A stretch of 64,000 nucleotides of DNA from a bacterium. Its GTDB lineage: Bacteria; Patescibacteriota; Minisyncoccia; Phycocordibacterales; UBA918. Below are positions 1 through 64,000 of this stretch, in pieces. Made by a program: the position numbers and the translations under genes. The notes under the pieces are model-generated. The model saw nothing but the letters and a program-made list of their open reading frames with translations. It was not told the DNA's origin and ran no database searches. The stretch is taken from the NCBI GenBank assembly GCA_043719295.1, contig JAYSUD010000007.1, positions 891 to 64,890 on the forward strand, written 5' to 3'. Within the stretch, counting starts at the first letter, position 1, and the number at the start of each line of letters is the position of its first letter.

Positions 1-3000
1 TATTACGAGATTGTTTGAGGGAGGATTAACTACTGTATTGTTTACGGTTACGGAAATTGGTGCTGCGTCTTGAATGTTTCCCGCTGCGTCAACTGCACGT
101 GCACTGATAATGTGCGCACCATTTGCAACACTCGCACTATTCCATAAAAATGTATACGGTGCTGTTGTATCTTGTGAACCTACAACGTTACCATCAATGA
201 GTAATGTTACACCTGTAACGGCAACATTATCTGAAGCAGTTGCGGTAATGGTTGTTGTCCCTGAAACAGCAATGCCCACACTTGGTGCTACGATAGATAC
301 AGTTGGAGAAATTGTATCTGCTGTAGAAGTTGCACCGGGTCCAGACACACTAACATCATCAATAATAAGTGTACCGTTACCAGCAATTAGATGGAAAAGG
401 GTCATCGATACTACTCCAGTTGGTGGAGTAAAGGTACGACTCATTGTTGCCCAAGTTCCACCAGTTGTAGGTAGTGCTTGCAGAAACTGGTACTGCGAAG
501 CACCGCTAGTTGTCGTGTAACGGATCAGTGCTTCAGAACCAATTGTACTGTTGTACTTGTCACTTATTGTATATTCCGTTCCAGGTGCTACTGGAACATC
601 ATTGAAAAACCATTTTGCATCTCCGTTAGTGTAGCCACTGATAGTGACCGAGGCAGCACTACCAGAGTAACCTGTAGTTGGATACGTAAACACACGGTTG
701 TTTGTTCCCCATCCACCACGGTTCCAGTTTTGGGGGTTACCTGTTGTGCCTAGCGTTTCAAACCCTGAGTTTAGTACTAAGTTACCACCTGCCGGAGGTG
801 TAGTTGAGCTTATATTATTCACCGTGACAAGTCTCTCAACCTTATCGTTATTTCCGTAAGGATCATGTGAAGTGGCTTTTATCACATAATCACCATCTGG
901 ATAAGCTGTTGTGTCCCAAACTACTTCATAAGGTGCAGTAGCGTCTTCAACTCCATGCAACACACCATTAATTGCAAAGTAAACTCCGACTACAGAAGTA
1001 TCATCACTACTCGTTGCTACTAAGGTTACTGTTCCTGAAAGTACATCCCCAACATTTGGATAGACAAAATTAACTCGTGGTGCATTAATTTCTGAAGGAG
1101 TACCAGTACCAGTTGCGTATAATTCAACGTTATCAATAGCCAGAATTGCTTCAGAACTAATGAGATGGAAAAAGGTAATAGTTTCAGCTCCCACAGGTGG
1201 TACAAAAGTCTTCTCTAATTGAGTCCATGAATCAGTTGGTTGAATTTCCTTTATGAGACCAAAATGATGATCTGAACCGTCAGCAAAAGTGTATCGTCCA
1301 ATGATGTCAGAGATTGAGTTGGACTTATACATGGTTCGATATGTATATTCGGTACCAGAATCGACTGGTACCGAAGTGTGTACCCAGCGAGCATCTCCAG
1401 TATCACCATATTCATAGTCTGTAATTACTACCTGTATAGCAGAACCGCCACCCACACCGGTTACAGGATAAGTAAATTCACTCGTAAGAGTTCCGAATCC
1501 TCCAGGTTGCCAACCAAGTGGATTAAGACCGTTAGCTATTTCAAAATCGCCATTTTGTATAAGATTTGGTAAATTATTATTTCCGTTATCTATACTGACT
1601 GTGATTGAGGGAGTGTCAGTTGTATTTCCTGAGGTATCACTAATTCTTGCTGACAGAGCGTAATTACCGTCAGTTAAAGCGGTAGTATCAAACTGCAACG
1701 TATAGGGTGCCTCAGAATCATTAACTCCAACTGGATTACTGTCTATATATAATTGAACTGAAGCTACGCCAATATTGTCAGTAGCATCAACTCCAACTTG
1801 AGTTACATTGGAAAGCACTGATCCCGATGTAATATTGTTAATAATTCCTGATGGAGGCATCACGTCACCACCATTAGTTAAAGTGAGAGAAAAATCATCA
1901 ATTGTTAGTCTTCCATTATTTGCTAATTCATGGAAGATAGTTGCTGTCTCTACTCCAGCTGGAACAATAAAAGTAAAGGTATTGCGAGTTGGCTGTGATA
2001 CAGGTGGTACTACAGAAAGAAATAGATATTCGGTAGTTCCATTTGTCCTCACAAATTGAACAAGTACATCAGTTGGTGCTGTTGCCGTATACAGGTTTGA
2101 AAATGTATAACTTTCTCCCGGAGTCACAAACGCTGGCGAAGAGAGCCATTTGGCGCTACCTGATTCGTAGTTAGTAACGTTGATTTCAGCCGCTTTGGCA
2201 CCAGCATAGCCCACAACCGGATATGTAAAGATTGGATTCATCACACCGTACCAGTTTTGATACCAATCAAGCGGCGATGTTACAAAGGTTCCTTCAATCT
2301 CAACTGACGGATTAGTTACTAAATTACCAGAGCCAATACCATTATTTAGGTACAAGTTAATGCTCTTACGGTTAGATAAGCCATTACTATCGAGTACAGT
2401 TAGGATAACCTCCACATAAACATCATTAGCAGTATGGTCGTCGGCAGGAAACCTAATTGAAGTTGTACCATTTGCTTGATAGATACTATGGGTATGCACA
2501 TTATGGTGCAAAACAACTTCCCAAGAAAATGCGCTCGGAGGAATAATACCATCTTCAGGATCAGTTCCTTCACCACGTACAGTAATCATACCACCTGAAA
2601 CATATAGTGAACCACTAGAGGGAGTAGTAATTTGAGCCTGCGGAGACTGATTACCGACGTAGATGGTGGTACTTTCTGCTACAGCTGAACCAAGACTATC
2701 AGTCACTACTAACGACGCATTGTAAGTACCATTAACTAAATAAGTGTGCGAAGGATTAGCAGCAACCGAAGTGCTCCCATCGCCGAAAGTCCAAGCATAA
2801 GTCATTGGATTGCCGTCTGGGTCATAGGTGCCTAAACTTGAAAATGAAACATTTAATGGTGACAGACCAAAAATAGGATTTGCATTTAGCAAAACAACCG
2901 GACGGCGGTTACCATCAGTATGAGTTATCCTATTAAGATTACCAAAAACAATATCAATGTAGTAGACATTGCCATCAGGACCAGTAATAATTTCTACTGG

Positions 3001-4731
3001 GAAGATATCTGTATTAAAATCGTCTAATCCAATTACAGCGGTACCGGAAGCATTAAGCTCAAGACGCTTCATCCACATTTGAGAATAATCACCAATAAAA
3101 AGCGAATTATTATAGATTGAGGGATAGACTCCATTATCTGGAAATGATCCGGCTGTTATAGAACCCGCTCCTGAGGCATTGTGAGGGTATGTATAAACTG
3201 GATTAATGTGCAAAGAAGTAGTCTCACAACCATAACTTGTCGCGAAGTCTCCTTCCCGACATGGCCAACCATAGTTACCTCCCGGTACTATCCGATTAAT
3301 TTCTTCCCAACTACCCCAACCGACATCGCCTACATACAGCTGTCCTGTGGTTGGGTGAAAGTTAAATCTGAAAGCATTTCTTAGACCAAGTGCATACACT
3401 TTTGATCGATTTGAATTAGGATCCCCATTATAAAATGGATTGTCAGTAGGAGCTGTTCCATCTGTGTTAATGCGGAGTATTTTACCTGCCAAAGCATCAA
3501 TATTTTGAGCTCGAAGCGCACGAGGATCAACAGTAACAAAATCAGCACCATCCCCCAAAGTTGCATACAGTTTTCCATCAGGACCAAACCGCAAGCCTCC
3601 AACACTGTGACTGTTTGAGTCCGAGGCTATACAGTCGTCAGTTACTAATAAATCTTCACAGGATGGAGAGTCGATTGAGCCTCCGTCACTACCAACTAAA
3701 ACAAACTTACTTGACTCACTGGCAACATCACCCACGACTGTAAGTCTTACAATTCGACCAGTTTTTGGACCAGCTACATTAACACCAGGAGTGTTTTCAT
3801 AAGTGTATAACGCATAAATATAGCCATTGATAGAGAAATTTGGATCAACAGCCAAACCTAAAAGACCACGGTCACCGAAATTATTAACGTCAGTGAGAGT
3901 AACTAACGGCTCAGGCAGTAATATGTCATTTTTAATAATCCTTATCGAGCCTCCTTTTTCAGCAATTAAAATCCGCCCATCTGGTGTAAACGCTGCAGCA
4001 GTTGCTAAAGCAAAACCTTCTGCAACTACTACACTCTCAAATCCAGGCTCCACAATTTGTGCTTCAGCCCACAAAGGTAACGAAAACATCACAATTCCGA
4101 CAACGATACCAAGCGCAACCGGCAAGGCTAACGAAATGCTTACACGAAGTGTAGAACTAAGACTTCGTATAGGTTCAATCTTCGGAACCCTCTTGAGGAA
4201 AAAATTCTGAATTGGCACTGTTTTAGACTGAATCTGTAAAATTCCTTTTTGAATTGTAGTACCGAACGCACTAATAAAAGACACAAACGTTTTATAGGAT
4301 CGTATGAGTGTCGCATTATTCATAGTGATACGGATTGACTCATTAAGTTTATTCCTGTTTTTAGAGAATAGCCAGACCATCAGGACTCCAAATATAAACA
4401 CTAAAACCATTGGGTATTGTGGTAATACCATAATAAGTTCAAAAAACTTTCCAAAATAGTATTTATATAAGATAACTTGTGGTTCATCTGCTCCAACTTT
4501 TAATGCAGTACCAATAGCAATCGAACCAAGCATAAGCATATAACTACTAACAAAAAGCAAAATTGCGTACGAAATAAGCTTGTTTACAAATTTATTTCTT
4601 ACTATACCCCCATCTTTATTATAAGTCTGGTAGGCTGAGCGATGACCTCTACCGCGTAGATAGTTTAAAATCTTGGCTGAAATGATAATAGCCAAGTGAA
4701 TAAATACAGATAATCCGAAAATTGGTATCAT
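1..4731 (-). CDS. Giant cell-surface protein, partial (ORF continues beyond window start; >1570 aa in window). N-terminal TM segments, glucose/sorbosone-dehydrogenase-like (SGDH/PQQ-type) beta-propeller, PKD domain, then at least three CBM4_9-like + bacterial Ig-like repeat units
   Basis: Hand translation of minus strand from ATG (4731-4729): MIPIFGLSVFIHLAIIISAKILNYLRGRGHRSAYQTY... Frame checked codon by codon at 4621-4731 and at 61-120 (…GAHIISARAVDAAGNIQDAA); no stop seen. Absent from supplied ORF track because no in-window stop. Motifs read: GGSIRIIKNDILLPEP/GDRGLLGLAVDPNF (SGDH-like propeller), PLNVSFSSLGTYDPDGNPMTYAWTFGDGSTS (PKD), repeated NGDFE…(CBM-like) followed by APY…WDTT…DG.Y…A.D..GN (Ig-like). 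Supplied track has only short ORFs across 1-4737, consistent with one long minus-strand reading frame. Confidence 0.75.
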   Translation of the reverse strand, partial: MIPIFGLSVFIHLAIIISAKILNYLRGRGHRSAYQTYNKDGGIVRNKFVNKLISYAILLFVSSYMLMLGSIAIGTALKVGADEPQVILYKYYFGKFFELIMVLPQYPMVLVFIFGVLMVWLFSKNRNKLNESIRITMNNATLIRSYKTFVSFISAFGTTIQKGILQIQSKTVPIQNFFLKRVPKIEPIRSLSSTLRVSISLALPVALGIVVGIVMFSLPLWAEAQIVEPGFESVVVAEGFALATAAAFTPDGRILIAEKGGSIRIIKNDILLPEPLVTLTDVNNFGDRGLLGLAVDPNFSINGYIYALYTYENTPGVNVAGPKTGRIVRLTVVGDVASESSKFVLVGSDGGSIDSPSCEDLLVTDDCIASDSNSHSVGGLRFGPDGKLYATLGDGADFVTVDPRALRAQNIDALAGKILRINTDGTAPTDNPFYNGDPNSNRSKVYALGLRNAFRFNFHPTTGQLYVGDVGWGSWEEINRIVPGGNYGWPCREGDFATSYGCETTSLHINPVYTYPHNASGAGSITAGSFPDNGVYPSIYNNSLFIGDYSQMWMKRLELNASGTAVIGLDDFNTDIFPVEIITGPDGNVYYIDIVFGNLNRITHTDGNRRPVVLLNANPIFGLSPLNVSFSSLGTYDPDGNPMTYAWTFGDGSTSVAANPSHTYLVNGTYNASLVVTDSLGSAVAESTTIYVGNQSPQAQITTPSSGSLYVSGGMITVRGEGTDPEDGIIPPSAFSWEVVLHHNVHTHSIYQANGTTSIRFPADDHTANDVYVEVILTVLDSNGLSNRKSINLYLNNGIGSGNLVTNPSVEIEGTFVTSPLDWYQNWYGVMNPIFTYPVVGYAGAKAAEINVTNYESGSAKWLSSPAFVTPGESYTFSNLYTATAPTDVLVQFVRTNGTTEYLFLSVVPPVSQPTRNTFTFIVPAGVETATIFHELANNGRLTIDDFSLTLTNGGDVMPPSGIINNITSGSVLSNVTQVGVDATDNIGVASVQLYIDSNPVGVNDSEAPYTLQFDTTALTDGNYALSARISDTSGNTTDTPSITVSIDNGNNNLPNLIQNGDFEIANGLNPLGWQPGGFGTLTSEFTYPVTGVGGGSAIQVVITDYEYGDTGDARWVHTSVPVDSGTEYTYRTMYKSNSISDIIGRYTFADGSDHHFGLIKEIQPTDSWTQLEKTFVPPVGAETITFFHLISSEAILAIDNVELYATGTGTPSEINAPRVNFVYPNVGDVLSGTVTLVATSSDDTSVVGVYFAINGVLHGVEDATAPYEVVWDTTAYPDGDYVIKATSHDPYGNNDKVERLVTVNNISSTTPPAGGNLVLNSGFETLGTTGNPQNWNRGGWGTNNRVFTYPTTGYSGSAASVTISGYTNGDAKWFFNDVPVAPGTEYTISDKYNSTIGSEALIRYTTTSGASQYQFLQALPTTGGTWATMSRTFTPPTGVVSMTLFHLIAGNGTLIIDDVSVSGPGATSTADTISPTVSIVAPSVGIAVSGTTTITATASDNVAVTGVTLLIDGNVVGSQDTTAPYTFLWNSASVANGAHIISARAVDAAGNIQDAAPISVTVNNTVVNPPSNNLVI

Positions 4732-4737
4732 AAAAAA

Positions 4738-5775
4738 TTAATCAGTTTGGATGTTTTTGCTGATAAAACGTTCAGGATGAAACCATGCAAGATTTTTTTT
4801 GCCTAGAATCATTTCTTTAACCATCTGTTCTAGAAAAATGTAGGCATTAATAACTACAAGTAAAGCGTATGGAATTGGTACAAGTATAAGTTCTAAGCGT
4901 TTTTCTTTCCATGCAGCGAACAGCGCGAACACTGAAGCTAATGCTAAATATGAAATAATAAAATTTGCAAAGAATTTAAGACTTAATATTGGCAACAAAA
5001 AAAATAAAACTGAAAAAACAAATCCTTCTGCGTACATAATTGATAGTTCAAGTGCAACTTTTGGTTGTTTAGTTGCTAAGGTATAGTGTTTTATCAGACA
5101 TTGCCACCCTCCTCCAAACCATCTCCGAACTTGATTAATATATGAATGGAGTGTTATTGGATCTTGAGTAAACACAATCAGACGAGTGTCATATTGAATT
5201 TTTAAATCCAGTTGATGAAGTCGATAGGTAAAATCTAAGTCTTCAGTAAGAGTATCGTGCTCAAAAGAAATAAACTTCCTAAAATCTGCAGTTTTAAAAA
5301 CTCCTGCAGCTCCAGGAATCACAAACAAAAAACCTAAGTGATGTTGAGCTAATTTATGAAGGTTCTGTCCTACAGAATACTCGAAAGCACGACATGCAGT
5401 AAGCCAGTTGTATTTTTTACTTTGTATATAGCCTCCAAGTGCAGAAAGTTGAGGGTTTTGTACAAAATCGTCTTCAACATATTTAATAAAATCTTGGTCA
5501 AGTACTGTATCACCATCTGTAGCAACAAACACATCTCCGGTAACGTATTGTAGTCCGATTTCTTGCGCATAACTTTTATTACCTGTTGGCGTTGGAAGTG
5601 AAACTACAGTGATTGCATCACCAAATGAAGCAAGAATTTCTGCACTTTTATCAGAACTTCCGTCGTTTACAACAATAATTTGATCTGGCTTTCTTGTTTG
5701 AGAAAGGCATGAAGAAACACAATCAGCGATTGATTTTTCTTCATTGTAACAGGGAATAAGAATTGAAATTTTCAT
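4738..5775 (-). CDS. Family 2 glycosyltransferase, processive beta-glycan synthase type (cellulose synthase/PgaC/NodC-like), C-terminal TM helices
   Basis: ORF track 4738..5814; likely start MKISILIPCYNEE (5775). Motifs DGSSD, DGD, TEDLD and QVRRW (QxxRW) typical of processive GT2; hydrophobic C-terminus. Stop 7 nt from start of giant ORF at 4731. Confidence 0.8.
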   Translation of the reverse strand: MKISILIPCYNEEKSIADCVSSCLSQTRKPDQIIVVNDGSSDKSAEILASFGDAITVVSLPTPTGNKSYAQEIGLQYVTGDVFVATDGDTVLDQDFIKYVEDDFVQNPQLSALGGYIQSKKYNWLTACRAFEYSVGQNLHKLAQHHLGFLFVIPGAAGVFKTADFRKFISFEHDTLTEDLDFTYRLHQLDLKIQYDTRLIVFTQDPITLHSYINQVRRWFGGGWQCLIKHYTLATKQPKVALELSIMYAEGFVFSVLFFLLPILSLKFFANFIISYLALASVFALFAAWKEKRLELILVPIPYALLVVINAYIFLEQMVKEMILGKKNLAWFHPERFISKNIQTD

Positions 5776-5885
5776 TATATGCGAAATTGAGCGCTGGCAC
5801 ACAACACGAATCACCCCTTTGGCTATAAGGTGAAGAACACTTGCTGTGGCTAGGAGCTGAATTCCTCTGCATTATACATCTATTA

Positions 5886-5915
5886 GACTTTTTGTCAATC
5901 CATTGACAAAAAGTC
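5886..5915. promoter_or_regulatory. Perfect 14-bp inverted repeat with 2-bp spacer (GACTTTTTGTCAAT cc ATTGACAAAAAGTC), candidate operator upstream of GT2/giant-protein operon
   Basis: Read directly at 5886-5915; lies 13 nt downstream of sortase stop and ~70 nt upstream of GT2 start on minus strand; no flanking T-tract so not a classical intrinsic terminator. Confidence 0.35.
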
Positions 5916-5927
5916 AGCTGTGTAGGT

Positions 5928-6584
5928 CTACAACACTTCTTTTATCGTTGCGTATACCACAAGATTATGACTGTATCGTTGAATCCCTTTATTAAAAGTG
6001 CCTGAACAGGTTACCAAGCGAAGTGTTGGAGCGTCTGTTTTTCCATATACCTTTTCAGTTGGAAATGAGTCTTGCGGGTACCTAACAAGCTCATCGACGA
6101 CAAACACTGCAGTGGTACCATCTTCCCTCCCCACATCAATAGTGTCGCCCTTTCTAAGCCGTCCAAGTGAATAAAAGATTGCAGGACCGTCTTTTGAATC
6201 TACGTGCCCTAAGATGACCGCTGGACCAACCTCTCCAGGAGTCGCCCCTTGCCCATACCACCCAACTTGAGTGAATGAATCGGGAACTTCGATAGTTTGA
6301 TCAGCTTGTAATTGAAGTGGTGCTACAAAAGTAGCGTCAAGTGAAAGCGCAGGGATTCGTAAAGAAATTGGTTGACTTCGCTCATACAAACTACTATTTG
6401 AAGCTAACTCTTGTTCTGAAGAAGTTTTTTCTTGGTGATAAGATTTTCCTATTATTCCCATACCCACAATGATACAAACAACAAACGCCACTACGAGAAC
6501 GTAATGACGAATTGTTTGTTTCAGAGTCTTTTGTTGAGGATTAGTATCCATTCTTTGTTCGTCGTGTTGAAACTGAACCTCCAA
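5928..6584 (-). CDS. Sortase family transpeptidase (class E/F-like) with N-terminal TM anchor
   Basis: ILGHVDS (His), TLRLVTCSG (TLxTC Cys) and downstream QRYS (Arg) catalytic triad order; N-terminal hydrophobic segment. Alternative start MDTNP at 6551. Confidence 0.75.
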   Translation of the reverse strand: MEVQFQHDEQRMDTNPQQKTLKQTIRHYVLVVAFVVCIIVGMGIIGKSYHQEKTSSEQELASNSSLYERSQPISLRIPALSLDATFVAPLQLQADQTIEVPDSFTQVGWYGQGATPGEVGPAVILGHVDSKDGPAIFYSLGRLRKGDTIDVGREDGTTAVFVVDELVRYPQDSFPTEKVYGKTDAPTLRLVTCSGTFNKGIQRYSHNLVVYATIKEVL

Positions 6585-8016
6585 GAATTGCTGTTAGGTT
6601 TGGAAGTGTGACCCCAATAGGTGAGGTTGCTCCAGCACCTGTTGCTGGCGCACCAAGCGGCATCTTGTCTGTTGCAGCACCAAGTACTGCACCCTTAGGA
6701 GTGTTTGAAGTTGAATCTCCACGCACTTCCCCGTCTGGAGTATTATTACTTGGACTCTTACGTGAACCAACTTTACCTCCACCTCCTCCTCCGCCACCGT
6801 TTGAAGAATCAACTGGTGCATTTACAATAACTGAACAAGTACTAGAAGCTTCAGTATCATCAAACACGGTAAGTGTAAACGTTTCTTCTAAACCAGTAGT
6901 TGTTACAACTGCTGTACCGGTAGCTACACTTGTTGAAGCTATAGCACCGAATTGTGTGAGTGTTGCAGATGTAGCGTCGAGACTCACCCATGCAAGAGTT
7001 TCAGTATTTGGCTCATTTTCTACATCCTCAAGAACAGCAATTTCACACACAGGGAAATACTCTTCATCAGTATCGTCATCACAATCTTCCTCGAATGTTC
7101 GAGCAAATTGCTCTGTTGATGTTGATGCTTCGTCACAAGGATCAATAACTACATCTTTTTTGTTGTAGAAATCAACGTGATATGCATCATCTGCATATAC
7201 ATAGCCGTTTGTTTCACCTACTTGTACGCTTGTCTTTCCATCTTCAGTTTTAATGTCAGCGTCAGCGGCAACAGTAAGTTTGTTCGCTTCATTAGCTTCC
7301 TTAGTTCCCATTTCAACACTTACGTTTGTCCATCCTTTCTGAAGTACCTCATACACACGATACATAAATGAATGTTGCTCTTCTACAACTTCAGTTCCCG
7401 CATATCCATCCCATTCAAGACAGTAGTAACCGTTTTTGTCTGTATTTTCTTCATCGAGTCCGTAGATGTTCTCGCTCCGATCTCCAAATGTAAGTACTTT
7501 CATGAGACCAATAGCCCAGTTTGAAAGTGGATTGCCCTTTTCATCGTACTTGTGACCTTCAAATTCACATGCACCTTCAGTGTCTTCATTGGTGTCTTCA
7601 TACACACAAGTTCCTTCTTCTTCATAGTTAGTAGCCTCACTATCGTTACAGGTAACAGCATCAAGCGGTGCGACACATCCATTTTCGTGAATTTCTTGGT
7701 TTTCAGTAGTCCAGTTTTGTCCTTCAAAAGAACCAGATTCTTCTTCACCTAAGTCATAATTAAATGGTGGAATGATATCAGACCCGTGCGTACCATGACC
7801 ATTAATCTCGTTAATGATACTATTTGCATCTACTGTATTACTTGTATAAGGGTTATGTTCACTTGCGGTTGCATGACAAATGGTCACATTTGGATTATTG
7901 GGAAACTCAAATTCCGTTGCAAATACTGAGCTAAATGGACCAAAAGCCATAGCTAAGAGTACAATAACGGCAAAAAAACGCTTTTGCGTAATTGAATGAA
8001 TAGTTGAATAAGTCAT
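6541..8016 (-). CDS. Secreted, highly acidic (D/E/T/N-rich), Cys-containing surface protein with poly-Gly run; possible sortase substrate
   Basis: Signal peptide (FFAVIVLLAMAFGPFSSVFA); acidic low-complexity body with paired Cys; GGGGGGGG run; C-terminus …GVTLPNLTAILGGSVSTRRTKNGY (LPxxT-like then short hydrophobic + basic tail). Overlaps sortase gene start. Confidence 0.55.
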   Translation of the reverse strand: MTYSTIHSITQKRFFAVIVLLAMAFGPFSSVFATEFEFPNNPNVTICHATASEHNPYTSNTVDANSIINEINGHGTHGSDIIPPFNYDLGEEESGSFEGQNWTTENQEIHENGCVAPLDAVTCNDSEATNYEEEGTCVYEDTNEDTEGACEFEGHKYDEKGNPLSNWAIGLMKVLTFGDRSENIYGLDEENTDKNGYYCLEWDGYAGTEVVEEQHSFMYRVYEVLQKGWTNVSVEMGTKEANEANKLTVAADADIKTEDGKTSVQVGETNGYVYADDAYHVDFYNKKDVVIDPCDEASTSTEQFARTFEEDCDDDTDEEYFPVCEIAVLEDVENEPNTETLAWVSLDATSATLTQFGAIASTSVATGTAVVTTTGLEETFTLTVFDDTEASSTCSVIVNAPVDSSNGGGGGGGGKVGSRKSPSNNTPDGEVRGDSTSNTPKGAVLGAATDKMPLGAPATGAGATSPIGVTLPNLTAILGGSVSTRRTKNGY

Positions 8017-8186
8017 AGAATATTAAATTATGGGTAGTCTAACTTTTACTAAAGGATTAAGAAAAAAACTATCAGACACATGGCGCACATGGAGTCATGT
8101 ATTGCCAGGATTGTACAACGTGATTTAAAAAAATGCAAGTTAGACAACAAGAATAGCCTCATGGCAAACTCTCACAGAAACCTAAT

Positions 8187-8612
8187 CTAACTTTTTTGTA
8201 CCTGCTCTAGCTTAAAAATATCTAAATTCTTTTCAAAGAGAATATTGTAGTGCTCAAAAAAATTGTTTTGACCAAGTAGAATATCCACAGGTAAATCAAT
8301 TACAAAATTAAAAGGTGCCTCAAATAAGTACTCGGAATCTTTGACCATCATACTCAATGTATGAACATAACCTGTTGAATGACCATTTCCAATACCTCCT
8401 ACGAGTAAGTGAGTTCCTGACTCAATAATAATACCCAAATCTTTTGCATAAGATGCATTAATCATTGATGTTGTGCAACCAGAATCAATCATCGCAAGAA
8501 TTGGTGGCAGACTAAAGTCACCGTTGTGAAGCTCAATCTCAAGCATTGGGCGACAAACTACCCCTTCTTTTCCTGCAAAGAACTTGAAGTATCGAAATGT
8601 TGACCAAGTCAT
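8187..8612 (-). CDS. Retropepsin-like (clan AA) aspartic protease
   Basis: AMIDSGCTTSMI motif (D-S/T-G active site) in a 141-aa protein, typical of bacterial retropepsin-like proteases. Confidence 0.6.
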   Translation of the reverse strand: MTWSTFRYFKFFAGKEGVVCRPMLEIELHNGDFSLPPILAMIDSGCTTSMINASYAKDLGIIIESGTHLLVGGIGNGHSTGYVHTLSMMVKDSEYLFEAPFNFVIDLPVDILLGQNNFFEHYNILFEKNLDIFKLEQVQKS

Positions 8613-8630
8613 ATCAAAAACGTGTCTTTA

Positions 8631-8828
8631 TTAAAAAGCAAACGAAAGCCCTGTTGGTAAGGCTCGAATAAATACAACGTCCTTATTTCCTACTTTTTGT
8701 TTCAATTCATGTGGCGTGTCTGCATACTCAACAACTGCCGAGTAATCCGTAGACAGAGCAACCCATTTCCCTTCGTGCTCTTTTTTAAGCACAGTAGATA
8801 AATCATAGTTTTTAGTTTTTTCTTGCAT
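8631..8828 (-). CDS. Small hypothetical protein (DUF5678-like?) upstream partner of the aspartic protease
   Basis: 65-aa ORF 19 nt upstream of the protease gene, same strand; KWVAL…VVEYADTPHEL…VVFIRALP pattern recalls small DUF5678-type proteins; assignment from memory only. Confidence 0.35.
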   Translation of the reverse strand: MQEKTKNYDLSTVLKKEHEGKWVALSTDYSAVVEYADTPHELKQKVGNKDVVFIRALPTGLSFAF

Positions 8829-8970
8829 ATATACGAAAATATTAGATTGACCTATACTCAGTATAGTATGAAATGGATCTCTTGTCTTAACAAATAGGTA
8901 CGTTGGTAGTTTGTAACAGTATTGCTAAATTTATTTTGTATTCGGTACTTTTATAGGTTAAAATAGAGAC

Positions 8971-9534
8971 ATGATAAAAACATTCACTGGAGTTTTCCTT
9001 TTCAGCCTTTTTGTACTTTCTGCCTCTGCCTCACAAACAGAAGCGTATTTTACAACTAACCAAACAGCTACCAAAATCAACGAGACTACAGCCCTTTTTT
9101 CAATTGAATACGCTTTCGGGCTTGAAAAAAGAGATATCTATATGCCGGTGTATGCAGAACGAGGTCTTCTCCACGCAAGCACAGCACAAAAAGTTGGGTA
9201 TTCCTTACATAAAGACGGTAAAAAAATAACCCTCCAAGGCACAACTATCGGTATGGCAGTTTCTAAAGCGCCGATTGTAAACGGAATGTATAAACTTGAA
9301 AAAGGAAAAGCTCAAAAAATGACACTCTATGTAATCTTAACAACTTCTTCAACAACTCCAGAAATGGATTACACACTCCAAGTTGATAAACTTCCTTTTT
9401 ATGTCGATATCGGAAAGAAAGACCTCCAAACCCAAGGCCTCAACCCTTCAGAGCTACAGTACTACATCACTAAGCAGGTTGGACTCAATTCAAAGCCAAA
9501 AGGGCCAAAAATACAAATTCCAACTGGGAAATAG
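8971..9534 (+). CDS. Secreted hypothetical protein
   Basis: N-terminal signal peptide (FLFSLFVLSASASQ); no recognizable catalytic motif. Confidence 0.45.
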   Translation: MIKTFTGVFLFSLFVLSASASQTEAYFTTNQTATKINETTALFSIEYAFGLEKRDIYMPVYAERGLLHASTAQKVGYSLHKDGKKITLQGTTIGMAVSKAPIVNGMYKLEKGKAQKMTLYVILTTSSTTPEMDYTLQVDKLPFYVDIGKKDLQTQGLNPSELQYYITKQVGLNSKPKGPKIQIPTGK

Positions 9535-9585
9535 ATTACATTGAAAAAGGGCCATGCGCATGCGCAAGGCCCTTTTGCTAGTGAT

Positions 9586-10833
9586 TTACACACTATTGCC
9601 AGCAACCCAACCAGTAGTCCAACACAATTGCAGTGAATACCCTCCTGATGGTCGTGTAATGTTTAGTACGTCTCCGGTAAAGAAAAGATTATCCTGTTTT
9701 TTAGACCGCATCGTTTTCGTATCAACTTCAGAGAGATCAATTCCACCATCAGACACTACAGCCCAGTCGTAGCCCATAGTATCAGTGATAGTAAGTGGCA
9801 TTGCTTTGAGTAAATCAACAAGCGCATGACGTTCTTCTTTGGTTACACTGTGCACCTTTGTTTCTCGAAGTTCAGGACTCATATGAAATCCTACCGCATG
9901 CTGCATCCCCGCAGGTACAATTTCTTTAAGGATATTCATCAACGTTTTATTTTTGCTTATATTAAAAAGCTCTATCACCCGATTACGTAACGTACCTACT
10001 TCCGTATCTGGATACATGTCGATTGTTGCAGTAACCGGACCAAAACGTAATAACTGCTTCACTTGATTGGCACTATTAAGAATTAAAGGCCCTGAGATAC
10101 CAAAATGGGTAAACAAAAGTCGTCCTGTTTTAGAAAAGCTCTTCTTCTTGTTTTTGTTTATGTCGTTGAAGGTAATCTTCATAAATGACAACGCGGTACC
10201 TGAAAGCTCTTTAACCCACCTATCTGCAACTTTAAGCGGGACAATATTTGGATTTGGTTTATGAACCGTATGTCCAAGCGAAGTTAACCATTCTAGACCT
10301 TCACCCGTTGAACCAGTTTCTTTGTGCGATGAGCCTCCAGTAGCGAGGATAAAGTTTGTACCTCCAAATGATTCACCATTTGTTTCAACTCCAACAATCT
10401 TCCCTTCACGTACTATAAAGTTAGTTACTTTGTAGCCAAGCTTCAAGGTAACTCCATTTTTGGTCATGTATTTTTTCAAAAGTGCAGTCACGTCGGGTGC
10501 ACTTTGTGTTTCAGGAAACGCTCGTTTACCACTTTCAACTACAAGTGGTAGTCCTCTTTTTTCAAAGAAATCAAAACATTCTTTTACTCCGAACTGTGAA
10601 AATGGTGAGAATAGAAATTTATCAGCATCACCATAGTGCGATAAAAGTTTTCTGACATCGTATTCTGCATTGGTAACGTTACACCGTCCACCACCAGTGA
10701 TTGAGAGCTTCTTCCCAAATTCCTTATTCTTTTCTATGATTAAGACACGTTTTCCGTTCTCAGCAGCTCGGCCCGCTGCAAACATACCAGAAGCTCCGCC
10801 ACCAATAACAACCACATCATACTGGGCACTCAT
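9586..10833 (-). CDS. NAD(P)/FAD-dependent oxidoreductase, HI0933/BaiN (aminoacetone oxidase-like) family flavoprotein
   Basis: N-terminal Rossmann motif YDVVVIGGGASGMFAAGRAA, GGGRCNVTN motif typical of HI0933-like proteins; track ORF 9586..10893, likely start MSAQYD at 10833. Confidence 0.8.
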   Translation of the reverse strand: MSAQYDVVVIGGGASGMFAAGRAAENGKRVLIIEKNKEFGKKLSITGGGRCNVTNAEYDVRKLLSHYGDADKFLFSPFSQFGVKECFDFFEKRGLPLVVESGKRAFPETQSAPDVTALLKKYMTKNGVTLKLGYKVTNFIVREGKIVGVETNGESFGGTNFILATGGSSHKETGSTGEGLEWLTSLGHTVHKPNPNIVPLKVADRWVKELSGTALSFMKITFNDINKNKKKSFSKTGRLLFTHFGISGPLILNSANQVKQLLRFGPVTATIDMYPDTEVGTLRNRVIELFNISKNKTLMNILKEIVPAGMQHAVGFHMSPELRETKVHSVTKEERHALVDLLKAMPLTITDTMGYDWAVVSDGGIDLSEVDTKTMRSKKQDNLFFTGDVLNITRPSGGYSLQLCWTTGWVAGNSV

Positions 10834-10950
10834 GTGAGGTATTTCTTTTTCTACTGGAGTATTTTCGCTCGTAGGAGTTGACATAAGACGCAAAATATAT
10901 CATAATCATCACCTAATTGCAACTTGCATATCTAGCTGAAACAAGGTTTT

Positions 10951-11152
10951 CAGAAACGAGTGCAATTCGAGGCGGGCAAAGAAATTTTTACGAGGTGTGA
11001 GAAGTGACTGAATGTCACTTCGCAAGACTCAATGAGACAATTCGTAACGAAGTGGAGAAGAGTCCATTAAGTGGACAGCTTCGGTACGAAGAGTTGTAGT
11101 ACATTGAGAAAAAATTTCTGTAGGCCAACGAAGAAGTGTGCCGTTTGTGGAA
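10951..11152 (+). repeat. Intergenic repeat element copy R1 (longest form; 5', middle and 3' modules all present)
   Basis: CAGAAACGAGTGCAATTCGAGGCGGGCAAAGAAATTTTTACGAG … GAGAAGTGACTGAATGTCACTTCGCAAGACTC … ACGAAGAAGTGTGCCGTTTGTGGAA; related copies at 24085, 26191, 38481, 43103, 44470, 50037(rc), 54270, 54996. Confidence 0.6.
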
Positions 11153-11164
11153 ATCTAACATACT

Positions 11165-11887
11165 ATGTCATCAGAAAATAATATCTATCCTATGCGATTG
11201 AATAAATACTTGGCTCACCAAGGTACTGCTTCACGTCGGGAAGCTGACACCCTTATTGAACAAGGGCAAATTCTTGTTAATGGGAAAACTGCGGTTATGG
11301 GTCAAAAAGTTGAACGAACTGACACCGTTACTCTTAAAGGCTCTACAAAAGAAAAGAAGTATCTTGCTTACTACAAAGGCCGAGGGATTATTACTCACTC
11401 ACCGAGTGCTGGCGAAGTTGATATTGCAACAAAACTTAAAGAAGACTACAGCATCACTGATGTGAACCCTGTTGGACGGCTTGATAAAGATTCTGAAGGA
11501 CTGATGATTTTAACTAACGATGGCCGTATTACAGGCCCCTTACTCGACCCCGAAGCAGAACACGAAAAAGAATACGAGGTATCCGTTGATAAACCAGTTA
11601 ATGGTTTTTTCTTGAAACAACTTGAGCACGGAGTAAACATTGAAGGTTATTTTACAAAACCATCAACAGCAACCAAACACAAACACCCACTGAAGTTCAC
11701 GCTAATCCTAACTGAAGGTAAAAAACACCAAATCCGGCGTATGTGTGCAGCACTAGGCTACCAAGTCCAAGACCTCAAACGAGTACGTATTGCCAACATT
11801 GAGTTAGGCGAACTCAAGCCAAACCAATACCGAATCCTAAAAGGCCAAGAACTCGAAGCTTTCCTAAAAGAACTCAACACCAACTAA
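11165..11887 (+). CDS. rsuA: Pseudouridine synthase, RsuA/RluB family (S4 domain + catalytic domain)
   Basis: N-terminal S4-like MRLNKYLAHQGTASRREAD; catalytic motif VGRLDKDSEGLMILTNDG; KKHQIRRM motif. Exact paralog (RsuA vs RluB) uncertain. Confidence 0.8.
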   Translation: MSSENNIYPMRLNKYLAHQGTASRREADTLIEQGQILVNGKTAVMGQKVERTDTVTLKGSTKEKKYLAYYKGRGIITHSPSAGEVDIATKLKEDYSITDVNPVGRLDKDSEGLMILTNDGRITGPLLDPEAEHEKEYEVSVDKPVNGFFLKQLEHGVNIEGYFTKPSTATKHKHPLKFTLILTEGKKHQIRRMCAALGYQVQDLKRVRIANIELGELKPNQYRILKGQELEAFLKELNTN

Positions 11888-11913
11888 CAACCTATCCCCT
11901 TGTCGAACTACGA

Positions 11914-11940
11914 AGTCCGAGGTCCGACCTCGGACTTTTA
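11914..11940 (+). terminator. Rho-independent terminator hairpin (AGTCCGAGG tccg ACCTCGGACT + TTTT) after rsuA
   Basis: Perfect 9-bp stem read in sequence followed by T-tract; a near-identical palindrome recurs at 20557-20576. Confidence 0.5.
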
Positions 11941-11960
11941 AATATTTAAATAAATGAAAA

Positions 11961-11988
11961 GGCCGCGTGTAGAGAGACGCGGCCTTTT
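11961..11988. terminator. Bidirectional terminator hairpin (GGCCGCGT gtagagag ACGCGGCC flanked by A-run/T-run)
   Basis: 8-bp GC-rich stem with AAAA 5' and TTTT 3'; sits between convergent genes rsuA(+) and 12006..12296(-). Confidence 0.5.
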
Positions 11989-12005
11989 CAGGTTTCGTCT
12001 TTCGC

Positions 12006-12296
12006 TTACGCGGCCGGAATTTCGCAGAGCTGTAGCAACTCATCGCAGAACGCTTGCCGTTGCTTCGGCGTTGTGCCTGAACCTGCATTAGCCCAGAAGC
12101 CATTGATCGGCCTGTCGATATAACTGCCGAGCGAAAAGGGTTTCCCGGGACAATGCCTTTCCCAAATTTCACCGATCTCGGTTTCATTGGGGAACTTCAA
12201 AACTTGAAAATCCTGATCGAGCTTGTCAGTCCCATTCCAGACAAAGTATCGTCCAGATTTGGAATGATATTTCATTATCAGTGGCAATTTTTCCAT
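12006..12296 (-). CDS. Hypothetical protein; locally GC-rich relative to neighbours (possible horizontally acquired)
   Basis: 96-aa ORF, no recognizable motif; noticeably higher G+C by eye than flanking sequence. Confidence 0.4.
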   Translation of the reverse strand: MEKLPLIMKYHSKSGRYFVWNGTDKLDQDFQVLKFPNETEIGEIWERHCPGKPFSLGSYIDRPINGFWANAGSGTTPKQRQAFCDELLQLCEIPAA

Positions 12297-12414
12297 TGAG
12301 CCCTCCTTGGCTGACTGAGTGGATACAGTATCATTATGCAGAAAAAATACAACGAAATGTGTTGTATACGTAAGTCACACATTTTTTTCTAGTTTATTTT
12401 TCTGCGAACAGTCA

Positions 12415-12852
12415 CTATTCCATCTGATAGCAAGATGTTTTACCTTCTTCTTTTGTCCAATCTGTGTATCGCCACCAAGTCGGCTTAAAAACCATGAATA
12501 CATCTGTTTTATACTTTGCTACTTTTTCTGGGAATTTTTTGAGATAAAAAGCTTCTTGTTCTTTTGTAACCCCAGAAGAAATTGAGCCATCAAACTGTGC
12601 AACAATTGTTTTAATTTCCTCAAAACCTGTCGTAAATGAAGCTCTGGAACTTCTATACGTAGCAATGCGTTCATACTTACGAGATTCTGGTGATGTCTGT
12701 ATAATGATTTCAAGTGTTTCGGGAATACAAGCAAAATGCACAGTAGCCACATGTGGGTCACCATTTAGTAGCTGCGTTGCAAGAGAACCAAATCGTTCCT
12801 TTTGTAGAAACATAATCACCTCATTTTCCATATCTGTGATTTTATTTTCCAA
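12415..12852 (-). CDS. Pyridoxamine 5'-phosphate oxidase-like FMN-binding split-barrel family protein (general stress protein 26-like)
   Basis: Size (145 aa) and pattern …RFGSLATQ..NGDPHVATVHF…YLKKFP… resemble PNPOx-like fold proteins; weak. Confidence 0.5.
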   Translation of the reverse strand: MENKITDMENEVIMFLQKERFGSLATQLLNGDPHVATVHFACIPETLEIIIQTSPESRKYERIATYRSSRASFTTGFEEIKTIVAQFDGSISSGVTKEQEAFYLKKFPEKVAKYKTDVFMVFKPTWWRYTDWTKEEGKTSCYQME

Positions 12853-12878
12853 GTTTTGCTAAGTAACTTACACAACAA

Positions 12879-13754
12879 TTATTTATTCTTGATTGATTCA
12901 AGCATTGCTGCCATTCCCGCTAGGTCTTTATTTGAACCAGCATCGATGATAATAGTGTTGCCGTGACTTGCTGCACTTGTAATAGTGTCGAGTCTGTTGG
13001 TGTCAGTTAGAAACTGGATTGCGATATCTGTTTTAAGTCCAGCTTCCTGCATGGTCTTCATTGCCTCCTCAAGTCCTCTTGCAATTGCTGTTCGCATTTG
13101 TGCCATACCTTCACCTTGTAGCTTCTTACTCTCAGCTTCTGCTTGTGCTGCACCAACAAGTTTTATGCGCGCTGCTTCAGCTTCGTTTCGAGCTGCTTCC
13201 ATCAGCCGTTTACTTGCAATGACCTTATTAAACGCATCACGCACTTCACTACTTGGCTGTGGCTCATCAACAAGGACGTTTTCAATACTGTATCCAAACC
13301 GAGCGAATTGTTCGGATAATGCGGTTTGCACCTGTGACTCTACAGCGTCACGATTAGCATACAGCTCCGTCATTTCCATACCTGATGCTGTTTGTCGCAC
13401 ATTGTTTAATACATAGGAGGTAATTTGTTTCTCTGGTGATTCAAGTTCGTAATGCGCTTTAACGGCGCCAATAGCATCGTCACTTGCTTTATACTGTACT
13501 TTAACAGGCAACATCATGAAAGCGTTGTCACTAGTCTTAACAGACACATCAGCGTGAATTTCCTGAAGTTGGACATTTACCCGAGAAACTATTTTCGTAA
13601 TTGGCCACGGCAATTTAACATGGAGCCCCGGGAATACCGCTTGTGGATGTGGTCGGCCAAATGTCTCTAAAATTGCTGCAGTCTTCCCTTTTACCACATA
13701 CAACATTGAAGGTACACAGAGTACCGCTACTATTAAAATAACAATCCAAAACAT
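12879..13754 (-). CDS. SPFH/band 7 (stomatin/prohibitin-like) membrane protein
   Basis: N-terminal TM, SPFH-like core, long Ala/Glu/Lys-rich coiled-coil tail (EAARNEAEAARIKLVGAAQAEAESKKLQGE). Confidence 0.8.
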   Translation of the reverse strand: MFWIVILIVAVLCVPSMLYVVKGKTAAILETFGRPHPQAVFPGLHVKLPWPITKIVSRVNVQLQEIHADVSVKTSDNAFMMLPVKVQYKASDDAIGAVKAHYELESPEKQITSYVLNNVRQTASGMEMTELYANRDAVESQVQTALSEQFARFGYSIENVLVDEPQPSSEVRDAFNKVIASKRLMEAARNEAEAARIKLVGAAQAEAESKKLQGEGMAQMRTAIARGLEEAMKTMQEAGLKTDIAIQFLTDTNRLDTITSAASHGNTIIIDAGSNKDLAGMAAMLESIKNK

Positions 13755-13821
13755 AGCTCAATATGACTTAACGAATATAGCGACAGTATAACAAACTCGT
13801 ACCAAACTGGTACAGCTTAAA

Positions 13822-13856
13822 CAAAAATCGGCTTTGAAAGCCGATTTTTTGTTTAA
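13822..13856 (-). terminator. Intrinsic terminator hairpin downstream of typA (AAAAATCGGCTTT gaa AAAGCCGATTTTT)
   Basis: 13-bp stem with A/T runs on both sides, 10 nt after typA stop (minus strand). Confidence 0.5.
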
Positions 13857-13865
13857 GCATTCTTA

Positions 13866-15656
13866 CTACCCCTTACTCCCTTTCTTTCTATCACCTTCTT
13901 TTAGCTGTTGCTTTCGGAGTCGAACAGATACGGGACATACTTCGAGATATTCATCTTCAGCCATAATCTCGAGACCAATTTCAATTGACAGCGGACGGTG
14001 TGGCACAAGTGTTGTAGCTTCGTCAGTTCCTGATGCGCGCATGTTGGTAAGTTGCTTTCCTTTAGTAGGATTTACCGTCATCTCTTCACCCTTAGAGGTG
14101 TTACCAATTACCATTCCCTCGTACACTTCGTCTCCTGCAGTGATGTACAAAGCGCCACGGTCTTGCAAACTAAAGAGTGAGAATCCAAGTGCTTTTCCAG
14201 GTGCCATTGAGATCATTGATCCAGCTTTTCGCTTCTTGATTTCACCAGCATATGGTTTAAACCCAAGTACCTGTGAAGCTAAAATACCTTCTCCTCGCGT
14301 ATCAACCATAAATTGGTTTTTGTATCCAAGAAGTCCTCGAGTTGGTCCTTCGAAAATCAATCGCACTTGATTCCCATGTACGATCATATTCTGCATGATA
14401 AATGCTCGGTTTGAGAGTCGTTCAATAACAGGGCCTTGGTATTCAGAAGGAATATCAACCGTCACTTCTTCAAATGGCTCCATTTTATGTCCATCAACTT
14501 CACGGATAATTACCTGTGGTTGTGATACTGAAAGTTCAAATCCTTCACGTCGCATGTTTTCAAGCAAGATAGCAACATGCATTTCACCTCGTCCATATAC
14601 TTGGAAAATATCACCTCCACTAAAGTCTACCTGTAGTCCAACGTTAATTTCAAGCTCTTTCTCAAGACGTGCTTTGATTTGTCGTGAAGTTACATACTTT
14701 CCTTCTTTACCAGCAAACGGAGAACTGTTTACCAAGAATTGAAGACCAATAGTTGGTTCGTCAATTGAAATTGCTGGCAATGGTTCAACACTTTCGTTGT
14801 CAGTAAGTGTCTCACCAATGTTGATGTCGGTAAGTCCTGCAATAAGTACAATGTCTCCCGCAAATGCTTCCTGCATTTCAACTTGAGCGATACCTCGGTA
14901 GCCACTAAGTTTTACAATTTTTCCTTTCTTTGTGTCCATCCCATCATGTTTTATAAAAAGCTGTTGTGCTTTCTCAAGTTTTCCTTCGTAAATACGCGCA
15001 ACCGCAAGACGTCCAAGGAAATTGTCATACCCAAGGTTAAACACCTGTGCTTTAAGCGCTTGACCTGCTTCATATCCTTTCGCTGCAGGTACTTTTTCCA
15101 AAATTACATCAAGAAGTGGTGAGAGATCAACGAGTTCATCGCTCATCTTCCGCTTTGCAACTCCTTGTCGTCCGATTGCGTACACCGGTGTAAAGTCAGA
15201 CTGTTCGTCGTTAGCGCCAAGCTCTAAGAAAAGCTCAAGTACTTGCTCCTCACATTTTGACGGATTTGCAGCAGGTTTATCAATCTTGTTGATAACCACA
15301 ATTGGTTTGAGTCCAAGCTCAAGTGACTTCTTAAGTACAAAGCGAGTTTGTGGCATTGGCCCTTCTTGCGCATCAACTACCAAAAGCACACAGTCAATTG
15401 AACGGAGTACTCGTTCTACTTCAGAACCGAAGTCCGCGTGACCAGGAGTATCAACAATATTGATTTTAGTGCCCTTATACTCAATTGAGGTGTTCTTTGC
15501 GTAAATGGTAATACCTCGCTCTTTTTCAAGTGCGTTGTTGTCCATTGAAGCCCCCGCTTCACGGAAACCAGTTTGTTCCATAAGTGCGTCGGTCAAGGTA
15601 GTCTTACCATGGTCTACGTGGGCGATGATTGCAATATTTCGAATTTCTTGGCTCAT
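13866..15656 (-). CDS. typA: Translational GTPase TypA/BipA
   Basis: N-terminus IRNIAIIAHVDHGKTTLTDALM (G1), DTPGHADF (G3), NKIDK (G4); 596 aa, matches BipA length and domain order rather than LepA/EF-G. Confidence 0.9.
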   Translation of the reverse strand: MSQEIRNIAIIAHVDHGKTTLTDALMEQTGFREAGASMDNNALEKERGITIYAKNTSIEYKGTKINIVDTPGHADFGSEVERVLRSIDCVLLVVDAQEGPMPQTRFVLKKSLELGLKPIVVINKIDKPAANPSKCEEQVLELFLELGANDEQSDFTPVYAIGRQGVAKRKMSDELVDLSPLLDVILEKVPAAKGYEAGQALKAQVFNLGYDNFLGRLAVARIYEGKLEKAQQLFIKHDGMDTKKGKIVKLSGYRGIAQVEMQEAFAGDIVLIAGLTDINIGETLTDNESVEPLPAISIDEPTIGLQFLVNSSPFAGKEGKYVTSRQIKARLEKELEINVGLQVDFSGGDIFQVYGRGEMHVAILLENMRREGFELSVSQPQVIIREVDGHKMEPFEEVTVDIPSEYQGPVIERLSNRAFIMQNMIVHGNQVRLIFEGPTRGLLGYKNQFMVDTRGEGILASQVLGFKPYAGEIKKRKAGSMISMAPGKALGFSLFSLQDRGALYITAGDEVYEGMVIGNTSKGEEMTVNPTKGKQLTNMRASGTDEATTLVPHRPLSIEIGLEIMAEDEYLEVCPVSVRLRKQQLKEGDRKKGSKG

Positions 15657-15803
15657 AGTAATTGTTTGTTAAATAAAAATGGCGCACAAAGGCGTCGTTA
15701 AGTGGCAGTAGGATACAGTTAAAACACGATTTTGTCTAGACGTCAGAAATGAAAAAGGCCGTCGCAACGCCCCTTTTCGGTTTGTTACGATGGCCGTAGC
15801 CAG

Positions 15804-16139
15804 CTATTGTCCACCATTTGACTCAGATACGTTGCGACTGAACATATCATCAACAGTCCTCATCCGCTTTGAACGTCCCTGCTCAAAGCCAGCATCGAAA
15901 CCTGCCTGAGCAACAGTCGACAAGAGTTCGTAGAGACTGGTGTTTGATCCTGGGTCCCCTACGATTGTTACAAGAGCTTGCATGAATGCATCAGATGAAC
16001 CTAGTGCGATTGCAATCGGATCGCATACATCCTCACCAAAATCATCAATACGCGGATCATGATCACAGATTATTCTCACCCCAAAAACTTCTGCTTGATC
16101 ATTTCTGAAAGCCATATGAAACTTAGTTGGCACTTTCAT
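15804..16139 (-). CDS. Hypothetical protein (GC-rich outlier)
   Basis: 111-aa ORF without recognizable motifs; higher local G+C. Confidence 0.35.
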   Translation of the reverse strand: MKVPTKFHMAFRNDQAEVFGVRIICDHDPRIDDFGEDVCDPIAIALGSSDAFMQALVTIVGDPGSNTSLYELLSTVAQAGFDAGFEQGRSKRMRTVDDMFSRNVSESNGGQ

Positions 16140-16183
16140 AACATTTTCTCCCTTGATATTTCAGGCGGATTCAAAATACTCCT

Positions 16184-16441
16184 CTACTTTGAATTAGTCA
16201 ATCTTTGTTTCTCTTCACGAGTTAAGTTTTTAAGCTCTGCTTCCTCTTTTTGAGCATAACTTCGATTTTTCTTTCGTTTTTTGTACACCAAAACTACAGG
16301 GCGACGTGCTTTTGTATATTTTGCACCAGAAGTTTTCTTCCCTTCACCATTATGTTCTTGTACTCGACGTGCCACGTCAGTAGTCACCCCAGTATACAAA
16401 GACTCATCACTACAACGGACCATGTATACAAACCACGTCAT
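16184..16441 (-). CDS. GIY-YIG nuclease family protein (UPF0213/YhbQ-like)
   Basis: WFVYMVRCSDESLYTGVTTDVARRVQEHN…RRPVVLVY = GIY-YIG signature; track ORF 16184..16489, likely start MTWFVYMV at 16441. Confidence 0.7.
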   Translation of the reverse strand: MTWFVYMVRCSDESLYTGVTTDVARRVQEHNGEGKKTSGAKYTKARRPVVLVYKKRKKNRSYAQKEEAELKNLTREEKQRLTNSK

Positions 16442-16442
16442 A

Positions 16443-17078
16443 TTACAAAGTTGCACTCTTTCTTCGATGATAGACAAAGAAAAATACAATCACAATTAAG
16501 CAAAAAAGTGGCACATACACCAACGGTGACAAAAGGGTTGTGAACTTTGAATTACCTAAAAATTCTTTGACCTCAAACAGCGTACGTACGTTTGCAAAAT
16601 ATCCACGATTTATCTTCTCAGTCCCTAACATCAAACGATACTTCCCTTCATTGTTAGGAGAACTCACCTCAAGTGTATATACACCAGGTTCAAGATTTGC
16701 TTCAAGTGCCCCTCCATTTCTAAATGTCTCAACAAGCATTCTGTCTTTCACTTCATTCCATGGTTGCTCTTTTATCAAAGTACGCTTAATCTCAGTCACC
16801 CCACGCCGTTCTTGCTTTACAATAATTATTGATACATCATTTTTTTGAACAGCAATATCAGGAATTGATACTGTAGCTTTAAACTGATAGGAGGTTGGAA
16901 CTTCAAATTCAAACGTGTGTGGGTATCCATCGAGACGACCAAAAAATTCTTGAGATGTTGTCGGCTCTGCAATTTGGAGTACTGCGTACTGGTCTTGGGG
17001 CTTTGCAATAACTGAAGTATACGCAAGTGCGCATACTGGCAATAAAAGTAGAATAAAAAATAGAGCTCTCAAAGACAT
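16443..17078 (-). CDS. Secreted protein with C-terminal TM anchor and basic tail
   Basis: Signal peptide (FFILLLLPVCALA); C-terminus LVYVPLFCLIVIVFFFVYHRRK. Confidence 0.45.
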   Translation of the reverse strand: MSLRALFFILLLLPVCALAYTSVIAKPQDQYAVLQIAEPTTSQEFFGRLDGYPHTFEFEVPTSYQFKATVSIPDIAVQKNDVSIIIVKQERRGVTEIKRTLIKEQPWNEVKDRMLVETFRNGGALEANLEPGVYTLEVSSPNNEGKYRLMLGTEKINRGYFANVRTLFEVKEFLGNSKFTTLLSPLVYVPLFCLIVIVFFFVYHRRKSATL

Positions 17079-17118
17079 AATAAACTCATTGTATCAGATG
17101 AGTCAGAACGACAGAAAA

Positions 17119-17706
17119 TTATTCAGCGGTGACACCTCCTTCATTGAAACGATCAAACATCATTTGAATTGGACCTTCTTCAATAAGAACAGGGTACGTG
17201 CTTGTCGGGTTTGCCATAAATTCCCATACTGCAATCAAACTTTCTTGAAGAACTGTGTCATTTGCAAGCTTAGTTGAGCAAGTATCAAGTGCATAGGTCT
17301 TTCCTTCTTTTGTCACATCGTACATATAGTCAAGTCCATCAACATAGCTAGCACATTCACCTGAAGTAGTATCTTGCGCAAGCGAAACTAGTTTTTCTGT
17401 AGTGAGTTTTTGGAATACAGAGGTACGCATGTCTACAGGAATCCTTCCGTCAGTTACTTCTGCACGAGGTGTGCTTTGGTACTGATACTTTCTATTGTCT
17501 TGAAGTTTAAATGAGGAGCAGGCATCCATTTCCTGACACCCACCATACATTTTACCTTCAATCACCACTGTATCTTCACTTATTATTTCTGACTCGTCAG
17601 TATTGGGTGCTAGTTCGGGCACAAATACGGTGACATAGAGAAACATTCCCGAAAGTATTCCCATAACAAGCGATGAACCCAAAATAAAGTAAATTTTCCC
17701 TGTCAT
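17119..17706 (-). CDS. Membrane-anchored hypothetical protein
   Basis: Likely start MTGKIYFILGSSLVMGILSGMFLYV (N-terminal TM); several Cys in extracytoplasmic part. Confidence 0.45.
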   Translation of the reverse strand: MTGKIYFILGSSLVMGILSGMFLYVTVFVPELAPNTDESEIISEDTVVIEGKMYGGCQEMDACSSFKLQDNRKYQYQSTPRAEVTDGRIPVDMRTSVFQKLTTEKLVSLAQDTTSGECASYVDGLDYMYDVTKEGKTYALDTCSTKLANDTVLQESLIAVWEFMANPTSTYPVLIEEGPIQMMFDRFNEGGVTAE

Positions 17707-17835
17707 ACAGTTAATTAATTGTAATCTACAGTATAGCAAATGTTTCAAAACACAATCGCACAATCCCTAGATATGGGGTAGAATTCCCTTGCTCAAGTAA
17801 CAGAGACTAGTACACGTAATACATTGATTTTTTAT

Positions 17836-17922
17836 GGAGAGTTCGCATAGTGGTCTAGTGCACTGCCTTGGAAAGGCAGCATCGGGGCAACCTGATCAGG
17901 AGTTCAAATCTCCTACTCTCCG
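17836..17922 (+). tRNA. tRNA-Ser (anticodon GGA), long variable arm
   Basis: Acceptor GGAGAGT/ACTCTCC, 3-bp D-stem, anticodon stem CTGCC/GGCAG with loop TTGGAAA (GGA), 18-nt variable arm, T-arm AGGAG-TTCAAAT-CTCCT, discriminator G. Confidence 0.85.
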
Positions 17923-17925
17923 CAT

Positions 17926-18732
17926 ATGGGATACTGTATATATTGCGATAGCAAAAGTGAACTTACTGACGAACATATCATCCCTCATGGTTTAGGAGGA
18001 AAGCTGATTCTTAAGGACTCGAGCTGTAAAACATGTGCGATTGAGACGAGTCGTCTAGAAGATGCTTTACTCAGGGGTCATTGGGCTAGCGCAAGAAAGC
18101 ACTTAAACATGCCAAGCAGACATAAAAGGAGAAACGAAGGAAATCCTACGATGGCTGAAATAAAAATTATTAGACGTAATGGCATTATCTTATTAGCGCA
18201 AATAAGAGCTGACGAAGCAAATTTTTTGCTTTTGCCGTATCTATTCAGATCTGAATTACTACACGAACCAATATTAGAGGGTATCAAACCGTATGCAAAG
18301 AATTTTGGTTTTATCTTCTTAAAAATTAACGGCCCTTCTAAAGCGTACATCAGTGGTAACGAATACAAATTTGACGGAAGTGAAAAGATTGAAAATATAA
18401 TAAATAAATTTGATTCTAACAATATATTTCGTTTCTTGGCTAAAATTGCTCACTCCTATGCCATACACATCTATGGACTCAGTGCATGTAATGAGTATTA
18501 CTTACCGAAAATAATACTAGGGAATGTTACTGAAGCAATGCAGTATATTGGAAATGCTCCAGATGAGATGCAAAATTTAAGATTAGATAAGTGTGATGAT
18601 TTTCATTCATTAAAATCAGAAATATTAGATGGTCACTTGTGTGTATATATCCAACTCTTCAATGTTACCAACTTTACGCCAACACCTATTTATCAAGTTG
18701 TAGTCGGACGTGTGAATGCACAAGGAGACTAA
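17926..18732 (+). CDS. HNH endonuclease-domain protein with ~215-aa C-terminal domain of unknown function
   Basis: CIYCDSKSELTDEHIIPHGLGG…SSCKTCA (Cys4 zinc finger + HNH His); starts 4 nt after tRNA-Ser; very AT-rich. Confidence 0.6.
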   Translation: MGYCIYCDSKSELTDEHIIPHGLGGKLILKDSSCKTCAIETSRLEDALLRGHWASARKHLNMPSRHKRRNEGNPTMAEIKIIRRNGIILLAQIRADEANFLLLPYLFRSELLHEPILEGIKPYAKNFGFIFLKINGPSKAYISGNEYKFDGSEKIENIINKFDSNNIFRFLAKIAHSYAIHIYGLSACNEYYLPKIILGNVTEAMQYIGNAPDEMQNLRLDKCDDFHSLKSEILDGHLCVYIQLFNVTNFTPTPIYQVVVGRVNAQGD

Positions 18733-18807
18733 TGTGCCCCCCTTATCCAATTGCATATTGTAAAACCTCATCAATAAACAACTCCCGAAACTTTTTTTGA
18801 TTTTTTG

Positions 18808-19608
18808 TCACTTTAATCTTTTCTTCTCAAACTTCTTAATCCGTGTTTTTGCTTTCCCAACACCGTCAACCACTGGCAAATTCTCTGGCATAGTACCGCC
18901 AATATTTCTAATAGTGTTCCTCACTTTTTGTCCAACTTCAAAGTGTGCTAGGTTGGCATTACCTTCGCCTTTAATGTTTTCTCTTCGAATTTTTGCGTCA
19001 GTTTGTGTCGCTCGAAATAGATTGGCTGCTAATTCTTCGCTGTTCATATGATCGAGAATTTGCTGAGATGTGCCTAACTTCTTTTTTTCATGAATATCTT
19101 GCATTGTCATTCCACCATACAATCCTTTATAGCCTGCGTTTTGGAAAATTGCATAATTTTGAACACCTGCACCCTTAGCTGTTTTGGTGAGTGACGTATT
19201 ATGCTTTTTTATTTCTTCACGCAGAAAAACTCGTTTGTTATCTTCAACGAGATTATCCGTGTCTTCTTGGCGATGAGTCTGAATGGCAAAGTAAGTTTGT
19301 CCTTTCGCCACGACAACTTTGGTAGGGTTTGAGTTTTGCACAATCAAATAACACGCATAGCGAGACAAATAGACTGTTTCAACGTTCTTTTCCGCTCCTG
19401 AACCAATTGCGACCATATCGGTGGCTTCAACGAAATGGCTGTGGATAACCTCGCCACTATTCTCGCACGCAACCCTTGCTTTACTTATCACGGTTTGAAA
19501 ATTTCGATAATCGGAGTATTCAAGAGCCTTAGCTAGATCACGAGACGACCAATACTCTGCACCTTGGTCGTCCAAACGCTTGATAGTTTCGAACTGATTT
19601 TCTTTCAT
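18808..19608 (-). CDS. dinD: DinD-family (DNA-damage-inducible protein D-like) protein
   Basis: Hallmark blocks EYWSSRDLAKALEYSDYRNFQ, MVAIGSGAEK, LSRYACYLIVQN, GQTYFAIQT, AIFQNAGYKGLYGG, ELAANLFRATQT, TMPENLP collinear with E. coli DinD as recalled. Confidence 0.8.
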   Translation of the reverse strand: MKENQFETIKRLDDQGAEYWSSRDLAKALEYSDYRNFQTVISKARVACENSGEVIHSHFVEATDMVAIGSGAEKNVETVYLSRYACYLIVQNSNPTKVVVAKGQTYFAIQTHRQEDTDNLVEDNKRVFLREEIKKHNTSLTKTAKGAGVQNYAIFQNAGYKGLYGGMTMQDIHEKKKLGTSQQILDHMNSEELAANLFRATQTDAKIRRENIKGEGNANLAHFEVGQKVRNTIRNIGGTMPENLPVVDGVGKAKTRIKKFEKKRLK

Positions 19609-19701
19609 TACTGCAATTTTACCACATTAATATTGCTGCTTCGTTAAAAAAGACCCAAAAATAACATTTTAGACTCGTAAAAAGTGATATACTGTTTGTA
19701 T

Positions 19702-20166
19702 ATGAAAAATACATTAATTATAGGGGCTGTGGTGATCGTGGTTTTGGCCAGTCTATTATTTATGATTAAACCTAAGGAAACTACAACTATCCCAGTTGTT
19801 ACCCCTCCAAACACACAGGAACAAACTGAGGAAAACGTAAATACTGAAAATGGCCGTATTGGAAATCCGGGAACACCGACAGTTCCAACAGGCAAATTAA
19901 AAGCAGACACATTTACAGGAAAACTTGAAAAAGTTGATGTTGGTTGTTTTGCAGATGGTGAATGTTACGTTGAAGTTGATGGAAAACACATCACAGCAAT
20001 CATGGGTTGGAGCCAGGAGACTGTAGGAAGTATCATCGGAGTTGAAGGGTTTGGAGATCTTGAAAAGTATATTGGAAAAAAAGTTGAAGTATATGCACAA
20101 GACAATAGTGACGGAACATACACACTCTACGGAAGTGAAGGATTCTATATCAAGGTGTTAGAATAG
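19702..20166 (+). CDS. Membrane-anchored/secreted hypothetical protein
   Basis: MKNTLIIGAVVIVVLASLLF N-terminal anchor; Thr/Pro-rich linker; Cys pair. Confidence 0.45.
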   Translation: MKNTLIIGAVVIVVLASLLFMIKPKETTTIPVVTPPNTQEQTEENVNTENGRIGNPGTPTVPTGKLKADTFTGKLEKVDVGCFADGECYVEVDGKHITAIMGWSQETVGSIIGVEGFGDLEKYIGKKVEVYAQDNSDGTYTLYGSEGFYIKVLE

Positions 20167-20171
20167 AAAAG

Positions 20172-20543
20172 ATGAACCCAGTGCAGGAAAAATTAATAGA
20201 AAAAGTCCTCCGTATTGGAGTGGCTTTTTCTTTTATCTACCCACCAATTTCTGCTTTCTTTAACCCATACGCATGGGTAGGATACTTCCCTTCATTCCTA
20301 ACTAATTTGAGCTTCATTGATAGTCTGGCACTCTTGCACATCTTTGGTGTCATAGAGCTCTGTATTGGTATTTGGATTATATTTGGAAAACGAATTTTTA
20401 TTCCATCGCTCCTTGCCTCAGTATTTCTTTTTGCAATTATCATATTCAACTTGGCACAAATTGACGTACTGTTCCGTGATATCCCAATCCTCCTTATGGC
20501 ATTACTACTATGCATAATCGACACACAGAAAAAAAGTCTATAG
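20172..20543 (+). CDS. Small integral membrane protein (DoxX-like)
   Basis: Four predicted TM segments; RIGVAFSFIYPPISAFFNPYAW resembles DoxX family start. Confidence 0.45.
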   Translation: MNPVQEKLIEKVLRIGVAFSFIYPPISAFFNPYAWVGYFPSFLTNLSFIDSLALLHIFGVIELCIGIWIIFGKRIFIPSLLASVFLFAIIIFNLAQIDVLFRDIPILLMALLLCIIDTQKKSL

Positions 20544-20591
20544 AGTATGTTCAAAAGTCCGAGGTCGGACCTCCTCACATGCCAAGACAGC

Positions 20592-20632
20592 GGAAGTTGT
20601 ACATAACGCAACTTCCTCTGTTTTGTTGATGG
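20592..20632 (+). terminator. Rho-independent terminator (GGAAGTTG tacataacg CAACTTCC + TCTGTTTTGTTG)
   Basis: 8-bp perfect stem followed by T-rich tract downstream of 20172..20543. Confidence 0.5.
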
Positions 20633-20689
20633 TCATTAATATTTTTTGACGATATAAAAAGGCCTGACTGTTGGATCCGGCCTATCTCC

Positions 20690-20940
20690 TGTTTTCTACA
20701 GCTCATGCGATGGCAAGCACAGAGGCGAGAGCCTCAAGCCCATCCCGACGCATTTTTGAAGTTCCACCGCCCAAGACTGCCAAAGGAAATACAACCTCGA
20801 TCCAGTCGTGCCGTGCCGCGCCCATACCGAATTGATAAAAGTTCACGCTCTTTGGCTGAGGGTAGTTTCTCGAACAAAGGAAGTTCGTCACAGCATTTGC
20901 GACCCCTTCAGCTTTAAGGTCGAATTTGCAGTACCTGTCA
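20690..20940. other. GC-rich (~55-60% by eye) non-coding-looking segment of unknown nature in an AT-rich genome; candidate structured RNA or remnant of foreign DNA
   Basis: ORFs through it on both strands translate to Arg/Pro-rich low-plausibility peptides; strong compositional contrast with flanks. Confidence 0.3.
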
Positions 20941-20942
20941 TT

Positions 20943-21356
20943 TTGACACCTTCTTTATTCGGCCTAATCGCCCATCGACGCGGACTGATATTTCTCACCT
21001 CAATCATCTGTGCTTACTCCCTAAACCCATCAGTCAGCACAATTGCTGTTGATCGGATTGTGCGAGTAGTAAAGCAAATTGGTGAAAAAACGCAAATTGA
21101 AAGTGCAAAGTATAACCTCGAACGTTTTGTATTGTGGTATATACTTATGAACATGGATAATGAAATACGTGAACGCCTTGAAGCGCAAGATTTAAAACTT
21201 GATGCAATTTATGTATCGGTAGAAAAAACAAGAAAATATTTTCAAATAATACTCTGGGGTACACTCGCCACTGTTGTTGTACCACTTATAGGGCTACTTA
21301 TTGGTATTCCAATCTTCCTCAATTCGTATATGAGCCAGATGGAAGGGTTACTTTAA
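20943..21356 (+). CDS. Hypothetical small membrane protein (start uncertain; TTG at 20943 or ATG at 21144)
   Basis: C-terminal half of track ORF 20808..21356 has TM-like segments (WGTLATVVVPLIGLLIGIPIFL); upstream half overlaps GC-rich segment and looks non-coding. Confidence 0.3.
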   Translation: MTPSLFGLIAHRRGLIFLTSIICAYSLNPSVSTIAVDRIVRVVKQIGEKTQIESAKYNLERFVLWYILMNMDNEIRERLEAQDLKLDAIYVSVEKTRKYFQIILWGTLATVVVPLIGLLIGIPIFLNSYMSQMEGLL

Positions 21357-21410
21357 AAATTGAATTGGTAAACATCAAAAAACTGACACCCTGTGTCAGT
21401 TTTTTGATAA

Positions 21411-22310
21411 TTACACATCCATCTCGCGTAAAATCTTGATACGGTCTTGAGCCGGTGGGTGTGTTTGGAAGAGGCTTGAGATTTTTTGCATGATACCTCG
21501 TTTGTCATTTCCAAATGGGTCTGCGATAAATAAGTGTGCAGTAGCGTTATTTGCACGAACCATTGGACGTGATGACGCTGCAATTTTTTCAAGCGCCGAT
21601 GCTAAGCCCTCTGGATAACGGGTCAACATTGCTCCCGACACGTCAGCTAAGTACTCACGCTTTCGTGATATAGCAAGCTGAATCATTTGTGCTGCAATAG
21701 GTGCCAAAATAATCCCTATAACTCCAAGGACCAAGAGGACCACACCTGCTTTATTATCTCTATCCCCTCCTCCCCACATCATTGAACGCATGAGCATGTC
21801 CGCTACAATTGCGACAAATCCTGCAAGCACAACAGCAACTGTAGAAACAAGCATATCTTTATTACCAACGTGTGCAAGTTCGTGAGCCATCACACCTTCT
21901 AACTCAACTCTATTGAGAATCTGTAGCAAACCAGTTGTGGCACACACTACCGCATGCTCAGGATTACGTCCTGTTGCAAAGGCATTTGGCGCAGGATCGT
22001 TCACGACATACACCTTGGGCATCGGTAGCCCGGCTGTAATAGAAAGATTTTCAACAATGTTGATGAGATCACGATGAATGTTGATGTCAGCAGGAACGGC
22101 TCCAGTCATTTTCAATACAAGTTTATCAGAAAACCAATAGCTACCCACATTCATTAATAGTGAAAACACTATCGCAATATACATAATCGACGGATTGCCA
22201 TAAATGGCACTTGCAATGTACCCAATTACCACTATAATCACAAAAAACATCGACATTAACAGCCATGTTTTTCGAATATTACTCCCCTGATGTGTATATA
22301 AAGTTCCCAT
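21411..22310 (-). CDS. htpX: Zinc metalloprotease HtpX (peptidase M48)
   Basis: HELAHVGNKD (HExxH), N-terminal TM helices, conserved M48 downstream Glu region; 299 aa. Confidence 0.85.
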   Translation of the reverse strand: MGTLYTHQGSNIRKTWLLMSMFFVIIVVIGYIASAIYGNPSIMYIAIVFSLLMNVGSYWFSDKLVLKMTGAVPADINIHRDLINIVENLSITAGLPMPKVYVVNDPAPNAFATGRNPEHAVVCATTGLLQILNRVELEGVMAHELAHVGNKDMLVSTVAVVLAGFVAIVADMLMRSMMWGGGDRDNKAGVVLLVLGVIGIILAPIAAQMIQLAISRKREYLADVSGAMLTRYPEGLASALEKIAASSRPMVRANNATAHLFIADPFGNDKRGIMQKISSLFQTHPPAQDRIKILREMDV

Positions 22311-22363
22311 ATATGTTCAGTATACAATACTTCATCTTTTTTAAAAAACAGCTGTACAGGTAA

Positions 22364-24067
22364 CTACCAAGAACCTCCACCACCTCCGCCTCCACCCCCT
22401 CCTGAAGACCCTCCGCCACTACTACCGCTCACTCCCGAAGAAGCTGCGAACGAACTTGAAAATGTACCAATATCACTTGCAAATGAAGTTGCAGAAAAAG
22501 CACCGACGGCTCCACCCTCATACCAAGAAGGGTTTGGAATAGTAATTCCTTCAAATACTTTGGACCATTCTTTTTCTACACCAAACGCAATTGCATACGG
22601 TAGATACTCCATAAATTGTTCTGGACTCTTCTCTGGCGCATTAAAAAACTTGTATCGCTCTTTTTCAGTTACAGAAAGAAAAAGTTTAAAGCCTTTGAGG
22701 TAGTTTAATGTTTCGTACCCTTTTCCAGTACGACGTTCATACATAAATAATAACCCAACAAAAATACAAACTAGGATAAAAATACTAAAGAAAAATATTT
22801 CTGCAGGTACTACCGTAACTATTTCTGCTGTTGCAAAGAAGGATACTAGAGCGATACCTCCGAATAATAGAATCAAAATCTGAACCCACATTCTACTCAG
22901 TTGAAAATAACCTTCTTGATACAAATCAGCCTTAATGTCTTTGCGTAGTTTCGCTAAAAGTACTGCATTTTCTGCTTGTCGCGCTGAATCAGTTTTCAGG
23001 GTAGTGAGTGTAACAATTGAACCAATTTCTGCTTCTTCAGGAAATAGGACTGATAAAATTGTACTAAGGAATGGATTATCCATTTCTTTTTGGAGACGTG
23101 TGAGCTCAAAAATATAGTCACTTGTATCAAAAATTAATAACACTTTTAGCTCTACTTTCTGTATCTTTATAAAGCCTTGTTGTGCGAGGTATATAATGCC
23201 TGCAGTAATATCACGAGCATCAAGTTTTCCATCAAACACTAAGCCTGTATACATAGGTAATACACTTTCATATGGATGGTACTGTGCAACTACTGTTCTA
23301 CGTAACTTGAAGTGAGTACGATATCTGTATGCAGAGATGCCTATAACAAGTACGCATAAAATTCCAAGAACATACCCAATCCAGTTACTTCTAACTTCTT
23401 CATTGATTAATACTGCAACTTGATCTGCGTTTAGTTCTTGCGCAACAGTAAGTCCTGTACCTGGAGTGAGTAGCCCTGTTGTAAACGTACTGCTTGTGGC
23501 AGTTTGTGTATCCATGGTACACCGCGTTGTATCACCATACACGCCCTGATAACAGGTGCGAGTTTCTTTAAGTAATTGCCCTGTTGAATCGGTAACAATC
23601 GCGTTTGCCTTTTCAATTGGTACAAGCCAGTTGTTGCCTGTTACGTTGTAGTACAGCTCTGACCCCTGTTTGCCATACGAAAGCGCTCCATTCAGTTTGA
23701 AACGGAGTGTATACGTGTGTACACCAGATATCGTAACATCGGCACTTCCAATTTTTACCTCAACTTCAGTTCTTTTATCAGTAATTTGATATGGTTCATC
23801 CACACCATCTTTTAAAACCTCGAGGACCTCAATTGCGATAGATCTCTTCTTGTACCATACGGTATTTTTTTGTGGATGTTGTTCTTGAAGTGTGCGGTAT
23901 ATCCCGTGTCTTTCTGTTGCTCCGAAATCATACGTAATTGTTTCTGTAACCACCACCGTTCCATCTTCTTGCACATCAAGGACAGCAGAAAAGTCTGATA
24001 TTTGTTCAGCATGCGCAACTCCAGCTAGGCAGAAGAGTAAGGCAAAACAAAAAACAAGTTTGTACAT
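22364..24067 (-). CDS. DUF2207-family membrane protein with Gly-rich C-terminal tail
   Basis: Signal peptide, large extracytoplasmic domain, three TM helices, C-terminal SGGGSSGGGGGGGGGGSW; classic partner of LemA. Start placed at MYKLVFCF (24067) so that it does not overlap repeat R2. Confidence 0.7.
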   Translation of the reverse strand: MYKLVFCFALLFCLAGVAHAEQISDFSAVLDVQEDGTVVVTETITYDFGATERHGIYRTLQEQHPQKNTVWYKKRSIAIEVLEVLKDGVDEPYQITDKRTEVEVKIGSADVTISGVHTYTLRFKLNGALSYGKQGSELYYNVTGNNWLVPIEKANAIVTDSTGQLLKETRTCYQGVYGDTTRCTMDTQTATSSTFTTGLLTPGTGLTVAQELNADQVAVLINEEVRSNWIGYVLGILCVLVIGISAYRYRTHFKLRRTVVAQYHPYESVLPMYTGLVFDGKLDARDITAGIIYLAQQGFIKIQKVELKVLLIFDTSDYIFELTRLQKEMDNPFLSTILSVLFPEEAEIGSIVTLTTLKTDSARQAENAVLLAKLRKDIKADLYQEGYFQLSRMWVQILILLFGGIALVSFFATAEIVTVVPAEIFFFSIFILVCIFVGLLFMYERRTGKGYETLNYLKGFKLFLSVTEKERYKFFNAPEKSPEQFMEYLPYAIAFGVEKEWSKVFEGITIPNPSWYEGGAVGAFSATSFASDIGTFSSSFAASSGVSGSSGGGSSGGGGGGGGGGSW

Positions 24068-24084
24068 AGAATTAATAGAACTTT

Positions 24085-24194
24085 TAGAAACGTGTACAAT
24101 TCGAGGCGTGCAAGTTAAATATGACGAGGTGTACGCATAGTACATAGAGGAATATTTTACGCAGCACAACGAAGAAGTGTGCCGTTTGTGGAAG
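24085..24194 (+). repeat. Intergenic repeat element copy R2 (5' module + 3' module)
   Basis: …GTGTACAATTCGAGGCGTGCAAG…CAACGAAGAAGTGTGCCGTTTGTGGAAG. Confidence 0.55.
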
Positions 24195-24201
24195 TTCTAA
24201 C

Positions 24202-24579
24202 TTATTTCAAAATCCCCTGCGGTGTCTCATTACTCTTATACGCTCCATCTTCAGACCAAGAAAGAAAGTGACGCTTTGTATAAAATCCTTTTGCTGTGAC
24301 ATTTTCTGTCATTGCATTTTTGATATCTGCCTCACTAAATTCAAGTTGTTTGGTCAATGCATCAAGAACCACCATTAAGTCGGCATATTCTTGAAGGAAC
24401 TCCTCTCTTGAACGAGTGTGTGCAAGAGAACTTGCTTCTTCTCGTACTTTCTTTAGAAGTTCCTGTTGAAATTCTGCATCATCAGTAATCACCCGAATCT
24501 CGCACGCTTCACCTTTAGATTCAATTCGTTCCTTAATATCGTCTCTAACTAATTTATTATAGTAGACTCGATTTGTCAT
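24202..24579 (-). CDS. MazG-like nucleotide pyrophosphohydrolase (putative)
   Basis: 125 aa; EEASSLAHTRSREEFLQEYADLMVVLDAL resembles EExxE/D…D MazG/HisE-type NTP-PPase motifs; moderate. Confidence 0.45.
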   Translation of the reverse strand: MTNRVYYNKLVRDDIKERIESKGEACEIRVITDDAEFQQELLKKVREEASSLAHTRSREEFLQEYADLMVVLDALTKQLEFSEADIKNAMTENVTAKGFYTKRHFLSWSEDGAYKSNETPQGILK

Positions 24580-24590
24580 AGAAAAGTTGA

Positions 24591-25175
24591 TTAAAAACTA
24601 ACTTTCACCGGTTCCCGTTGTTCACTTCCTGCCTCTAGTTCGAAGAATTTTTCTTCTTTAAAGCCAAACATATTCCCAATAACGTTACCAGGGAATGACT
24701 GAAGACCGATAGCAAGATCACGAACGTTACCGTTGTAGAATCGACGTGATGCTTGGATTTTGTTTTCAGTGTCAGAAAGCTCTGTTTGCAACTGTGCGAA
24801 GTTTTGGTTTGCCTTCAAGTCAGGATACGCTTCAGCAATTGCCATAAGCTTACCAAGTGAAGCGCCAAGTGCCTGTTCTGCTCCTGCCATAGCCGCAATT
24901 TGTTCTGCAGTTATGTTTGAAGGATCAACGTGTACTTGCGTTGCTTTTGCCCGCGCATTAGTGACCGAATCAAGCGCTTCACGTTCGTGTGAGGCATATC
25001 CTTTCACTGTTTCGATAAGGTTTGGAATAAGGTCATATCGTCGCTTCAATTGCACATCAATATCTGCCCACGCTTCTTTAGTATTTTGAGTGAGCTTTAC
25101 AAAGTTGTTGTACATCCACACAAACCACACTACTAAAACCCCTGCTACAATCAATACAATAAGTCCTGTGCTCAT
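24591..25175 (-). CDS. lemA: LemA family protein
   Basis: N-terminal TM then YNNFVKLTQNTKEAWADIDVQLKRRYDLIPNLIETVKGYASHE… highly characteristic of LemA. Confidence 0.85.
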   Translation of the reverse strand: MSTGLIVLIVAGVLVVWFVWMYNNFVKLTQNTKEAWADIDVQLKRRYDLIPNLIETVKGYASHEREALDSVTNARAKATQVHVDPSNITAEQIAAMAGAEQALGASLGKLMAIAEAYPDLKANQNFAQLQTELSDTENKIQASRRFYNGNVRDLAIGLQSFPGNVIGNMFGFKEEKFFELEAGSEQREPVKVSF

Positions 25176-25348
25176 AAAATTTAAAATCCTAGTTGTTAAC
25201 TAACCCTCAAATTGTACCATAATTAGATTGAAGTCAAGATGTCAACTAGGAGACAGCACCTAGACAACTATGTTTAGTATGGTTACTATGTGCTATAGAT
25301 ATCCCTGCTCTTTATAACAGGGTTAACTCAACAACATAGGGGGCGACA

Positions 25349-26023
25349 ATGAGCAATAGTGAAGTAGGACGTGTAGAAGAACTGACTCTGATAACACGTA
25401 ACACAGATCTAGCAAAAAGATTTGAATTGCAAGTCGAGACTGAAAACATCAAAGCTTGCAAAGTGAGTGGAATCATACCAGACAAAACATATCAAGGATG
25501 CATCATCTTAGGTCATGACCTTGTTATGCAGTACTTAGACCGTAAACAAACTCTGATTAATGCAAACCGTATTGTTGTCTATCACGAACAGGGTACACCT
25601 GATGATGAGATTAATTTCATAGATTTACCATTTGGCTGCTACGTACGAGGACAACTCTCCTGCCGTTTGCTGGAGATTCGTTTGAGAAACATTCTAAAAA
25701 ACATAGTCACTAGTGATTCTGCTATAGAAGATGCCTTTCTTACTTGTAATGGGTTCAGCTTTTATCCAGAACGTGCAAAGCTTTACTTTAAGGATGGAGA
25801 GATTGCTCTAACTGTCAAAGAAATAGGTGTTCTTCGTCTCTTGATGTCATCGAAAGGAGCTATTATCAGTCGCGATCGGTTCTTAGATGCGATATATCCA
25901 GATGACAACATCTTACCTCGGACAGTCGACTGTATAATAAAAAAGCTGCGTGCCAAAATACGCAAAATTAGTGATGTCGAACATATTGAGACAATCTATG
26001 GCATAGGATATAGAATGGAATAG
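25349..26023 (+). CDS. OmpR/PhoB-type winged-helix transcriptional regulator with atypical (non-canonical receiver-like) N-terminal domain
   Basis: C-terminal trans_reg_C pattern (…SRDRFLDAIYPDD…RTVDCIIKKLRAKI…IETIYGIGYRM); N-terminal ~120 aa lacks DD/D/K receiver residues in canonical positions; no histidine kinase nearby. Confidence 0.65.
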   Translation: MSNSEVGRVEELTLITRNTDLAKRFELQVETENIKACKVSGIIPDKTYQGCIILGHDLVMQYLDRKQTLINANRIVVYHEQGTPDDEINFIDLPFGCYVRGQLSCRLLEIRLRNILKNIVTSDSAIEDAFLTCNGFSFYPERAKLYFKDGEIALTVKEIGVLRLLMSSKGAIISRDRFLDAIYPDDNILPRTVDCIIKKLRAKIRKISDVEHIETIYGIGYRME

Positions 26024-26052
26024 TTCATCTCTCTATCGTTAAGGTCAAACAA

Positions 26053-26091
26053 CCGCCATGCCGAATCACTTCGGCATGGCGGGTTTACTTT
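26053..26091 (+). terminator. Strong rho-independent terminator (13-bp stem CCGCCATGCCGAA tcac TTCGGCATGGCGG + GTTTACTTT)
   Basis: Read directly 30 nt after regulator stop. Confidence 0.6.
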
Positions 26092-26190
26092 ATACAGATT
26101 TTTTTAATTACACGATATTGATTTTCATATTAAAAAAGAACAATACTCGTGTATTGTTCTTTTTTAATCTTTTATACAATAAAAGCTCAT

Positions 26191-26290
26191 AAATCGAAGT
26201 GGGTACGAGGCGCACAAAGAAATTTTTACGAACCCTACATGCTGTAGGTCGAGTGAAAATTTACTGCAGCACAACGAAGTAACCGACCGA
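26191..26290 (+). repeat. Intergenic repeat element copy R3 (degenerate 3' module) between convergent regulator and groEL
   Basis: …GGGTACGAGGCGCACAAAGAAATTTTTACGAACCCTACATGCTGTAGGTCGAGTGAAAATTTACTGCAGCACAACGAAG…. Confidence 0.45.
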
Positions 26291-26304
26291 TTTTAAGTTT
26301 TTAT

Positions 26305-27957
<1,653 letters not shown>

Positions 27958-28087
27958 TTATGAGCTTGCGAATTTAGAAAATATGGTCCGCCTTTTGTTT
28001 CAAACAATCCTTTGTTTGAAACATTCGGCGGGACTCTCTATCTTTAGTCCGCAAACTAAAATTACATTAATAAATTATAATAAACAT

Positions 28088-28399
28088 CTACCCCAACACC
28101 GCCAAGATACTCGATTCTGAAACGATAAAAAAGACTTCTTCGTCAACTTTTACTTCATCATAGCCGTACTTTGAAAAGAAAACTCGGTCACCTGCTTTCA
28201 CTTCCATAGGAATCCGCTTAACGCCATCTTCGTCCCATTTTCCAGCTCCAACAGACACAATGATTCCCTGTTCTGGTTTTTCCTTGCTCACTGAATCGGG
28301 AATAATAATGCCTGAGTGCGATACCGTCCCTGCTTCAACGTCGGTAAGCCGTCGTACCACACATCGATCAGCTAACGGTTTGATGTTAATTTCTGACAT
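28088..28399 (-). CDS. groS: Co-chaperonin GroES (10 kDa)
   Basis: IKPLADRCVVRRL…GIIIPDS…GIIVSVGAG; 103 aa, immediately upstream of groL. Confidence 0.9.
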   Translation of the reverse strand: MSEINIKPLADRCVVRRLTDVEAGTVSHSGIIIPDSVSKEKPEQGIIVSVGAGKWDEDGVKRIPMEVKAGDRVFFSKYGYDEVKVDEEVFFIVSESSILAVLG

Positions 28400-28606
28400 A
28401 TTTTAATTAATATTGAATAATTTTTTTTCAAAGCATGCACACATAAAAACGTGCGCCCGCCATTCCATAATTTCATCCCAAACTACATTATTACGTGCAG
28501 TCTTGGACTGATAGTATACGTCAGCTAGAAAGGCTGTCAAAAATTCTCTTTCTATGATTAAATTACGAGCAAGGTACCCACAAGAAATAAATTATGGGAG
28601 GACTAG

Positions 28607-29011
28607 ATGGTTTATGTTCATACAAAACCAAACGAACTGAGAATCTTCGGAACAGTAGTTTTAGTTCATATTCCTAAACCAAAAATTGGTTGGGTTGGAA
28701 TATGGGTACAGGGCCACGAGTTCTTCACACAATACAACTTCAACACTGCACATCTACCAGAAGGGTTTAGACAACCAACTGGTCCAAGACTATCGATTCA
28801 TCTATTTGTTGATGAAGTTGATAGACCAACTCGACTATATATTGCTGGCCAGACTATTTGGCATCGAGGAGAAGGAGCGTCAGATTATGTAGGAGTAATC
28901 ACACCTGGTCCTGTTTATATATCAAGAGCTACACAAACCGATTCAGGGAGTTCTCGTTGGGGAATTGCACAAAAAAGAGAACGTCCGATAAAAAACCCAA
29001 ACTTTATTTAA
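28607..29011 (+). CDS. Hypothetical protein
   Basis: 134-aa ORF followed by a terminator; no recognizable motifs. Confidence 0.4.
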   Translation: MVYVHTKPNELRIFGTVVLVHIPKPKIGWVGIWVQGHEFFTQYNFNTAHLPEGFRQPTGPRLSIHLFVDEVDRPTRLYIAGQTIWHRGEGASDYVGVITPGPVYISRATQTDSGSSRWGIAQKRERPIKNPNFI

Positions 29012-29021
29012 ACAAAACTGG

Positions 29022-29053
29022 CCGCGACATAACTCGCGGCCTTGTTGTTTTAA
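29022..29053 (+). terminator. Rho-independent terminator (GGCCGCGA cataac TCGCGGCC + TTGTTGTTTT)
   Basis: 8-bp GC stem; same GGCCGCG stem type as 11961-11988. Confidence 0.5.
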
Positions 29054-29122
29054 AATAAGACCTATGAGATTCACAACAGCAATCTTGCAACAGGACACAA
29101 TCTCTGCTACATTAGTACTCAC

Positions 29123-29365
29123 ATGGAATTTATACAGTCTGTAGTGCTTCCCGTACTGCCATACGTACAAATAATTCTCTCTGTCTTTCTAACAGCAGCA
29201 ATCCTGCTACAGCAACGCGGATCGAGTCTTGGTGGCGCATTTGGAAGCGATAACTTTAGTTCAACATTTCACAAACGACGTGGTAGTGAGCTTTTCCTAT
29301 TCCGATTTACTCTCGTGACCGCAATTTTGTTTGTCCTATCTGCACTTATTACTGTTGTCTTCTAA
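29123..29365 (+). CDS. secG: Preprotein translocase subunit SecG
   Basis: 80 aa, two TM; AAILLQQRGSSLGGAFG matches SecG LLQ.GKG.GLG.AFG signature. Confidence 0.65.
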   Translation: MEFIQSVVLPVLPYVQIILSVFLTAAILLQQRGSSLGGAFGSDNFSSTFHKRRGSELFLFRFTLVTAILFVLSALITVVF

Positions 29366-29444
29366 ACTACAAAAGAAGGCTGTATCCATAATCTGAACCG
29401 ACACTTTTAACGTAGTGTTTCTATTAACTTTTTAGGGGGTATCT

Positions 29445-31196
29445 ATGGCTCTATTTAACAAAAACAGACGATTTTCTCTGGCACATACTTATTTTTCGTT
29501 TATAACGAGGCGCAAGATAAGTGACCGGCTTATTTTCAATGTTGTATTGTGTGTACTTTCTGTATCGGTACTTTTTGCGGTCCTTACAATCAATGCTCTT
29601 TACACACAGTCTGTCCCTACTTCAGGCGGAACTATAGTTGAAGGAATTGTTGGTACACCTCGTTTTGTAAACCCTGTGCTTGCAATCAATCGTGCAGATC
29701 ACGACATGGTGGCACTTATTTATAGTGGCCTTCTCAAACTTGATGAAAGCGGCAATCTTGTAAACGATGTTGCAGAATCAGTTACCGTTTCAGAAGACGG
29801 AAAAACGTACCAGGTAACATTGAGAAAAGGAGTATCGTTTCATAACGGGCAAGAATTAAAAGTTCGCGATTTTGCATACACTATTGCACTCATTCAAAAT
29901 CCAGATCTCAAAAGTCCTCTTCGAGGTAACTGGGATGGAGTTAAGATTGAGGAGCTTGGTGAATATGAAATGAACATTGTGCTTGAAGAAGCATATGCAC
30001 CATTTACTGAAAACCTCCTAACCGGCATCTTACCTCGAGAGTTATGGGACGAACTTCCTATCGAACAAGTGCCGTTTAGTCAGAACAATACGCAACCGAT
30101 TGGAACAGGACCATACATGGTTACCGATGTCCTTCGGAATAAATCGGGACTTATCAATGGGTACAAACTAAGTGCGTTTAGTGCCTCAAACAATAGACCC
30201 AATATTTCCACGCTCGTATTCAACTTCTATCAAAATGAAGATGAGCTCAAAAATGCTCTCGCAAAAAAAGAAATCGCAAGTACGCCAAGTCTTTCTCCAG
30301 AGTTCTTTTCTGAAGTGTCACAAGACACGTATCAAGTCATACAAAGTCCACTTCCTCGTACATTTGCAATTTACTTTAATCAAAACAAATCTGCAGCTTT
30401 GCGTGACGTAAGTGTCCGAAACGCACTTGCAACAGTCATTGATAAGGAGGCTTTAGTTGATACAGTGGTTAATGGGAGTGGTATACCCACAGACTCTCCT
30501 GTTCCCCCAGGGTTCCTTGCGGTACACTTTAACCAAGAAGAGGAAAATAAAGCTGAAAGCACCGTAGACAAACTCGTCATTGCACAAGCACTCCTTACTG
30601 AAGGAGGCTGGAGAAAAAACGAGCAAGGTATTTATGAGAAAGTTATTGATAGCAATAGAGTTACGTTATCAGTCTCGCTTTCAACTGCAAACACACCACT
30701 TTTTGATCAAACTGCGACGTACATAAGTACCGTATGGAAAGCACTTGGAGCCGAAGTCACTGTTTCACAATTTGAACAAACTGACCTCGTCCAAGCGGTT
30801 ATCAGACCAAGGGATTTCGAAGCATTATTATATGGTGCTGACATCGGACGACAAGTTGATCTGTATCCTTTCTGGCACTCATCGCAAAAAAATGATCCCG
30901 GACTTAACATCGCACAATATACCAACATTGATGTAGACGGATTACTTGAAAAGACGAGAATTGCACAAGAGCCAAATGAACGAAAAACTAGCATTGAGTC
31001 AGTAGAAACCATTATCGCGAAAGATATTCCGGCAGTATTTCTCTTTGTGCCTACTTTTGGCTATGTACTTGATAAAAGTGTTACGGTAACGCCCTTTACA
31101 AAGTTAAGTAAACCAAGTGAACGATTTGCAAATATTTCAGCATGGCACATGAAATCAAATAACGTATGGCCTATTTTTTCAAACACAACACAGTAA
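29445..31196 (+). CDS. ABC-transporter substrate-binding protein, family 5 (peptide/oligosaccharide-binding, OppA/DppA-like), membrane-anchored; no adjacent permease genes
   Basis: N-terminal anchor; SBP_bac_5-like blocks (…VSFHNGQELKVRDFAYT…, PIGTGPYM…). Confidence 0.7.
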   Translation: MALFNKNRRFSLAHTYFSFITRRKISDRLIFNVVLCVLSVSVLFAVLTINALYTQSVPTSGGTIVEGIVGTPRFVNPVLAINRADHDMVALIYSGLLKLDESGNLVNDVAESVTVSEDGKTYQVTLRKGVSFHNGQELKVRDFAYTIALIQNPDLKSPLRGNWDGVKIEELGEYEMNIVLEEAYAPFTENLLTGILPRELWDELPIEQVPFSQNNTQPIGTGPYMVTDVLRNKSGLINGYKLSAFSASNNRPNISTLVFNFYQNEDELKNALAKKEIASTPSLSPEFFSEVSQDTYQVIQSPLPRTFAIYFNQNKSAALRDVSVRNALATVIDKEALVDTVVNGSGIPTDSPVPPGFLAVHFNQEEENKAESTVDKLVIAQALLTEGGWRKNEQGIYEKVIDSNRVTLSVSLSTANTPLFDQTATYISTVWKALGAEVTVSQFEQTDLVQAVIRPRDFEALLYGADIGRQVDLYPFWHSSQKNDPGLNIAQYTNIDVDGLLEKTRIAQEPNERKTSIESVETIIAKDIPAVFLFVPTFGYVLDKSVTVTPFTKLSKPSERFANISAWHMKSNNVWPIFSNTTQ

Positions 31197-31271
31197 CGAA
31201 TATATATATACAACGCATTCAAATACGCATTAACAACTAAGAGCTACACGCTCATAATTAAAAATTACAAT

Positions 31272-33308
31272 ATGGAACAAAATAATCACAACGCACAAAC
31301 ACCGCGACCTACATCAGCTCCTTCACGAGGAACTACTCCCCACGCACCGCGACGACAGTACGCAGGCGCTTCACAACCATCAAGTCGGAGTACTTCATTT
31401 ACACGGCGTCCGTATGGAGCACAAACACCACGGCAAACAACGGGAGCCGCTCCTTCAACAAACCCTCACCAAAGAACTACCGGTGAGCGAACTTCACGAA
31501 CTACAGGTGCGCCGAAGCGAAGTCGTGGACGTAAAGATAACAACAGAGGACGAAAATCAATGACCAATCCTGCGTTAAAGCACCGGATGAACATCAAAGA
31601 TGAAAAAACACCAGTACTTGTAGAAGTAACCGACGAAGATACAGTTCGAGTAATCCCTATGTCGGGAGTTGAGCAAATTGGTCGGAACATGACCATTGTT
31701 GAAACAAAAGATGATATCCTCATCTTCGATATTGGATTCCAATTCATCTCACCTGAAAGTAACGCGCCAGGAGCTGACTATATTCTTCCAAACACCCAGT
31801 ATCTTGAAGAACGTCGCCATAAAATCAAAGGGCTTATTGTTACCCACGGTCACCTCGACCACATTGGAGGTATTCCGTTTGTTATGGAACGAATTGGTAA
31901 CCCACCAATTTACACACAATACCTAACGTCATTGATGATCCTCAAACGTCAAGAAGAATTCCCCCACATGGAACCAATAACAATGCACGTTATCAAAGAA
32001 GGTGATTCTTTTGTTGTAGGTAACACAAAAATTAAGTCTTTCCCTGTAACCCACTCTATTCCTGACGCAATGGGGATTTCTGTTGAAACAAAGCATGGAG
32101 ATATTGTTATTACCGGAGACATTAAACTTGTTCATGAGAATGGAGTTGTTGTCGTTGAAGAACGAGAAGCATGGGAAAAAGTAGGACAAAATAAAAACAT
32201 CATGCTGGTGTGTGATTCAACCAACGCCGATCAAAGTGGTTTCTCAGCACCTGAAGGAGTAGTATTCAAAAGTATTGAAGAAATCATTACTAACGCATCA
32301 GGCCGTTTGATTGTTGGTACCTTCTCCTCACAATTTGACCGCTTAACAAATATCATTAGAACCTGTGAGAAGCTCGGAAAAAAAGTTGTGCTTGAAGGGC
32401 GAAGCATGAAGAACAATATCGACATTGCAATAGTGGCAAAACTTTTAATTGTTGATCCCAAAGTGTTCATTAGTGCAAATGACATGCCAAATTATCCAAG
32501 TGATAGAATTGTTATCCTTACAACAGGAGCCCAAGGCGAAGAAAATGCAGCACTCATGCGTATGGCAACTGACAAACATAAATTTGTGACGCTAAGTGAG
32601 AGAGATACGCTAGTACTTTCCTCTTCAGTTATTCCAGGAAATGAAGTTGCAGTCCAAAAGCTTAAAGACAATATTTACCGTAAAAACGTTCGCGTGATTA
32701 ACTACAAGTCTGCAGCAGTGCACTCTTCAGGACACGGTAACGCCTCTGAGCTTGTATGGGTACATCAAACAGTAAAGCCAACATTCTTACTTCCTGTTCA
32801 TGGACACCACTACCACCTTAAGAGTCATATGTACGTTGCAATTGAAAATGGTTTCAAACGCGAAAACATTGTAGTACCTGATAACGGAACTATCATCGAT
32901 ATTAAAAACGGAACTGAACTTACTGTTCACAAAGACAAAGCACCAAATGAAATAGTGCTTGTTGATGGATTTACCGTTGGAACACGACAAGAAGTTGTGC
33001 TACGAGACCGTATTTCCCTTTCAGAACAAGGTATGTTTGTCATTATTGCGACCATCAATACAAAAACAGGAAAACTCCGAAAATCACCAGACATTATTTC
33101 TCGAGGATTTGTCTACTTACGAGAAAGCCAACAACTACTCTCAGAAGCACGTATTTTAATTAAGAAAACGGTAGAAAAAAACACAGAGCGAATGAACCCT
33201 ATTGACCTCGATATTGTCAAAGAAGAACTTTCTGATGTGGTAAGTTCGTTCTTAATGCAGAAGACGCAGAAGTCACCGATGGTTATTCCAGTGTTAATTG
33301 GGATTTAG
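31272..33308 (+). CDS. rnj: Ribonuclease J (metallo-beta-lactamase/beta-CASP) with ~110-aa basic low-complexity N-terminal extension
   Basis: VTHGHLDHIGG (HxHxDH), beta-CASP and C-terminal domain order; N-terminal R/T/P/S-rich extension. Confidence 0.9.
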   Translation: MEQNNHNAQTPRPTSAPSRGTTPHAPRRQYAGASQPSSRSTSFTRRPYGAQTPRQTTGAAPSTNPHQRTTGERTSRTTGAPKRSRGRKDNNRGRKSMTNPALKHRMNIKDEKTPVLVEVTDEDTVRVIPMSGVEQIGRNMTIVETKDDILIFDIGFQFISPESNAPGADYILPNTQYLEERRHKIKGLIVTHGHLDHIGGIPFVMERIGNPPIYTQYLTSLMILKRQEEFPHMEPITMHVIKEGDSFVVGNTKIKSFPVTHSIPDAMGISVETKHGDIVITGDIKLVHENGVVVVEEREAWEKVGQNKNIMLVCDSTNADQSGFSAPEGVVFKSIEEIITNASGRLIVGTFSSQFDRLTNIIRTCEKLGKKVVLEGRSMKNNIDIAIVAKLLIVDPKVFISANDMPNYPSDRIVILTTGAQGEENAALMRMATDKHKFVTLSERDTLVLSSSVIPGNEVAVQKLKDNIYRKNVRVINYKSAAVHSSGHGNASELVWVHQTVKPTFLLPVHGHHYHLKSHMYVAIENGFKRENIVVPDNGTIIDIKNGTELTVHKDKAPNEIVLVDGFTVGTRQEVVLRDRISLSEQGMFVIIATINTKTGKLRKSPDIISRGFVYLRESQQLLSEARILIKKTVEKNTERMNPIDLDIVKEELSDVVSSFLMQKTQKSPMVIPVLIGI

Positions 33309-33462
33309 TTTAAACTTCCAAATTCGGCGCATTTCTTCGTTGCCTCACTCATTTGCTCCCGCGCAGTAGAACTACTACAGCTTGGTCGCAAGCCTCGCTT
33401 GCGCCTCGAACTACATCCAAATTTGAAAGTTTAAAAAACTTAATCTTTATACATAAATTAAA

Positions 33463-33490
33463 ATACTATTGCTTAGCAATGGTATTTTTT
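33463..33490 (+). terminator. Candidate terminator hairpin (TACTATTGC ttag GCAATGGTA + TTTTTT) downstream of rnj
   Basis: Imperfect 9-bp stem with T6 tract, ~155 nt after rnj stop. Confidence 0.35.
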
Positions 33491-33616
33491 GTAGGGAGGT
33501 TTGTAGTTTCGACAATTACTATAGACAAAACAAATTTATAGTTATATTGTTCGGGCAGCCTAAGCCAAGAGGCTTCAATAAGTTCTATAAACATAACCTG
33601 AAGAGGAGTAACCCTA

Positions 33617-34087
33617 ATGGCTCTCATCCACGTTATCCAAACTGGAGGTACCATCGACAAAGACTATTTGCCCACTGACGAAAATCATGGGTACAACTTT
33701 GTTATCGGTGAGTCTGCATATCATTCTATCAGTCGACGAGCTGGCATACCTTACACCGTGGCGTTCACCCGTGCCTGCCAGAAAGATAGTCTCGATATGG
33801 ACGACAACGACCGAGACACCATTAAACGAATCGTTTCAGCAACCCGTGAAGATAAAGTTATAATCTTGCACGGAACAGATACGATTCAAGTTACCGCCCA
33901 GCACTTGACTAACATCACAGGAAAGGTCATTGTGCTGACAGGCGCAATGAAGCCCGAGCGTTTTCGTGATTCGGATGCCGACTTCAACTTTGGTATGGCA
34001 ATCGGGGCTACACAATGCCTGATTCCAGGCATTTACATTGCTCTTTATGGTTTTGTCGAGCGCTGGGATAAGTTCTACCATCGTTGA
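33617..34087 (+). CDS. Asparaginase/glutaminase-family domain protein (short, N-terminal-domain-only); GC-rich outlier
   Basis: HVIQTGGTIDK (TGGTI active-site motif of type I asparaginase family) in a 156-aa protein. Confidence 0.5.
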   Translation: MALIHVIQTGGTIDKDYLPTDENHGYNFVIGESAYHSISRRAGIPYTVAFTRACQKDSLDMDDNDRDTIKRIVSATREDKVIILHGTDTIQVTAQHLTNITGKVIVLTGAMKPERFRDSDADFNFGMAIGATQCLIPGIYIALYGFVERWDKFYHR

Positions 34088-34260
34088 CGCCACCCTTGCA
34101 AAGAAATTGAAAGGTACCCTTTCGTTTCGGCGAAAGGGTAGTTTTCTTTTACCTCCCCACCCATAATTGTCGAACCAACCCCAGCTCGGCGCTCCAAAAC
34201 TTGACAATACATTAGAAATGTATGTATCATTTTTTAGTATAGTCACCTAGGAGAAATGCT

Positions 34261-34652
34261 ATGATTTCCATTTTGGAAAAAATGCTCGCATCCTCACGGG
34301 TGCGCATGTTGCTAGTCGGAGTTGTGAGCTTGATTGTTTCCAATAGTTCATTTCTCGCTCTTATCAGCATTGGAGTTCATTACCAAATTGCATCAATCGC
34401 TAATTTCCTAGTGTACCTTGGGGTGAACTTCACCCTTAACAAGAAATGGGCGTTCAAGAGTCAGGGCAACACTAAGAAGCAAGCTGTGGCGCACACGAGT
34501 CTCCACCTTAGCAATCAACTACTCATAATGGTTGGCTGTGGGTACTAGTCGAAAAGGCTGGGATACACCCCGCTTGGTCACAAGCAATAATGCAAATTGC
34601 AGTAACGGCAGTGGTGATCATCATCACCCCAATCATCTTCAGGGACAAATAA
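34261..34652 (+). pseudogene. gtrA: GtrA-family membrane protein disrupted by a frameshift (or sequencing error) near 34530-34545
   Basis: Frame 1 gives TM1-TM2…NKKWAFKSQ…MVGCGY* (stop 34546-34548); frame 3 from ~34512 continues …WLWVLVEKAGIHPAWSQAIMQIAVTAVVIIITPIIFRDK* (stop 34650-34652) = GtrA TM3-TM4. Track ORF 34532..34864 is a third, spurious frame. Confidence 0.5.
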
Positions 34653-34803
34653 CCGTTTTCCGAAAGCCGTTTGGAGAGCGGTTTTCTTATTCCCTATCTC
34701 AAACAAAATTGTCTAACTCCTTTAAGCTCGGCGCACATCAAAAAAAATCTTGTACAGGTATTTTAAGAAAATCTATTTACATATCCTGTATAATTGTTGC
34801 AGT

Positions 34804-36021
34804 ATGCCTCGAGCTATTCCTGATGCGTTGCGCATTTTTAAAACAAAAGAGAGCAAAAACTTAACTCTTTTATATATTGCGCTTATTTTGCTCTCACTCC
34901 ATTGGGCGATGGTTATTTATATAAACTCATCATTTCTTGGACATTTTCTTCAAGCAACAGCGGTGAGTATCGTCTATGCGTGCGGTGCATTACTATCGTT
35001 ACTATTGTTTTTCTACACACCATCGTTGTTACAAACACTCGGTAACTATAAAGTCACTGTCTTTTTTACAGTCCTTGAAATTTGTGCCGTTATTGGCATG
35101 GCGGTTTCAATAACGGCACCTTTTGCAATCTTCTTTTTTCTACTTCATTTTATTTTGGTGCCCTTATTACTCTTTAATCTCGATATTTTTATTGAGACTG
35201 TTATTGGAACAACGGAAAAAAAGACGGGGTCGGCTCGAGGTCTCTATCTCTGCCTCCTGAGCCTTGCTACCGCCGTAGGGCCACTTTTAACTGGACTTAC
35301 AAGCTCTCATGAACAAAATTCACTTGGAAGTGCATACCTTCTTTCATCATTATTCTTAATCCCCTTTCTATTTATTTTTGTACGATACTTTTCCTCATTT
35401 ACAGATCCGCTCTACAACACATTGTCACTACCTAAAATGACGTTACTCTTGAAAGGTGACAGGAGTATCAAAAGTATCATCACAATTGGCTTCTTACTTC
35501 AACTCTTTTTTACGTGGATGGTCATTTATACACCACTCTATCTTGTTCAAACGGGTGGTTTTTCTCTCTATGAAATTGGACTTATCATGTTTGTAGGTTT
35601 ATCTGCATACATACTCTTTGAATACCCTATTGGAATTATTTCTGATACATATATTGGCGAGAAGAAAATGATGGCGTTTGGTTTTTTACTTTTGGCACTT
35701 TCAACCTCTTGGCTTGCCTTTTTACCAAACGGACACATTGGTGTCTGGATGTTTGCAATGTTTATTACCCGCGTTGGTGCTTCATTTGTTGAAGCAACTT
35801 CAGAGTCATACTTTTTCAAACACGCAAACGGCAAAGACGCCGACTCCATAAGTGTATTTAGAATGACGCGCCCCCTATCTTCTCTTGTGGGTGCGCTACT
35901 TGGAAGTATTACACTTTTGTATCTGCCTTTTAACTTACTCTTTATTGTTCTCGCATTTCTGATGGTTCCCGGAATTTTCATAACACTTTTATTGAAAGAT
36001 AGTTCTCTCCAATCAGACTGA
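34804..36021 (+). CDS. MFS-type transporter (12 TM predicted)
   Basis: Multiple hydrophobic segments with short loops; likely start MPRAIPDALRIF. Confidence 0.6.
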   Translation: MPRAIPDALRIFKTKESKNLTLLYIALILLSLHWAMVIYINSSFLGHFLQATAVSIVYACGALLSLLLFFYTPSLLQTLGNYKVTVFFTVLEICAVIGMAVSITAPFAIFFFLLHFILVPLLLFNLDIFIETVIGTTEKKTGSARGLYLCLLSLATAVGPLLTGLTSSHEQNSLGSAYLLSSLFLIPFLFIFVRYFSSFTDPLYNTLSLPKMTLLLKGDRSIKSIITIGFLLQLFFTWMVIYTPLYLVQTGGFSLYEIGLIMFVGLSAYILFEYPIGIISDTYIGEKKMMAFGFLLLALSTSWLAFLPNGHIGVWMFAMFITRVGASFVEATSESYFFKHANGKDADSISVFRMTRPLSSLVGALLGSITLLYLPFNLLFIVLAFLMVPGIFITLLLKDSSLQSD

Positions 36022-36051
36022 ATCTAAAATACTCCAATCGATTGGAGTATT

Positions 36052-36867
36052 TTAGCCGGGCAGTTGATACTTGCTTTGTATCTTAACAATCATCCCTTCC
36101 TGAATAAGATTCTCTACTTGTGCATCAATTCTAATGTCTTCAAATGAAGAAAGTTCAGTATGCAGTGTTTTTCGTGTGCCTGGCTTCTTTGTTAGTAGTC
36201 GAATCACTGTGCCTCTGATTTGTCTATCACTTCCCTTAAAAGAAGATTGTTTAGTATAATGTTTACTCTTAGTATTTGGGTTTCCAAATTCTTTCTTGAT
36301 GTATGAACCATAGTCCATCAACGCGTAATACCATTCTCTTGGATTTTGATTGTCACAGGTTAGTACGATATATCGTACTAATTGCGCATCAGAAATTTCT
36401 GATTCGTCTTTGAAAAAATGATGTAAAAAGACCGCACGCACATTTGTTTCAATGAGCGCAACGGGTGTATTAAAAGCAAATGCTAACACCGCTTTAGCGG
36501 TATACGGTCCGATTCCAGGAAGTGTGCCCAGTGTTTCTTCTGTCTTTGGAAACACCCCCTTATGCAAAGCTACGATAACTTGAGCACAAGAAAGCAACAT
36601 TTTTGCACGCCTGTTATACCCAAGTCCTTGCCATAGTGTAAGCACATCAGCAAGTGATGCTTTAGAGAGTTTCTGTATAGTCGGATACTTTGCTAAAAAA
36701 GCCTCATATTTCGGTATCACTCTATCAACCTGTGTTTGTTGCAACATCATCTCAGAAACCAAAATGGCATACGGATCACGGGTTTGCCTCCATGGAAGTT
36801 GATGTCTCCCGTTCTCTTTATAAAACGTCAGAACTGTAGCTACAAACTTTTGTTCTCTTTTTGTCAT
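36052..36867 (-). CDS. MutY-like HhH-GPD DNA glycosylase lacking the [4Fe-4S] Cys cluster
   Basis: LPWRQTRDPYAILVSEMMLQQTQVDRVIPKYEAFLAKYPT…LPGIGPYTA (MutY N-terminal blocks); no Cys after the GPD region. Confidence 0.7.
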   Translation of the reverse strand: MTKREQKFVATVLTFYKENGRHQLPWRQTRDPYAILVSEMMLQQTQVDRVIPKYEAFLAKYPTIQKLSKASLADVLTLWQGLGYNRRAKMLLSCAQVIVALHKGVFPKTEETLGTLPGIGPYTAKAVLAFAFNTPVALIETNVRAVFLHHFFKDESEISDAQLVRYIVLTCDNQNPREWYYALMDYGSYIKKEFGNPNTKSKHYTKQSSFKGSDRQIRGTVIRLLTKKPGTRKTLHTELSSFEDIRIDAQVENLIQEGMIVKIQSKYQLPG

Positions 36868-38229
36868 TTAAAATAAAGTTTTTTCTTCTCCATACCTTGC
36901 AATATATTGTGCTACATCAAACTTTCGTTTGCAACCGTTATAGTTCATATAGCGTATCTTTCCAAAAACAGGGCGCTCATTCCAAGCTCTGTCATGTACC
37001 CCGCAAACCGACCACATAACGCCCACTACACCGTTTGGATCAGTACCATCAAGTTCGTATTTGTCATTAAGGTACAGTGCAATGTCAATTGCCTGTTGCA
37101 CGTCTTTAGTCCACTCTACAATCTTTTTAGCCCAGTACATACGCATAAATCCATGCATCTTCCCCTCTTTGACCATTTGTAACTGTGCGGCATTCCAAAG
37201 TGGGTCATGTGTTTTCGCTTCCTCTAACTCTTTTTTTGTATACAAAAATTCACGAACATCTGCTTTGTGTTCACCTATGCTTTTTTGTGCCCATGCATGA
37301 GCACCTATTACTTTGTCGTAGTTAGAATTATAAAAACAGAAATTATCAGCAAGTTCGCGACGGACTATGAGTTCCTCAAGATACGTGTCTTTACAATCTT
37401 TTTTTGCATCGGCATTTTGTATCTTAAGCGCTATAGATTGTGCACCTATTTGTCCAAAATGAAGATACGGTGAGAGGTGCGAAAGATGGTTTTCATTGGG
37501 GTCGTTTCGTTTACGTGGATACGCATCTAACTTGTTTTCAGTAAAGTCTTTAAGCATTTTCTTGGCGTTTGTTATACCAGGAGATAGCCAGCTAACAGGT
37601 ACCACAGTACGATTTGTATCTATGTCTTCGAGTACAGAGTTCCAATTTATTTTTTCAAACTTTTTAACTGGTTGTAGCTTTTGCGTTGCAACTTTTGGAA
37701 ACGCAGTTAAAAATTCAGGTAGAAGGCGGTGTACTTTAGGACGAAATGTATATGCAGCAAATTCCTCTTTAGGACTCGCTATCCAGCAAGGGATAATGTT
37801 GTGTGCATCAACTTCGCTAAACTGCACGGGTATTTTTTTGGCAACTTTCTCTCGCCATACATCAGTAAAGCGTAGTGGATTAAAATCAGTCACAAGGTGC
37901 CCAACAGAATGCTCTTCTATATACCTGGCGATTGTTTCATTGGGATTGCCTTGAAGGAGTATGAATGGAATGTTAAGTACATCTAGTTCTTTTTCAACCT
38001 CTTGTAACCCTCCAAACATAAAGTTGTAGTGACGGAGTGTAGTATTTCCAAAAACAGGGACAAGGTTAAATAACACAACTAAGGGTACATTAGCTTTTAT
38101 GGCACACTCTTGCGCGTACAATAGTGCCCAGTTGTCTTGCACTCGTTGATCACGTTGCATCCAGTACACTACAGGACCATCGCCAGCAGGCTGATCATTT
38201 CGAAGTCGAACTCGTCTAACGTCAATCAT
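36868..38229 (-). CDS. phr: Deoxyribodipyrimidine photolyase, class II CPD type
   Basis: C-terminal blocks …GVVGVMWSVCGVHDRAWNERPVFGKIRYM…KRKFDV… characteristic of class II photolyases; stop adjoins MutY-like gene. Confidence 0.85.
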   Translation of the reverse strand: MIDVRRVRLRNDQPAGDGPVVYWMQRDQRVQDNWALLYAQECAIKANVPLVVLFNLVPVFGNTTLRHYNFMFGGLQEVEKELDVLNIPFILLQGNPNETIARYIEEHSVGHLVTDFNPLRFTDVWREKVAKKIPVQFSEVDAHNIIPCWIASPKEEFAAYTFRPKVHRLLPEFLTAFPKVATQKLQPVKKFEKINWNSVLEDIDTNRTVVPVSWLSPGITNAKKMLKDFTENKLDAYPRKRNDPNENHLSHLSPYLHFGQIGAQSIALKIQNADAKKDCKDTYLEELIVRRELADNFCFYNSNYDKVIGAHAWAQKSIGEHKADVREFLYTKKELEEAKTHDPLWNAAQLQMVKEGKMHGFMRMYWAKKIVEWTKDVQQAIDIALYLNDKYELDGTDPNGVVGVMWSVCGVHDRAWNERPVFGKIRYMNYNGCKRKFDVAQYIARYGEEKTLF

Positions 38230-38235
38230 ATTTCA

Positions 38236-38466
38236 CTATTTTACAGTGTCTGTTACGTCTTTATACTGAAATAAAGGGTTCTTTGGAATAATTATATATG
38301 CAATAAGATAGATAAGGAGCCCTGGCATGAAGCCAGTGATAATCAAAAAAACAACAAATCCAAATCTCCATAAAGTTGCATCTTGATTAAAATGTTCAGC
38401 AAATCCTGCAAGCACTCCCCCTGCAATACTGTCTTTTGTACTTCTGTATATTTTTTTTGGTTGCAT
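38236..38466 (-). CDS. PspC-domain membrane protein
   Basis: IAGGVLAGFAEHFNQDATLWRFGFVVFLII…IIP matches PspC domain. Confidence 0.65.
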   Translation of the reverse strand: MQPKKIYRSTKDSIAGGVLAGFAEHFNQDATLWRFGFVVFLIITGFMPGLLIYLIAYIIIPKNPLFQYKDVTDTVK

Positions 38467-38480
38467 AGTTTTATTAGATT

Positions 38481-38600
38481 AGACGTTCATAGGTGCCTTA
38501 GATACGCGAAGTACAAAGAAATTTTTTGGAGATGTGCAAGGGCACATTGACAAAAAATTTCTGTAGTACGACAAAGTAGCTAAGGTGCATATGAACGTCT
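38481..38600 (+). repeat. Intergenic repeat element copy R4 bounded by ~21-bp imperfect terminal inverted repeats (AGACGTTCATAGGTGCCTTAG … CTAAGGTGCATATGAACGTCT)
   Basis: TIRs 17/20 Watson-Crick + 2 G-U; core ACAAAGAAATTTTTT…AAAAAATTTCTGTAG shares modules with R1/R3/R7. Confidence 0.55.
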
Positions 38601-39282
38601 ACAGTTCGTAAATTACGTCCTTTCGCTCTACCACCACCTTCCAATCTCGCTTCTTTGCTTCATTAAATAGACCATTATTTGGATTAAAACAAATTGGAAT
38701 TGCAACTGACTTTAGTAGTTCAATATCTCCTTCTGTATCACCAACCCCAATTGAATCTTCCGTAGTCACATCTTCTTTTTCGAGTACTCGCGCAACAATG
38801 TTTGCTTTATTTTCAACAAGGTGCACATCAACCATGATTCCCGTAAACAAGTCTTGTGGGCCAATTTCATAAATCCTCCCATACACTTTGTTGAATCCAT
38901 AATCCTTGCAAAACTCATCTAAAATTGTTTTTGGAGATTGTGAAATTGCTACAAGGTAATAGTTGTCACGCTTGAGTGTTGCAATGAGGTCGCGGGTATA
39001 TCGATACACATAGTTACCTTGTTCTGATACAACCAGCTTCCCCACATCAGCAAGATCTCCATAGTGTATGCCTTTGATGTGAACGATGTATGATGCGACA
39101 ACGGCTTTAATATACGCGTCATAGGTTCCCTCTCTATTTCTCCATGCGTGATACTCTTTGACATACCCATCTTTAGCTTTTTTAGGAAAGATACCTTCTT
39201 TAATTAAAGCTTCCATAAGTTCAATTACTAAACTTGAACGAAACAGAGTTCCATCAATATCAAAGAAAGCGACTTTTTGCAT
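38599..39282 (-). CDS. HAD-superfamily hydrolase, subfamily IB (phosphoserine phosphatase-like)
   Basis: FFDIDGTLF (motif I), …SQSP (motif II region), GVGDTEGDIELL (motif IV). Confidence 0.75.
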   Translation of the reverse strand: MQKVAFFDIDGTLFRSSLVIELMEALIKEGIFPKKAKDGYVKEYHAWRNREGTYDAYIKAVVASYIVHIKGIHYGDLADVGKLVVSEQGNYVYRYTRDLIATLKRDNYYLVAISQSPKTILDEFCKDYGFNKVYGRIYEIGPQDLFTGIMVDVHLVENKANIVARVLEKEDVTTEDSIGVGDTEGDIELLKSVAIPICFNPNNGLFNEAKKRDWKVVVERKDVIYEL

Positions 39283-39533
39283 GAGTCTATTTTATACTAA
39301 AAAAGGCCGAGGACAAACCTAGGCCTAACAATTAACAGAATGAATCTAGCTGCAAGGGCAAAAAACTAGTCTGCCCTTGCATAGAGCGAGAATAAAGGTC
39401 GCAATTCTACTCCCACCATGGATGGTGATAGCTTCAACCAAACTTCACCATAAGAACAAGAATCTCTTCTCTTGGAAGGAGTACCGAGAGGGAGAATGCA
39501 TTGCCCACATAGACTATACAGTGAAACAAATGC

Positions 39534-40382
39534 TTACACAATCTCAATAAAAACAGGCCTCAACTCCTTCCAATGCTCTTTATCCATACTCAACACTGAA
39601 AACATTCCTTCATCGAGAAGACCAATGCCACGTATCTTTATGGTCTCATCTTTAAAAACAGCTTCGACATAGCAGACGTGCCCTCTATCCTCAACAACAT
39701 ACTCCATGATACTGCCAATTTTTGGAATGATGCCGATATGGATTCCTTCTTTTCCACGCAATATTTTTTGCCATGAACCTCCCACACGTCCATATGTAGT
39801 TGGCCAAGAAATATGAACATTTTTTCGATACAATGTATACAGTACATATTCAACGTCACACAATGGCAATGTTGCAACAGCTGCGTTAAATGCATCTGTA
39901 ATACACAGGCGAAGTTTTATTGTCTCAACATCATCAGCCTCATATACCTGACCTTCTACAAGAGATGGAAAAACATCAGAAAGTTGTTCACGGAGCATAT
40001 CTTTTAAAATCCATCCTTCTGTATTCCCCATTTTGACATGCGCCCACCGTCCACCAAACTTAATGACCAAGACAATGTCACCATAGGTAAGCTTAGCTAC
40101 AACTGAGTCAAATGCAATGACGGGGTCAAGATACAACGCAGCTTCAGGTTCTCCAACAAAATACGCAAGACCAGGCGATAGACTTATATCACTTTCATTT
40201 TGGCCTAGAGATACAGTTTCACTATTTACTTGCCCATGAAGCGGTAATAATAATTGAGGAGATGGTATGTGTCTATCTTCATAAGAAGAAACGGAGTTTC
40301 GAATATCTTCAAAAAAGACACCGAAAACTGCCGTGCGAGCAAACTTCCATAAATCATCCAAAACTGCCATGAGTACCTGCAT
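39534..40382 (-). CDS. SH3b-domain protein with putative permuted papain-like (NlpC/P60 or YiiX-like) hydrolase domain; no signal peptide
   Basis: YGDIVLVIKFGGRWAHVKMGNTEGWILKDML (SH3b-like); C-terminal …GIHIGIIPKIGSIMEYVVEDRGHVCYVEAVF with Cys/His candidates; tentative. Confidence 0.35.
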   Translation of the reverse strand: MQVLMAVLDDLWKFARTAVFGVFFEDIRNSVSSYEDRHIPSPQLLLPLHGQVNSETVSLGQNESDISLSPGLAYFVGEPEAALYLDPVIAFDSVVAKLTYGDIVLVIKFGGRWAHVKMGNTEGWILKDMLREQLSDVFPSLVEGQVYEADDVETIKLRLCITDAFNAAVATLPLCDVEYVLYTLYRKNVHISWPTTYGRVGGSWQKILRGKEGIHIGIIPKIGSIMEYVVEDRGHVCYVEAVFKDETIKIRGIGLLDEGMFSVLSMDKEHWKELRPVFIEIV

Positions 40383-40417
40383 ATATACAGTATACCACTT
40401 ATATTGCGAAGAGAATC

Positions 40418-41209
40418 TTAATACCCTCGTCTATATACTTCTGGAGGTAGTTGACTGATAAACGGGTTATAATCCCACAAAAAACGATAATCTTCCATAT
40501 TGATACTTGTTTTCTCTTTCCAAAAATCTGTGACAAATTGATTTGAGCTTTTCTGCAAAGAATAGAACTCTTCATTTATAGCACCCTCAGTTCCAATTTC
40601 GGTTGTAAACAATGGAATAGCATACGCTTTCCCAGCGTTGTACAGTAGGGCATCTGCAACTGCACGAGGTTTAATATGCTGATCTATTTTAAATTTTTTG
40701 CCATCACCGTGTAAGTTCAACAACTTTTCCGCATACTTCCGACGCATCATGTAACATGCAGTTGAAAAATCGTTAATGAAACGAACATGCAAGTCTAAAT
40801 GCATGCATACTGGATTATTTACAATAAGTTGCACCACATCCCAATCGTATGGTAAATGCGTTTCGAAGAAATCCCAAGTGAATTTCCAATGTTTAATCAT
40901 CTCAAAACTTACATCATCTTCGCAAACAAGTATTCGATCGTGATCAGTTTCGTAAATAAAATGATTAAGTAAATTGAGATGAGACAAAGTACACCCCACT
41001 TCAGATGGAGACAAATCTTTTGGATACGATCCTGAGATATATTCGCTCAAATCAGAATCTTTTCCATCAAAACCCACAATTCTTGTTACGTTTGTAATAG
41101 CAGTTTCATAGCACTGTTGCTCGAACCTCTCCTTTCGTGCACTCTGTCTATCAAGATTTATATAATAGAGATGTGGAAAATTTTTTAATATATCTTTATT
41201 TGAAAACAT
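40418..41209 (-). CDS. Glycosyltransferase family 25 protein (LPS/glycan beta-galactosyltransferase-like)
   Basis: YYINLDRQSARKERF…GFDGKD…SEVGCTLSHL = GT25 hallmarks. Confidence 0.7.
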   Translation of the reverse strand: MFSNKDILKNFPHLYYINLDRQSARKERFEQQCYETAITNVTRIVGFDGKDSDLSEYISGSYPKDLSPSEVGCTLSHLNLLNHFIYETDHDRILVCEDDVSFEMIKHWKFTWDFFETHLPYDWDVVQLIVNNPVCMHLDLHVRFINDFSTACYMMRRKYAEKLLNLHGDGKKFKIDQHIKPRAVADALLYNAGKAYAIPLFTTEIGTEGAINEEFYSLQKSSNQFVTDFWKEKTSINMEDYRFLWDYNPFISQLPPEVYRRGY

Positions 41210-41221
41210 GCGGGTATATAT

Positions 41222-41890
41222 TTACTTACTTTTAGGCCAAATTGCATTTGAATTTAAGTATACAATGCTTAACGGATGCAAACTACAGTCGTGCTTATTG
41301 GCTTTGCACACATGGCGCCCATAATGAACTAAGCGATGATTAAAGCCCCACCACGAAGACAGGGGGAGAATTTGCATCAAGTCTTTTTCAATACGCACTG
41401 GATCTGTATAGTCAGATAAGTCAAACCGAATCGCAAATCGTCGTACATGGGTGTCAACAGCAATACCGAGCTGTTTACCAAAAATAACTGACAAAATAAC
41501 GTTTGCAGTTTTACGAGCAACTCCCGGAATCGTGAGAAGTTCTTCCATTGTTTCTGGTAACGCACCTCCAAAGTCATTACGTACCTTTAATGCAGCACCA
41601 ATAATATTTTTTGCTTTATTCCTATAAAAGCCGCACGAGAATACATCTTTTTCCATCTCTTTTTGTGTGGCATCACAATAGTCAGTAATTGTTATATATT
41701 TTTTAAATAGATTTTCCGTTACCACATTTACACGGAGATCAGTACACTGTGCTGAAAGAATGACCGCAACAAGACATTCAAATTCATTTGAGAAGTTGAG
41801 TTCGATTTTTGCATCCGGGTATAAAGACTCTAAGATATGAGCCATCTCTAACGCACGTTTGGTTCGGATATTGCGTTTACGTGCATTCAT
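41222..41890 (-). CDS. nth: Endonuclease III (Nth)-like HhH-GPD glycosylase with degenerate Fe-S motif
   Basis: ECLVAVILSAQCTD…LPGVARKTANVIL…DTHVRR; C-terminal CKANKHDCSLHPLSIVY has only two of the four canonical Cys (C-x6-C-x2-H-x5-Y). Confidence 0.8.
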   Translation of the reverse strand: MNARKRNIRTKRALEMAHILESLYPDAKIELNFSNEFECLVAVILSAQCTDLRVNVVTENLFKKYITITDYCDATQKEMEKDVFSCGFYRNKAKNIIGAALKVRNDFGGALPETMEELLTIPGVARKTANVILSVIFGKQLGIAVDTHVRRFAIRFDLSDYTDPVRIEKDLMQILPLSSWWGFNHRLVHYGRHVCKANKHDCSLHPLSIVYLNSNAIWPKSK

Positions 41891-43059
41891 TAGAATTTGT
41901 TATAGAAAGAAAGTACAACTCCTCCCATTGATACAAATACTAATCCAACGAATACAAGAGGGCCAAGTATAGGTACAAAAAGCACCCCGTGCATCGCAAG
42001 TGTTCCAAGTGCAAGCCATACAAGCGTTACTTCTTTACCACGAGTAAGCCACAGACGTAGGTATGAGCCAAAAACTGCACCACAAAGTCCAATACCAAGT
42101 GTATACATAACAATACTAAAACCGAAAAGCAAAACACCAACAAGTGATCCAAGAACCGTTGCAAGCAAGATAATTCCAACTACCGGTGCTAAAATGGCAA
42201 CAGAGATTCCCACAACAGAACTCTTAAGTGGAGCTGTGTGTATAAGTAATACAATTTGCTGTAACCGACGTTTGAAAAAAAGATATATAACCAGTGTCGC
42301 AAAAAGTGTTATAAAAACAGGAATAAGACCCGATCTGAATTTTTCTTGAGCTGTCATTGTGGTACCGCCAAATTCACTTTTTGTCACTTCACCTCCAATA
42401 CTCGCATTTTGAGCACGCACTATAGTTTCAGGACTTGCATAGCGTACAAAGCCTCCAACTTTTGCTTTGTCTCCAAGTGTAATTGCGGTAGAAGATTTCA
42501 CATCAATATTTTTCCCGACTTCCGCATCAACACGAAGTGTTTTTGCTGTACCTAATATTGAACCTTTAACTGTACCCTCAATTTGTGCAGTACCTCCATA
42601 AAAAATTACATCACCATCAACGACCACATTTGAGAGAATGTTGAGCGTGCCTCCAATAACAAACACATCACCCGTCACATGCTCTGCGATAGTTACTTCC
42701 CCCGCCACAATCCGCACATCATCTGATACTTTTGCATGCACCTGGGCTGAACCTCCTAGAATTGATAAGTCTTTACCAATTGTTCCATTTACTGTTACTA
42801 TGCCCCCAACAGCGTACATATCTTCAGTTACTGTCCCTGACATAGTTGTCTTACCTCCAAAACCTGAAGAAACATAGTAGTCACCATTAACGATCTGATC
42901 TGCATCAATTGAGATATCGTCGCCAATACGCACCACAGTCTCAGCTGACGCCAAAAACGGCATGCACAAAAGAATAGCCCCAACTGAAAAAATACCAATA
43001 TGTTTCATAATAGGCTCAATTGTGCTCTTTTTTTGACCTCTTGTCCACCACTTAGTCAA
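41890..43059 (-). CDS. Membrane protein with N-terminal signal peptide, beta-helix-like repeat ectodomain (bactofilin/DUF4097-like repeats) and C-terminal multi-TM region
   Basis: Repeating G.V.G/I.I.G units; hydrophobic C-terminal third. Confidence 0.45.
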   Translation of the reverse strand: MTKWWTRGQKKSTIEPIMKHIGIFSVGAILLCMPFLASAETVVRIGDDISIDADQIVNGDYYVSSGFGGKTTMSGTVTEDMYAVGGIVTVNGTIGKDLSILGGSAQVHAKVSDDVRIVAGEVTIAEHVTGDVFVIGGTLNILSNVVVDGDVIFYGGTAQIEGTVKGSILGTAKTLRVDAEVGKNIDVKSSTAITLGDKAKVGGFVRYASPETIVRAQNASIGGEVTKSEFGGTTMTAQEKFRSGLIPVFITLFATLVIYLFFKRRLQQIVLLIHTAPLKSSVVGISVAILAPVVGIILLATVLGSLVGVLLFGFSIVMYTLGIGLCGAVFGSYLRLWLTRGKEVTLVWLALGTLAMHGVLFVPILGPLVFVGLVFVSMGGVVLSFYNKF

Positions 43060-43102
43060 ATAATGATGAATTATATTTTCATAGAATTATTAGCAGAATC
43101 AA

Positions 43103-43247
43103 CAGAACGAGTGCAATTCGAGGTTAAATAGTGACTTAATGTCACTATTTAAAAGGTTGTCGATATTTTGTTAAAAATATCATACAACCTTAACCGTTCA
43201 TGTAATGAAGAAAAGAAACATGAAAAGAAGTGTGCCGTTATGTGGAT
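43103..43247 (+). repeat. Intergenic repeat element copy R5
   Basis: CAGAACGAGTGCAATTCGAGG…AGTGACTTAATGTCACT…GAAAAGAAGTGTGCCGTTATGTGGAT. Confidence 0.5.
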
Positions 43248-43430
43248 TCTATTTTACAACGTATTCTACAGGTGCCTGCAAAATACTTGCCATCAAAACG
43301 CCGAGTAAAATGAGGAACAGTGCTGCACAAAAAAGTGCAATTTTGGGAAACGAAGGCTCCATCTTGCCCGAATGCCAATTTCGAGAGAAAAGAAATGAGA
43401 ATACAAACTGAAATATTGACATAGTAACTT

Positions 43431-44432
43431 CTATTGTTTAAAAAGTTCTAAACCTCTATTCCACATCTCATCGTGACCCTTAAGATGTAGCCAATACCAC
43501 CACTCGGCACCCCAGAGATACTGCTTTTGATACCGAGTATTTTTTGCATACTCTAAGATGTCATTGAATTTTTCAAGGTCCATACGTGAATACTGTGTTT
43601 CTATATCAACGTTTGTCACTGGCTCCAAAAGCCATGGTTCTGCTGAAAGTTCAATGAGCATTGTTTCCTTTTCACCATAGATGAGTGAAACGATACTTTC
43701 TTTCACTCGATAGAACCAAGGTGGGAGGATTGTTTTAAATTGACCTAGTTCAGGATTCCAGAAATACACATACACTGAAGTGCCAAACGCATCACCATGT
43801 CTATAGGGACCTGCCCATGTTCCTAAATTCCCACTATCGGTTATTAAAAAAGGTCGAGTACTATCAAGCGATCGAAAATGAGCTACCTCTCGTTCAAAAA
43901 AAGCTTCATCAAATTCCCCACAATGTTCTTTTGCAAATACTTCTAAGTAAGGCTCATTTTCAATCTGCCAATATTTTATAGCTTTATTTTCTTTGTATCG
44001 ATTTATAACAACTGTTGCATACTCAAGTGTTTGTTGCTGTCGTTCTTCTTGCGAAAGTTTTTGAGCCCATTCAGGCACATGACACTCAGGCCATCGAGGA
44101 AGTCTTCTCCCTACTGCCAAAACTACATCGGCTCCAACCTCTTCTGCTTTTTTGACTTGATAATCAAGTTCTTTAAAATTATAGACATCGTCTATTGGTT
44201 CAGTCATCGGCCAATGTGCAGCTAGTCGTAAGTGCCGCACTCCTAATTCATCCAAAATCGCATCATAGGTTTCTTTCCAGTCTAAGCCAAGTTCTTCTGC
44301 ATACATTGTATTAAACGACATTCCATATTGTATTTTTTCTGGAACTTCTTTTCGGGCAAGCAGAAAAACTACACAGACTAGCAAAAGAATTATTCCAAGA
44401 ATCCAAAGTAGTGTTTTTTTGAGTTTATTCAT
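43431..44432 (-). CDS. Membrane-anchored clan GH-A glycoside hydrolase (GH5/GH113-like)
   Basis: N-terminal anchor; WQIENEP (NEP acid/base motif of clan GH-A) and (beta/alpha)8-like pattern. Confidence 0.55.
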   Translation of the reverse strand: MNKLKKTLLWILGIILLLVCVVFLLARKEVPEKIQYGMSFNTMYAEELGLDWKETYDAILDELGVRHLRLAAHWPMTEPIDDVYNFKELDYQVKKAEEVGADVVLAVGRRLPRWPECHVPEWAQKLSQEERQQQTLEYATVVINRYKENKAIKYWQIENEPYLEVFAKEHCGEFDEAFFEREVAHFRSLDSTRPFLITDSGNLGTWAGPYRHGDAFGTSVYVYFWNPELGQFKTILPPWFYRVKESIVSLIYGEKETMLIELSAEPWLLEPVTNVDIETQYSRMDLEKFNDILEYAKNTRYQKQYLWGAEWWYWLHLKGHDEMWNRGLELFKQ

Positions 44433-44469
44433 TAAATTTATTTATTTCATGTATAGGACTTTTGTAAGT

Positions 44470-44592
44470 GAGTGAGAAGTGATATAAAATCACTTTGCAA
44501 GAGGTTACCTGCTCTTTTGGAAAAAGAGTGATAACCTGAACAGTTTCTGTAAGAAACTAGAGAGACGAAGAAGTGTGCCATTTACGAAAGTC
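44470..44592 (+). repeat. Intergenic repeat element copy R6 (middle hairpin module + 3' module)
   Basis: GAGTGAGAAGTGATATAAAATCACTTTGCAAGAGGTTACCTGCTCTTTTGGAAAAAGAGTGATAACCTG…GACGAAGAAGTGTGCCATTTACGAAAG; nested hairpins readable. Confidence 0.55.
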
Positions 44593-45531
44593 CTAAGTAA
44601 ATAGTATCACGAAGCCAACAGTAATAATGGCTATATACACCGACTTCCTCATAATTGTCTTAAAGTCGAATTCATTTTCTCCTGCAGCATGCGGGATAAA
44701 CCGTCCAACAAGGAGACTCAAAAGAATGATAAACGCGAACTTAAGTCCATCAAGTGCCTGCACGACTGCAACATCACCTAAGTCAGTAGCTTTAAGCAAC
44801 ATGAACGCTGCTGCTCCCGCAAGCACTTTTGTAATAAGTACAATCCATCCTGTTTTCTTCGAAGTCTTAGCAGTAGCTGCAGTAATTTCGTCATAGTATG
44901 AAGGTACTAACAAAAGAGAAAGCGCAAAAAGTACAAACCCAATCCGTGACCAGAAGAAACCATCAGCAAAACTCGTTTGCTCGAAAAGTCCTTTCATCAC
45001 GACGTAGTGTAATGCAAAAAAGAGACCACTGTGCACGATATGGAGAATCAGACTCCGATTACCTTTTAATCGCACGTGTGAAAGAAGGAGTGTTCCCAGA
45101 CTTAATAGTCCAATACCCCACAAAAAATGAGGTGCTAGTGGAATGTTAAAGAACAGATACGCCAGCCCAAAAGAAGATATTGCAGAGATGGCACCAATTG
45201 CCGGCATCACGTCTGAAGCATCTTGGTGTTTAAGAGCATCAAACATAGACACGAGTGCCATGAAGAAGGTGTACGCAGCTAAAAACGACATAGCTACCAC
45301 TTGGATAGATGGTTTTTGTACGTCAGCTAAACTTGGAATACCAATTGCATGAAGCCCTGGGATGAACGCAAGTATAAAAATCACCACCCAAAACCCCGTC
45401 ATCAAACATGAATAAAAAGCATACACAAAAGGACGAGGAAGCGCTTTCTCGTCAGAGACAATATATTTATCCAAAATCGCAACAATAGCGTTCAGGAATT
45501 GCCCAGCTGTCGCAAGAATAATCCAGTTCAT
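44593..45531 (-). CDS. Polytopic membrane protein (EamA/DMT-like, ~10 TM)
   Basis: Repeated hydrophobic helices throughout 312 aa; family assignment tentative. Confidence 0.45.
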   Translation of the reverse strand: MNWIILATAGQFLNAIVAILDKYIVSDEKALPRPFVYAFYSCLMTGFWVVIFILAFIPGLHAIGIPSLADVQKPSIQVVAMSFLAAYTFFMALVSMFDALKHQDASDVMPAIGAISAISSFGLAYLFFNIPLAPHFLWGIGLLSLGTLLLSHVRLKGNRSLILHIVHSGLFFALHYVVMKGLFEQTSFADGFFWSRIGFVLFALSLLLVPSYYDEITAATAKTSKKTGWIVLITKVLAGAAAFMLLKATDLGDVAVVQALDGLKFAFIILLSLLVGRFIPHAAGENEFDFKTIMRKSVYIAIITVGFVILFT

Positions 45532-45662
45532 GAAAGTCTCTTAAGTATCTCATTATTTGATTGAAATAACCCCAAACCTATCCCCAAAGATTAGTATTAA
45601 AAAAATTAACCGGCAACTTGTTCAGTTGCCGGTCATACATTCCTCCAAAAAAAGTTTTGTGA

Positions 45663-46043
45663 TTATGAATTCTTGAGCACGATCTCAGTTATTCCAAACC
45701 CAAGATCATGACCCTTAAATGCCATTCCATGATTTTTCATCATGAAGTCGCGCATGAGGTCCATAAGTGTTTCTTTTTCTTGAAGTTTGGGATCAAAATC
45801 ATAAAATCCTTCAATAACTCCAACAAAGCAGATTCCCAATTCCCGCGCCGCAGTACCGCGAACCATGACGCTGGTAAACTTCAGTCGACTATTGAAAGTT
45901 TCGACCATCATCCGTGCGGTCACGACAAGCTCTGCCGCAGATGTGTGACAAGGTTTGTCAGTATCACTGGAAAACTTCCAAGCTCCAGCTACCTGATTCG
46001 ACTGCTCAATGCTTTGTCCTGTCAAAGTGTACTTACCACTCAT
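45663..46043 (-). CDS. Hypothetical protein (GC-rich outlier)
   Basis: 126 aa, no recognizable motif; higher G+C than neighbours. Confidence 0.3.
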   Translation of the reverse strand: MSGKYTLTGQSIEQSNQVAGAWKFSSDTDKPCHTSAAELVVTARMMVETFNSRLKFTSVMVRGTAARELGICFVGVIEGFYDFDPKLQEKETLMDLMRDFMMKNHGMAFKGHDLGFGITEIVLKNS

Positions 46044-46245
46044 CGAAATTTCTCCACTTTAGGTTGAGGGTGAATGTAGCATGTTGAAGCAGCTACAGTA
46101 ATATTCTACATATATTTATGCTTTTGTCAATATATTGAGGTAATGTGAAAGAACCTTTGGGGATGTCCTCAAATAATCTCAAGCAAACCAGGTTTTTCCA
46201 AATTGTACGATATATCGTACTATTTTGAAATTACAATAATTATTT

Positions 46246-47469
46246 TTAACTACACTCTTCTATAATCTCTTTGTATCGCAGTGCTGAAGGGCGGATAGTT
46301 CGTTCTAAGGTATCGTAATTGATTGCTATGAGGCCAAAACGTTTTTCAAAGCCTAGTGCCCATTCGTAGTTATCAAGAAGTGACCAGTACATGTGTCCAC
46401 GTACGTCGATTCCTTCCTGCATTGCCTCATAGACAGACTCAACTTGCTTTTCAATGTATGCTGCACGATGTACATCTTTCTCATCTGCAATCCCCGCTTC
46501 AGCAACGAACAAAGGACGTTTGTATTTCCAAAGTAAATGAAGAGAACCTTTTATTCCTTCAGGGTATATGTCCCAGTCCATATCAGTTTTTTTATACACT
46601 TCGGTATCTCCAAACTTTTTATGAAAGTAGTAGTTAAGTCCAATTGAATCACATTTTCTGTAGGTACGCTTCATGAAGATATCAGTCCAACAGTAATTAG
46701 CAATTTTAGCTTTAAGCTGATTCAAAGGATTCCAGTTTGCATGAAAATAAATGACGTGTTTAACCACACTCACGTCCATTGTGGGGTCAGCTTTTTTGAT
46801 TGCGTCGTACGCTTTGTTGTGAGCATCTGCAAGATTCTTCATTACACGCAAGTAGAGGAAGAGTGGTTTGATTCCCTTCTCTGCCTTAGATTCATATGAT
46901 CGCCCTGAATTGGTGATGGAAACTATGTCCGTAAGCGCAAACCTTTTAAAAGGTGGCCAACTTCCCCGAAGCCATCCATTACTTCCAAATACATTTGGTT
47001 CGTTCATGGTTGAAATGCCTTCTAGATCACTCCCTAGTTTTTCTGCTACATACTGTGCATACCGTGCAAAAATCTGCGGTGAATCTTTTCGTTCAAATCC
47101 CCCACTTTCAGAAAACCACAACGGGAGCGTAAAGTGCCATAAAGTGGTGTAAGGTTTTAAACCTCGCGCTTTTAGTGCTTGAATTACTTTTCGGTAGTGC
47201 TCTATTTCACGCTCATCAAACTTCCCTTCTTCTGGCTCAATCCGTGCCCATTCAAGAGAAAAGCGATGTGCATTATGCCCAAGGCCTTGTGCTAAATCAA
47301 AATCAGCTTCATACCGATTATAGTGATCACACGCTCTTCCACAATGTGGCACACGTCCTTCACGCGCAGCTTTTGCCCAGTCAGTGTTTTCAATCCCTCC
47401 CTCAACTTGAAACGACGCTGCTGAAGCCCCCCATAAAAAACCTTCCGGAAACTGCATATCTTTTTTCAT
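46246..47469 (-). CDS. Glycoside hydrolase family 1 beta-glucosidase/beta-galactosidase
   Basis: FPEGFLWGASAASFQVEG N-terminal signature, MNEP acid/base motif, LLDNYEW C-terminal motif; nucleophile region is VAEAGIAD (variant of ITENG). Confidence 0.9.
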   Translation of the reverse strand: MKKDMQFPEGFLWGASAASFQVEGGIENTDWAKAAREGRVPHCGRACDHYNRYEADFDLAQGLGHNAHRFSLEWARIEPEEGKFDEREIEHYRKVIQALKARGLKPYTTLWHFTLPLWFSESGGFERKDSPQIFARYAQYVAEKLGSDLEGISTMNEPNVFGSNGWLRGSWPPFKRFALTDIVSITNSGRSYESKAEKGIKPLFLYLRVMKNLADAHNKAYDAIKKADPTMDVSVVKHVIYFHANWNPLNQLKAKIANYCWTDIFMKRTYRKCDSIGLNYYFHKKFGDTEVYKKTDMDWDIYPEGIKGSLHLLWKYKRPLFVAEAGIADEKDVHRAAYIEKQVESVYEAMQEGIDVRGHMYWSLLDNYEWALGFEKRFGLIAINYDTLERTIRPSALRYKEIIEECS

Positions 47470-47486
47470 ATCAAAAGTATAACAGA

Positions 47487-48008
47487 CTACAAAAGTGGTA
47501 CCTTTGCATACTTGCCTGCCTGCCCCATACTACCGTGTCCGACCGTATGTAATTCAACTTGAGTGCCATCTTTGAGGACGCCGAAAAACTGTACTGAACC
47601 AGGGTTTGTTAAGAGTCGCACTGGACCCTTAAGTTTAATTTGTGAGAGACCAATGACATCACTCGCAATCCATCCAACATGCCAATGCGAGGATACAGTT
47701 TGTACTGGTTCAAGTACTATAAAATTTTTCCATCCACCGAAAATTGGCATGTGAAAAACTGGAATTGGACCAAACCAGCGACGAATTGCACGAGGATTAC
47801 CAGCAACGGTAACTAATAACTTTGGATTAATATCTTCTACCTCAGAGACAACTAATTTCTGATTATTCCAAAAATGAGTCTGTTGTGGAGCTTCACGTAT
47901 GTTCCACTGCAAAAAGTACATAACCGGGATCATTAAGACATCTGCAATTTTACTTATTAAACTTTGATGTTTAATGTTAATCATAGTTTTAATAGAAATG
48001 AACAACAT
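47487..48008 (-). CDS. Hypothetical protein
   Basis: 173 aa, no recognizable motifs. Confidence 0.3.
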   Translation of the reverse strand: MLFISIKTMINIKHQSLISKIADVLMIPVMYFLQWNIREAPQQTHFWNNQKLVVSEVEDINPKLLVTVAGNPRAIRRWFGPIPVFHMPIFGGWKNFIVLEPVQTVSSHWHVGWIASDVIGLSQIKLKGPVRLLTNPGSVQFFGVLKDGTQVELHTVGHGSMGQAGKYAKVPLL

Positions 48009-48018
48009 CGTAAGTCGT

Positions 48019-48381
48019 TCATGATTGTTCGTTTCTGATTCTCACAAAAAAGAATTCACTGGTGACATCACCTGATGCTTCGATTTTATGCTCTAAGTTT
48101 GCAGGATTATAAATAAAATCTCCGGCAACATAGTCAAACCGCTCACCAGTACTGTATTCAATAAACCCCTTACCTGTGGTAACAATCCAAAATTCATCAA
48201 TTTCAATATGCTGATGCCAATTGAATACACTTCCTAGTTCTAGATACCCTTTCGTGACTGCTTCGATATTTGGAGAAATATCATCTGCACTACTGATAAG
48301 TAACTTTCGAGAGCCACTACCAGCATGAGCTTGCTCAGTTGCAATATTTTCAATAACCTTTTTAAACGGTTTTCGTTGCAT
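48019..48381 (-). CDS. Cupin-domain protein
   Basis: 120 aa; NWHQH…(His cluster) and …GDFIYNPANLEHK typical two-motif cupin pattern. Confidence 0.55.
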   Translation of the reverse strand: MQRKPFKKVIENIATEQAHAGSGSRKLLISSADDISPNIEAVTKGYLELGSVFNWHQHIEIDEFWIVTTGKGFIEYSTGERFDYVAGDFIYNPANLEHKIEASGDVTSEFFFVRIRNEQS

Positions 48382-48402
48382 ATGTCTATACTACCACCAA
48401 AA

Positions 48403-49137
48403 CTAGAAGTCTATCTCCCTTTCTTTAAACGATACTGGAGCTAGGTACATGAGCCATTTTTCGTATAACGCTGTAGTTGCGGTTACATCCCTTGCATTAT
48501 AACGAGCAATGTCGTGGAACTTTTTTTCTTTGAACAATAAAGCGACATCGTCTCCTGAAATCCCTTCACTTTTAGGACTTAGAATCCCGTATGCTCTACA
48601 AAATAAGTGAAGCGAGGGTTTTTTAAACATTGCTCCGTAAAATGTTAGTTGGTCTTGCAAGTCAACGTGATGCACTCCTTTCTGTTGATACAAATACCTC
48701 CCTTCTATCAAATCACAGGTTGGCATCACGCCCTGTACAACACTGCGGTGTAATAAAAATGGTACATCAAATGATCTCCCATTAAACGTCACGAACGTAT
48801 CGTAACTTTTTGCACCTTCCCAAAAATCCTCAAGCATCTCCTTTTCTGTTCGTTGTTTAAGCACATATCCACCAACTTCTTCATCAGACTCTCTACCTTC
48901 ACCTGTGTAATATACCGCACCTTGTTTTCGCTCAAGGTCATACACACCAATAGCAACAATCTTTCCAGTAAGGGGTGAGAACCCTAACCCTTCTTTTAAG
49001 TCTGTAAGCTGTGATTCTTCTTCAGTTTTGGTTTTTGTTGTTTTATGTATCCATCGTGAAAGCACCTCTTGTGTATTGGTATCCATAGTTTCCCAAGACT
49101 CTCCGATTGTTTCAATATCAAAGATCAAAGTTGCCAT
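48403..49137 (-). CDS. DEDD-type 3'-5' exonuclease, RNase H-like fold (PolB-exonuclease-related, COG3359-like)
   Basis: LIFDIETIG (Exo I DxE), later …YNARDV (Exo III-like); 244 aa. Confidence 0.55.
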   Translation of the reverse strand: MATLIFDIETIGESWETMDTNTQEVLSRWIHKTTKTKTEEESQLTDLKEGLGFSPLTGKIVAIGVYDLERKQGAVYYTGEGRESDEEVGGYVLKQRTEKEMLEDFWEGAKSYDTFVTFNGRSFDVPFLLHRSVVQGVMPTCDLIEGRYLYQQKGVHHVDLQDQLTFYGAMFKKPSLHLFCRAYGILSPKSEGISGDDVALLFKEKKFHDIARYNARDVTATTALYEKWLMYLAPVSFKEREIDF

Positions 49138-49140
49138 ATT

Positions 49141-49980
49141 TTATAAATTAAATGATTGTGGAATTCCTACAAAACAACCAAGTACATAGTTTCTATCTTT
49201 TCCAATTGTGTACCGATATCCTTCAGGATGTACGTAGCCACCACATGCGTCAACAGCGCCTTCGAACAAGCCATATACCGGAAAGCCATCACGTGCATAT
49301 CCGATAAGTACATTAGAATTTGTATTTTTATAAAAGGAAGCATCACTGTTTGATAATAAAGCACCCAATGAGGTAACCCCTATGATGGTACTTGGTACAC
49401 ATGTGGGATTACTTTGTACACGAGGGTACATTTCTATTTGTAACAACGTAGTGACAACCTGTTCCTTCTTTACTTGTACTGAACTTGATACTGTTGATGT
49501 TGCGAAAAGTATGGGTGCTTCTTTTTCTTCAGTATGTACAATAAGTCGCATGCCAGCTTTTATTTCAATACGCACATCTGAACGAGGCCATTGTGACATC
49601 ACTTCAAATGAATCATCAGAAGAACCACAAGAAACTATCCCCGCATTCCCTTCTACTGAAGTCGCAACATCTTGATCTCCATTGGTTTCTGTCGACGTTG
49701 CGACTACCGCTGTCTCTACGCTCGGGTTAACTTGTATTACTTCAGTGTTTTGTGCAAGAGCCTTTTTAAGACGCTCTATTGTTGAAGCCCGCTTATCTGT
49801 ATCTGTTTTTAATTGCGCTATTGCAGTAAAAGAAGTACTCGCGTTTGTATCGACCAAAAATGCAACAGGAGTACCTGCAAACAATGGTGCATAGACTGCT
49901 TTGAGGTGTGTAAGCGTAATCCCAAAAACCAAAAACAATACTACCCCAACAAATATAACCAAATCTCTACTTCGAATCAT
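49141..49980 (-). CDS. Membrane-anchored protein with C-terminal YHYH-like motif region
   Basis: N-terminal TM; C-terminus …DACGGYVHPEGYRYTIG resembles D.CGGH..P.G.YHYH of YHYH-family proteins; tentative. Confidence 0.4.
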   Translation of the reverse strand: MIRSRDLVIFVGVVLFLVFGITLTHLKAVYAPLFAGTPVAFLVDTNASTSFTAIAQLKTDTDKRASTIERLKKALAQNTEVIQVNPSVETAVVATSTETNGDQDVATSVEGNAGIVSCGSSDDSFEVMSQWPRSDVRIEIKAGMRLIVHTEEKEAPILFATSTVSSSVQVKKEQVVTTLLQIEMYPRVQSNPTCVPSTIIGVTSLGALLSNSDASFYKNTNSNVLIGYARDGFPVYGLFEGAVDACGGYVHPEGYRYTIGKDRNYVLGCFVGIPQSFNL

Positions 49981-50036
49981 TCACCCATAGTAGCAAAAAA
50001 GAAGCTTCAGAGCTTCTTTTTTTCTTGGTATAACTT

Positions 50037-50181
50037 AGTACTTACGCAAACGGCACATTTCGCCTCACTATCTCTTACAGAGACTGTCCACTCATTGGCT
50101 TTTATTCCACTTCGTTTCATAAAACCTCAATGAGTCTTGCGAAGTGATGTAAATCACTTCTCACTCGTTTGCGTAAGTACT
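50037..50181 (-). repeat. Intergenic repeat element copy R9 (inverted orientation) bounded by perfect 16-bp terminal inverted repeats AGTACTTACGCAAACG … CGTTTGCGTAAGTACT
   Basis: Reverse complement aligns with R1 middle/3' modules (GAGTGAGAAGTGATTTACATCACTTCGCAAGACTCATTGAG…CGAAGTGGAATAAAAGCCAATGAGTGGACAG…GGCGAAATGTGCCGTTTGCGTAAG). Confidence 0.6.
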
Positions 50182-50185
50182 ATGA

Positions 50186-51454
50186 CTATGCAATTTTAAT
50201 CTTAACGAGTTGCTCCACGCGCCGTATATCAGCAAGTAATTTTGAACGATCTGCATTATATAAATAAAGCAAAAATACTGCTCTCCCCCCTTTCCGTGCA
50301 AAAGTTGCTCTGTCACCAATTTTTTTATTGACTTTTATTTCGTAAAAAGATTCTAACTGCTCAATTTTCTTAATTCCTTTCATCTCAGTAATAACTCCTT
50401 CTTTTGGCAGGAACCATTTCATGTACACACTATTTCCAGTACATTTCTTTGGAATAATTGGTTTTCTTGGGATTCGTATGAGAATATCGTTTAAATAATG
50501 TTCGATACCGCAACTGAGGTTATAGATAGTATCTCGCGCACCTCCCGTTCGTGGACCCACTTCAATTACTTTCCACTCAGTATCAATTTTCATAAGTTCC
50601 GTATGGGCAGTGGTACTTCGTAATGCCAGTGCATGAATTGCAGTTTCAGTGACAGACTGTGCTTTTTTAACCGTATCACCTTTCAAGATTGTTGGTGTCA
50701 TCTGCGTATATCCATAAAAATCATGATGTCCAATATCTTTTCCAGTTTTTACTCGTACTAACGGCAAGTGATACACGGTGCCACGTGAATTTACATAACT
50801 ATCAATTGAGTACATGTCTCCTTCCATATACTCTTCTGCAATCACTTTCGGCTCTTCCATTCGCTTATCCTTTTCATACGCTGTTTTAAGTTTTCTAAAA
50901 CAAGTTGAGACAGCTTGCTTGAGATCATCTTCGTGGTAACAGATGCTTACAAATAAACTACCTGACATACTCGCAGGTTTTACAATCATTGGAAATCCAA
51001 TTTTTGTGACTACTCTTAGACGCTCAGCAGCAGTTGCATCTTTCACTTTAGTGAATTTCGGAGTTATCTTCGGATCATACAACTTGAAACGTTTTCGCAT
51101 CTCATACTTATCGGTCGCCCAACGTAACGACTCACTTGTTGGAGTTCGAAGATACGGCACACAGGGTACAATTCTTGCAAATCGAGCAATATGCTCTTCA
51201 CTACGGCAAGATATCGCTAAAAGCTCATCCTCAAAAGGTAAGAGTGCTTCACTTATTTTTTCAGGTTTTGAAAAATCTACTTTGATTAAAATATCATGCT
51301 GAGGCACCTTATAGACAACAGGATATTTTATATCCTGAATGAGCATGATGCGAAATGGTGTCCCGTGTTTTTTACCATACGCGCGAATATCACCAACAGA
51401 ATTGGGTTTTAAACCACCAACAAAAGCAATGATATTTTTATGTTTTTTGCTCAT
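50186..51454 (-). CDS. ATP-grasp domain enzyme (L-amino-acid ligase/carboxylate-amine ligase-like, ~420 aa)
   Basis: pre-ATP-grasp + ATP-grasp pattern: …GFPMIVKPASMSGS…, …VIAEEYMEGDMYSIDSYV…, …ELMKIDTEWKVIEVGPRTGG…. Confidence 0.65.
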   Translation of the reverse strand: MSKKHKNIIAFVGGLKPNSVGDIRAYGKKHGTPFRIMLIQDIKYPVVYKVPQHDILIKVDFSKPEKISEALLPFEDELLAISCRSEEHIARFARIVPCVPYLRTPTSESLRWATDKYEMRKRFKLYDPKITPKFTKVKDATAAERLRVVTKIGFPMIVKPASMSGSLFVSICYHEDDLKQAVSTCFRKLKTAYEKDKRMEEPKVIAEEYMEGDMYSIDSYVNSRGTVYHLPLVRVKTGKDIGHHDFYGYTQMTPTILKGDTVKKAQSVTETAIHALALRSTTAHTELMKIDTEWKVIEVGPRTGGARDTIYNLSCGIEHYLNDILIRIPRKPIIPKKCTGNSVYMKWFLPKEGVITEMKGIKKIEQLESFYEIKVNKKIGDRATFARKGGRAVFLLYLYNADRSKLLADIRRVEQLVKIKIA

Positions 51455-51634
51455 ATCTAATTATAAAATAAGGTGCACTTCGGTCTGTATACCAGAAATA
51501 CTGAGGAATGTAGAATTTGTGCACTGAAAGCATACTACATAACCTAAAATTTGCACTAGCTCAATATAGACCATTCAAGCAAAGATATCTAACGCTACTG
51601 AGTTTTTTATAGAAAAGTGTGTTATAAAGCTCCC

Positions 51635-52588
51635 ATGTCTGATGCACACAAACTAAGTATTGAAGTCTTAAAAGAAATTGCAGAGTCGCTTTCATATACG
51701 ACAAAATATCTTCAAAGCAAAGGAACTGCAGAGCGTCTTTTGATCTCTAACGGTAAAAAGATGTATATTGCAAACAGTACACATTTTGGATTTTACCCAG
51801 AAGTTCAAAGGTGGCAGCAACATCTTTTTGACAGCAAAATCTTAACCCAAGAGCTTTTAACCATGCTCGGGTATACAACTATAGTATCTTTCACTGCATA
51901 CTTTAAAGAGTACAACTCCTTGCGTGAACTTAATAGTGCGGTTGTAAACCATATTGAAAAATATCCTGTTATTGTAAAACCTGAACAAGGTGCACGAGGA
52001 AACAACATTACCATTGCAGTAAACAAAACCGCTGTCTTAGAGCAAGTTAAAGCACTCTACGCAATGAAGAAAAGCCTCCTCATACAACCAATTCATGCAT
52101 ATGATGAGTATCGTATTTTAGTTATTAATGGAAACATCGAAGTCATCCACATGAAACAATTAAACCATGTGGTTGGCGATGGAGTACAAACCATTCAAAA
52201 GCTTCTTCATAAAAAACAAAAAGGTGAAAAGGATGACACCTTTATAAAACTTGAATTAAAAAAAAGAGGGCTAAGCCTCCAGTCAATTCTTTCTAAGGAT
52301 GACACATTTTTAAGTCACCTCACTCGCTTCAGTTCTCCAAATGAATACTATCAGTCAAAAAAATTCCCTAAAGATGTGGTCACTTGGGCAAAAAAACTTT
52401 CGCTCGACATATCAGTCCCTACTATAGGAATCGACATCTTTGCCCCGTATGGACTAAGCGATACAAATTCATACATAATCATTGAACTTAATGCCAATCC
52501 CGCTTTTGAATATATCAACAAGCGGTATAATGACAGTCTTAAAGTAAAAGAAATTGCGACAAAATTCCTCACCCATTATTTTAAATAA
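51635..52588 (+). CDS. ATP-grasp ligase, RimK/glutathione-synthetase-like
   Basis: YPVIVKPEQGARGNNITIA, YDEYRILVINGNIEVIH, …ELNANPAF… (RimK-like blocks). Confidence 0.6.
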   Translation: MSDAHKLSIEVLKEIAESLSYTTKYLQSKGTAERLLISNGKKMYIANSTHFGFYPEVQRWQQHLFDSKILTQELLTMLGYTTIVSFTAYFKEYNSLRELNSAVVNHIEKYPVIVKPEQGARGNNITIAVNKTAVLEQVKALYAMKKSLLIQPIHAYDEYRILVINGNIEVIHMKQLNHVVGDGVQTIQKLLHKKQKGEKDDTFIKLELKKRGLSLQSILSKDDTFLSHLTRFSSPNEYYQSKKFPKDVVTWAKKLSLDISVPTIGIDIFAPYGLSDTNSYIIIELNANPAFEYINKRYNDSLKVKEIATKFLTHYFK

Positions 52589-52594
52589 CTAGCT

Positions 52595-53461
52595 ATGAAA
52601 AAAATTATTTTACTTAACGGTGGCAGTAGAACGCGTCGGGCATTCAACGAAGGAGTTGGTGATGCAAAGTTTATACCGCTTCGAACCAAAGGAATGATAG
52701 TGCACATTAACAAAGATCAGGGCGTTGCCTTTATATACAAAAATGACAAAGTAGATTTTACAGATTCATTTGTGTTTACTCGGCTTCGTGCAAATGATGC
52801 TCATTTTTGCGGAATTTTATATGAACACCTAAAGGCACTTGGCGTTCCCGCATTAGATCCTATCAATCTTTCATTTAAATTGTCAGAAGAAAAGATATCG
52901 CAGATGCCACGCCTTGCACGTGCGCACATACAAATTCCAGCAACAATAATTGCACAAGAGGAGTCATACGAATCTAACAAAGAGTACATACAAAAGCACA
53001 TAACCTTTCCTTTGGTATACAAAACAGATGGTAGCCAAGGTAATGCGGTATTTAAAATTAACTCTGAGATAGAGCTTGAAGCAAAAATAAAAATTAAAAA
53101 GAAAAATGAGCTTTTTATACTTCAAGAACTAATACCAAACACATTTGATACACGCACTATTGTTGCATTTGGTACGGTACTTGGTTCTATAAAACGAAGT
53201 GCCCAAAACGGAAACTTTTTAAACAACGTCGCACAAGGTGGACTTGTTTCAGCTTACGAACTAACTGATACTGAGAAAGAAGTGGCACTTTTGGCATCAA
53301 AAATAAATGGTATTGATTTTGGAGGCGTTGATATCATCCATACAGAACGCGGCCCTATTGTACTTGAAGTAAATAAGGCACCTCAAATCACAGGCTTTGA
53401 AAAAATTCATGGAGAGAACTTTGTTTTTAGGACAATCGCTCAAATGCTAGAAAAGATGTAA
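52595..53461 (+). CDS. ATP-grasp ligase, RimK-like (second tandem copy)
   Basis: FPLVYKTDGSQGNAVFKI, …TRTIVAFGTVLGSIKRS…, GGVDIIHTERGPIVLEVNKAPQ; 7 nt after previous gene. Confidence 0.65.
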   Translation: MKKIILLNGGSRTRRAFNEGVGDAKFIPLRTKGMIVHINKDQGVAFIYKNDKVDFTDSFVFTRLRANDAHFCGILYEHLKALGVPALDPINLSFKLSEEKISQMPRLARAHIQIPATIIAQEESYESNKEYIQKHITFPLVYKTDGSQGNAVFKINSEIELEAKIKIKKKNELFILQELIPNTFDTRTIVAFGTVLGSIKRSAQNGNFLNNVAQGGLVSAYELTDTEKEVALLASKINGIDFGGVDIIHTERGPIVLEVNKAPQITGFEKIHGENFVFRTIAQMLEKM

Positions 53462-53506
53462 CGAAAAAACCGCCACAGGCAGTTTTTTCGTTATTATAAA
53501 TTAACT

Positions 53507-54190
53507 TTATAGTCCAGGGATTCCAAACTCAACATTGCTTGCAGGTGCTTCTGTCCCCACCTCTACTTCACCAACTCCTAGTGCCGATTCAATTTTTTCA
53601 ATAAACTCTGGTACAGTTTTGAACTCTAGACGTTCACCATTTAAAAAGAAAGTTGGTGTCCCAGTAAGTCCTTTTTCTCGGGCCTCATTAAATTGTGAAC
53701 TCACATGATCGGAAATGAGAGATGCCCGCATATGCTGTTTAAAGAGATCAATATCAAGACCAATTTCTTCTGCATACTTCACAAAGAAAGCTTGTGGATT
53801 GGGAGATTTTGACCATGTTGCTTGATTTTCAAACAACTTGTCATGCATTTCCCAAAACTTATCTTGCTGTCCTGCTGCTTCAGTTGCTTTTGCTGCAGGG
53901 ATTGCGAATTTGTGGATACTTGAGAGTGGGAATTGTTTAAACTCAAATGCCATTTGATCTTTATACTTTTCGTAGACTTCAGAAACAATTGGGTAAAACT
54001 CACCACATGCTGGACATTCAAAATCCGCATATTCAGTTAAGACAACCTTAGAATCTACATTACCTCGAATGTGATTCTCAATCACCACCCCTTCATTTGC
54101 TTTTTCGCCTGCGTAACTTGCATACCAATACGATACACCTATAAGCAACAAAGCTACTCCAATAATTATTTTCCACATGTGATTTTTCAT
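53507..54190 (-). CDS. DsbA-family thiol:disulfide oxidoreductase (BdbD-like), membrane-anchored
   Basis: TEYADFECPACGEFYP (CPxC in thioredoxin fold), GTPTFFLNG cis-Pro loop region. Confidence 0.8.
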   Translation of the reverse strand: MKNHMWKIIIGVALLLIGVSYWYASYAGEKANEGVVIENHIRGNVDSKVVLTEYADFECPACGEFYPIVSEVYEKYKDQMAFEFKQFPLSSIHKFAIPAAKATEAAGQQDKFWEMHDKLFENQATWSKSPNPQAFFVKYAEEIGLDIDLFKQHMRASLISDHVSSQFNEAREKGLTGTPTFFLNGERLEFKTVPEFIEKIESALGVGEVEVGTEAPASNVEFGIPGL

Positions 54191-54269
54191 ATGACTATTC
54201 TACCTTCTTTTTTAACCGATTAACAACTTGACGTTGCACCTTAGTGATAGTGCGAGAATTTGAGACTTT

Positions 54270-54383
54270 CAGAAATGAGTACAATTCGAGGCGGGCTAAA
54301 GAAATTTTGCGAGCCCTACTTGCTGTAGGGTGAGAAAAAAATCTTGTAGCCCAACAAAGAAGTTGTGCCATTTATGGAAGTCG
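54270..54383 (+). repeat. Intergenic repeat element copy R7 (5' module + small hairpin + 3' module)
   Basis: CAGAAATGAGTACAATTCGAGGCGGGCTAAAGAAATTTTGCGAG CCCTAC ttgctg TAGGGT GAGAAAAAAATCTTGTAGCCCAACAAAGAAGTTGTGCCATTTATGGAAG. Confidence 0.55.
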
Positions 54384-54386
54384 AAG

Positions 54387-54914
54387 CTATTGGACTATAA
54401 GTTTCCCAACCATCCCACTAGTACGATGACTACCGACTGAACAATAGTATTCATAGGTTCCTTTTTTATCTGCTACAAACGTTGCGGAAGTCTTCACTCC
54501 TGGCTGTACACGCTTTGTAGCAACGGCAAATTCATCGATAACAACGTCATGGAACCCATCAGTACTTTCAAAATTGATAGTTACTGTATCGCCTTCTTTG
54601 ACTACAATTTCTTCAACATCATATCCAAAGTTGACCCCCTTTACCGTGAACACTTGTGCAGTAGGGTCAAGAGTGACTGATGGTTGTTTTACTGCATCTT
54701 TTGGTACCACAATAGATTGCTCAGTGTTTTGATCTTCATTTTGCATCGCTTCAACATCTGAATTTTGCATCACCGTACCATCTGGCATCAGATGAGAATC
54801 TGAAGGTACAACTATAGGAGTCTCTGTTTGAGTCTTCGAATAATATTGCGCAAATGCGAAGTATCCTCCCCCTCCTATCAAAAGCAACGCCAGAATGATA
54901 TATAGGTATTTCAT
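54387..54914 (-). CDS. Cupredoxin (plastocyanin/azurin-like type-1 blue copper protein), secreted/anchored
   Basis: …FHDV… (His) and C-terminal YEYYCSVGSHRTSGMVGKLIV (Cys-x4-His-x4-Met ligand set); N-terminal signal/anchor. Confidence 0.7.
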   Translation of the reverse strand: MKYLYIILALLLIGGGGYFAFAQYYSKTQTETPIVVPSDSHLMPDGTVMQNSDVEAMQNEDQNTEQSIVVPKDAVKQPSVTLDPTAQVFTVKGVNFGYDVEEIVVKEGDTVTINFESTDGFHDVVIDEFAVATKRVQPGVKTSATFVADKKGTYEYYCSVGSHRTSGMVGKLIVQ

Positions 54915-54995
54915 ACTATGTAATCGATTAAATAATACCTACTATACCATAATCTAATAAACCTAAATTAATGTGATTTTGACCATAGTCCTTTC

Positions 54996-55130
54996 ACAAA
55001 CGAGTGAGAAGTGACTAGATGTCACTTCGCAAGAGGTTGCCTACTCTTTTGGAAAAAGAGTGACAACCTGTACAGTTCCAGTAGGGAACAAGAGAGTCTA
55101 CAACGAAGAAGTTGTGCCGTTTGTGGAAGG
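54996..55130 (+). repeat. Intergenic repeat element copy R8 (middle hairpin module + 3' module), near-identical architecture to R6
   Basis: CGAGTGAGAAGTGACTAGATGTCACTTCGCAAGAGGTTGCCTACTCTTTTGGAAAAAGAGTGACAACCTG…CAACGAAGAAGTTGTGCCGTTTGTGGAAGG. Confidence 0.55.
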
Positions 55131-55131
55131 G

Positions 55132-56604
55132 CTATACAATATCGCCAATCTCTTTAGCTATAACAGTCTCAGCCTCATCAATATTTTTACGAAGCCGTTT
55201 AAGAATCTTCGCCTCGGCTTGTGTAAGCTTTCTTTTTTTACTTGTTTTTTCAAGTGTTGCAATATCTTCCAATAAATCAGTACGTAAAAGTTCAAACGCT
55301 TTATGTGTCATAGCTTTCGCTTCAGCAACTTCTTTGGCAACATGTCGACGCAAGCCACCAAATGCTTTCCAAGTAGCGAAGAGTACCCCACAAAGAAGTA
55401 CCACAAGCGCCAAAAATGGTATGACAATTGAAAGTATCATAATAACAAAGTCACCTTTTTGTTTAATACCCCCATTTAAAGTTTCATCATTTTCTTCAAG
55501 TATCACCGACTTATCTATAACAGTAAATGATATTTTTGATTCTGTTGTATTACCTGCACCATCAAAAGCTGTAACAGTAAGGACATGAACTCCTTCTTCA
55601 ATCGCTGTAATTTTATATATATGACTTCCATCATCCACAAACGATACTGGTGTTTCTTCGTTTATTTGCACTGTATACGAAGCAATCTTTGAAAGTTCAT
55701 CTTCAGCTTCAAAGAGAAACGAAAGTGGCGCAACTTCCGTTACTGTAAAAGGTTGTGGTGCTACTGTGTCAACTTGTATTTTATAATGTATTACTTCACT
55801 CCATCCTTGTTGACCTAAAGACTGCACATGAAGGTACGAAGTTCCTTCAGGTAGGTCTTGTATTACTTTAGTTTCTATCGGAGGTTCATACAGTACCGCG
55901 GGTTTTGAACTAGGGTTATCATCAAGGAGCAATCGTAATGCTTTAGTATCACGAACAAACGTAAAGGTAAACATTCCTGTTGTAGTAGAAGACCACCCAT
56001 CTTGTGTATGCGTTGCTGATGTTATTGTCGGTGGAAGTGTTGCGGGACCAGAGGATAGAGATTCTTCTTGTTGCACGCTTTGTACAACAACTTCTGGAAG
56101 TAACGTAAATGAAGCAGTTCCTTTACTTGCAAGAATCTCTGTCCCTTCCCCATCATTTGCAAGTAACGAAGCTGAAGAAAATGAAAGTGAGGAAGCTCCT
56201 TGTGATTTTACCCTAAATGTCAGATTAAGAACCTTCCCTTGTGATCCCTTAAATCCTGGATTAAGAACAATGCCCTCAAAGTTCACTGTTCCTTTAGTAT
56301 TTGAAAATGAAGGTTCTTGAACCCACAAAGACATAATCGACTGGTTCTTTGAAATACTTATAACCTCGAGTTTGTCTTGAGGGTAGGACACAACACCAGA
56401 AACAGCGTTAATAGAAGATTCACCACTTCCTGTATACACACCAACAGTAAATGTTGAACCTTGAGCATAAGAACCTGTTGTTGGAGAAAATGTTAACGTT
56501 GCCGCTAGAGTAACTCCCACTTGAACGAAAAAAAGAAAAATTACAAATGTGAACGTACAGAAAAAGTTCGCCGATATATAAAATATGTTACAAGAAGAAC
56601 GCAC
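55132..56604 (-). CDS. Cohesin-like domain surface protein with Ig-like middle region, C-terminal TM anchor and cytoplasmic coiled-coil tail
   Basis: N-terminal LTFSPTTGSYAQGSTFTVGVYTGSG…INAVSGVVSYPQDKLEVISI… fits cohesin beta-sandwich pattern; TM FVIMILSIVIPFLALVVLLCGVLFATW. Confidence 0.5.
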   Translation of the reverse strand: MRSSCNIFYISANFFCTFTFVIFLFFVQVGVTLAATLTFSPTTGSYAQGSTFTVGVYTGSGESSINAVSGVVSYPQDKLEVISISKNQSIMSLWVQEPSFSNTKGTVNFEGIVLNPGFKGSQGKVLNLTFRVKSQGASSLSFSSASLLANDGEGTEILASKGTASFTLLPEVVVQSVQQEESLSSGPATLPPTITSATHTQDGWSSTTTGMFTFTFVRDTKALRLLLDDNPSSKPAVLYEPPIETKVIQDLPEGTSYLHVQSLGQQGWSEVIHYKIQVDTVAPQPFTVTEVAPLSFLFEAEDELSKIASYTVQINEETPVSFVDDGSHIYKITAIEEGVHVLTVTAFDGAGNTTESKISFTVIDKSVILEENDETLNGGIKQKGDFVIMILSIVIPFLALVVLLCGVLFATWKAFGGLRRHVAKEVAEAKAMTHKAFELLRTDLLEDIATLEKTSKKRKLTQAEAKILKRLRKNIDEAETVIAKEIGDIV

Positions 56605-57419
56605 AGTACAACTATAATACCAATTGTTTTTTCATTTTGATACCACAGTATATCTTTTTGTGGATAGAAAATGACCACACGTTCATTTTGATTCATGTCT
56701 ATTGCCTTAATAAAGATTTTTTTATTTTGGTTTATATTTTTAATTTTGTATGGACTTTCAGCTTTATGGTACCTGCCAAACAAACCCTCTTTAATTTCAA
56801 AGTGTGAGAGCCCAGAGTTTTTATCTAATGTTGAAAAAACCAAAAACGCATCTCCATCGAACACATCAACGTCGTACTCAACTGACGGTACAAAGAGTTC
56901 TGGCACTTCGTCATCTAGATACACTTTCTTCAGGATTGTTGACTCTCCTTCTTCAACTACCACATGCAAGTTTTGAGAAACGACCACCGCCTCTGAGCCC
57001 AACCCATCGTGCACAAGTACTTGAGAATTTGAAATAGAAATAGTACCTTGTCCTTTTTTTAAGACAGAAAAAGTGAGGTTAACAATCGAGGCGTCTTCTT
57101 GTGTAAATCCCCCTGGAGTAATCCCTGCAAACGATACACTTCCATTGTTGACTCCTTTTGTGTCACGAAGCCAGACTGTCACTACCGAATCCCCTGCATC
57201 ACTTGAAACAAACTCAAGAAGGTCAGGAGGGTATGCAACTTCCAGTTCTACTGCATTAAGTACCTGCTTTTGTGTATCAATACGCACAGAAACTGTCAAA
57301 ACATCCCCAACATGAACACTACTAAAGTCACTCTCAATCTTAAGAAGTGCCCCATACACAGGCATTGTTGCCGCATACCATCCAAACACCACCATACTCC
57401 ATACTAAAAATAATTTCAT
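56541..57419 (-). CDS. Cohesin-like domain surface protein with C-terminal TM anchor
   Basis: LLKIESDFSSVHVGDVLTVSVRIDTQKQVLNAVELEVAYPPDLLEFVSS… (cohesin pattern); TM near C-terminus; alternative start MKLFLVW (57419) avoids overlap with upstream gene. Confidence 0.5.
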   Translation of the reverse strand: MKLFLVWSMVVFGWYAATMPVYGALLKIESDFSSVHVGDVLTVSVRIDTQKQVLNAVELEVAYPPDLLEFVSSDAGDSVVTVWLRDTKGVNNGSVSFAGITPGGFTQEDASIVNLTFSVLKKGQGTISISNSQVLVHDGLGSEAVVVSQNLHVVVEEGESTILKKVYLDDEVPELFVPSVEYDVDVFDGDAFLVFSTLDKNSGLSHFEIKEGLFGRYHKAESPYKIKNINQNKKIFIKAIDMNQNERVVIFYPQKDILWYQNEKTIGIIVVLCVLLVTYFIYRRTFSVRSHL

Positions 57420-57421
57420 AT

Positions 57422-58471
57422 TTATCCAGTCCAATGGAAGGCCATAATACTAAAATCTACAAGATTTATTTTTCCATCGCCGTTAAGATGATTTGTCTCA
57501 CGAATTAAAAAGGATGGATTTAGGGGACGCTGATACCAAAATGCAACAATGGAAAAATCAACTAAGTTTACTCTACAATCTCCATTTAAGTCAGCCTTAG
57601 AAGAACACGTTGGTGGCGTGTTGTTGTATACGTTTTTTGTACCAACTTCAAAAGGATATACTGCACTTTGCGAAGAAATAACAGATTCCAAAGAAGCACG
57701 TGATTTAGCTGTATGTGACCCAAGTTCCAATACTGAAGAATCAAAGCTATGCAAATAGACACCATCTGTATCTGAAGTAGCCTTCACAAAATGCTGTAAC
57801 TCTGAATTTACTTCAATGGTGATTGCTGAAAAAGGAGTACTCTGTCCAAAAAGTACAATGGGCTCACCCTTTTTTACTTCAGTTTTATCACCGGTTAACG
57901 TTGGAGACACAAAAATACTTTCAATTTTTGTCACTACGTTTTTACTTACTGATATTGGAAATGTCAAAAGAGTCGATCGTACTCCTTTACTATCTTCACT
58001 GTAGATGGAAAAAATATACGTACCGGCACTTAAACCTTTTATCAAAACTTGAAACGTTGCATTTTCATCAGCAATAGTTGTTGCTACTACTTGTGCATCT
58101 TTTAAGATTGTAACTTCACTTTTAGGGTATGCGCGACCCTTAAGAACAACTTGTGCCCCCTTAGGAGTACTCCCGCCACTTCCCCCACCCCCACCTGAAG
58201 GTGGTGGCGTAAAAATGCAGGACGTTGTATCTAACAGACATGATGATGTACATGACAAGGTTCCTGAAGTAAATCCCTCTAAAGTACAAGAAGACCCCCC
58301 TAAGTCGGGTCCATCACACTCTTCCGGGCTTTCAATGATGTAATCTCCACATCCTTCAACAATTGCTTCTATAGCAACTGTAGAACTTCCAACTCCCTGA
58401 GCATTTGAATATTGAACTACTATAAAACTTACACAAAGTGATACAAGTATAATGACAGAAGGAGCTTTCAT
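57422..58471 (-). CDS. Secreted protein with N-terminal Cys-rich (Myxococcus-type CxDG…EECDG) repeat, Gly-rich linker, Ig-like domains and C-terminal type I dockerin (two Ca-binding repeats)
   Basis: C-terminus …ADLNGDCRVNLVDFSIVAFWYQRP…NHLNGDGKINLVDFSIMAFHW = duplicated DxNxDGxVNxxD dockerin repeats; N-term EGCGDYIIESPEECDGPDL. Confidence 0.65.
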   Translation of the reverse strand: MKAPSVIILVSLCVSFIVVQYSNAQGVGSSTVAIEAIVEGCGDYIIESPEECDGPDLGGSSCTLEGFTSGTLSCTSSCLLDTTSCIFTPPPSGGGGGSGGSTPKGAQVVLKGRAYPKSEVTILKDAQVVATTIADENATFQVLIKGLSAGTYIFSIYSEDSKGVRSTLLTFPISVSKNVVTKIESIFVSPTLTGDKTEVKKGEPIVLFGQSTPFSAITIEVNSELQHFVKATSDTDGVYLHSFDSSVLELGSHTAKSRASLESVISSQSAVYPFEVGTKNVYNNTPPTCSSKADLNGDCRVNLVDFSIVAFWYQRPLNPSFLIRETNHLNGDGKINLVDFSIMAFHWTG

Positions 58472-58477
58472 TACACA

Positions 58478-59434
58478 TTATTTGTTTGATTTACTTTTTG
58501 AAATAATCCAAGAATTGTATTTCCGGAGACCAAGATAGAGACCCGCAAGAATCACTGCAGAAATTACTAATAACTGCCAAGGAATCAGTACAAAGCGATA
58601 TACGTCAGTAGCAACTTGATTTGTGGCACCATAGGTAACTTTTATGTGTGCACTATAGAGACCAAAGTGAAAATCTGAAAATTGTTCCTTTGCGGTTGCA
58701 AAAAAACTATCTGTTGAAGTAGCAACTACTGTTTGCCCCCACACTGATTCAAATTTGCGTGTGCTATTTGGCAACACACTCCCTTCGTTTACGTTTGCAG
58801 CAAATGTTGTAGCAACTCCTCCAAAAGTGTTTTTAATGGTTATGTCACCAAGTGGTACAACCCGGTCTCCTCCACTATTTGAAAAGCGATACGAAAAAGA
58901 AATAGGAAGTTCAGAAAATATGCGCCCACCATTATTTGCAGCGTACTCACTCAAGCCAGCACTTTCGACAATATCACCTGAGACTCGAAGGAGTATCAGG
59001 ATTCCTAGCTTTCCACCAATTGAAACTTCCCCAGCTTCTTGAGATGCTGGATCTTGTTCTCCTAAGAAAACAGCCGCGAAGTAACCTCCTGGTTCAGCGT
59101 CTTTGGGGATAGTAATTGTATAGGGTACTATTGTTTTCTGTCCTGGTTCTAGTGTCACTTGGTTTTGTGCTCGTAGCCAAGTAGCAAGCCCGTCTGTAGC
59201 GCCTATAAAACGAGGTGAGCCGGTATCTCCCGCAGGCTCGAAATTTTCAAATGAAGTAAAAAGTAGCTTTGGTATGTTCTGCTCATTAATAAGCTCAATT
59301 TCACCTCGAAGTGTCTGCCCTGCGTCTCCTGTAACCTCAACTTTAACTGGTGAAGCAGTAAGTGCAAATGCTTGGCTTGCAGAGAAAAAAAGCGTTATTG
59401 CCAATCCCAACATCACTAACCGAGTTAATTTCAT
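58478..59434 (-). CDS. Cell-surface protein with signal peptide, beta-sandwich ectodomain and C-terminal TM anchor + Lys-rich tail (DUF916-like?)
   Basis: Signal peptide LGLAITLFFSASQAFA; C-terminal WQLLVISAVILAGLYLGLRKYNSWIISKSKSNK. Confidence 0.4.
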   Translation of the reverse strand: MKLTRLVMLGLAITLFFSASQAFALTASPVKVEVTGDAGQTLRGEIELINEQNIPKLLFTSFENFEPAGDTGSPRFIGATDGLATWLRAQNQVTLEPGQKTIVPYTITIPKDAEPGGYFAAVFLGEQDPASQEAGEVSIGGKLGILILLRVSGDIVESAGLSEYAANNGGRIFSELPISFSYRFSNSGGDRVVPLGDITIKNTFGGVATTFAANVNEGSVLPNSTRKFESVWGQTVVATSTDSFFATAKEQFSDFHFGLYSAHIKVTYGATNQVATDVYRFVLIPWQLLVISAVILAGLYLGLRKYNSWIISKSKSNK

Positions 59435-59472
59435 TTGTGGCTATAATACTCCATATTTTTGCCTGTGCAACT

Positions 59473-60540
59473 TTAAAAGTTTGCAGTAGCCACGTAGGTC
59501 AAGGTTGATGTGTATGCACCTGCTTCAGTGTTTGAAGTAATGTTTGCAATGTATCTTGCTGAATAGGTTGTGTTTGCTGACGCTCCTGCTGCAGAAGCGA
59601 TTTGGTCAGGGAATGCTGCACTATCAAACGCAAATCCAGCAGCTGCATACGGCACAGCAACAGTTCCAGAACCTCCTGAAGCTGACATACGAACACCAAA
59701 CTGTTCTGTTCCAATACTTGACGCTGTGTTAGCCGCACCTATTGCAGTAATAGTGTTAGCGCCTGAAGTAAGTGTGTTTCCTGCAAGACTCATAGAATAC
59801 CCACTTGCAGCATTGGTCCCCACAATAACGTTATGGGCCTCAACTTCTGTAGCTTGTCCTGAAGCAGTTCCAGATGCAAATCGCGCAGCTCCTGAACCAA
59901 GTGAACCAAAAGAAATAGTGTTATCAGAAATACTAAACGTAATTGATTGAGGCACCGTAGCGGTGATGGCAACCTGGCTGTTTGTTAAGATATTGTTTGT
60001 GATGTCTCCTGTATCACCAAAGGTTCCTGAAACGGTCATTGTATATGAACCAGGTGTAGTTGGGTTAATTGAGTTTGTCCCGTTGTAGGTAATGATCATC
60101 TTATCATTTGCCGCAACAACAGCTGCACCTACGCCATCAGAAGGAGCAGTCAAGGTCAAAATCCGATTCTGTGTTCCTGAGAAAGCTGCTCCCCATGCAG
60201 AAGCACTTGGTGCTGCCGCTAGTGTTTCAGTGCTTTCAAGTCCCGTTGATGCACCATGGGTAAAAGTTACTGTACCAATAGTCTTACTTGTAAAGTTGTA
60301 GTCAGAAGGGAATGTAAGAATGATTGTATCTGTATTGTCTCCTGCACCGGTTGGTGTAACAAAACGAATAGCATGAGTTGATGTCGCGCTTATGGTCTGA
60401 TTTGACATTGTATCTGAAACTGCAGTTATCGACGCTGCATACGCAAAATTAAACGAAAACAATGAGACAAGCATCGCAAACAGAAGTGCAAAACTCGTTG
60501 CTTTCAAGGCTTGAGTATTAAAAATTAAAGATGCGGTCAT
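59473..60540 (-). CDS. Secreted Thr/Ser/Ala/Gly-rich beta-rich surface protein (putative fibre/adhesin subunit)
   Basis: Likely start MTASLIFNTQ… with signal peptide …SLFSFNFAYA|AS; low-complexity T/S/A/G-rich body; no catalytic motifs. Confidence 0.4.
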   Translation of the reverse strand: MTASLIFNTQALKATSFALLFAMLVSLFSFNFAYAASITAVSDTMSNQTISATSTHAIRFVTPTGAGDNTDTIILTFPSDYNFTSKTIGTVTFTHGASTGLESTETLAAAPSASAWGAAFSGTQNRILTLTAPSDGVGAAVVAANDKMIITYNGTNSINPTTPGSYTMTVSGTFGDTGDITNNILTNSQVAITATVPQSITFSISDNTISFGSLGSGAARFASGTASGQATEVEAHNVIVGTNAASGYSMSLAGNTLTSGANTITAIGAANTASSIGTEQFGVRMSASGGSGTVAVPYAAAGFAFDSAAFPDQIASAAGASANTTYSARYIANITSNTEAGAYTSTLTYVATANF

Positions 60541-60696
60541 GGTAAATAGTGTAAATAGAATTAAATAATGGAACGTGTAACGCACCGTGCACAAGACACA
60601 GCTGTAACTCCCTTTAGTATACCCCTAATTCACAACACAAATACGTCAGCCTGTGAAGAACTTTCAACGTTAAGCGGACCTTATTTTAAAAAGCTA

Positions 60697-61155
60697 TCAA
60701 AATTGTAGATATGTTGTAAACATAAACGGTACGTTGTTAACTTCATAATGCATATGTATCTGTGTTGGAACGTTTCCAAGAGTTGGAACCACCGTCATGT
60801 GCATTTCACTAAGTACGAACGCGTCTCCCGTAAGAACGACTTCATCACTTCCTGTCCTTTTAAAGTACACTTTTCCATCAAAGAAACGAATCGTAAGAGG
60901 ACTTTCTGAGTTCAAATCGGGTCGCGAAATTACTAGTGTATAGGGAGTAGACAGCGTTACTGCTGTGGCACCCTGAAGTGCCCAATGTATTTTCCTCTGT
61001 ATAAACATCCCTTCTTCTTGTATAGCGATATCAGTACGATTGTTTTCAAAACTCTGTAATAGCTCATAGACAGTAATGAGTGCACCTGTCATGAGTACAC
61101 CAAAAAGAGCAATATAGATAAGTGTCTCAAGTAATGTGAATCCGTGTTTGCTCAT
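60697..61155 (-). CDS. Type IV pilin/pseudopilin (prepilin-type N-terminal cleavage/methylation domain)
   Basis: N-terminus MSKHGFTLLETLIYIALFGVLM (G|FTLLE class III signal). Confidence 0.7.
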   Translation of the reverse strand: MSKHGFTLLETLIYIALFGVLMTGALITVYELLQSFENNRTDIAIQEEGMFIQRKIHWALQGATAVTLSTPYTLVISRPDLNSESPLTIRFFDGKVYFKRTGSDEVVLTGDAFVLSEMHMTVVPTLGNVPTQIHMHYEVNNVPFMFTTYLQF

Positions 61156-62288
61156 GGTGAATAAATGACCGTTAACTTTTGTGGCTGGTTTGCAAACTGA
61201 TTTATTGTGTACAAATAATCCGCACTATTGTCTATTCCTAATGGTGCTAGATGCGGAATATTCATAAATGATATTCTGCCTGCATTTATAAGACTCGTGC
61301 TCCAGGTGCTTTTGCTTGCATTCCAAATCTGGAATTCAAAACCGCTTTTACTTGTTCCGAGATACAAAAGCTGGCCCGAACCACCAAGTGAATGTACATC
61401 AGCACCCACTTCACTGGTGGCTTTAGGAGTCCCGACACCTTCAAGTAAAGACAAAATATCAAACATATAGAGCTCGTTACCTCCCCCACTCCTCCGACCA
61501 AGATACAGATCATTCCCTCTGAGATATAGACTTGATGCATCTTCACTCCCTGGCAAATTAAAACTTGCAACTTCAGTTGGAATATCATTGGTAACATCAT
61601 AGATACTTAGTTCCTTAAGTGCAGCACTTGTAGCTAGGTATATATAGCGGCGCATTGTACCCTCGACCATCTGCTCACGAACTACCATGTCGTTTACGGT
61701 ACGATTTAAATTAACTGAAGCTCCAACTATTTCACTGGTAATACTTGGAACGATGATATCAAATAGGTGAAATTCTGGACCTGCTGTTTCTCGCGTGGTG
61801 ACGTAAAGTCTATTACCGTAAACTTGAATCCGCCATCCTTGCGGAAACGAGCTGCCGATAGTGATACCATGTAACGTTTTTTGGAGGACAGGAATCGGTT
61901 CTTCTCCATCAGTGACGTCAACTATCGCGAGTTGGGAGGTAGATGCGTGTTGCATCATGTATGCATACGTCCTTCCTGTTTTTAAATCTCGAGCAACATC
62001 AATTGCGTTGATTCGTTTTCCATACACCGATGAAGTACCTATTAATATAGGATTTGTACCTACAATTGTTGGTGCGCTGTATATTGAAAGCTGAGGTGAA
62101 GATGATGAGGTTATGTATAGGTAATCCCCAAAGACATCAACTCCAGTTGAGAAAAGAGGAGGTACTATCTCTGAACCTGAAGTTTGAAGTGACCCCAAAA
62201 GCCAATTACCTCCAAGTTCTTTTACTCTGCAGTCCCCTCCTTTTGCAATAATTTCAGTTTGATTTGTGAGATACGTTGGCAACATCAT
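61152..62288 (-). CDS. Beta-propeller protein with LVIVD-like repeats, within pilus gene cluster
   Basis: Recurrent LAIVDVTDG / LSIYDVTND / LYMFDILS / FHLFDIIVP / LYVT / LYLG units. Confidence 0.45.
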   Translation of the reverse strand: MMLPTYLTNQTEIIAKGGDCRVKELGGNWLLGSLQTSGSEIVPPLFSTGVDVFGDYLYITSSSSPQLSIYSAPTIVGTNPILIGTSSVYGKRINAIDVARDLKTGRTYAYMMQHASTSQLAIVDVTDGEEPIPVLQKTLHGITIGSSFPQGWRIQVYGNRLYVTTRETAGPEFHLFDIIVPSITSEIVGASVNLNRTVNDMVVREQMVEGTMRRYIYLATSAALKELSIYDVTNDIPTEVASFNLPGSEDASSLYLRGNDLYLGRRSGGGNELYMFDILSLLEGVGTPKATSEVGADVHSLGGSGQLLYLGTSKSGFEFQIWNASKSTWSTSLINAGRISFMNIPHLAPLGIDNSADYLYTINQFANQPQKLTVIYSP

Positions 62289-62318
62289 GGAAGTGGTCGG
62301 ATATCGTTCTCCAATACG

Positions 62319-62657
62319 TCAGGAAACATTTGTCTCTGCATACTTAAAACAAGAAGAAATGTCTGTAACGGCGTGTTGTAAAAAATAACAAAGTCCCCCA
62401 AGAAGACAGAGCGTGTCAGCAACATCATCAAGAACAGCAAGTGTTTGAAGATCCGTACTTGAGGCACCTTGAAAGTCTTCTAAAGACGAGGCCACAAGAA
62501 GTTCACTTTGCATCTTTGTTTTGTACAATGCCTCTGTGCCGACTTGTGAAGTAATAACCCAGTACTGAGAAGAAATATTTGCCTCTACAGCTCCAACAAT
62601 AATGGTAACCATCAATGCTAACGCGATTACAATTTCAAGAGTACTAAATCCTCGCAT
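62319..62657 (-). CDS. Type IV pilin-like protein (prepilin N-terminal domain)
   Basis: MRGFSTLEIVIALALMVTIIVG (G|FSTLE). Confidence 0.7.
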   Translation of the reverse strand: MRGFSTLEIVIALALMVTIIVGAVEANISSQYWVITSQVGTEALYKTKMQSELLVASSLEDFQGASSTDLQTLAVLDDVADTLCLLGGLCYFLQHAVTDISSCFKYAETNVS

Positions 62658-62663
62658 AAAGTA

Positions 62664-63152
62664 TTAGCGATATATCGCGCCTTCATGATTAATAAAAACA
62701 CCTGTGGTTGCCATACGATTAGTATCTTCAAGGATAATCTGGCCATCGTATGAAGCATTGCCTGACAATTGTTCAAACACAATTTCATTTGGTGACACAC
62801 CATCTATTGTGACGTCATAAGAAGATGCTATGTACGTACGTGATGAGATATCAGAATTTGCCAATGTATGCCCTTCAAATACAACATACCCGCTATACCC
62901 ATTTGGATACAACGCTACACCGTGTTCACTTTGGTTCACATTATTAAGTGCCTTTGTTCTTGCAGTTTGAAGTACTGATATAAGACTATCGCGTTCAGAC
63001 AGAAATGCTGTTCTTTGATACGTATCCGCAGTAAAGAAAAGTGTCGAACCAAGAATCATACTCAAAAGTGTTAACACTACTAAAACTTCAATCAGCGTGA
63101 AGCCATCGTAACTTTTATTTTTGTCACTGGTGTAAGTTTTGCGTAATGCCAT
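62664..63152 (-). CDS. Type IV pilin/pseudopilin
   Basis: Likely start MALRKTYTSDKNKSYDGFTLIEVLVVLTLLSMILG (G|FTLIE); track ORF 62664..63224 has a longer implausible N-terminus. Confidence 0.65.
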   Translation of the reverse strand: MALRKTYTSDKNKSYDGFTLIEVLVVLTLLSMILGSTLFFTADTYQRTAFLSERDSLISVLQTARTKALNNVNQSEHGVALYPNGYSGYVVFEGHTLANSDISSRTYIASSYDVTIDGVSPNEIVFEQLSGNASYDGQIILEDTNRMATTGVFINHEGAIYR

Positions 63153-64000
63153 AAATGGGCGTAATAATCGAAACCGCGATAAACCCAACACATAAACCCA
63201 TAGTGAGCATGAGTATCGGCTCAAGGACGGTTGTTAAATTCTTGGTAGCGTCACGCATATCTGCCTCATATATTTCTGAGATATACTCAAGAGTTGGACC
63301 AAGGTTCCCCGTTAGTTCAGATGCCTTTATCATTTGTATACAAAGCGGAGGAAAAAGTCTCGTGTGCTTTTGAAGACGTGCTGAAAGTAGCTGACCTTGT
63401 ACAACCCCTTTTTGAGCATCTATAAGAACCTCTTTGTATACCAAGTTGTCAGAGCTTAAAGATGCTATGGTAAGTGCCTCAACAATCCACACTTCATGCT
63501 GTAGCAATAGTCCAAGTGTTCGCAACACGTTTGTAAGATTGTAGGACACGTGTAATCGACCAAAAATGGGAATCTTTAAAAGAGCAGAGTCCCGTGCATA
63601 TTTAAATGTGTTGTTTTTACATAACTGGGGATACACAACCACACAAAGGGCAATACTACCTAATAAAATATGCCAATACGATTTCAATAATTCACTTACT
63701 TCAATTACTATGCGAGTTGAAAGTGGTAGATCAATATGTAAGCTACTAAATATGGGAAGGATTTTCGGAAAAATGTATAAAATAAGAAAAAATGTAATAC
63801 CCAGAGTTGCGATAACAATTATTGCTGGGTACACCAATGCGCCAACAATTTGTTTGCGCAATTCTTGTTTTTTCTTGAGTTCTACTGTCACATATTCAAG
63901 ATTTAAAGGAAGCGTGCCTGAAGATTCTCCTACCCGCACCATATTGATACAAAAGACTCCAAAGCTTTTGGGGAACTTTTGCATCGCAAACGACAGTGTT
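63124..64000 (-). CDS. pilC: Type II secretion/type IV pilus assembly platform protein PilC/GspF family, partial (N-terminus beyond window end)
   Basis: GspF-domain blocks …GESSGTLPLNLEYV…, polytopic TM pattern, C-terminal …GFIAVSIITPIYGITQN…; ORF open to window edge. Confidence 0.8.
   Translation of the reverse strand, partial: TLSFAMQKFPKSFGVFCINMVRVGESSGTLPLNLEYVTVELKKKQELRKQIVGALVYPAIIVIATLGITFFLILYIFPKILPIFSSLHIDLPLSTRIVIEVSELLKSYWHILLGSIALCVVVYPQLCKNNTFKYARDSALLKIPIFGRLHVSYNLTNVLRTLGLLLQHEVWIVEALTIASLSSDNLVYKEVLIDAQKGVVQGQLLSARLQKHTRLFPPLCIQMIKASELTGNLGPTLEYISEIYEADMRDATKNLTTVLEPILMLTMGLCVGFIAVSIITPIYGITQNLHQ

Follow-up and report, generated by a model that had tools for sequence, protein, structure and literature searches.

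ERIC (or IRU) sequences are imperfect palindromes of about 127 bp that lie in intergenic regions of transcription units and give rise to long RNA hairpins; they occur in size variants with internal insertions, have reported TA flanks and exert an orientation-dependent effect on neighbouring mRNAs. The Correia elements of Neisseria (CREE or NEMIS) are MITE-like sequences of 100-160 bp with terminal inverted repeats of about 26 bp, a start that reads TATAG... and a TA duplication. Transcripts of neighbouring genes run through them, RNase III processes their hairpins, and their ends carry promoters and IHF sites. We know of no transposase for ERIC and, to our knowledge, none has been assigned to the Correia elements. 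Stowaway and IS630-Tc1-mariner MITEs (e.g. RUP of S. pneumoniae) are small, non-coding sequences with terminal inverted repeats and a TA duplication. REPINs, the REP doublets associated with RAYT, are long-lived and vertically inherited with a conserved hairpin, and are recognised strand-specifically as single strands by way of a GTAG-type motif; REP elements carry the GTAG/CTAC motif that RAYT uses. In IS200/IS605 and REP systems a short sub-terminal hairpin is present at each end, insertion occurs without target duplication beside a specific motif of 4-5 nt, and the active strand is located on the lagging-strand template. Patescibacteria (CPR), with genomes of about 1 Mb and almost no spacer DNA, are usually regarded as having few repeats and little mobile DNA, and we know of almost no regulatory RNAs in this group. 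Our literature search found no description, in Patescibacteria, of repeats such as those reported here.

The stretch of DNA analysed (the window) is 64,000 nt long and derives from a member of the Patescibacteriota. Two of its minus-strand genes, encoding a HAD-IB family hydrolase (38599..39282, -) and a PspC-domain small membrane protein (38236..38466, -), are separated by a spacer that is occupied by a 122-nt element, which we call copy D (38480..38601, +) and of which the left arm ends 13 nt from the PspC start. The HAD protein returned no record in an exact-sequence look-up; its homologues in Patescibacteria / Paceibacterota carry Pfam domains PF00702 and PF12710, some of them being named HAD-IB family hydrolase, and the PspC orthologues carry PF04024. 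A sequence-only reading of this locus had described two terminal inverted repeats (TIRs) that pair at 17 of 20 positions plus two G-U, which is essentially right: the arms at 38481-38501 (AGACGTTCATAGGTGCCTTAG) and 38580-38600 (CTAAGGTGCATATGAACGTCT) were confirmed in the sequence and, when paired by hand over 21 positions, form 18 Watson-Crick pairs, two G-T pairs and one G-A mismatch. A repeat search extended these arms to 38480-38505 and 38576-38601 (26 nt, 85% complementary) and detected a further, inner arm pair at 38517-38537 and 38542-38562 (21 nt, 86%), so that the entire 122 nt (38480-38601) form one imperfect hairpin. The family modules that were said to lie in the core of the element are indeed present (AAAGAAATTTTTT at 38515-38527 and AAAAAATTTCTGTAG at 38552-38566), but the supposed TIRs are the base of a full-length hairpin and do not flank an unstructured core. 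The left TIR thus corresponds to the 5' arm of a basal helix, P1 (38480..38505, +), which reads TA-GACG... and contains a GGTGCC segment that forms tandem wobble pairs with the 3' arm, and the right TIR corresponds to this 3' arm (38576..38601, +), which ends ...CGTC-TA. The apical hairpin, composed of P3 and P4 (38517..38562, +), has arms AAAGAAATTTTTT / AAAAAATTTCT and purine-rich internal loops GGAG / TGAC. It had also been noted that the right arm overlaps the HAD stop codon, and this holds: the TAG stop reads CTA on the plus strand at 38599-38601, within the arm, so that the hydrolase gene takes its stop codon from the end of the element. Only two ORFs cross copy D (48 aa and 55 aa, both without support), the element being short (122 bp) and non-coding.

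Folding of 38467-38610 yielded -61.6 kcal/mol (z -9.35) for the plus strand and -48.6 kcal/mol (z -9.99) for the minus strand; the better-folding strand, plus in the case of copy D, is hereafter called the P strand. A stable hairpin directly after a stop codon could be taken for a structure peculiar to this locus, such as a terminator or attenuator of the HAD gene or a chance palindrome, outside any repeat family. We consider this hardly credible, given that no T-run follows the hairpin and the scan returned no terminator-like site, that the stronger hairpin resides on the antisense strand, that 0 of 200 dinucleotide shuffles fold as well on either strand, that distant relatives hold just 4-11 nt at this junction, and that a covariance model of the family (R1, see below) matches copy D with 111.3 bits on the plus strand, compared to 36.4 bits on the minus strand. 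An integron attC site was discarded as well, as neither R''/R' cores (RYYYAAC / GTTRRRY) at the ends of copy D nor an integrase in the window were found; as to an attC cassette, the genes on either side are housekeeping genes in conserved synteny, and relatives have them without the element.

Copy D belongs to a family of which at least ten related copies reside in the 64 kb of the window, occupying about 2% of the sequence; these are 60-84% identical to reference copies and none is near-identical. In type 1, which comprises copies B, C, D, E and J and the shell of copy A, the element is a single long hairpin. Copy B (24076..24199, +; ends TAGAAC...GTTCTA; 129.3 bits with R1) is flanked by two minus-strand genes, copy C (26184..26300, +) lies 9 nt after the stop of groEL (26305..27951, -) at a site that is also occupied in the distant relative L194, and copy E (54262..54384, +) matches R1 with 121.6 bits. 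The divergent copy J (33306..33435, -; 58.5 bits) has its P strand on the minus strand and adjoins the RNase J gene (31272..33308, +) at its TAG stop. Type 2 comprises copies G, H and I and the core of copy A, with copy F as a related form; it keeps the ends and the basal module of the family, and its interior consists of three covarying hairpins joined by conserved linkers. In copies G (44454..44595, +; basal helix plus the three internal hairpins) and I (54986..55134, +), the terminal CTA is the stop codon of the adjacent gene (44593..45531, - and 55132..56604, -, respectively). Copy H (50036..50182, -) is followed by an intrinsic-terminator-like hairpin and is the sole window copy with its P strand sense to the flanking genes. 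Copy A (10945..11155, +), located between divergent genes and directly upstream of an ATG at 11165, is of type 1 in its shell and encloses a type-2-like core in the apex, and copy F (43091..43251, +) combines the basal module of the family with a different interior; it is missing from the relatives L001, L003 and L004, which retain possible relics of the basal motif. In eight of the ten window copies the P strand lies on one and the same DNA strand.

The consensus of the type-1 P strand runs P1 (variable) - AAAYGAGTRCAATTCGAGGCG - P2 - AAG - P3 - ACGAG - P4 - loop over its first half and P4' - TGAGG - P3' - YGTAG - P2' - CAACGAAGAAGTGTGCCRTTT - P1' over its second half, and the GTAG tetranucleotide between P3 and P2 is conserved in most copies. 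Most copies of the family share the ends TA-G(G/A)AC...GT(C/T)C-TA, as well as a conserved basal module AAAYGAGTRCA...GAAGAAGTGTGCCRTTT, of which copy D has a variant; this sub-type, with basal helix TAGACGTTCATAGGTGCC.../...GGTGCATATGAACGTCTA and loops ACGCGAAG / CGACAAAG, recurs in other genomes. Model R1, which was built on 13 copies, collected 35 matches, 30 of them distinct, and R2, the covariance model of type 2, located type-2 copies in four further loci. Pattern scans from which chance matches had been removed place family members in MAGs labelled Paceibacterota, Kaiserbacteria and Parcubacteria and in metagenomes, and the loop sequences CGAGGCG, ACGAG, TGAGG and CAACGAAG are conserved across the assemblies with these three labels. 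In a 17-mer scan of a genome collection, 87 matches were listed of 107 stretches, mostly chance matches in unrelated phyla, and about eight genuine Paceibacterota/Kaiserbacteria/Parcubacteria loci were among the matches listed; a 19-mer metagenome scan returned 75 loci, about 60 of which represent one unrelated high-GC soil locus (chance) and about 12 of which are genuine. Pattern scans of viral contigs gave chance matches within coding sequence only. Rfam 15, searched at gathering thresholds and at E<=5, had no match on any copy, and over the whole window it reported a tRNA-Ser plus four sub-threshold chance matches away from the copies.

In the alignment of the 30 distinct copies, standard pairs fill 92.5% of the cells, compared to 71% after shuffling and 36-45% with slid partners, and 41 of the 45 pairs have changes on both sides, figures that are flattered by the fitting of the alignment to the model; with the same model-fitted alignment, none of 500 shuffles attains any of the observed pairing measures. 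An independent MAFFT/RNAalifold run on 13 sequences recovered 36 compensated pairs out of 45. The segment between the terminal GGAC and the AAACG block is variable across copies and complementary within each copy. What is conserved is thus pairing in one strand and not a pair of transposase-binding ends. The strands are not equivalent either: non-Watson-Crick pairs on the P strand are G-U/U-G in 127 cases against A-C/C-A in 23, and by per-column counts about 79 of the 127 G-U pairs fall on four conserved wobble positions, the rest still showing a ratio of about 2:1. Two of the wobble pairs are conserved (columns 23/124 in 25/30 and columns 63/83 in 27/30), and the P strand folds better than its complement in 10/10 window copies, the difference being 1 to 22 kcal/mol. 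The GC skew does not change along the window, the plus strand being C-rich throughout, so that a replication-associated bias would be expected to produce A-C rather than G-U on the P strand; as the skew predicts the opposite bias, the wobble asymmetry looks selected, and mutational bias was dropped as its probable cause. The internal loops of the P strand are purine-rich, with GAGG/GAAG facing each other, which would be typical of protein-binding RNA motifs; compared by eye with consensus sequences, K-turn, loop-E and attC appear to offer no convincing fit. The covariation in the variable part of the basal helix, the tandem wobbles, the GAGG/GAAG loops and the multi-hairpin type-2 interior resemble functional RNA more than they resemble ends to which a transposase binds.

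The main rival to a mobile family is that the P strand encodes a structured non-coding RNA, the spread at DNA level being secondary. The long helix, with its bulged A, tandem U-G/G-U and G-A-rich loops, and with a four-way junction in type 2, would then bind a protein or the ribosome, and the many gene copies antisense at gene ends could act, for instance, as antisense or roadblock RNAs or as a scaffold. Covariation of 41/45 pairs, the 127 to 23 wobble asymmetry in a direction that would run against the GC skew, the two conserved wobble pairs (23/124 and 63/83), the loop sequences shared across assemblies, the three covarying type-2 hairpins that are also found in other genomes and the constraint on an orthologous copy in relative L004 (see below) all speak for such an RNA. 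Conversely, no promoter- or terminator-like site that could serve the P strand was detected at copy D and no consistent promoter at the element ends, and the sequence upstream of the P strand is different at each locus. An outward promoter, with a conserved TTGCAC as -35 and the terminal TA plus flank as -10, was tried and rejected, its mean best match being 7.1/12 against 6.7 in the opposite direction. Moreover, the lack of an Rfam family even at E<=5, the presence of some 10 copies in 64 kb, interiors that vary at one orthologous site and frequent losses are atypical of an RNA gene. Taking both sides together, we regard a non-coding RNA as the primary identity of the element as unlikely, albeit as a contender with appreciable weight.

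Counting opposite-strand ORFs of at least 70 aa around 39 copies, a stop codon is found within -36 to +5 nt of the 3' end of the P strand in 22 copies, and 19 of these 22 stops fall within -8 to +5 nt; the insertion at a gene end that the sequence-only reading had suggested for copy D thus holds across the family. The 22 stops comprise 13 TAG, eight TAA and one TGA, and in the window itself the genes just upstream of a copy have a TAG stop in 7/9 cases, compared to 18/56 elsewhere. A same-strand ORF that ends at the 5' end of the P strand was seen in two solid cases only among the 39 copies. At about 17 of 20 independent sites the genes beside a copy are antisense to its P strand, namely at 8/9 informative sites in the window and at 7/8 in unrelated MAGs, with extra sites in relatives behaving likewise. 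The genes around copy J lie on the plus strand and its P strand on the minus strand, and the GC skew is unchanged there; this one informative case suggests that orientation tracks transcription and not replication. The sense-oriented copies (H, A and a copy in L190/L191 that lies upstream of a gene for a 317-aa protein) are found at the edges of transcription units. The explanation we prefer is that, within operons, the tolerated orientation would be the one that places the weaker hairpin, with its A-C mismatches, in the mRNA, and that the strongly folding strand would be tolerated in sense only at the edges of transcription units.

Comparison of filled and empty sites among relatives indicates how copy D may have arrived at its position. 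All filled D loci (the window, L003/L190 and L004) read TA[G...C]TA, or, with one further base, ..TA[G...C]TA A.., and the empty D loci that keep the PspC gene (L191 and L194-L196) have TAA at the junction. In the distant relatives L194, L195 and L196, which are fully syntenic with compact junctions and have HAD proteins that are 76-70% identical, this TAA is followed by 4-11 nt and then by the ATG of PspC; L007, which is without PspC, has a TAG stop and no element. The change at the D site from TAA to TA[G..C]TA A fits insertion into the TA of a stop codon with duplication of that TA. In the family as a whole, TA is present at both end columns of the model in 13/30 copies and TAG...CTA in 10/30, against a TA background of 7%; these TA flanks are equally readable as conserved terminal bases, and the sites compared include no clean fresh insertion. 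Close relatives differ in whether sites D, F and H, as well as a site at 45.5 kb, are occupied. In L194-L196 and L007 together, one R1 match was found in 67.5 kb, compared to 10 copies per 64 kb in the window and 4 per 12.5 kb in L190, a contrast which shows that the family has multiplied in the lineage of the window.

Part of the presence/absence pattern points to loss. Copy D is absent in the closest HAD relative (L001/L002/L191, 94% amino acid identity) and present in the farther relatives L003 (92%) and L004 (80%), which by parsimony argues for loss of the copy, the ranking being one of HAD identity to the window and not a computed tree. In L001, the 8-nt spacer together with the start of PspC (TAAAAAGTCATATGCAACC) can be aligned, in register, to the end of the element that faces the HAD gene (TAGACGTTCATATGCACC), with 14/20 matches and a 9-nt identical run; the site looks like the product of a deletion between two occurrences of TATGCA, one in the arm and one where PspC starts. 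At its own junction 45531-45550 (GAGACTTTC-ATG), the window retains the initial 8 nt of a copy that is still present there in L190 and L191. The cleanest 'empty' sites among close relatives, two in number, hence look like microhomology deletions with relics, and these relics suggest that presence/absence among close relatives reflects, at least in part, erosion by microhomology deletion, rather than being evidence of recent insertion. The empty-site comparison proposed by the sequence-only reading therefore supports insertion in so far as distant relatives have a TAA junction, but not for the closest relative, whose site looks like a secondary deletion.

Where copy D has persisted, its sequence appears to be held in place. 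The sequence-only reading had set presence/absence polymorphism against a conserved structure at orthologous loci, and the latter is partly what is seen: L003/L190 and L004 keep the element in place with compensatory changes, and in L004 it is conserved far beyond neutral sites. Copy D is 89.4% identical to the L004 copy, compared to 77.8% for the adjacent HAD gene and 52% for the HAD third codon positions, which indicates that it is either constrained or refreshed by conversion, since a resident selfish copy should have decayed next to synonymous sites that are saturated. To the L190 copy it is 70% identical, the apex there being of another sub-type, and the basal helix at the D site is kept in L190 by compensatory change (CCTTAG/CTAAGG to CCAGA/TCTGG). 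At site G the same basal helix carries three different interiors: type 2 in the window, type 1 in L190 and two type-2 units in L191. Together with the nesting in copy A, this implies that the interior is exchanged while the base stays put, an exchange that could proceed via recombination between basal modules or via nested insertion.

Our preferred reading, held with moderate confidence, is that 38480-38601 is a resident copy of a non-autonomous, palindromic mobile family of Paceibacteria, MITE-like and of the ERIC/Correia kind; our verdict on the family is that it is new and that its strand-specific fold is selected. The designation MITE that had been given to copy D thus stands as regards its short, non-coding nature, the inverted repeats formed by its own arms and by the family-wide ends, and the dispersed, multi-copy character of the family with presence/absence differences. 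It fails as regards high similarity among copies (60-84%), covariation of 41/45 pairs and the absence of a transposase from the window. No sign of a recent burst is seen, as would be usual for a MITE that is active, and the copies are old. The search for a transposase with matching TIRs, which had been put forward as a check, came up empty: Pfam scans detected no transposase or recombinase among about 50 window genes, an autonomous partner whose ends match was likewise not seen in the window, where the only mobile-looking genes are those for an HNH_5 protein and a Bro-N protein beside the tRNA. With no transposase in the window and only old copies, 'MITE' describes the form of these elements and not a demonstrated mechanism.

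According to this preferred reading, copy D would have entered a HAD-PspC spacer of 4-11 nt at the TA of an ancestral TAA stop, and the first G of the element would have re-created a TAG stop, so that neither the HAD nor the PspC gene would have been damaged. The TA of a stop codon would be among the few harmless targets in compact genomes, which would explain why so many copies abut stops. After insertion, the hairpin of copy D has been maintained by compensatory change, with the maintained pairing on the strand that is antisense to the flanking genes, the fold of this P strand, as RNA or as single-stranded DNA, presumably being under selection, either for propagation of the element itself or via co-option by the host.

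Selection on a single-stranded fold could also stem from the transposition mechanism itself, if the copies were hairpin elements of a REPIN/RAYT- or IS200/IS605-like system and an HUH (Y1) enzyme encoded elsewhere moved the P-strand DNA; recognition of the folded P strand by such an enzyme would imply that hairpin and G-T pairs are selected for mobility. The strand-specific fold with G-T wobbles on one strand, the covarying stems, the conserved GTAG between P3 and P2 in most copies and the location of the P strand on the same DNA strand in 8/10 window copies agree with this idea. It is nevertheless quite improbable in our judgement: no Y1_Tnp-type domain or other Y1/HUH transposase occurs in the window, the ends pair mutually over about 25 bp instead of forming separate hairpins, TA flanks are common, the P strand is mostly the C-rich strand, which by GC skew would not be the lagging-strand template, and copy J tracks gene direction, not replication. 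A REPIN/RAYT-like mechanism is thus a poor fit to the end structure and strand placement.

A tentative alternative, which we hold to be rather unlikely, treats the family as a mobile 'scaffold plus cargo', in which a conserved basal helix (TA-GGAC ends, bulged A, tandem wobbles) carries exchangeable apical modules and the fold of the antisense strand is functional. The modules would be the type-1 single hairpin, the type-2 three-hairpin junction and the nested copies, and the fold, as RNA or single-stranded DNA, might be bound by a putative protein of Patescibacteria. Candidate roles include an antisense or roadblock RNA at gene ends and the substrate of a new hairpin-specific mobilisation enzyme.

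Returning to the mobile palindromic family that we favour, its members resemble ERIC in that they are of similar size, palindromic over their full length, located between genes and flanked by TA, and in that some variants (copy A and type 2) have internal insertions. They differ from ERIC in that the sequence is unrelated and the host phylum is another one (Patescibacteria), that the better-folding strand is mostly antisense to genes and the copies abut stop codons, and that one orthologous site has interiors of different types, with conservation spanning several candidate orders/families. With the Correia elements they share TA-G... ends and a hairpin formed from the two termini; whereas Correia copies are highly similar and pair at the ends only, here pairing extends over the full length and is kept by compensatory change, similarity among copies is 60-84%, and no promoter-like end was found. 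The covarying hairpin, strand asymmetry and persistence at orthologous sites recall REPINs, but REP units are GC-rich hairpins of 20-40 nt in inverted doublets that flank a single RAYT gene, while the window has no RAYT and the ends pair together between TA flanks. Finally, like Stowaway-type MITEs, the elements are small, do not code for protein and have TA flanks and terminal inverted repeats; in contrast to these, the window yielded no IS630/mariner transposase whose ends match theirs, and the variable yet complementary segment between GGAC and AAACG is not something that a transposase binding double strands requires.

These elements, then, appear to gain entry to spacers as short as 0-11 nt because the TA of a stop codon can be used again, and to be kept thereafter with a strand-specific fold. 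If the fold is functional, they would constitute a new and abundant RNA or single-stranded-DNA element in Patescibacteria, and if they are purely selfish, they would offer a clean natural case of a mobile element colonising a compact genome while leaving its genes unbroken. The copies are usable as strain markers in Paceibacteria assemblies, in which they may also cause contig breaks. The family accounts for many of the larger intergenic gaps in these genomes; a further stretch, at 520-4737 of the window, that seems to be ORF-free is actually part of a giant ORF on the minus strand, which continues beyond the start of the window.

Within the same family of small mobile hairpin repeats we found a second architecture, type 2, which has in common with the single-hairpin type 1 the TA/G..C/TA ends and the basal module, and of which the interior consists of three hairpins separated by the conserved linkers GCAAGA, ACAGU and AGAGAG. 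Together these form a four-way junction, the stems of which covary. In the window, type 2 copies are located at 44454-44595, at 50036-50182 (minus strand) and at 54986-55134, and a type 2 core is present at 10978-11121; the type 2 model, built from three copies, also matches further metagenome or MAG loci (L142, L156, L191, twice, and L194).

Both architectures meet at one orthologous site, between a gene for a 312-aa protein and GH42, which could be compared between the window (44454-44595) and the related loci L190 (5445-5572) and L191 (2343-2671). Within the same basal helix, the window carries a type 2 interior, L190 a type 1 interior and L191 two type 2 units. Sequence comparison thus indicates that at this site the base stays put and the interior is exchanged. 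Upstream of the 312-aa gene, the window junction at 45531-45550 reads GAGACTTTC followed by ATG and retains the first 8 nt of a type 1 copy, which is still present, in sense orientation, in L190 (4383-4511) and L191 (1282-1409). The junction appears to be a deletion relic of the type 1 copy in the window itself.

A short near-perfect palindrome, TAGTACGATATATCGTACTA (92% complementarity), occurs twice in the window (36361-36384 and 46199-46222), with one copy shortly downstream of the GH1 gene and one within the coordinates of the HhH-GPD gene, and is also found after the GH1 stop in L190 (around 4254-4275). It is a separate small repeat.

Upstream of the HAD-IB family hydrolase gene lies a 251-nt spacer (39283-39533, minus strand sense) that is not a member of the repeat family. 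It contains several hairpins and folds strongly (sense strand, -87.5 versus -70.0 kcal/mol), and its 3' part is conserved in L191; the spacer may represent a small RNA or some other kind of element. The spacer ends with a terminator-like GGCCTAGGTTTGTCCTCGGCCTTTTTT, after which TATAAAAT follows about 6-7 nt before the ATG of the HAD gene, and this arrangement suggests a leaderless transcript.

At 17836-19608, an HNH_5 endonuclease-like ORF (17926-18732) comes immediately after tRNA-Ser(GGA), and an ORF with a Bro-N domain (18808-19608, minus strand) comes next. This region may be a small island, mobile or phage-derived, that integrated at the tRNA. It is included in the approximately 8.6 kb enclosed by a 27-nt inverted repeat, GAGGTCCGACCTCGGACTTTTAAATAT (93%), with arms at 11919-11945 and 20547-20573. 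Each arm is a small hairpin in its own right. The two may be twin terminators, or they may mark the limits of a segment that was inserted or can invert.

An ORF-free stretch at 520-4737 was rejected, as it is covered by a giant minus-strand ORF of at least 1579 aa (1-4737) that continues past the window start; the stretch only seemed empty because the ORF listing misses this frame. Gene content differs from that of L190, which carries a PhdYeFM/ParE toxin-antitoxin pair (1948-2462) between a PolB-exonuclease-like gene and the next gene, where the window has a cupin gene (48019-48381) and a 173-aa ORF.

Follow-up and report, generated by a model that had tools for sequence, protein, structure and literature searches.

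The question raised by this locus is whether the perfect inverted repeat of R9, at 50036-50182 of a contig from a member of the Patescibacteria, marks a mobile element, and if so, what it is in the element that the mobilising machinery and the host respond to. The window, i.e. the whole stretch of 64,000 nucleotides that was analysed, has a G+C content of 39.8%. Its GroEL is 83-85% identical to proteins of Candidatus Kaiserbacteria, Nomurabacteria and Paceibacteria, and the nearest GTDB species genomes by GroEL are Paceibacteria MAGs (83%), which identifies the host as an uncultured CPR bacterium (Patescibacteria, class Paceibacteria). The closest relatives are present only as metagenome or Logan contigs, to which we refer by L numbers. 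Genomes of CPR/Patescibacteria are regarded as extremely streamlined, and a search of the literature on MITEs and repeats in CPR returned no report of interspersed repeat families in this group.

A closing stem shared by ten copies

The arms of R9 span 50036-50052 and 50166-50182. According to the inverted-repeat search they are 17 nt long and 100% complementary, with 113 nt between them, so that the perfect 16-bp terminal inverted repeats described in the original prediction are real and extend by one more base on each side. The outermost two bases of each arm are TA, giving the layout TA-GTACTTACGCAAACG ... CGTTTGCGTAAGTAC-TA, and the plus strand at 50036-50182 reads TAGTACTTACGCAAACG ... 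CGTTTGCGTAAGTACTA. With arms of 16 nt or more and a loop no longer than 200 nt, four perfect inverted repeats are present in the window and none in 100 first-order Markov simulations, in which even arms of at least 14 nt have a mean count of 0.07. A chance inverted repeat is thereby ruled out and, given the homologous stems in nine other copies of the window, so is the objection raised along with the original prediction, that the match might be fortuitous and without another copy. An independent Logan assembly of run SRR23617205 carries the two junctions of R9 without a difference: contig L001 ends at window position 50135 and L095 begins at 50105 (130/130 identical); R9 is therefore not an artefact of MAG assembly. 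The interior of R9 aligns with copy R1 in reverse orientation over 75 nt at 75% and 93 nt at 74% identity, which bears out the claim that the enclosed part corresponds to the middle and 3' modules of R1.

With its flanking TA on each side, R9 occupies 147 bp and scores 134 bits with covariance model R2; the strand that the family shares as its sense (the "family-sense" strand) is here the minus strand. On this strand the closing stem P1, made of a 5' arm (TAGTACTTACGCAAACG, 50166-50182) and a 3' arm (CGTTTGCGTAAGTACTA, 50036-50052), encloses three hairpins. H1 (50138-50163) has the form GAGAAGTGA-loop-TCACTTCGC and is followed by a conserved junction GCAAGA, the long hairpin H2 (50090-50135) exhibits covariation across 10 sequences, and H3 (50067-50087), with the loop UGUAA, is preceded by a conserved UGGAC/UGUAC junction. 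Both neighbouring genes lie on the minus strand as well: an ATP-grasp ligase-like gene (50186-51454), whose TAG stop is 3 nt from R9, and downstream a gene of 279 aa with a weak YHYH match (49141-49980). Read on the gene strand, the order is the stop TAG, TCA, R9, AG, a terminator-like hairpin with an A-run, a stem and a T-run (49992-50025, minus strand), and the start of the next gene. As the same hairpin is also kept at the empty site of relative L087, it is pre-existing and not a part of the element; the consensus terminator scan made no call on it. Only spurious ORFs overlap R9, and a promoter scan around it returned nothing.

By BLAST and two covariance models, the family numbers ten copies in the window, one of which (33307-33435) was absent from the list accompanying the original prediction, and more than 13 further copies in relatives. 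The elements are 122-220 bp long and fall into two main types. In the a-c type the whole element is a single long irregular hairpin of about 128 nt. It comprises c24 (24075-24202, plus strand), which is antisense to a 125-aa gene and abuts its stop codon; c26 (26179-26306, plus), which lies directly at the GroEL stop codon and ahead of the terminator hairpin of that gene; the tenth copy (33307-33435, minus), which abuts the stop codon of the RNase J gene and is antisense to it; c38 (38478-38605, plus), which lies at the stop codon of a HAD-hydrolase gene; and c54a (54260-54388, plus), the tips of which are decayed. In the R9 type the same basal stem of 16-17 bp encloses three hairpins, as in R9 itself, c44 (44452-44600, plus) and c54b (54984-55139, plus), while c43 (43093-43256, plus) is intermediate and combines an a-type 5' end with three inner hairpins. 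R1 (10941-11161, plus) is a long composite, in which a hairpin of the a-c type carries three hairpins like those of R9 at its apex; it lies between divergent genes, 4 nt ahead of that for a pseudouridine synthase. The R9 type is a chimera in which a separate module of three hairpins is joined to the basal stem of the family. In 10/10 copies of the window the outer stem measures 16-24 bp, and only that of R9 is free of G.U pairs. Since every copy possesses it, the "TIR" is the basal helix of the family rather than a peculiarity of R9. The family displays the generic traits of bacterial MITEs: it is short (below about 300 bp), non-coding and multi-copy, and has terminal inverted repeats, target duplication and presence/absence polymorphism.

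Empty sites and the duplicated target

From the ATP-grasp gene to its downstream neighbour, the spacer measures 205 bp in the window and 12-60 bp in five relatives in which the R9 site is empty, namely L087 (53 bp; ATP-grasp protein identity 90%), L091 (52 bp; 81%), L088 (60 bp; 80%), L092 (50 bp; 72%) and L093 (12 bp; 66%). The L087 spacer is collinear with the window except for the inserted block (window GCATAG-(TCA R9 AG)-TTATACCAAG, L087 GGGTAG-TTATGCCAAG). In another relative, L094 (79% ATP-grasp identity), the same spacer carries a member of the a-c type on the opposite strand, directly after the stop codon. A site filled by a different member on the other strand indicates that the end of the ATP-grasp gene was hit independently in two lineages. 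Elsewhere in the window, the sites of c44 and c38 are empty in L088 and L093, and that of c54b is empty in L091. Thus, the family is, or recently was, mobile, and the empty sites support the view that R9 itself is an insertion. Absent from a relative at 90% protein identity and with a stem free of wobbles, R9 would be a young copy.

The mode of insertion is clearest for c38, which lies within the TA of the TAA stop codon of the HAD-hydrolase gene. Removal of the element together with one TA yields GAACTG-TAA-TCT...ACTATG, collinear with GAACTA-TAA-TCC-ACTATG of L093. The deletion restores the ancestral TAA, from which it follows that c38 entered the TA of the stop and cleanly duplicated it; the first base of the element, a G, turns the stop into TAG. 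The case of c54b fits TA duplication as well: this copy lies in the last codons of a 490-aa gene, for which its TAG is the new stop codon, and removal of the element with one TA restores V-Y-G, to be compared with E-H-G-I-L* in the L091 orthologue. Most copies have TA on both sides, and so does R9 (TA...TA); but for R9 the TA-duplication model needs 7 extra spacer bases in comparison with L087 and L091, and a duplication of AG or of T fits equally.

A fold conserved in one strand

The bases at the very tips of the elements are variable. Among copies of the one genome, the six bases inside TA read GAACTT, GTACTT, GGACTT, GTCCTT, GACGTT or AAAGCT, and within each copy the change is matched by its complement in the other arm; between the stems of R9 and c54b alone there are three such double (compensatory) changes. 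Tips that vary and yet co-vary indicate selection on pairing in one strand rather than fixed transposase sites. The terminal repeats, originally taken as the clearest sign of mobility, belong to a family that moves or recently moved, and to a copy that is an insertion, but they are neither specific to R9 nor a conserved recognition sequence.

The covariation extends along the whole element. For six copies of the a-c type, RNAalifold reports compensatory changes in 28/45 pairs. In an alignment of 16 copies, 90.3% of the cells are paired, compared to 34-40% when the partners are slid by 1-3 columns, and both sides have changed in 41/45 pairs; 0/500 shuffles attain the observed values. These 16 copies were collected with model R1 and fitted to its structure, which inflates the pair counts, whereas the slid controls, which keep the relatedness of the copies, and the comparison of folding energies between the two strands are independent of that fit. 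The fold of the R9 type is supported in four copies, and its inner module in 10 sequences.

The two strands are not equivalent in this respect. In the 16 copies, G.U cells number 65 and A.C cells, each of which would read G.U on the opposite strand, number 17. The folding energy of the family-sense strand is the lower one in 16/16 copies, by 2-27 kcal/mol, and the same strand also folds better for R9, c44 and c54b. Conserved unpaired motifs are found in the fold, namely C-GA-G opposite C-GAA-G, and GAG on one side with UGA on the other side of an apical stem that contains GUAC. Judging from their sequence, these motifs could form tandem G.A pairs.

Placement at stop codons, orientation and turnover

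In 8/10 copies of the window and in 13/13 copies found in the relatives L002, L004, L010 (three), L018, L021, L022, L028 (two), L091 and L094 (two), the family-sense strand runs at its 3' end up to or into the stop codon of a gene encoded on the other strand (gap of -16 to 0); for c43, the contact is made with a 56-aa ORF. The 5' end lies 7-374 nt from the next gene. The exceptions in the window are R1, which lies in a divergent promoter region, and R9, in which the family-sense strand is the mRNA strand. The count of orientations is therefore 21 antisense to 1 (two-sided binomial P ~1e-5), with an effective number that is somewhat lower, as the count includes some copies at the same site in related genomes. 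This corrects the original reading of the inverted copy as a sign that the family can insert in either orientation, which was misleading: the 21 stop-abutting copies share one orientation, and R9 is the sole exception. On the whole, the original interpretation is partly supported.

The orientation follows the gene and not the replichore. The GC skew is negative across the whole window, and under this uniform skew the copy 33307-33435 flips with its local plus-strand gene, which rules out a replication-strand cause of the bias. An outward promoter in the 5' module, with TTGCAC as the -35 box, was rejected as another cause, as the segment in question forms part of a co-varying helix and lacks conservation. 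R9 and c26 each lie between a stop codon and a separate terminator-like hairpin downstream, so that the elements are expected within 3' UTRs.

Individual gene ends have a history of their own. A copy at the GroEL stop is present in the window, L096 (GroEL 98% identical in amino acids), L097 and L098 (95%) and L010 (81%), and absent in L004-L006 (91%) and in relatives at 76-83%. These copies are only 46-65% identical to each other, compared to 69% at third codon positions of GroEL between the window and L096, and the copy of L096 is nearest to that of the more distant L010. Divergence of this extent and the kinship of the L096 and L010 copies show that the element at this site was not simply inherited but has been replaced, be it by re-insertion, gene conversion or allelic exchange. 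The counterpart of c24 at the same site in L004 is about 70% identical, and the differences are compensatory. Altogether, copies at the same gene end are found in genomes that are 9-19% diverged in GroEL protein.

Distribution and the search for a mobiliser

The family is widespread in Paceibacteria (CPR) and occurs also in some Desulfobulbales. Among 950 kb of GroEL-linked loci from other phyla, two clear members were detected outside CPR, both in this order: one in Desulfosediminicola flagellatus, between genes for a gluconate-kinase-like protein and 6-phosphogluconate dehydrogenase (6PGD), and the other in an uncultured relative of that species, upstream of nifE-like genes. In both, the family-sense strand is on the gene strand. 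An exact-pattern scan with the 3' module matched no GTDB species genome, one metagenome contig (L002) and no viral contig.

No transposase or recombinase was identified among 34 ORFs of the window that were scanned with Pfam or NCBIfam, and neither an IS630-family gene nor a Y1 transposase was found among the ORFs scanned. About 0.7 Mb of the relatives' loci contain no pair of arms 0.7-2 kb apart that would enclose a gene, as expected of an autonomous copy, and neither in these loci nor in the window was a cognate IS with matching termini found.

Several known classes of elements were considered and rejected as the identity of the family. A known RNA family (ribozymes, riboswitches and Y RNA included) is not indicated by Rfam 15, in which only tRNA-Ser exceeds the gathering threshold in the window and permissive scans of R9, c24 and L057 returned noise only. 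An intrinsic terminator is contradicted by the sequence after the element, where no T-run (U-tract) follows on either strand, and a gene-specific riboswitch by the unrelatedness of the flanking genes (GroEL, RNase J, HAD hydrolase, 6PGD, nifE-like). The pneumococcal BOX element is not known to be related in sequence; integron attC sites are rejected by the absence of core boxes and by neighbours that are core genes; and REPIN/REP-RAYT by the architecture of one structured hairpin of 125-150 nt with TA duplication and by the lack of a Y1 transposase among the scanned ORFs.

What is recognised, the sequence or the fold?

We propose that the family is a non-autonomous, MITE-like palindromic repeat that spreads with duplication of TA, owes the competence of its copies to a fold of one strand, is mobilised in trans and is filtered by the host according to orientation; we give this scenario a probability of roughly 0.6. 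The data show that elements are gained at a TA located at a stop codon or a few bases past it, with duplication of the TA. The mobilising enzyme, acting in trans, would recognise the folded strand, as single-stranded DNA or possibly as RNA, rather than a fixed terminal sequence. Selection at the level of the host would then retain, with few exceptions, the copies that have their well-folding strand antisense to the mRNA. The sense orientation of R9 may be tolerated owing to the youth of the copy and to its position immediately before a terminator that was already there. Correction of quasi-palindromes is a known mutational route, and the perfect stem of R9 may reflect either the youth of the copy or the removal of mismatches by such correction.

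The duplication of TA is in some tension with the recognition of one strand by its structure, since it is the hallmark of DDE transposases (IS630/Tc1 type), the substrate of which is double-stranded DNA. The first alternative is a classical MITE derived from an IS of the IS630/Tc1-mariner type, in which the TIRs are the sites where a DDE transposase encoded elsewhere binds and cleaves double-stranded DNA, the hairpin and its covariation are by-products, and the orientation bias is due to host selection only. The TA flanking both ends of most copies and its duplication by c38 would be expected under this scheme, as would small, non-coding, multi-copy elements with presence/absence polymorphism, and the TA signature is shared by RUP/IS630-Spn1 and by ERIC-type elements (PMC2229807, PMC3184786). 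However, fixed binding sites are difficult to reconcile with the six positions inside TA, which vary among copies of one genome in both arms together, and a by-product would hardly co-vary in 41/45 pairs along the element, keep conserved motifs in unpaired loops and differ between strands as it does (G.U 65 vs A.C 17; energies 16/16). An IS with such ends was found neither in the window nor in the ~0.7 Mb of relatives' loci. We consider a classical MITE unlikely.

Equally tentative, and not to be favored at present, is a broader idea, according to which the family is more than a decaying MITE, namely a cross-phylum, strand-specific structured element with conserved internal loops of the tandem G.A type. 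Its placement at stop codons would be due to machinery that recognises the single strand in its folded state (as an attC- or HUH-like recombination site in single-stranded DNA), or else it would be an antisense RNA at the 3' ends of genes. If true, the family would be the first system of this kind known from CPR bacteria, and this would account for the near-absolute rule of orientation as well as for the serial replacement of copies at one gene end.

Somewhat less probable still is a structured non-coding or cis-regulatory RNA of the host, either an antisense RNA or an element of 3'-end processing or stability, that is kept for its function and has spread only secondarily. Such a role would agree with the very strong covariation, the conserved internal-loop motifs (C-GA-G opposite C-GAA-G; GAG-stem-UGA) and the conserved G.U pairs, with the occurrence of copies at the same gene ends in genomes 9-19% diverged in GroEL protein, with the strict placement at stop codons and upstream of terminators, and with the presence in two phyla. 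On the other hand, in 21/22 cases the strand that folds well runs antisense to the flanking operon, and at many copies the spacers of 7-20 nt leave no room for a promoter of its own; copies are gained and lost among close relatives and cut ORFs short, the flanking genes are mutually unrelated, Rfam has no match, and neither strand carries a U-tract after the hairpin. Finally, that the arms of R9 match fortuitously or through misassembly of a repeat is refuted: two short-read contigs do break within R9, as expected of a repeat or a palindrome, but none of the 100 simulations produced an inverted repeat of at least 16 nt, the junctions are identical in the independent assembly, and stems homologous to that of R9 are found in the nine other copies of the window and in more than 13 outside it.

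Whichever mechanism applies, one repeat family makes up about 2% of the 64-kb stretch. Its insertions give rise to new stop codons, shorten C-termini and reshape the 3' UTRs of core genes, among them those for GroEL and RNase J, and its copies break short-read assemblies. The covariance models built in this work could serve as annotation tools for MAGs of Paceibacteria.

Comparison with known palindromic repeats

The attC site of integrons is an imperfect palindrome directly after the stop codon of an ORF, in which it is the structure and not the sequence that is conserved, the apex is variable and the folding strand is antisense to the ORF. The CPR family resembles attC in its palindrome at the stop codon, conserved structure, variable apex and folding strand antisense to the ORF. 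It differs in its termini, TAGAAC...GTTCTA, which lack the RYYYAAC/GTTRRRY boxes, and in its neighbours, which are syntenic housekeeping genes (GroEL, RNase J) rather than cassettes; no integrase was found.

Among the elements mobilised in trans, REPINs maintain their capacity to form hairpins in single-stranded DNA or RNA by compensatory changes and depend on RAYT, a transposase of the Y1/HUH type (PMC3116915). The CPR repeat is likewise a hairpin-forming, non-autonomous element with a fold kept by compensatory changes. However, the typical features of a REPIN, i.e. a doublet of REPs of 20-40 bp, a conserved GTAG/CGTC tag, the absence of target duplication and a nearby RAYT gene, are not seen in the CPR family. 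RUP of pneumococcus and the Correia elements of Neisseria are 100-160 bp long, with terminal inverted repeats, insertion at TA and transcripts that form stem-loops (PMC2229807). The termini of RUP match IS630-Spn1 and are conserved in sequence, whereas the tips of the CPR family co-vary and no cognate IS was found.

The BOX elements of Streptococcus pneumoniae (boxA-boxB(n)-boxC) are modular, highly base-paired and MITE-like, with no proven transposase (PMC3049150). As in BOX, the terminal modules of the CPR family are conserved and complementary and the middle is variable; unlike BOX, the family has no tandem boxB-like units and has a different sequence, and neither the placement at stop codons nor the asymmetry of strands has been described for BOX. 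Compensatory changes that keep an RNA structure are also known in bcr1, a transcribed repeat of the Bacillus cereus group (PMC3184786), and a location mainly in the 3' UTRs of ORFs in QMITE2 of Coxiella (PMC10969869). The target duplications of bcr1 and QMITE2 are 5 bp and 7-9 bp, respectively, unlike the TA of the CPR family, and an orientation rule is unreported for either of them.

The CPR element works most like the ERIC (IRU) elements of Enterobacteriaceae. Wilson and Sharp (2006) reportedly observed ERIC copies at orthologous sites, with compensatory changes. ERIC elements are imperfect palindromes of 127 bp with TA at both termini (PMC3184786); they are located in transcribed intergenic regions, often at the 3' ends of genes, and influence the mRNA in an orientation-dependent manner (PMC2229807, PMC10969869). 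Similarly, the whole CPR element forms an imperfect palindrome, about 125 bp long, flanked by TA and found at the 3' ends of genes. In contrast to ERIC, the CPR family resides in a different phylum and has no detectable sequence relation to it, its orientation is nearly fixed (21:1), with the better-folding strand antisense to the mRNA and the 3' end at the stop codon, and its apex is modular. What is new with respect to all the families compared here is the group of hosts (CPR and Desulfobulbales), the near-absolute rule of stop-codon placement and orientation, and a conserved fold that is antisense to the mRNA. The combination of TA duplication, variable but paired tips, an antisense fold and a 21:1 orientation offers a handle on whether elements of the ERIC/BOX type are recognised as sequence or as structure, and on how they are filtered by the host.

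Further copies of the family and the stand-alone module

A tenth copy of the family, in addition to R1-R9 of the original prediction, is located in the window at 33307-33435 on the minus strand, immediately 3' of the stop codon of the RNase J gene, to which it is antisense. Outside the Paceibacteria, clear members of the a-c type, which folds into one long irregular hairpin, are present in the Desulfobulbales, at L037:13842-13968 (minus strand, 54 bits with model R1, the covariance model of this type) and L057:20484-20616 (minus strand, 37 bits with the same model), and the carriers include the genome of the cultured Desulfosediminicola flagellatus. Both members have a G+C content of 36-39% and lie in the sense orientation, and the genes that adjoin them (6PGD in one case and a nifE-like gene in the other) are mutually unrelated.

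In copies of the R9 type, the basal stem encloses three hairpins in the order H1 - GCAAGA - H2 - UGUAC - H3, with a UGUAA loop in H3. In R9 itself the corresponding module spans window positions 50067-50163. Among 10 sequences, 17 of the 19 pairs of H2 and H3 exhibit compensatory changes. The module also occurs without the terminal stem of the family in three other Paceibacteria, where it adjoins tRNA-Ser(GGA) (L004:17132-17191, minus strand; L021:13902-13988 and L009:16473-16627, both plus strand); at the L004 locus, a 22-nt copy of the 3' end of this tRNA (TTCGAATCTCCCCGCCTCCGCA) comes after the module.

In two further loci the module interrupts the 5' end of a GH1 glycosidase gene (L094:13626-13830 and L092:12840-13010). 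The old start and approximately 12-15 codons (..FPEGFYWG..) are followed by the module, a TAG stop and a new ATG, after which the same N-terminal codons recur, so that 35-45 nt of coding sequence are present twice, as direct repeats. Judging from this arrangement, it looks as if the disrupted end of the gene had been regenerated by the element itself.

A separate small repeat, GAGGTCCGACCTCGGACTTTTA, consists of a hairpin and a GGACTTTT tail, and its two copies in the window (11919-11945 and 20547-20573; 0.02 expected by chance) are mutually inverted. A motif resembling it comes after the family element in L094 (11440-11490).

Neighbouring genes

In the window, tRNA-Ser(GGA) is directly followed by an HNH-endonuclease gene (17926-18732) and then by a gene with a BRO-N domain (18808-19608, minus strand); the region as a whole (17836-19608) may be a small element integrated at the tRNA. 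Between the GroEL and LemA genes lies a Trans_reg_C response-regulator-like gene (25349-26023, plus strand), which is missing from this position in the relatives L004 and L096 and is therefore a lineage-specific insertion adjoining c26, the a-c copy at the GroEL stop codon. The window contains two RimK-like ATP-grasp genes (51617-53461, plus strand), on the strand opposite to the adjoining ATP-grasp ligase gene, whereas its relatives have one, on either strand, or none; since both copy number and strand differ, the local arrangement is variable. Finally, the stretch at 55132-58471 (minus strand) encodes a series of proteins that look secreted and carry cohesin, dockerin-like, Big_6 and OmpL47-type domains; such surface machinery is unusual in a CPR genome.

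Follow-up and report, generated by a model that had tools for sequence, protein, structure and literature searches.

In an ultrasmall bacterium of the Patescibacteria, three genes encode a cohesin-dockerin pair, a "plug and socket" whose domains are real; they form the downstream half of a cassette of five genes that is conserved in Paceibacteria-type Patescibacteria. In hundreds of related species the pair is found beside genes for a strand-exchange pilus of the Pam type. The three genes probably fasten a fibre of the Pam type, or a surface protein, to the cell membrane. The cassette, which recurs across Paceibacteria-type genomes, runs in the order Pam-type pilin, T, D (dockerin), c (cohesin) and C (cohesin). 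Within the window, the whole 64-kb stretch of DNA that was analysed, its genes are placed as follows.

59473–60594, minus strand: Pam-type pilin, 373-aa maximal ORF, matching NCBIfam NF058581
58478–59434, minus strand: T, 318 aa, with a signal peptide, two beta-sandwich domains and a C-terminal TM helix
57422–58471, minus strand: D, a secreted 349-aa dockerin protein (ORF) with a signal peptide and no membrane anchor
56541–57434, minus strand: c, 297 aa (292 aa from the probable start at 57419), matching Pfam Cohesin
55132–56604, minus strand: C, 490-aa maximal ORF with an uncertain start, matching Pfam Cohesin

D has 1929 homologues, and relatives of it are present in 427 species-representative genomes, including that of Ca. 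Microsyncoccus archaeolyticus PMX.50. Four segments follow its signal peptide.

58355–58381, minus strand: mature N-terminal strand, residues 31-39 (TVAIEAIVE), resembling the pilin linker/donor strand
58217–58351, minus strand: Cys-rich module, C41 to C85, with six invariant Cys and a CGDx..ExCD motif in the alignment
57641–58156, minus strand: two tandem Ig/FnIII-like domains, residues 106-277, preceded by a Gly-rich linker
57425–57601, minus strand: type I dockerin, residues 291-349, with the two calcium loops DLNGDCRVNLVD and HLNGDGKINLVD

A type I dockerin consists of two tandem segments of ~22 residues, each a calcium loop (D/N at positions 1, 3, 5, 9 and 12) followed by a helix, and D has both segments in the family alignment, the profile alignment and the AF2 model, which places three helices at residues 303-348. 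The match of D itself to Pfam Dockerin_1 (PF00404) is marginal, at 23.7 bits against a cut-off of 22.9 and with one repeat only aligned. All 25 aligned family members match the same model (E<=0.05; best E 7e-10), and the family profile aligns over both repeats (residues 291-348) with the solved type I dockerins 2y3n_B (E 9e-4) and 5nrm_B. The preliminary description of this region had named loss of the calcium-binding residues as evidence against a dockerin; on alignment, these ligands are conserved save at position 1 of loop 2. In loop 1 (DLNGDCRVNLVD) there is next to no variation at D294, N296, D298, N302 and D305. In loop 2 (HLNGDGKINLVD) ligands 3, 5, 9 and 12 are conserved, with D332 and D339 invariant and N330 usual, and the variable first position is His in the window protein and Asp in some relatives. 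Across hundreds of species the dockerin faces (both repeats read 'NLVDFSI.AF.W') scarcely change, in keeping with a fixed protein partner. Dockerins of this subtype are found almost exclusively at the C-terminus of proteins 300-450 aa long.

The Ig-like domains ascribed to D are borne out by a Big_6 match in 24 of 25 family members and by the AF2 model, whose strands span residues 106-277 and whose Foldseek matches (SiiE 2yn3, CbhA Fn3 3pdd, Bap 7dm0) indicate tandem Ig domains of the SiiE/Bap type. The proposed Myxococcus-type Cys-rich repeat fared less well. Its six Cys are invariant, but HMM support is weak: TIGR02232 matches 7/25 family members (best E 0.004) and DUF4215 4/25, and the window protein matches neither model.

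Both downstream proteins are membrane-anchored and carry a cohesin near the N-terminus, as had been proposed; the anchor is a TM helix towards the C-terminus.

57006–57323, minus strand: cohesin domain of c, residues 38-143 (Pfam Cohesin, PF00963)
56128–56478, minus strand: cohesin domain of C, residues 43-159 (Pfam Cohesin, PF00963)

A Pfam search, which the preliminary description had recommended, thus returned Cohesin twice and Dockerin_1 once, all above the curated cut-offs. For Cohesin (cut-off 24.1) the scores were 38.2 bits for c (E 2e-9) and 26.1 bits for C (E 1e-5). In c, the cohesin follows a signal peptide and is succeeded by a second beta domain, the TM helix (residues 269-287) and a short basic tail. 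C begins likewise with a signal peptide and cohesin and continues with Ig-like domains, including a Big_13 domain (residues 288-362; 26.9 bits, just below the cut-off of 27), a TM helix (residues 386-404) and, on the cytoplasmic side, a helical tail of ~85 aa that is conserved. By sequence, the cohesins of the two families are divergent: the Pfam model matches 17 of 66 c-family members (26%) and 28 of 55 C-family members (51%; both at E<=0.01), while Big_13 is found in 49/55 of the latter. The c profile aligned weakly with the solved cohesins 5aoz (5aoz_A) and 5m2o (E 2e-3, first ~55 residues only). In two genomes (loci L052 and L060) c and C are fused into a single protein. The topologies are complementary, D being secreted and unanchored, and c and C each having a C-terminal TM helix. 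From domain identity and synteny alone, we infer that the dockerin of D would pair with the cohesins of c and/or C.

We assessed the conservation of this arrangement in 79 non-redundant, species-level loci. Either c or a c-C fusion directly followed D in 76 of 77 loci, and C lay downstream of D within 2.2 kb in 65 of 68, so the scaffold-and-cargo set first described, with two anchored cohesin proteins and one secreted dockerin protein, is syntenic. Its stated order does not hold: in the direction of transcription, the dockerin gene precedes both cohesin genes. T was directly upstream of D in 56/68 loci, and a Pam-like pilin directly upstream of T in 47/49. The D-c-C genes are also found without T or pilin, and the socket is therefore independent of a pilus. 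D then carries other N-terminal heads, such as an FnIII-containing region or GW-type repeats, in place of the Cys-rich module; the stalk and dockerin are its constant part.

Directly ahead of the dockerin gene stand T and, before it, the pilin gene, two genes that the preliminary description had passed over. A gene call on an identical contig starts the pilin at 60540, giving a 355-aa product that comprises a signal peptide, an N-terminal domain, a linker strand ('SQVAITATV') and a C-terminal Pam pilin domain. Its match to NF058581 (CPR_Pam_pilin_C) reaches 84.1 bits against a cut-off of 55, which identifies it as a Pam-type pilin, and 33 of 35 pilin-family members match the same model. Many cassettes encode single-domain pilins of ~175 aa; these small pilins of other clades match the pilin C-terminal domain (hhalign probability 93.9%, E 1.6e-7). 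The AF2 model of T (pLDDT 84) has as its top Foldseek matches WxLIP 9i1y (E 6e-12), RbmA 4kkp and the chaperone-usher chaperones CfaA 6k73 and CsuC 6fqa, with E-values from 1e-9 to 6e-12, yet TM-scores of 0.4-0.55 only. A weak profile match to EfmWxLIP1 (E 0.08) was also seen, and a short form of T retains the N-terminal domain and TM helix. These model comparisons make T a candidate chaperone for pilins, or a candidate protein that holds them, with a fold of the PamC/PamD, WxLIP or RbmA class.

Sequence comparison further indicates that D, at its mature N-terminus, mimics the pilin strand standing just before the pilin C-terminal domain. Its 9-mer (e.g., TVEITATVP) is similar to the pilin linker (QVAVTATVD, QVAITATVP). 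The best match to a pilin-linker PSSM fell at residues 20-39, the mature N-terminus, in 47 of 83 D proteins (binomial p ~1e-35), and the best BLOSUM62 match of the 9-mer coincided with the strand that leads into the C-terminal domain in 18 of 26 cognate pilins and with the mature N-terminal strand in ~14 of 23 small pilins, all of these counts being inflated by relatedness among the sequences. Low complexity and a T/V/A-rich composition mark the shared strand; somewhere along their length, 7.8% of unrelated ORFs attain the median PSSM score of D, and cognate D-pilin pairs are barely above non-cognate pairs in similarity (19.0 versus 17.3). In the AF2 monomer model of D, residues 20-41 have a pLDDT below 50. 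The N-terminal module outnumbers other modules in D by 53 to 3 where T is adjacent, and the ratio is 5 to 7 where it is not (Fisher p 8e-5). The strand could bind T instead of a pilin.

Our main reading, to which we assign a probability of about 0.45, is that D caps the base of a Pam-type fibre with its N-terminal strand while its dockerin plugs into the membrane cohesins. Pilins would be exported by Sec, held by T, and polymerised by donor-strand exchange, as described for Pam pili. D, which has a donor-like strand and no acceptor domain, would place that strand in the groove of the cell-proximal pilin, closing off the fibre at its base. Its calcium-dependent C-terminal dockerin would fit into the cohesin of c, of C or of both, and their TM helices would keep the assembly in the membrane. 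D together with c/C would then be a two-piece, non-covalent equivalent of the anchor/terminator role proposed for PamR in Ca. Mycosynbacter. Lineages lacking T and the pilin would display a different N-terminal head on this same stalk, dockerin and cohesin socket. Slightly more tentative is the broader claim that, in Paceibacteria, the cohesin-dockerin pair may serve as the load-bearing joint tying a Pam-type pilus to the cytoplasmic membrane, with D ending the fibre through its pilin-mimicking strand.

The persistence of D, c and C where T and pilin are absent, with a swapped head on an otherwise constant stalk and dockerin, would also be expected if D were an adhesin "cargo" in its own right, its disulfide-rich head binding a host ligand while the membrane cohesins hold it; the pilus genes would then be co-regulated neighbours that merely serve the same attachment task. 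Models of calcium-stabilised adhesin repeats (NF033510), which match 12/25 D-family members, fit such stand-alone display, which is the model of the preliminary description. However, the pilin and T are directly upstream in most loci (47/49 and 56/68), matches of the D strand fall on the pilin linker or N-terminal strand far above chance, and which head D carries is correlated with whether T is present; we therefore consider stand-alone display somewhat unlikely. Quite improbable, in our judgement, is that the cohesin-like and dockerin-like modules are not mutual binders and have separate roles, such as calcium-dependent binding of carbohydrate or cell wall by three envelope proteins. The cohesins here are divergent, and similar separate roles are suspected for many non-cellulosomal dockerins; as Peer et al. 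reportedly found in 2009, cohesin and dockerin modules outside cellulosomes are widespread, most of them with no known partner. Such independence is at odds with one dockerin gene and two cohesin genes standing adjacent in the same order in 76/77 and 65/68 genomes, with their complementary topologies (an unanchored dockerin protein, anchored cohesin proteins), and with dockerin faces that scarcely vary over hundreds of species.

The preliminary description had instead placed the cassette immediately beside type IV pilus genes and suggested that pilus as its partner. A PilC (T2SSF) gene and three prepilin-type genes do lie upstream at 60697-63984 on the same strand, and the module could in principle be an accessory that decorates or anchors their product. 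Two genes of the Pam cassette (58478-59434 and 59473-60594) intervene, though, and in a set of 43 related species-level loci, each with 6.5 kb or more of sequence upstream, none had PilC or prepilin genes near the cassette; the set includes relatives with a D of 67-69% identity. The linkage is thus not conserved; we regard it as an accident of neighbourhood and an accessory role in the type IV pilus as very improbable. What probably survives of the original proposal is that the cassette cooperates with a pilus, which would be a Pam-type one, and in a manner more specific than decoration, with D capping and anchoring its fibre.

Host attachment of ultrasmall episymbiotic bacteria is poorly understood, and the cassette offers a concrete and testable candidate pilus anchor in the largest class of Patescibacteria. 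If the main reading is true, cohesin-dockerin pairs would have a non-cellulosomal job with both partners identified, and pilus anchoring would proceed independently of sortase and usher, through a split counterpart of PamR. Of the two membrane cohesins that D would dock onto, one carries a conserved cytoplasmic tail. The likeness in fold among T, WxLIP and chaperone-usher chaperones hints that monoderm surface assemblies share a principle of strand complementation.

We compared the cassette with four known systems. A cellulosome, in which several dockerin-bearing carbohydrate-active enzymes are arrayed on a multi-cohesin scaffoldin that usually comes with a CBM, was rejected, in agreement with the preliminary description: throughout the window and all fetched loci, the dockerin calcium-loop motif occurred in one protein family, that of D, and in no other ORF, and the GH1 and GH42-like ORFs of the window have glycoside-hydrolase Pfam matches only. 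Like the cellulosomal type I pairs of Acetivibrio/Clostridium thermocellum and Bacteroides cellulosolvens (2y3n, 1daq, 5nrm), D has a dockerin whose two EF-hand-like repeats are nearly symmetric, with calcium ligands that are conserved, and it is a secreted dockerin protein paired with anchoring proteins whose cohesins pass PF00963. Unlike those systems, there is a single family of dockerin cargo, with no glycoside hydrolases, CBMs or multi-cohesin enzyme scaffoldins, and c and C are anchored by their own TM helices rather than by SLH domains or sortase. Both dockerin repeats of D have Leu-Val at positions 10-11, rather than the Ser-Thr known from cellulosomal dockerins, and the host belongs to an ultrasmall episymbiont lineage.

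The Pam pilus of CPR, described only in 2026, comprises the pilins PamA/B/E, the chaperones PamC/D, a PamT tip and a PamR anchor, and occurs mainly in Saccharimonadia and Microgenomatia (Troman et al., bioRxiv 10.64898/2026.03.03.709456). That preprint, which makes no mention of cohesin or dockerin, reports PamC and PamD as FimC/PapD-like and PamR as RbmA-like; its account of assembly, anchoring and termination is an AlphaFold-based model, in which PamR of Ca. Mycosynbacter is the proposed terminator/anchor, inserting an N-terminal strand into the last pilin and tethering the fibre to the membrane (Troman et al., bioRxiv 10.64898/2026.03.03.709456). Our cassette resembles it in the adjacent gene with a Pam pilin C-terminal domain (NF058581), in the predicted Sec export of all components and in T, a candidate chaperone modelled as a membrane-anchored two-domain beta-sandwich protein with PapD/RbmA-like fold matches; on the proposed model only, D would take the part of PamR. 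It differs in that the proposed anchor is split into a soluble adaptor and cohesin membrane proteins, that T matched none of the NCBIfam Pam models, and that many cassettes have the ~175-aa single-domain pilins.

In the WxL gene clusters of Firmicutes, WxLIP has the arrangement DUF916-DUF3324-TM (Hassan et al. 2023, PMC10599100; PDB 9i1y, 9i25). WxLIP is the best structural match of T, both have two Ig-like domains and a C-terminal TM helix, and both are encoded beside a small and a large secreted protein that are proposed to be held by strand insertion. The cassette is nevertheless not a WxL/WxLIP cluster, as T and the pilins matched none of Pfam WxL (PF13731), DUF916 and DUF3324, and sequence similarity is negligible (E 0.08). 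We know of no WxL cluster that includes cohesin or dockerin proteins. With the non-cellulosomal cohesin and dockerin modules the cassette shares its setting in an organism without cellulosomal enzymes; it differs from them in having both partners side by side within a pilus cassette, their stoichiometry and gene order fixed over hundreds of species.

The preliminary description read two consecutive membrane-anchored proteins as cohesin-bearing and the neighbouring secreted protein as ending in a duplicated type I dockerin, and family models bear this out. The membrane proteins, c and C, scored 38.2 and 26.1 bits against Pfam Cohesin (PF00963, cut-off 24.1), each with one C-terminal transmembrane helix, and the dockerin protein, D, carries a signal peptide and no membrane anchor. 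As a single sequence, D was a marginal match to Dockerin_1 (PF00404; 23.7 bits, cut-off 22.9, one repeat covered); the model was matched by 25/25 aligned D-family members, and the family profile spanned both repeats against the solved type I dockerins 2y3n_B, 5nrm_B, 4fl4_A and 1daq. The two dockerin repeats are nearly identical to each other. Read on the minus strand of the window (~40% GC), the genes are as follows.

Genes of the cassette and its upstream neighbours
63124-63984, minus: T2SSF/PilC gene, truncated at the window end
62664-63224, minus: prepilin-type gene
62319-62657, minus: prepilin-type gene
61152-62288, minus: 378-aa ORF among the prepilin genes
60697-61155, minus: prepilin-type gene
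59473-60594, minus: Pam-type pilin, secreted, 373 aa (NF058581)
58478-59434, minus: T, membrane protein of 318 aa (AF2 fold matches)
57422-58471, minus: D, dockerin protein of 349 aa (Dockerin_1, PF00404)
56541-57434, minus: c, cohesin protein of 297 aa (Cohesin, PF00963)
55132-56604, minus: C, cohesin protein of 490 aa (Cohesin, PF00963)

The last five genes form a densely packed run, with gaps of at most 38 bp or overlaps. A promoter and terminator scan of this cassette was uninformative, because sites were rarer than in shuffled sequence. The 378-aa ORF (61152-62288, minus) lies between type IV minor pilin genes and shares 4 bp at its 3' end with the pilin gene that follows; in a hydrophobicity scan it showed neither a transmembrane segment nor a stretch like a signal peptide, and no Pfam or NCBIfam match came near cut-off (Kelch_2, E 0.12; choice_anch_B, E 0.001). 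Immediately 3' of the cassette, two genes (53507-54190 and 54387-54914, both minus) encode a DsbA/thioredoxin-like protein with a membrane tether and a cupredoxin that is secreted. A DsbA would fit with the six-Cys module of D, but the neighbourhood is not conserved, with DsbA matches in only 3 other loci. Three neighbouring ATP-grasp genes at 50186-53461 (an ATP-grasp_4 with LAL_C2, one weakly RimK-like and one RimK-like at E 1e-30) suggest a peptide- or amino-acid-ligase cluster.

We compared gene order in 80 collected loci, using our own HMMs built from the window proteins; counts refer to 79 non-redundant loci and include related sequences. The c gene, or a c-C fusion, lay directly 3' of D in 76/77 loci and C followed D in 65/68, while T lay directly 5' of D in 56/68 and a Pam-like pilin directly 5' of T in 47/49. 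Type IV pilus genes were nearby in 0/43 loci. On this synteny we reject the link to a type IV pilus, the partner initially proposed from the adjacent genes.

The 373-aa protein is instead a pilin of the Pam pilus, the strand-exchange pilus of CPR bacteria: it matched NF058581 (CPR_Pam_pilin_C) at 84.1 bits (cut-off 55), as did 33/35 aligned members of the two-domain pilin family. The pilin preceding T has two domains in 26 loci, and in 21 others its place is taken by a secreted protein of ~175 aa. These small proteins had essentially no match in NCBIfam or Pfam, and only profile-profile comparison linked them to the C-terminal domain of the Pam pilin (93.9% probability, E 1.6e-7). In the small-pilin loci T is short, retaining its N-terminal domain and transmembrane helix. 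Upstream of some small pilins are large secreted proteins of 542-953 aa (L046:5835-8696, L038:2-1630, L017:5140-7248 and L012:804-3065) with a strand like the pilin linker, e.g. SVAVSGTVA, ~36 residues from the C-terminus; they may serve the same fibre as tip adhesins or as donors of strands.

In its AF2 model (pLDDT 84), T has a signal peptide, folds into two beta-sandwich domains and carries a transmembrane helix at the C-terminus. The PDB structures closest to it in fold were Enterococcus WxLIP (9i1y/9i25, E 6e-12), RbmA, and CfaA and CsuC, which are chaperones of chaperone-usher systems. As TM-scores were modest (0.4-0.55) and neither T nor its family matched any NCBIfam Pam model, chaperone models included, the assignment of T is at the level of fold.

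In D, the Cys-rich module (CGD...ExCD) is followed by a Gly-rich linker, a pair of Ig/FnIII-like domains and, at the C-terminus, three helices (AF2, Foldseek), in agreement with the Ig-like domains noted from the sequence. The expectation that the calcium ligands are conserved holds across the family except at position 1 of loop 2, which is His in the window protein. The six cysteines of the module are all invariant, but its description as a Myxococcus-type repeat found weak HMM support (TIGR02232 in 7/25 members, DUF4215 in 4/25). Across the window's six reading frames, scans for dockerin calcium loops returned D's two loops only; in all related loci collected, they returned only D-family members. 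Among 1.84 billion representatives, this dockerin subtype gave 336 matches at E<=1e-10, almost exclusively at the C-terminus of 300-450-aa proteins; it is a dedicated connector and not a plug-in for many cargoes. A cellulosome, already dismissed from the sequence, is rejected on this confinement and on the single dockerin-bearing family in the window and loci.

Relatives of D numbered 1929 in the databases, carrying the names Parcubacteria, Paceibacterota or Patescibacteria; the protein is encoded in 427 species-representative genomes, and an identical D is recorded in an NCBI assembly and a Logan contig. The gene of the 'essential dockerin protein' of Southlakia, SEML1_0315 (Cell 2023, PMC10633639; 2784 bp, about 927 aa), was compared as a possible relative; flanked by genes for an alpha/beta hydrolase and a tRNA, it does not lie in a cassette of this sort.

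The cohesin domains of c and C are divergent. A word-index search with the 292-aa cohesin protein c gave 25 matches, compared with the 1929 for D, and all that were named were called 'hypothetical protein'. D's presumed cohesin partners thus change far more rapidly in evolution than D itself, which is much better conserved (mean column identity 63%, versus 31-36% for the cohesin proteins). Two genomes (L052:6871-9471 and L060:11014-13629) encode c and C as a single fusion protein of ~870 aa with two cohesin domains, a Rosetta-stone hint that they act in one complex. C has in addition a conserved, charged helical cytoplasmic tail of ~85 aa (55135-55392, minus; family consensus R..KE..EAE......F..L..D....I..L.K...KR.LT.EE..I...L...L..AE..I.KEI.DI), which could link the assembly at the surface with an intracellular component.

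Just past its signal-peptide cleavage site, D has a conserved strand (TVAIEAIV in the window, TVEITATVP in many relatives) resembling the pilin strand that precedes the C-terminal domain (QVAITATVP, QVAVTATVD); D itself is without any pilin acceptor domain. A PSSM of the pilin strand found its best match at D residues 20-39 in 47/83 D proteins, where ~6% would be expected from position alone; the strand is low in complexity, and a score as high as the median for D occurs somewhere in 7.8% of unrelated ORFs. Compared with the pilin of its own locus, the D 9-mer matched best exactly on the strand before the C-terminal domain in 18/26 two-domain pilins; for about 14/23 small pilins the best match was the mature N-terminal strand. 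Related sequences contribute to these counts as well. Similarity to cognate pilins was 19.0, against 17.3 for non-cognate ones; the difference is small, and we do not claim co-evolution. The strand was unstructured in the AF2 monomer model of D, as donor strands of chaperone-usher pilins are in the monomer.

We regard as established that the cohesin and dockerin modules are real, that the topologies of their proteins are complementary, that the five genes form a fixed cassette with a Pam-type pilin, and that D bears a pilin-like strand. We propose, with a probability of about 0.45, that D and c/C are a split equivalent of PamR, the proposed anchor and terminator of the Pam pilus, capping and anchoring a Pam-type fibre. 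Pilins held by T would polymerise through strand exchange, and donation of D's N-terminal strand to the cell-proximal pilin would end the fibre; the dockerin of D would plug into c and/or C, which would hold the structure in the membrane.

The main rival, and the picture first drawn from the sequence, is that D is a displayed adhesin merely sharing an operon with the pilus. Head-swapped variants support it: D genes of 437-455 aa in seven loci (L053, L056, L059, L062, L067, L070 and L072) retain everything from the Gly linker through two Ig domains to the dockerin. In place of the strand and Cys-rich head they have an FnIII-containing region in which 'S.SF/NF...GGG' motifs recur or, in L053, repeats of the GW(I/V)NF type. 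None of these loci has an adjacent T gene, and across the loci the N-terminal module of D tracks the presence of T, with other modules on an unchanged stalk and dockerin where T is missing (Fisher p 8e-5). We consider this rival somewhat less likely than fibre anchoring; since the cohesin socket is clearly reusable, each of the two models may hold, in different lineages.

Outside cellulosomes, cohesin and dockerin modules are already known (Peer et al. 2009), and so are Pam pilins in CPR bacteria (2026 preprint; NCBIfam release of June 2026). Full-text literature searches combining dockerin or cohesin with CPR, Patescibacteria or Paceibacteria found no account of the cassette, whose proteins are named 'hypothetical protein' in databases apart from one 'dockerin type I repeat-containing protein'. 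That 2026 preprint, which used cryo-EM of filaments from Ca. Mycosynbacter amalyticus, described the Pam pilus; it mentions neither cohesin nor dockerin, and its assembly model is AlphaFold-based (bioRxiv 10.64898/2026.03.03.709456). There, pilins consist of an N-terminal beta-sandwich, a strand that acts as linker and a truncated Ig-like C-terminal domain, the linker being donated to the neighbour's C-terminal domain; PamT is the tip pilin, PamC and PamD are PapD/FimC-like chaperones that keep a transmembrane helix at their C-terminus, and PamR is RbmA-like, with a transmembrane helix and an N-terminal strand predicted to insert into the last pilin and so to terminate and tether the fibre. 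The RbmA and chaperone-usher matches of T fall in the fold classes of PamR and of PamC/PamD, respectively. The closest structure to T is WxLIP (DUF916-DUF3324-TM) of Enterococcus, and the cassette order of large secreted, small secreted and WxLIP-like protein parallels the Firmicute WxL clusters. These likenesses suggest that strand complementation is a principle common to Pam-type pili, WxL clusters and chaperone-usher systems.
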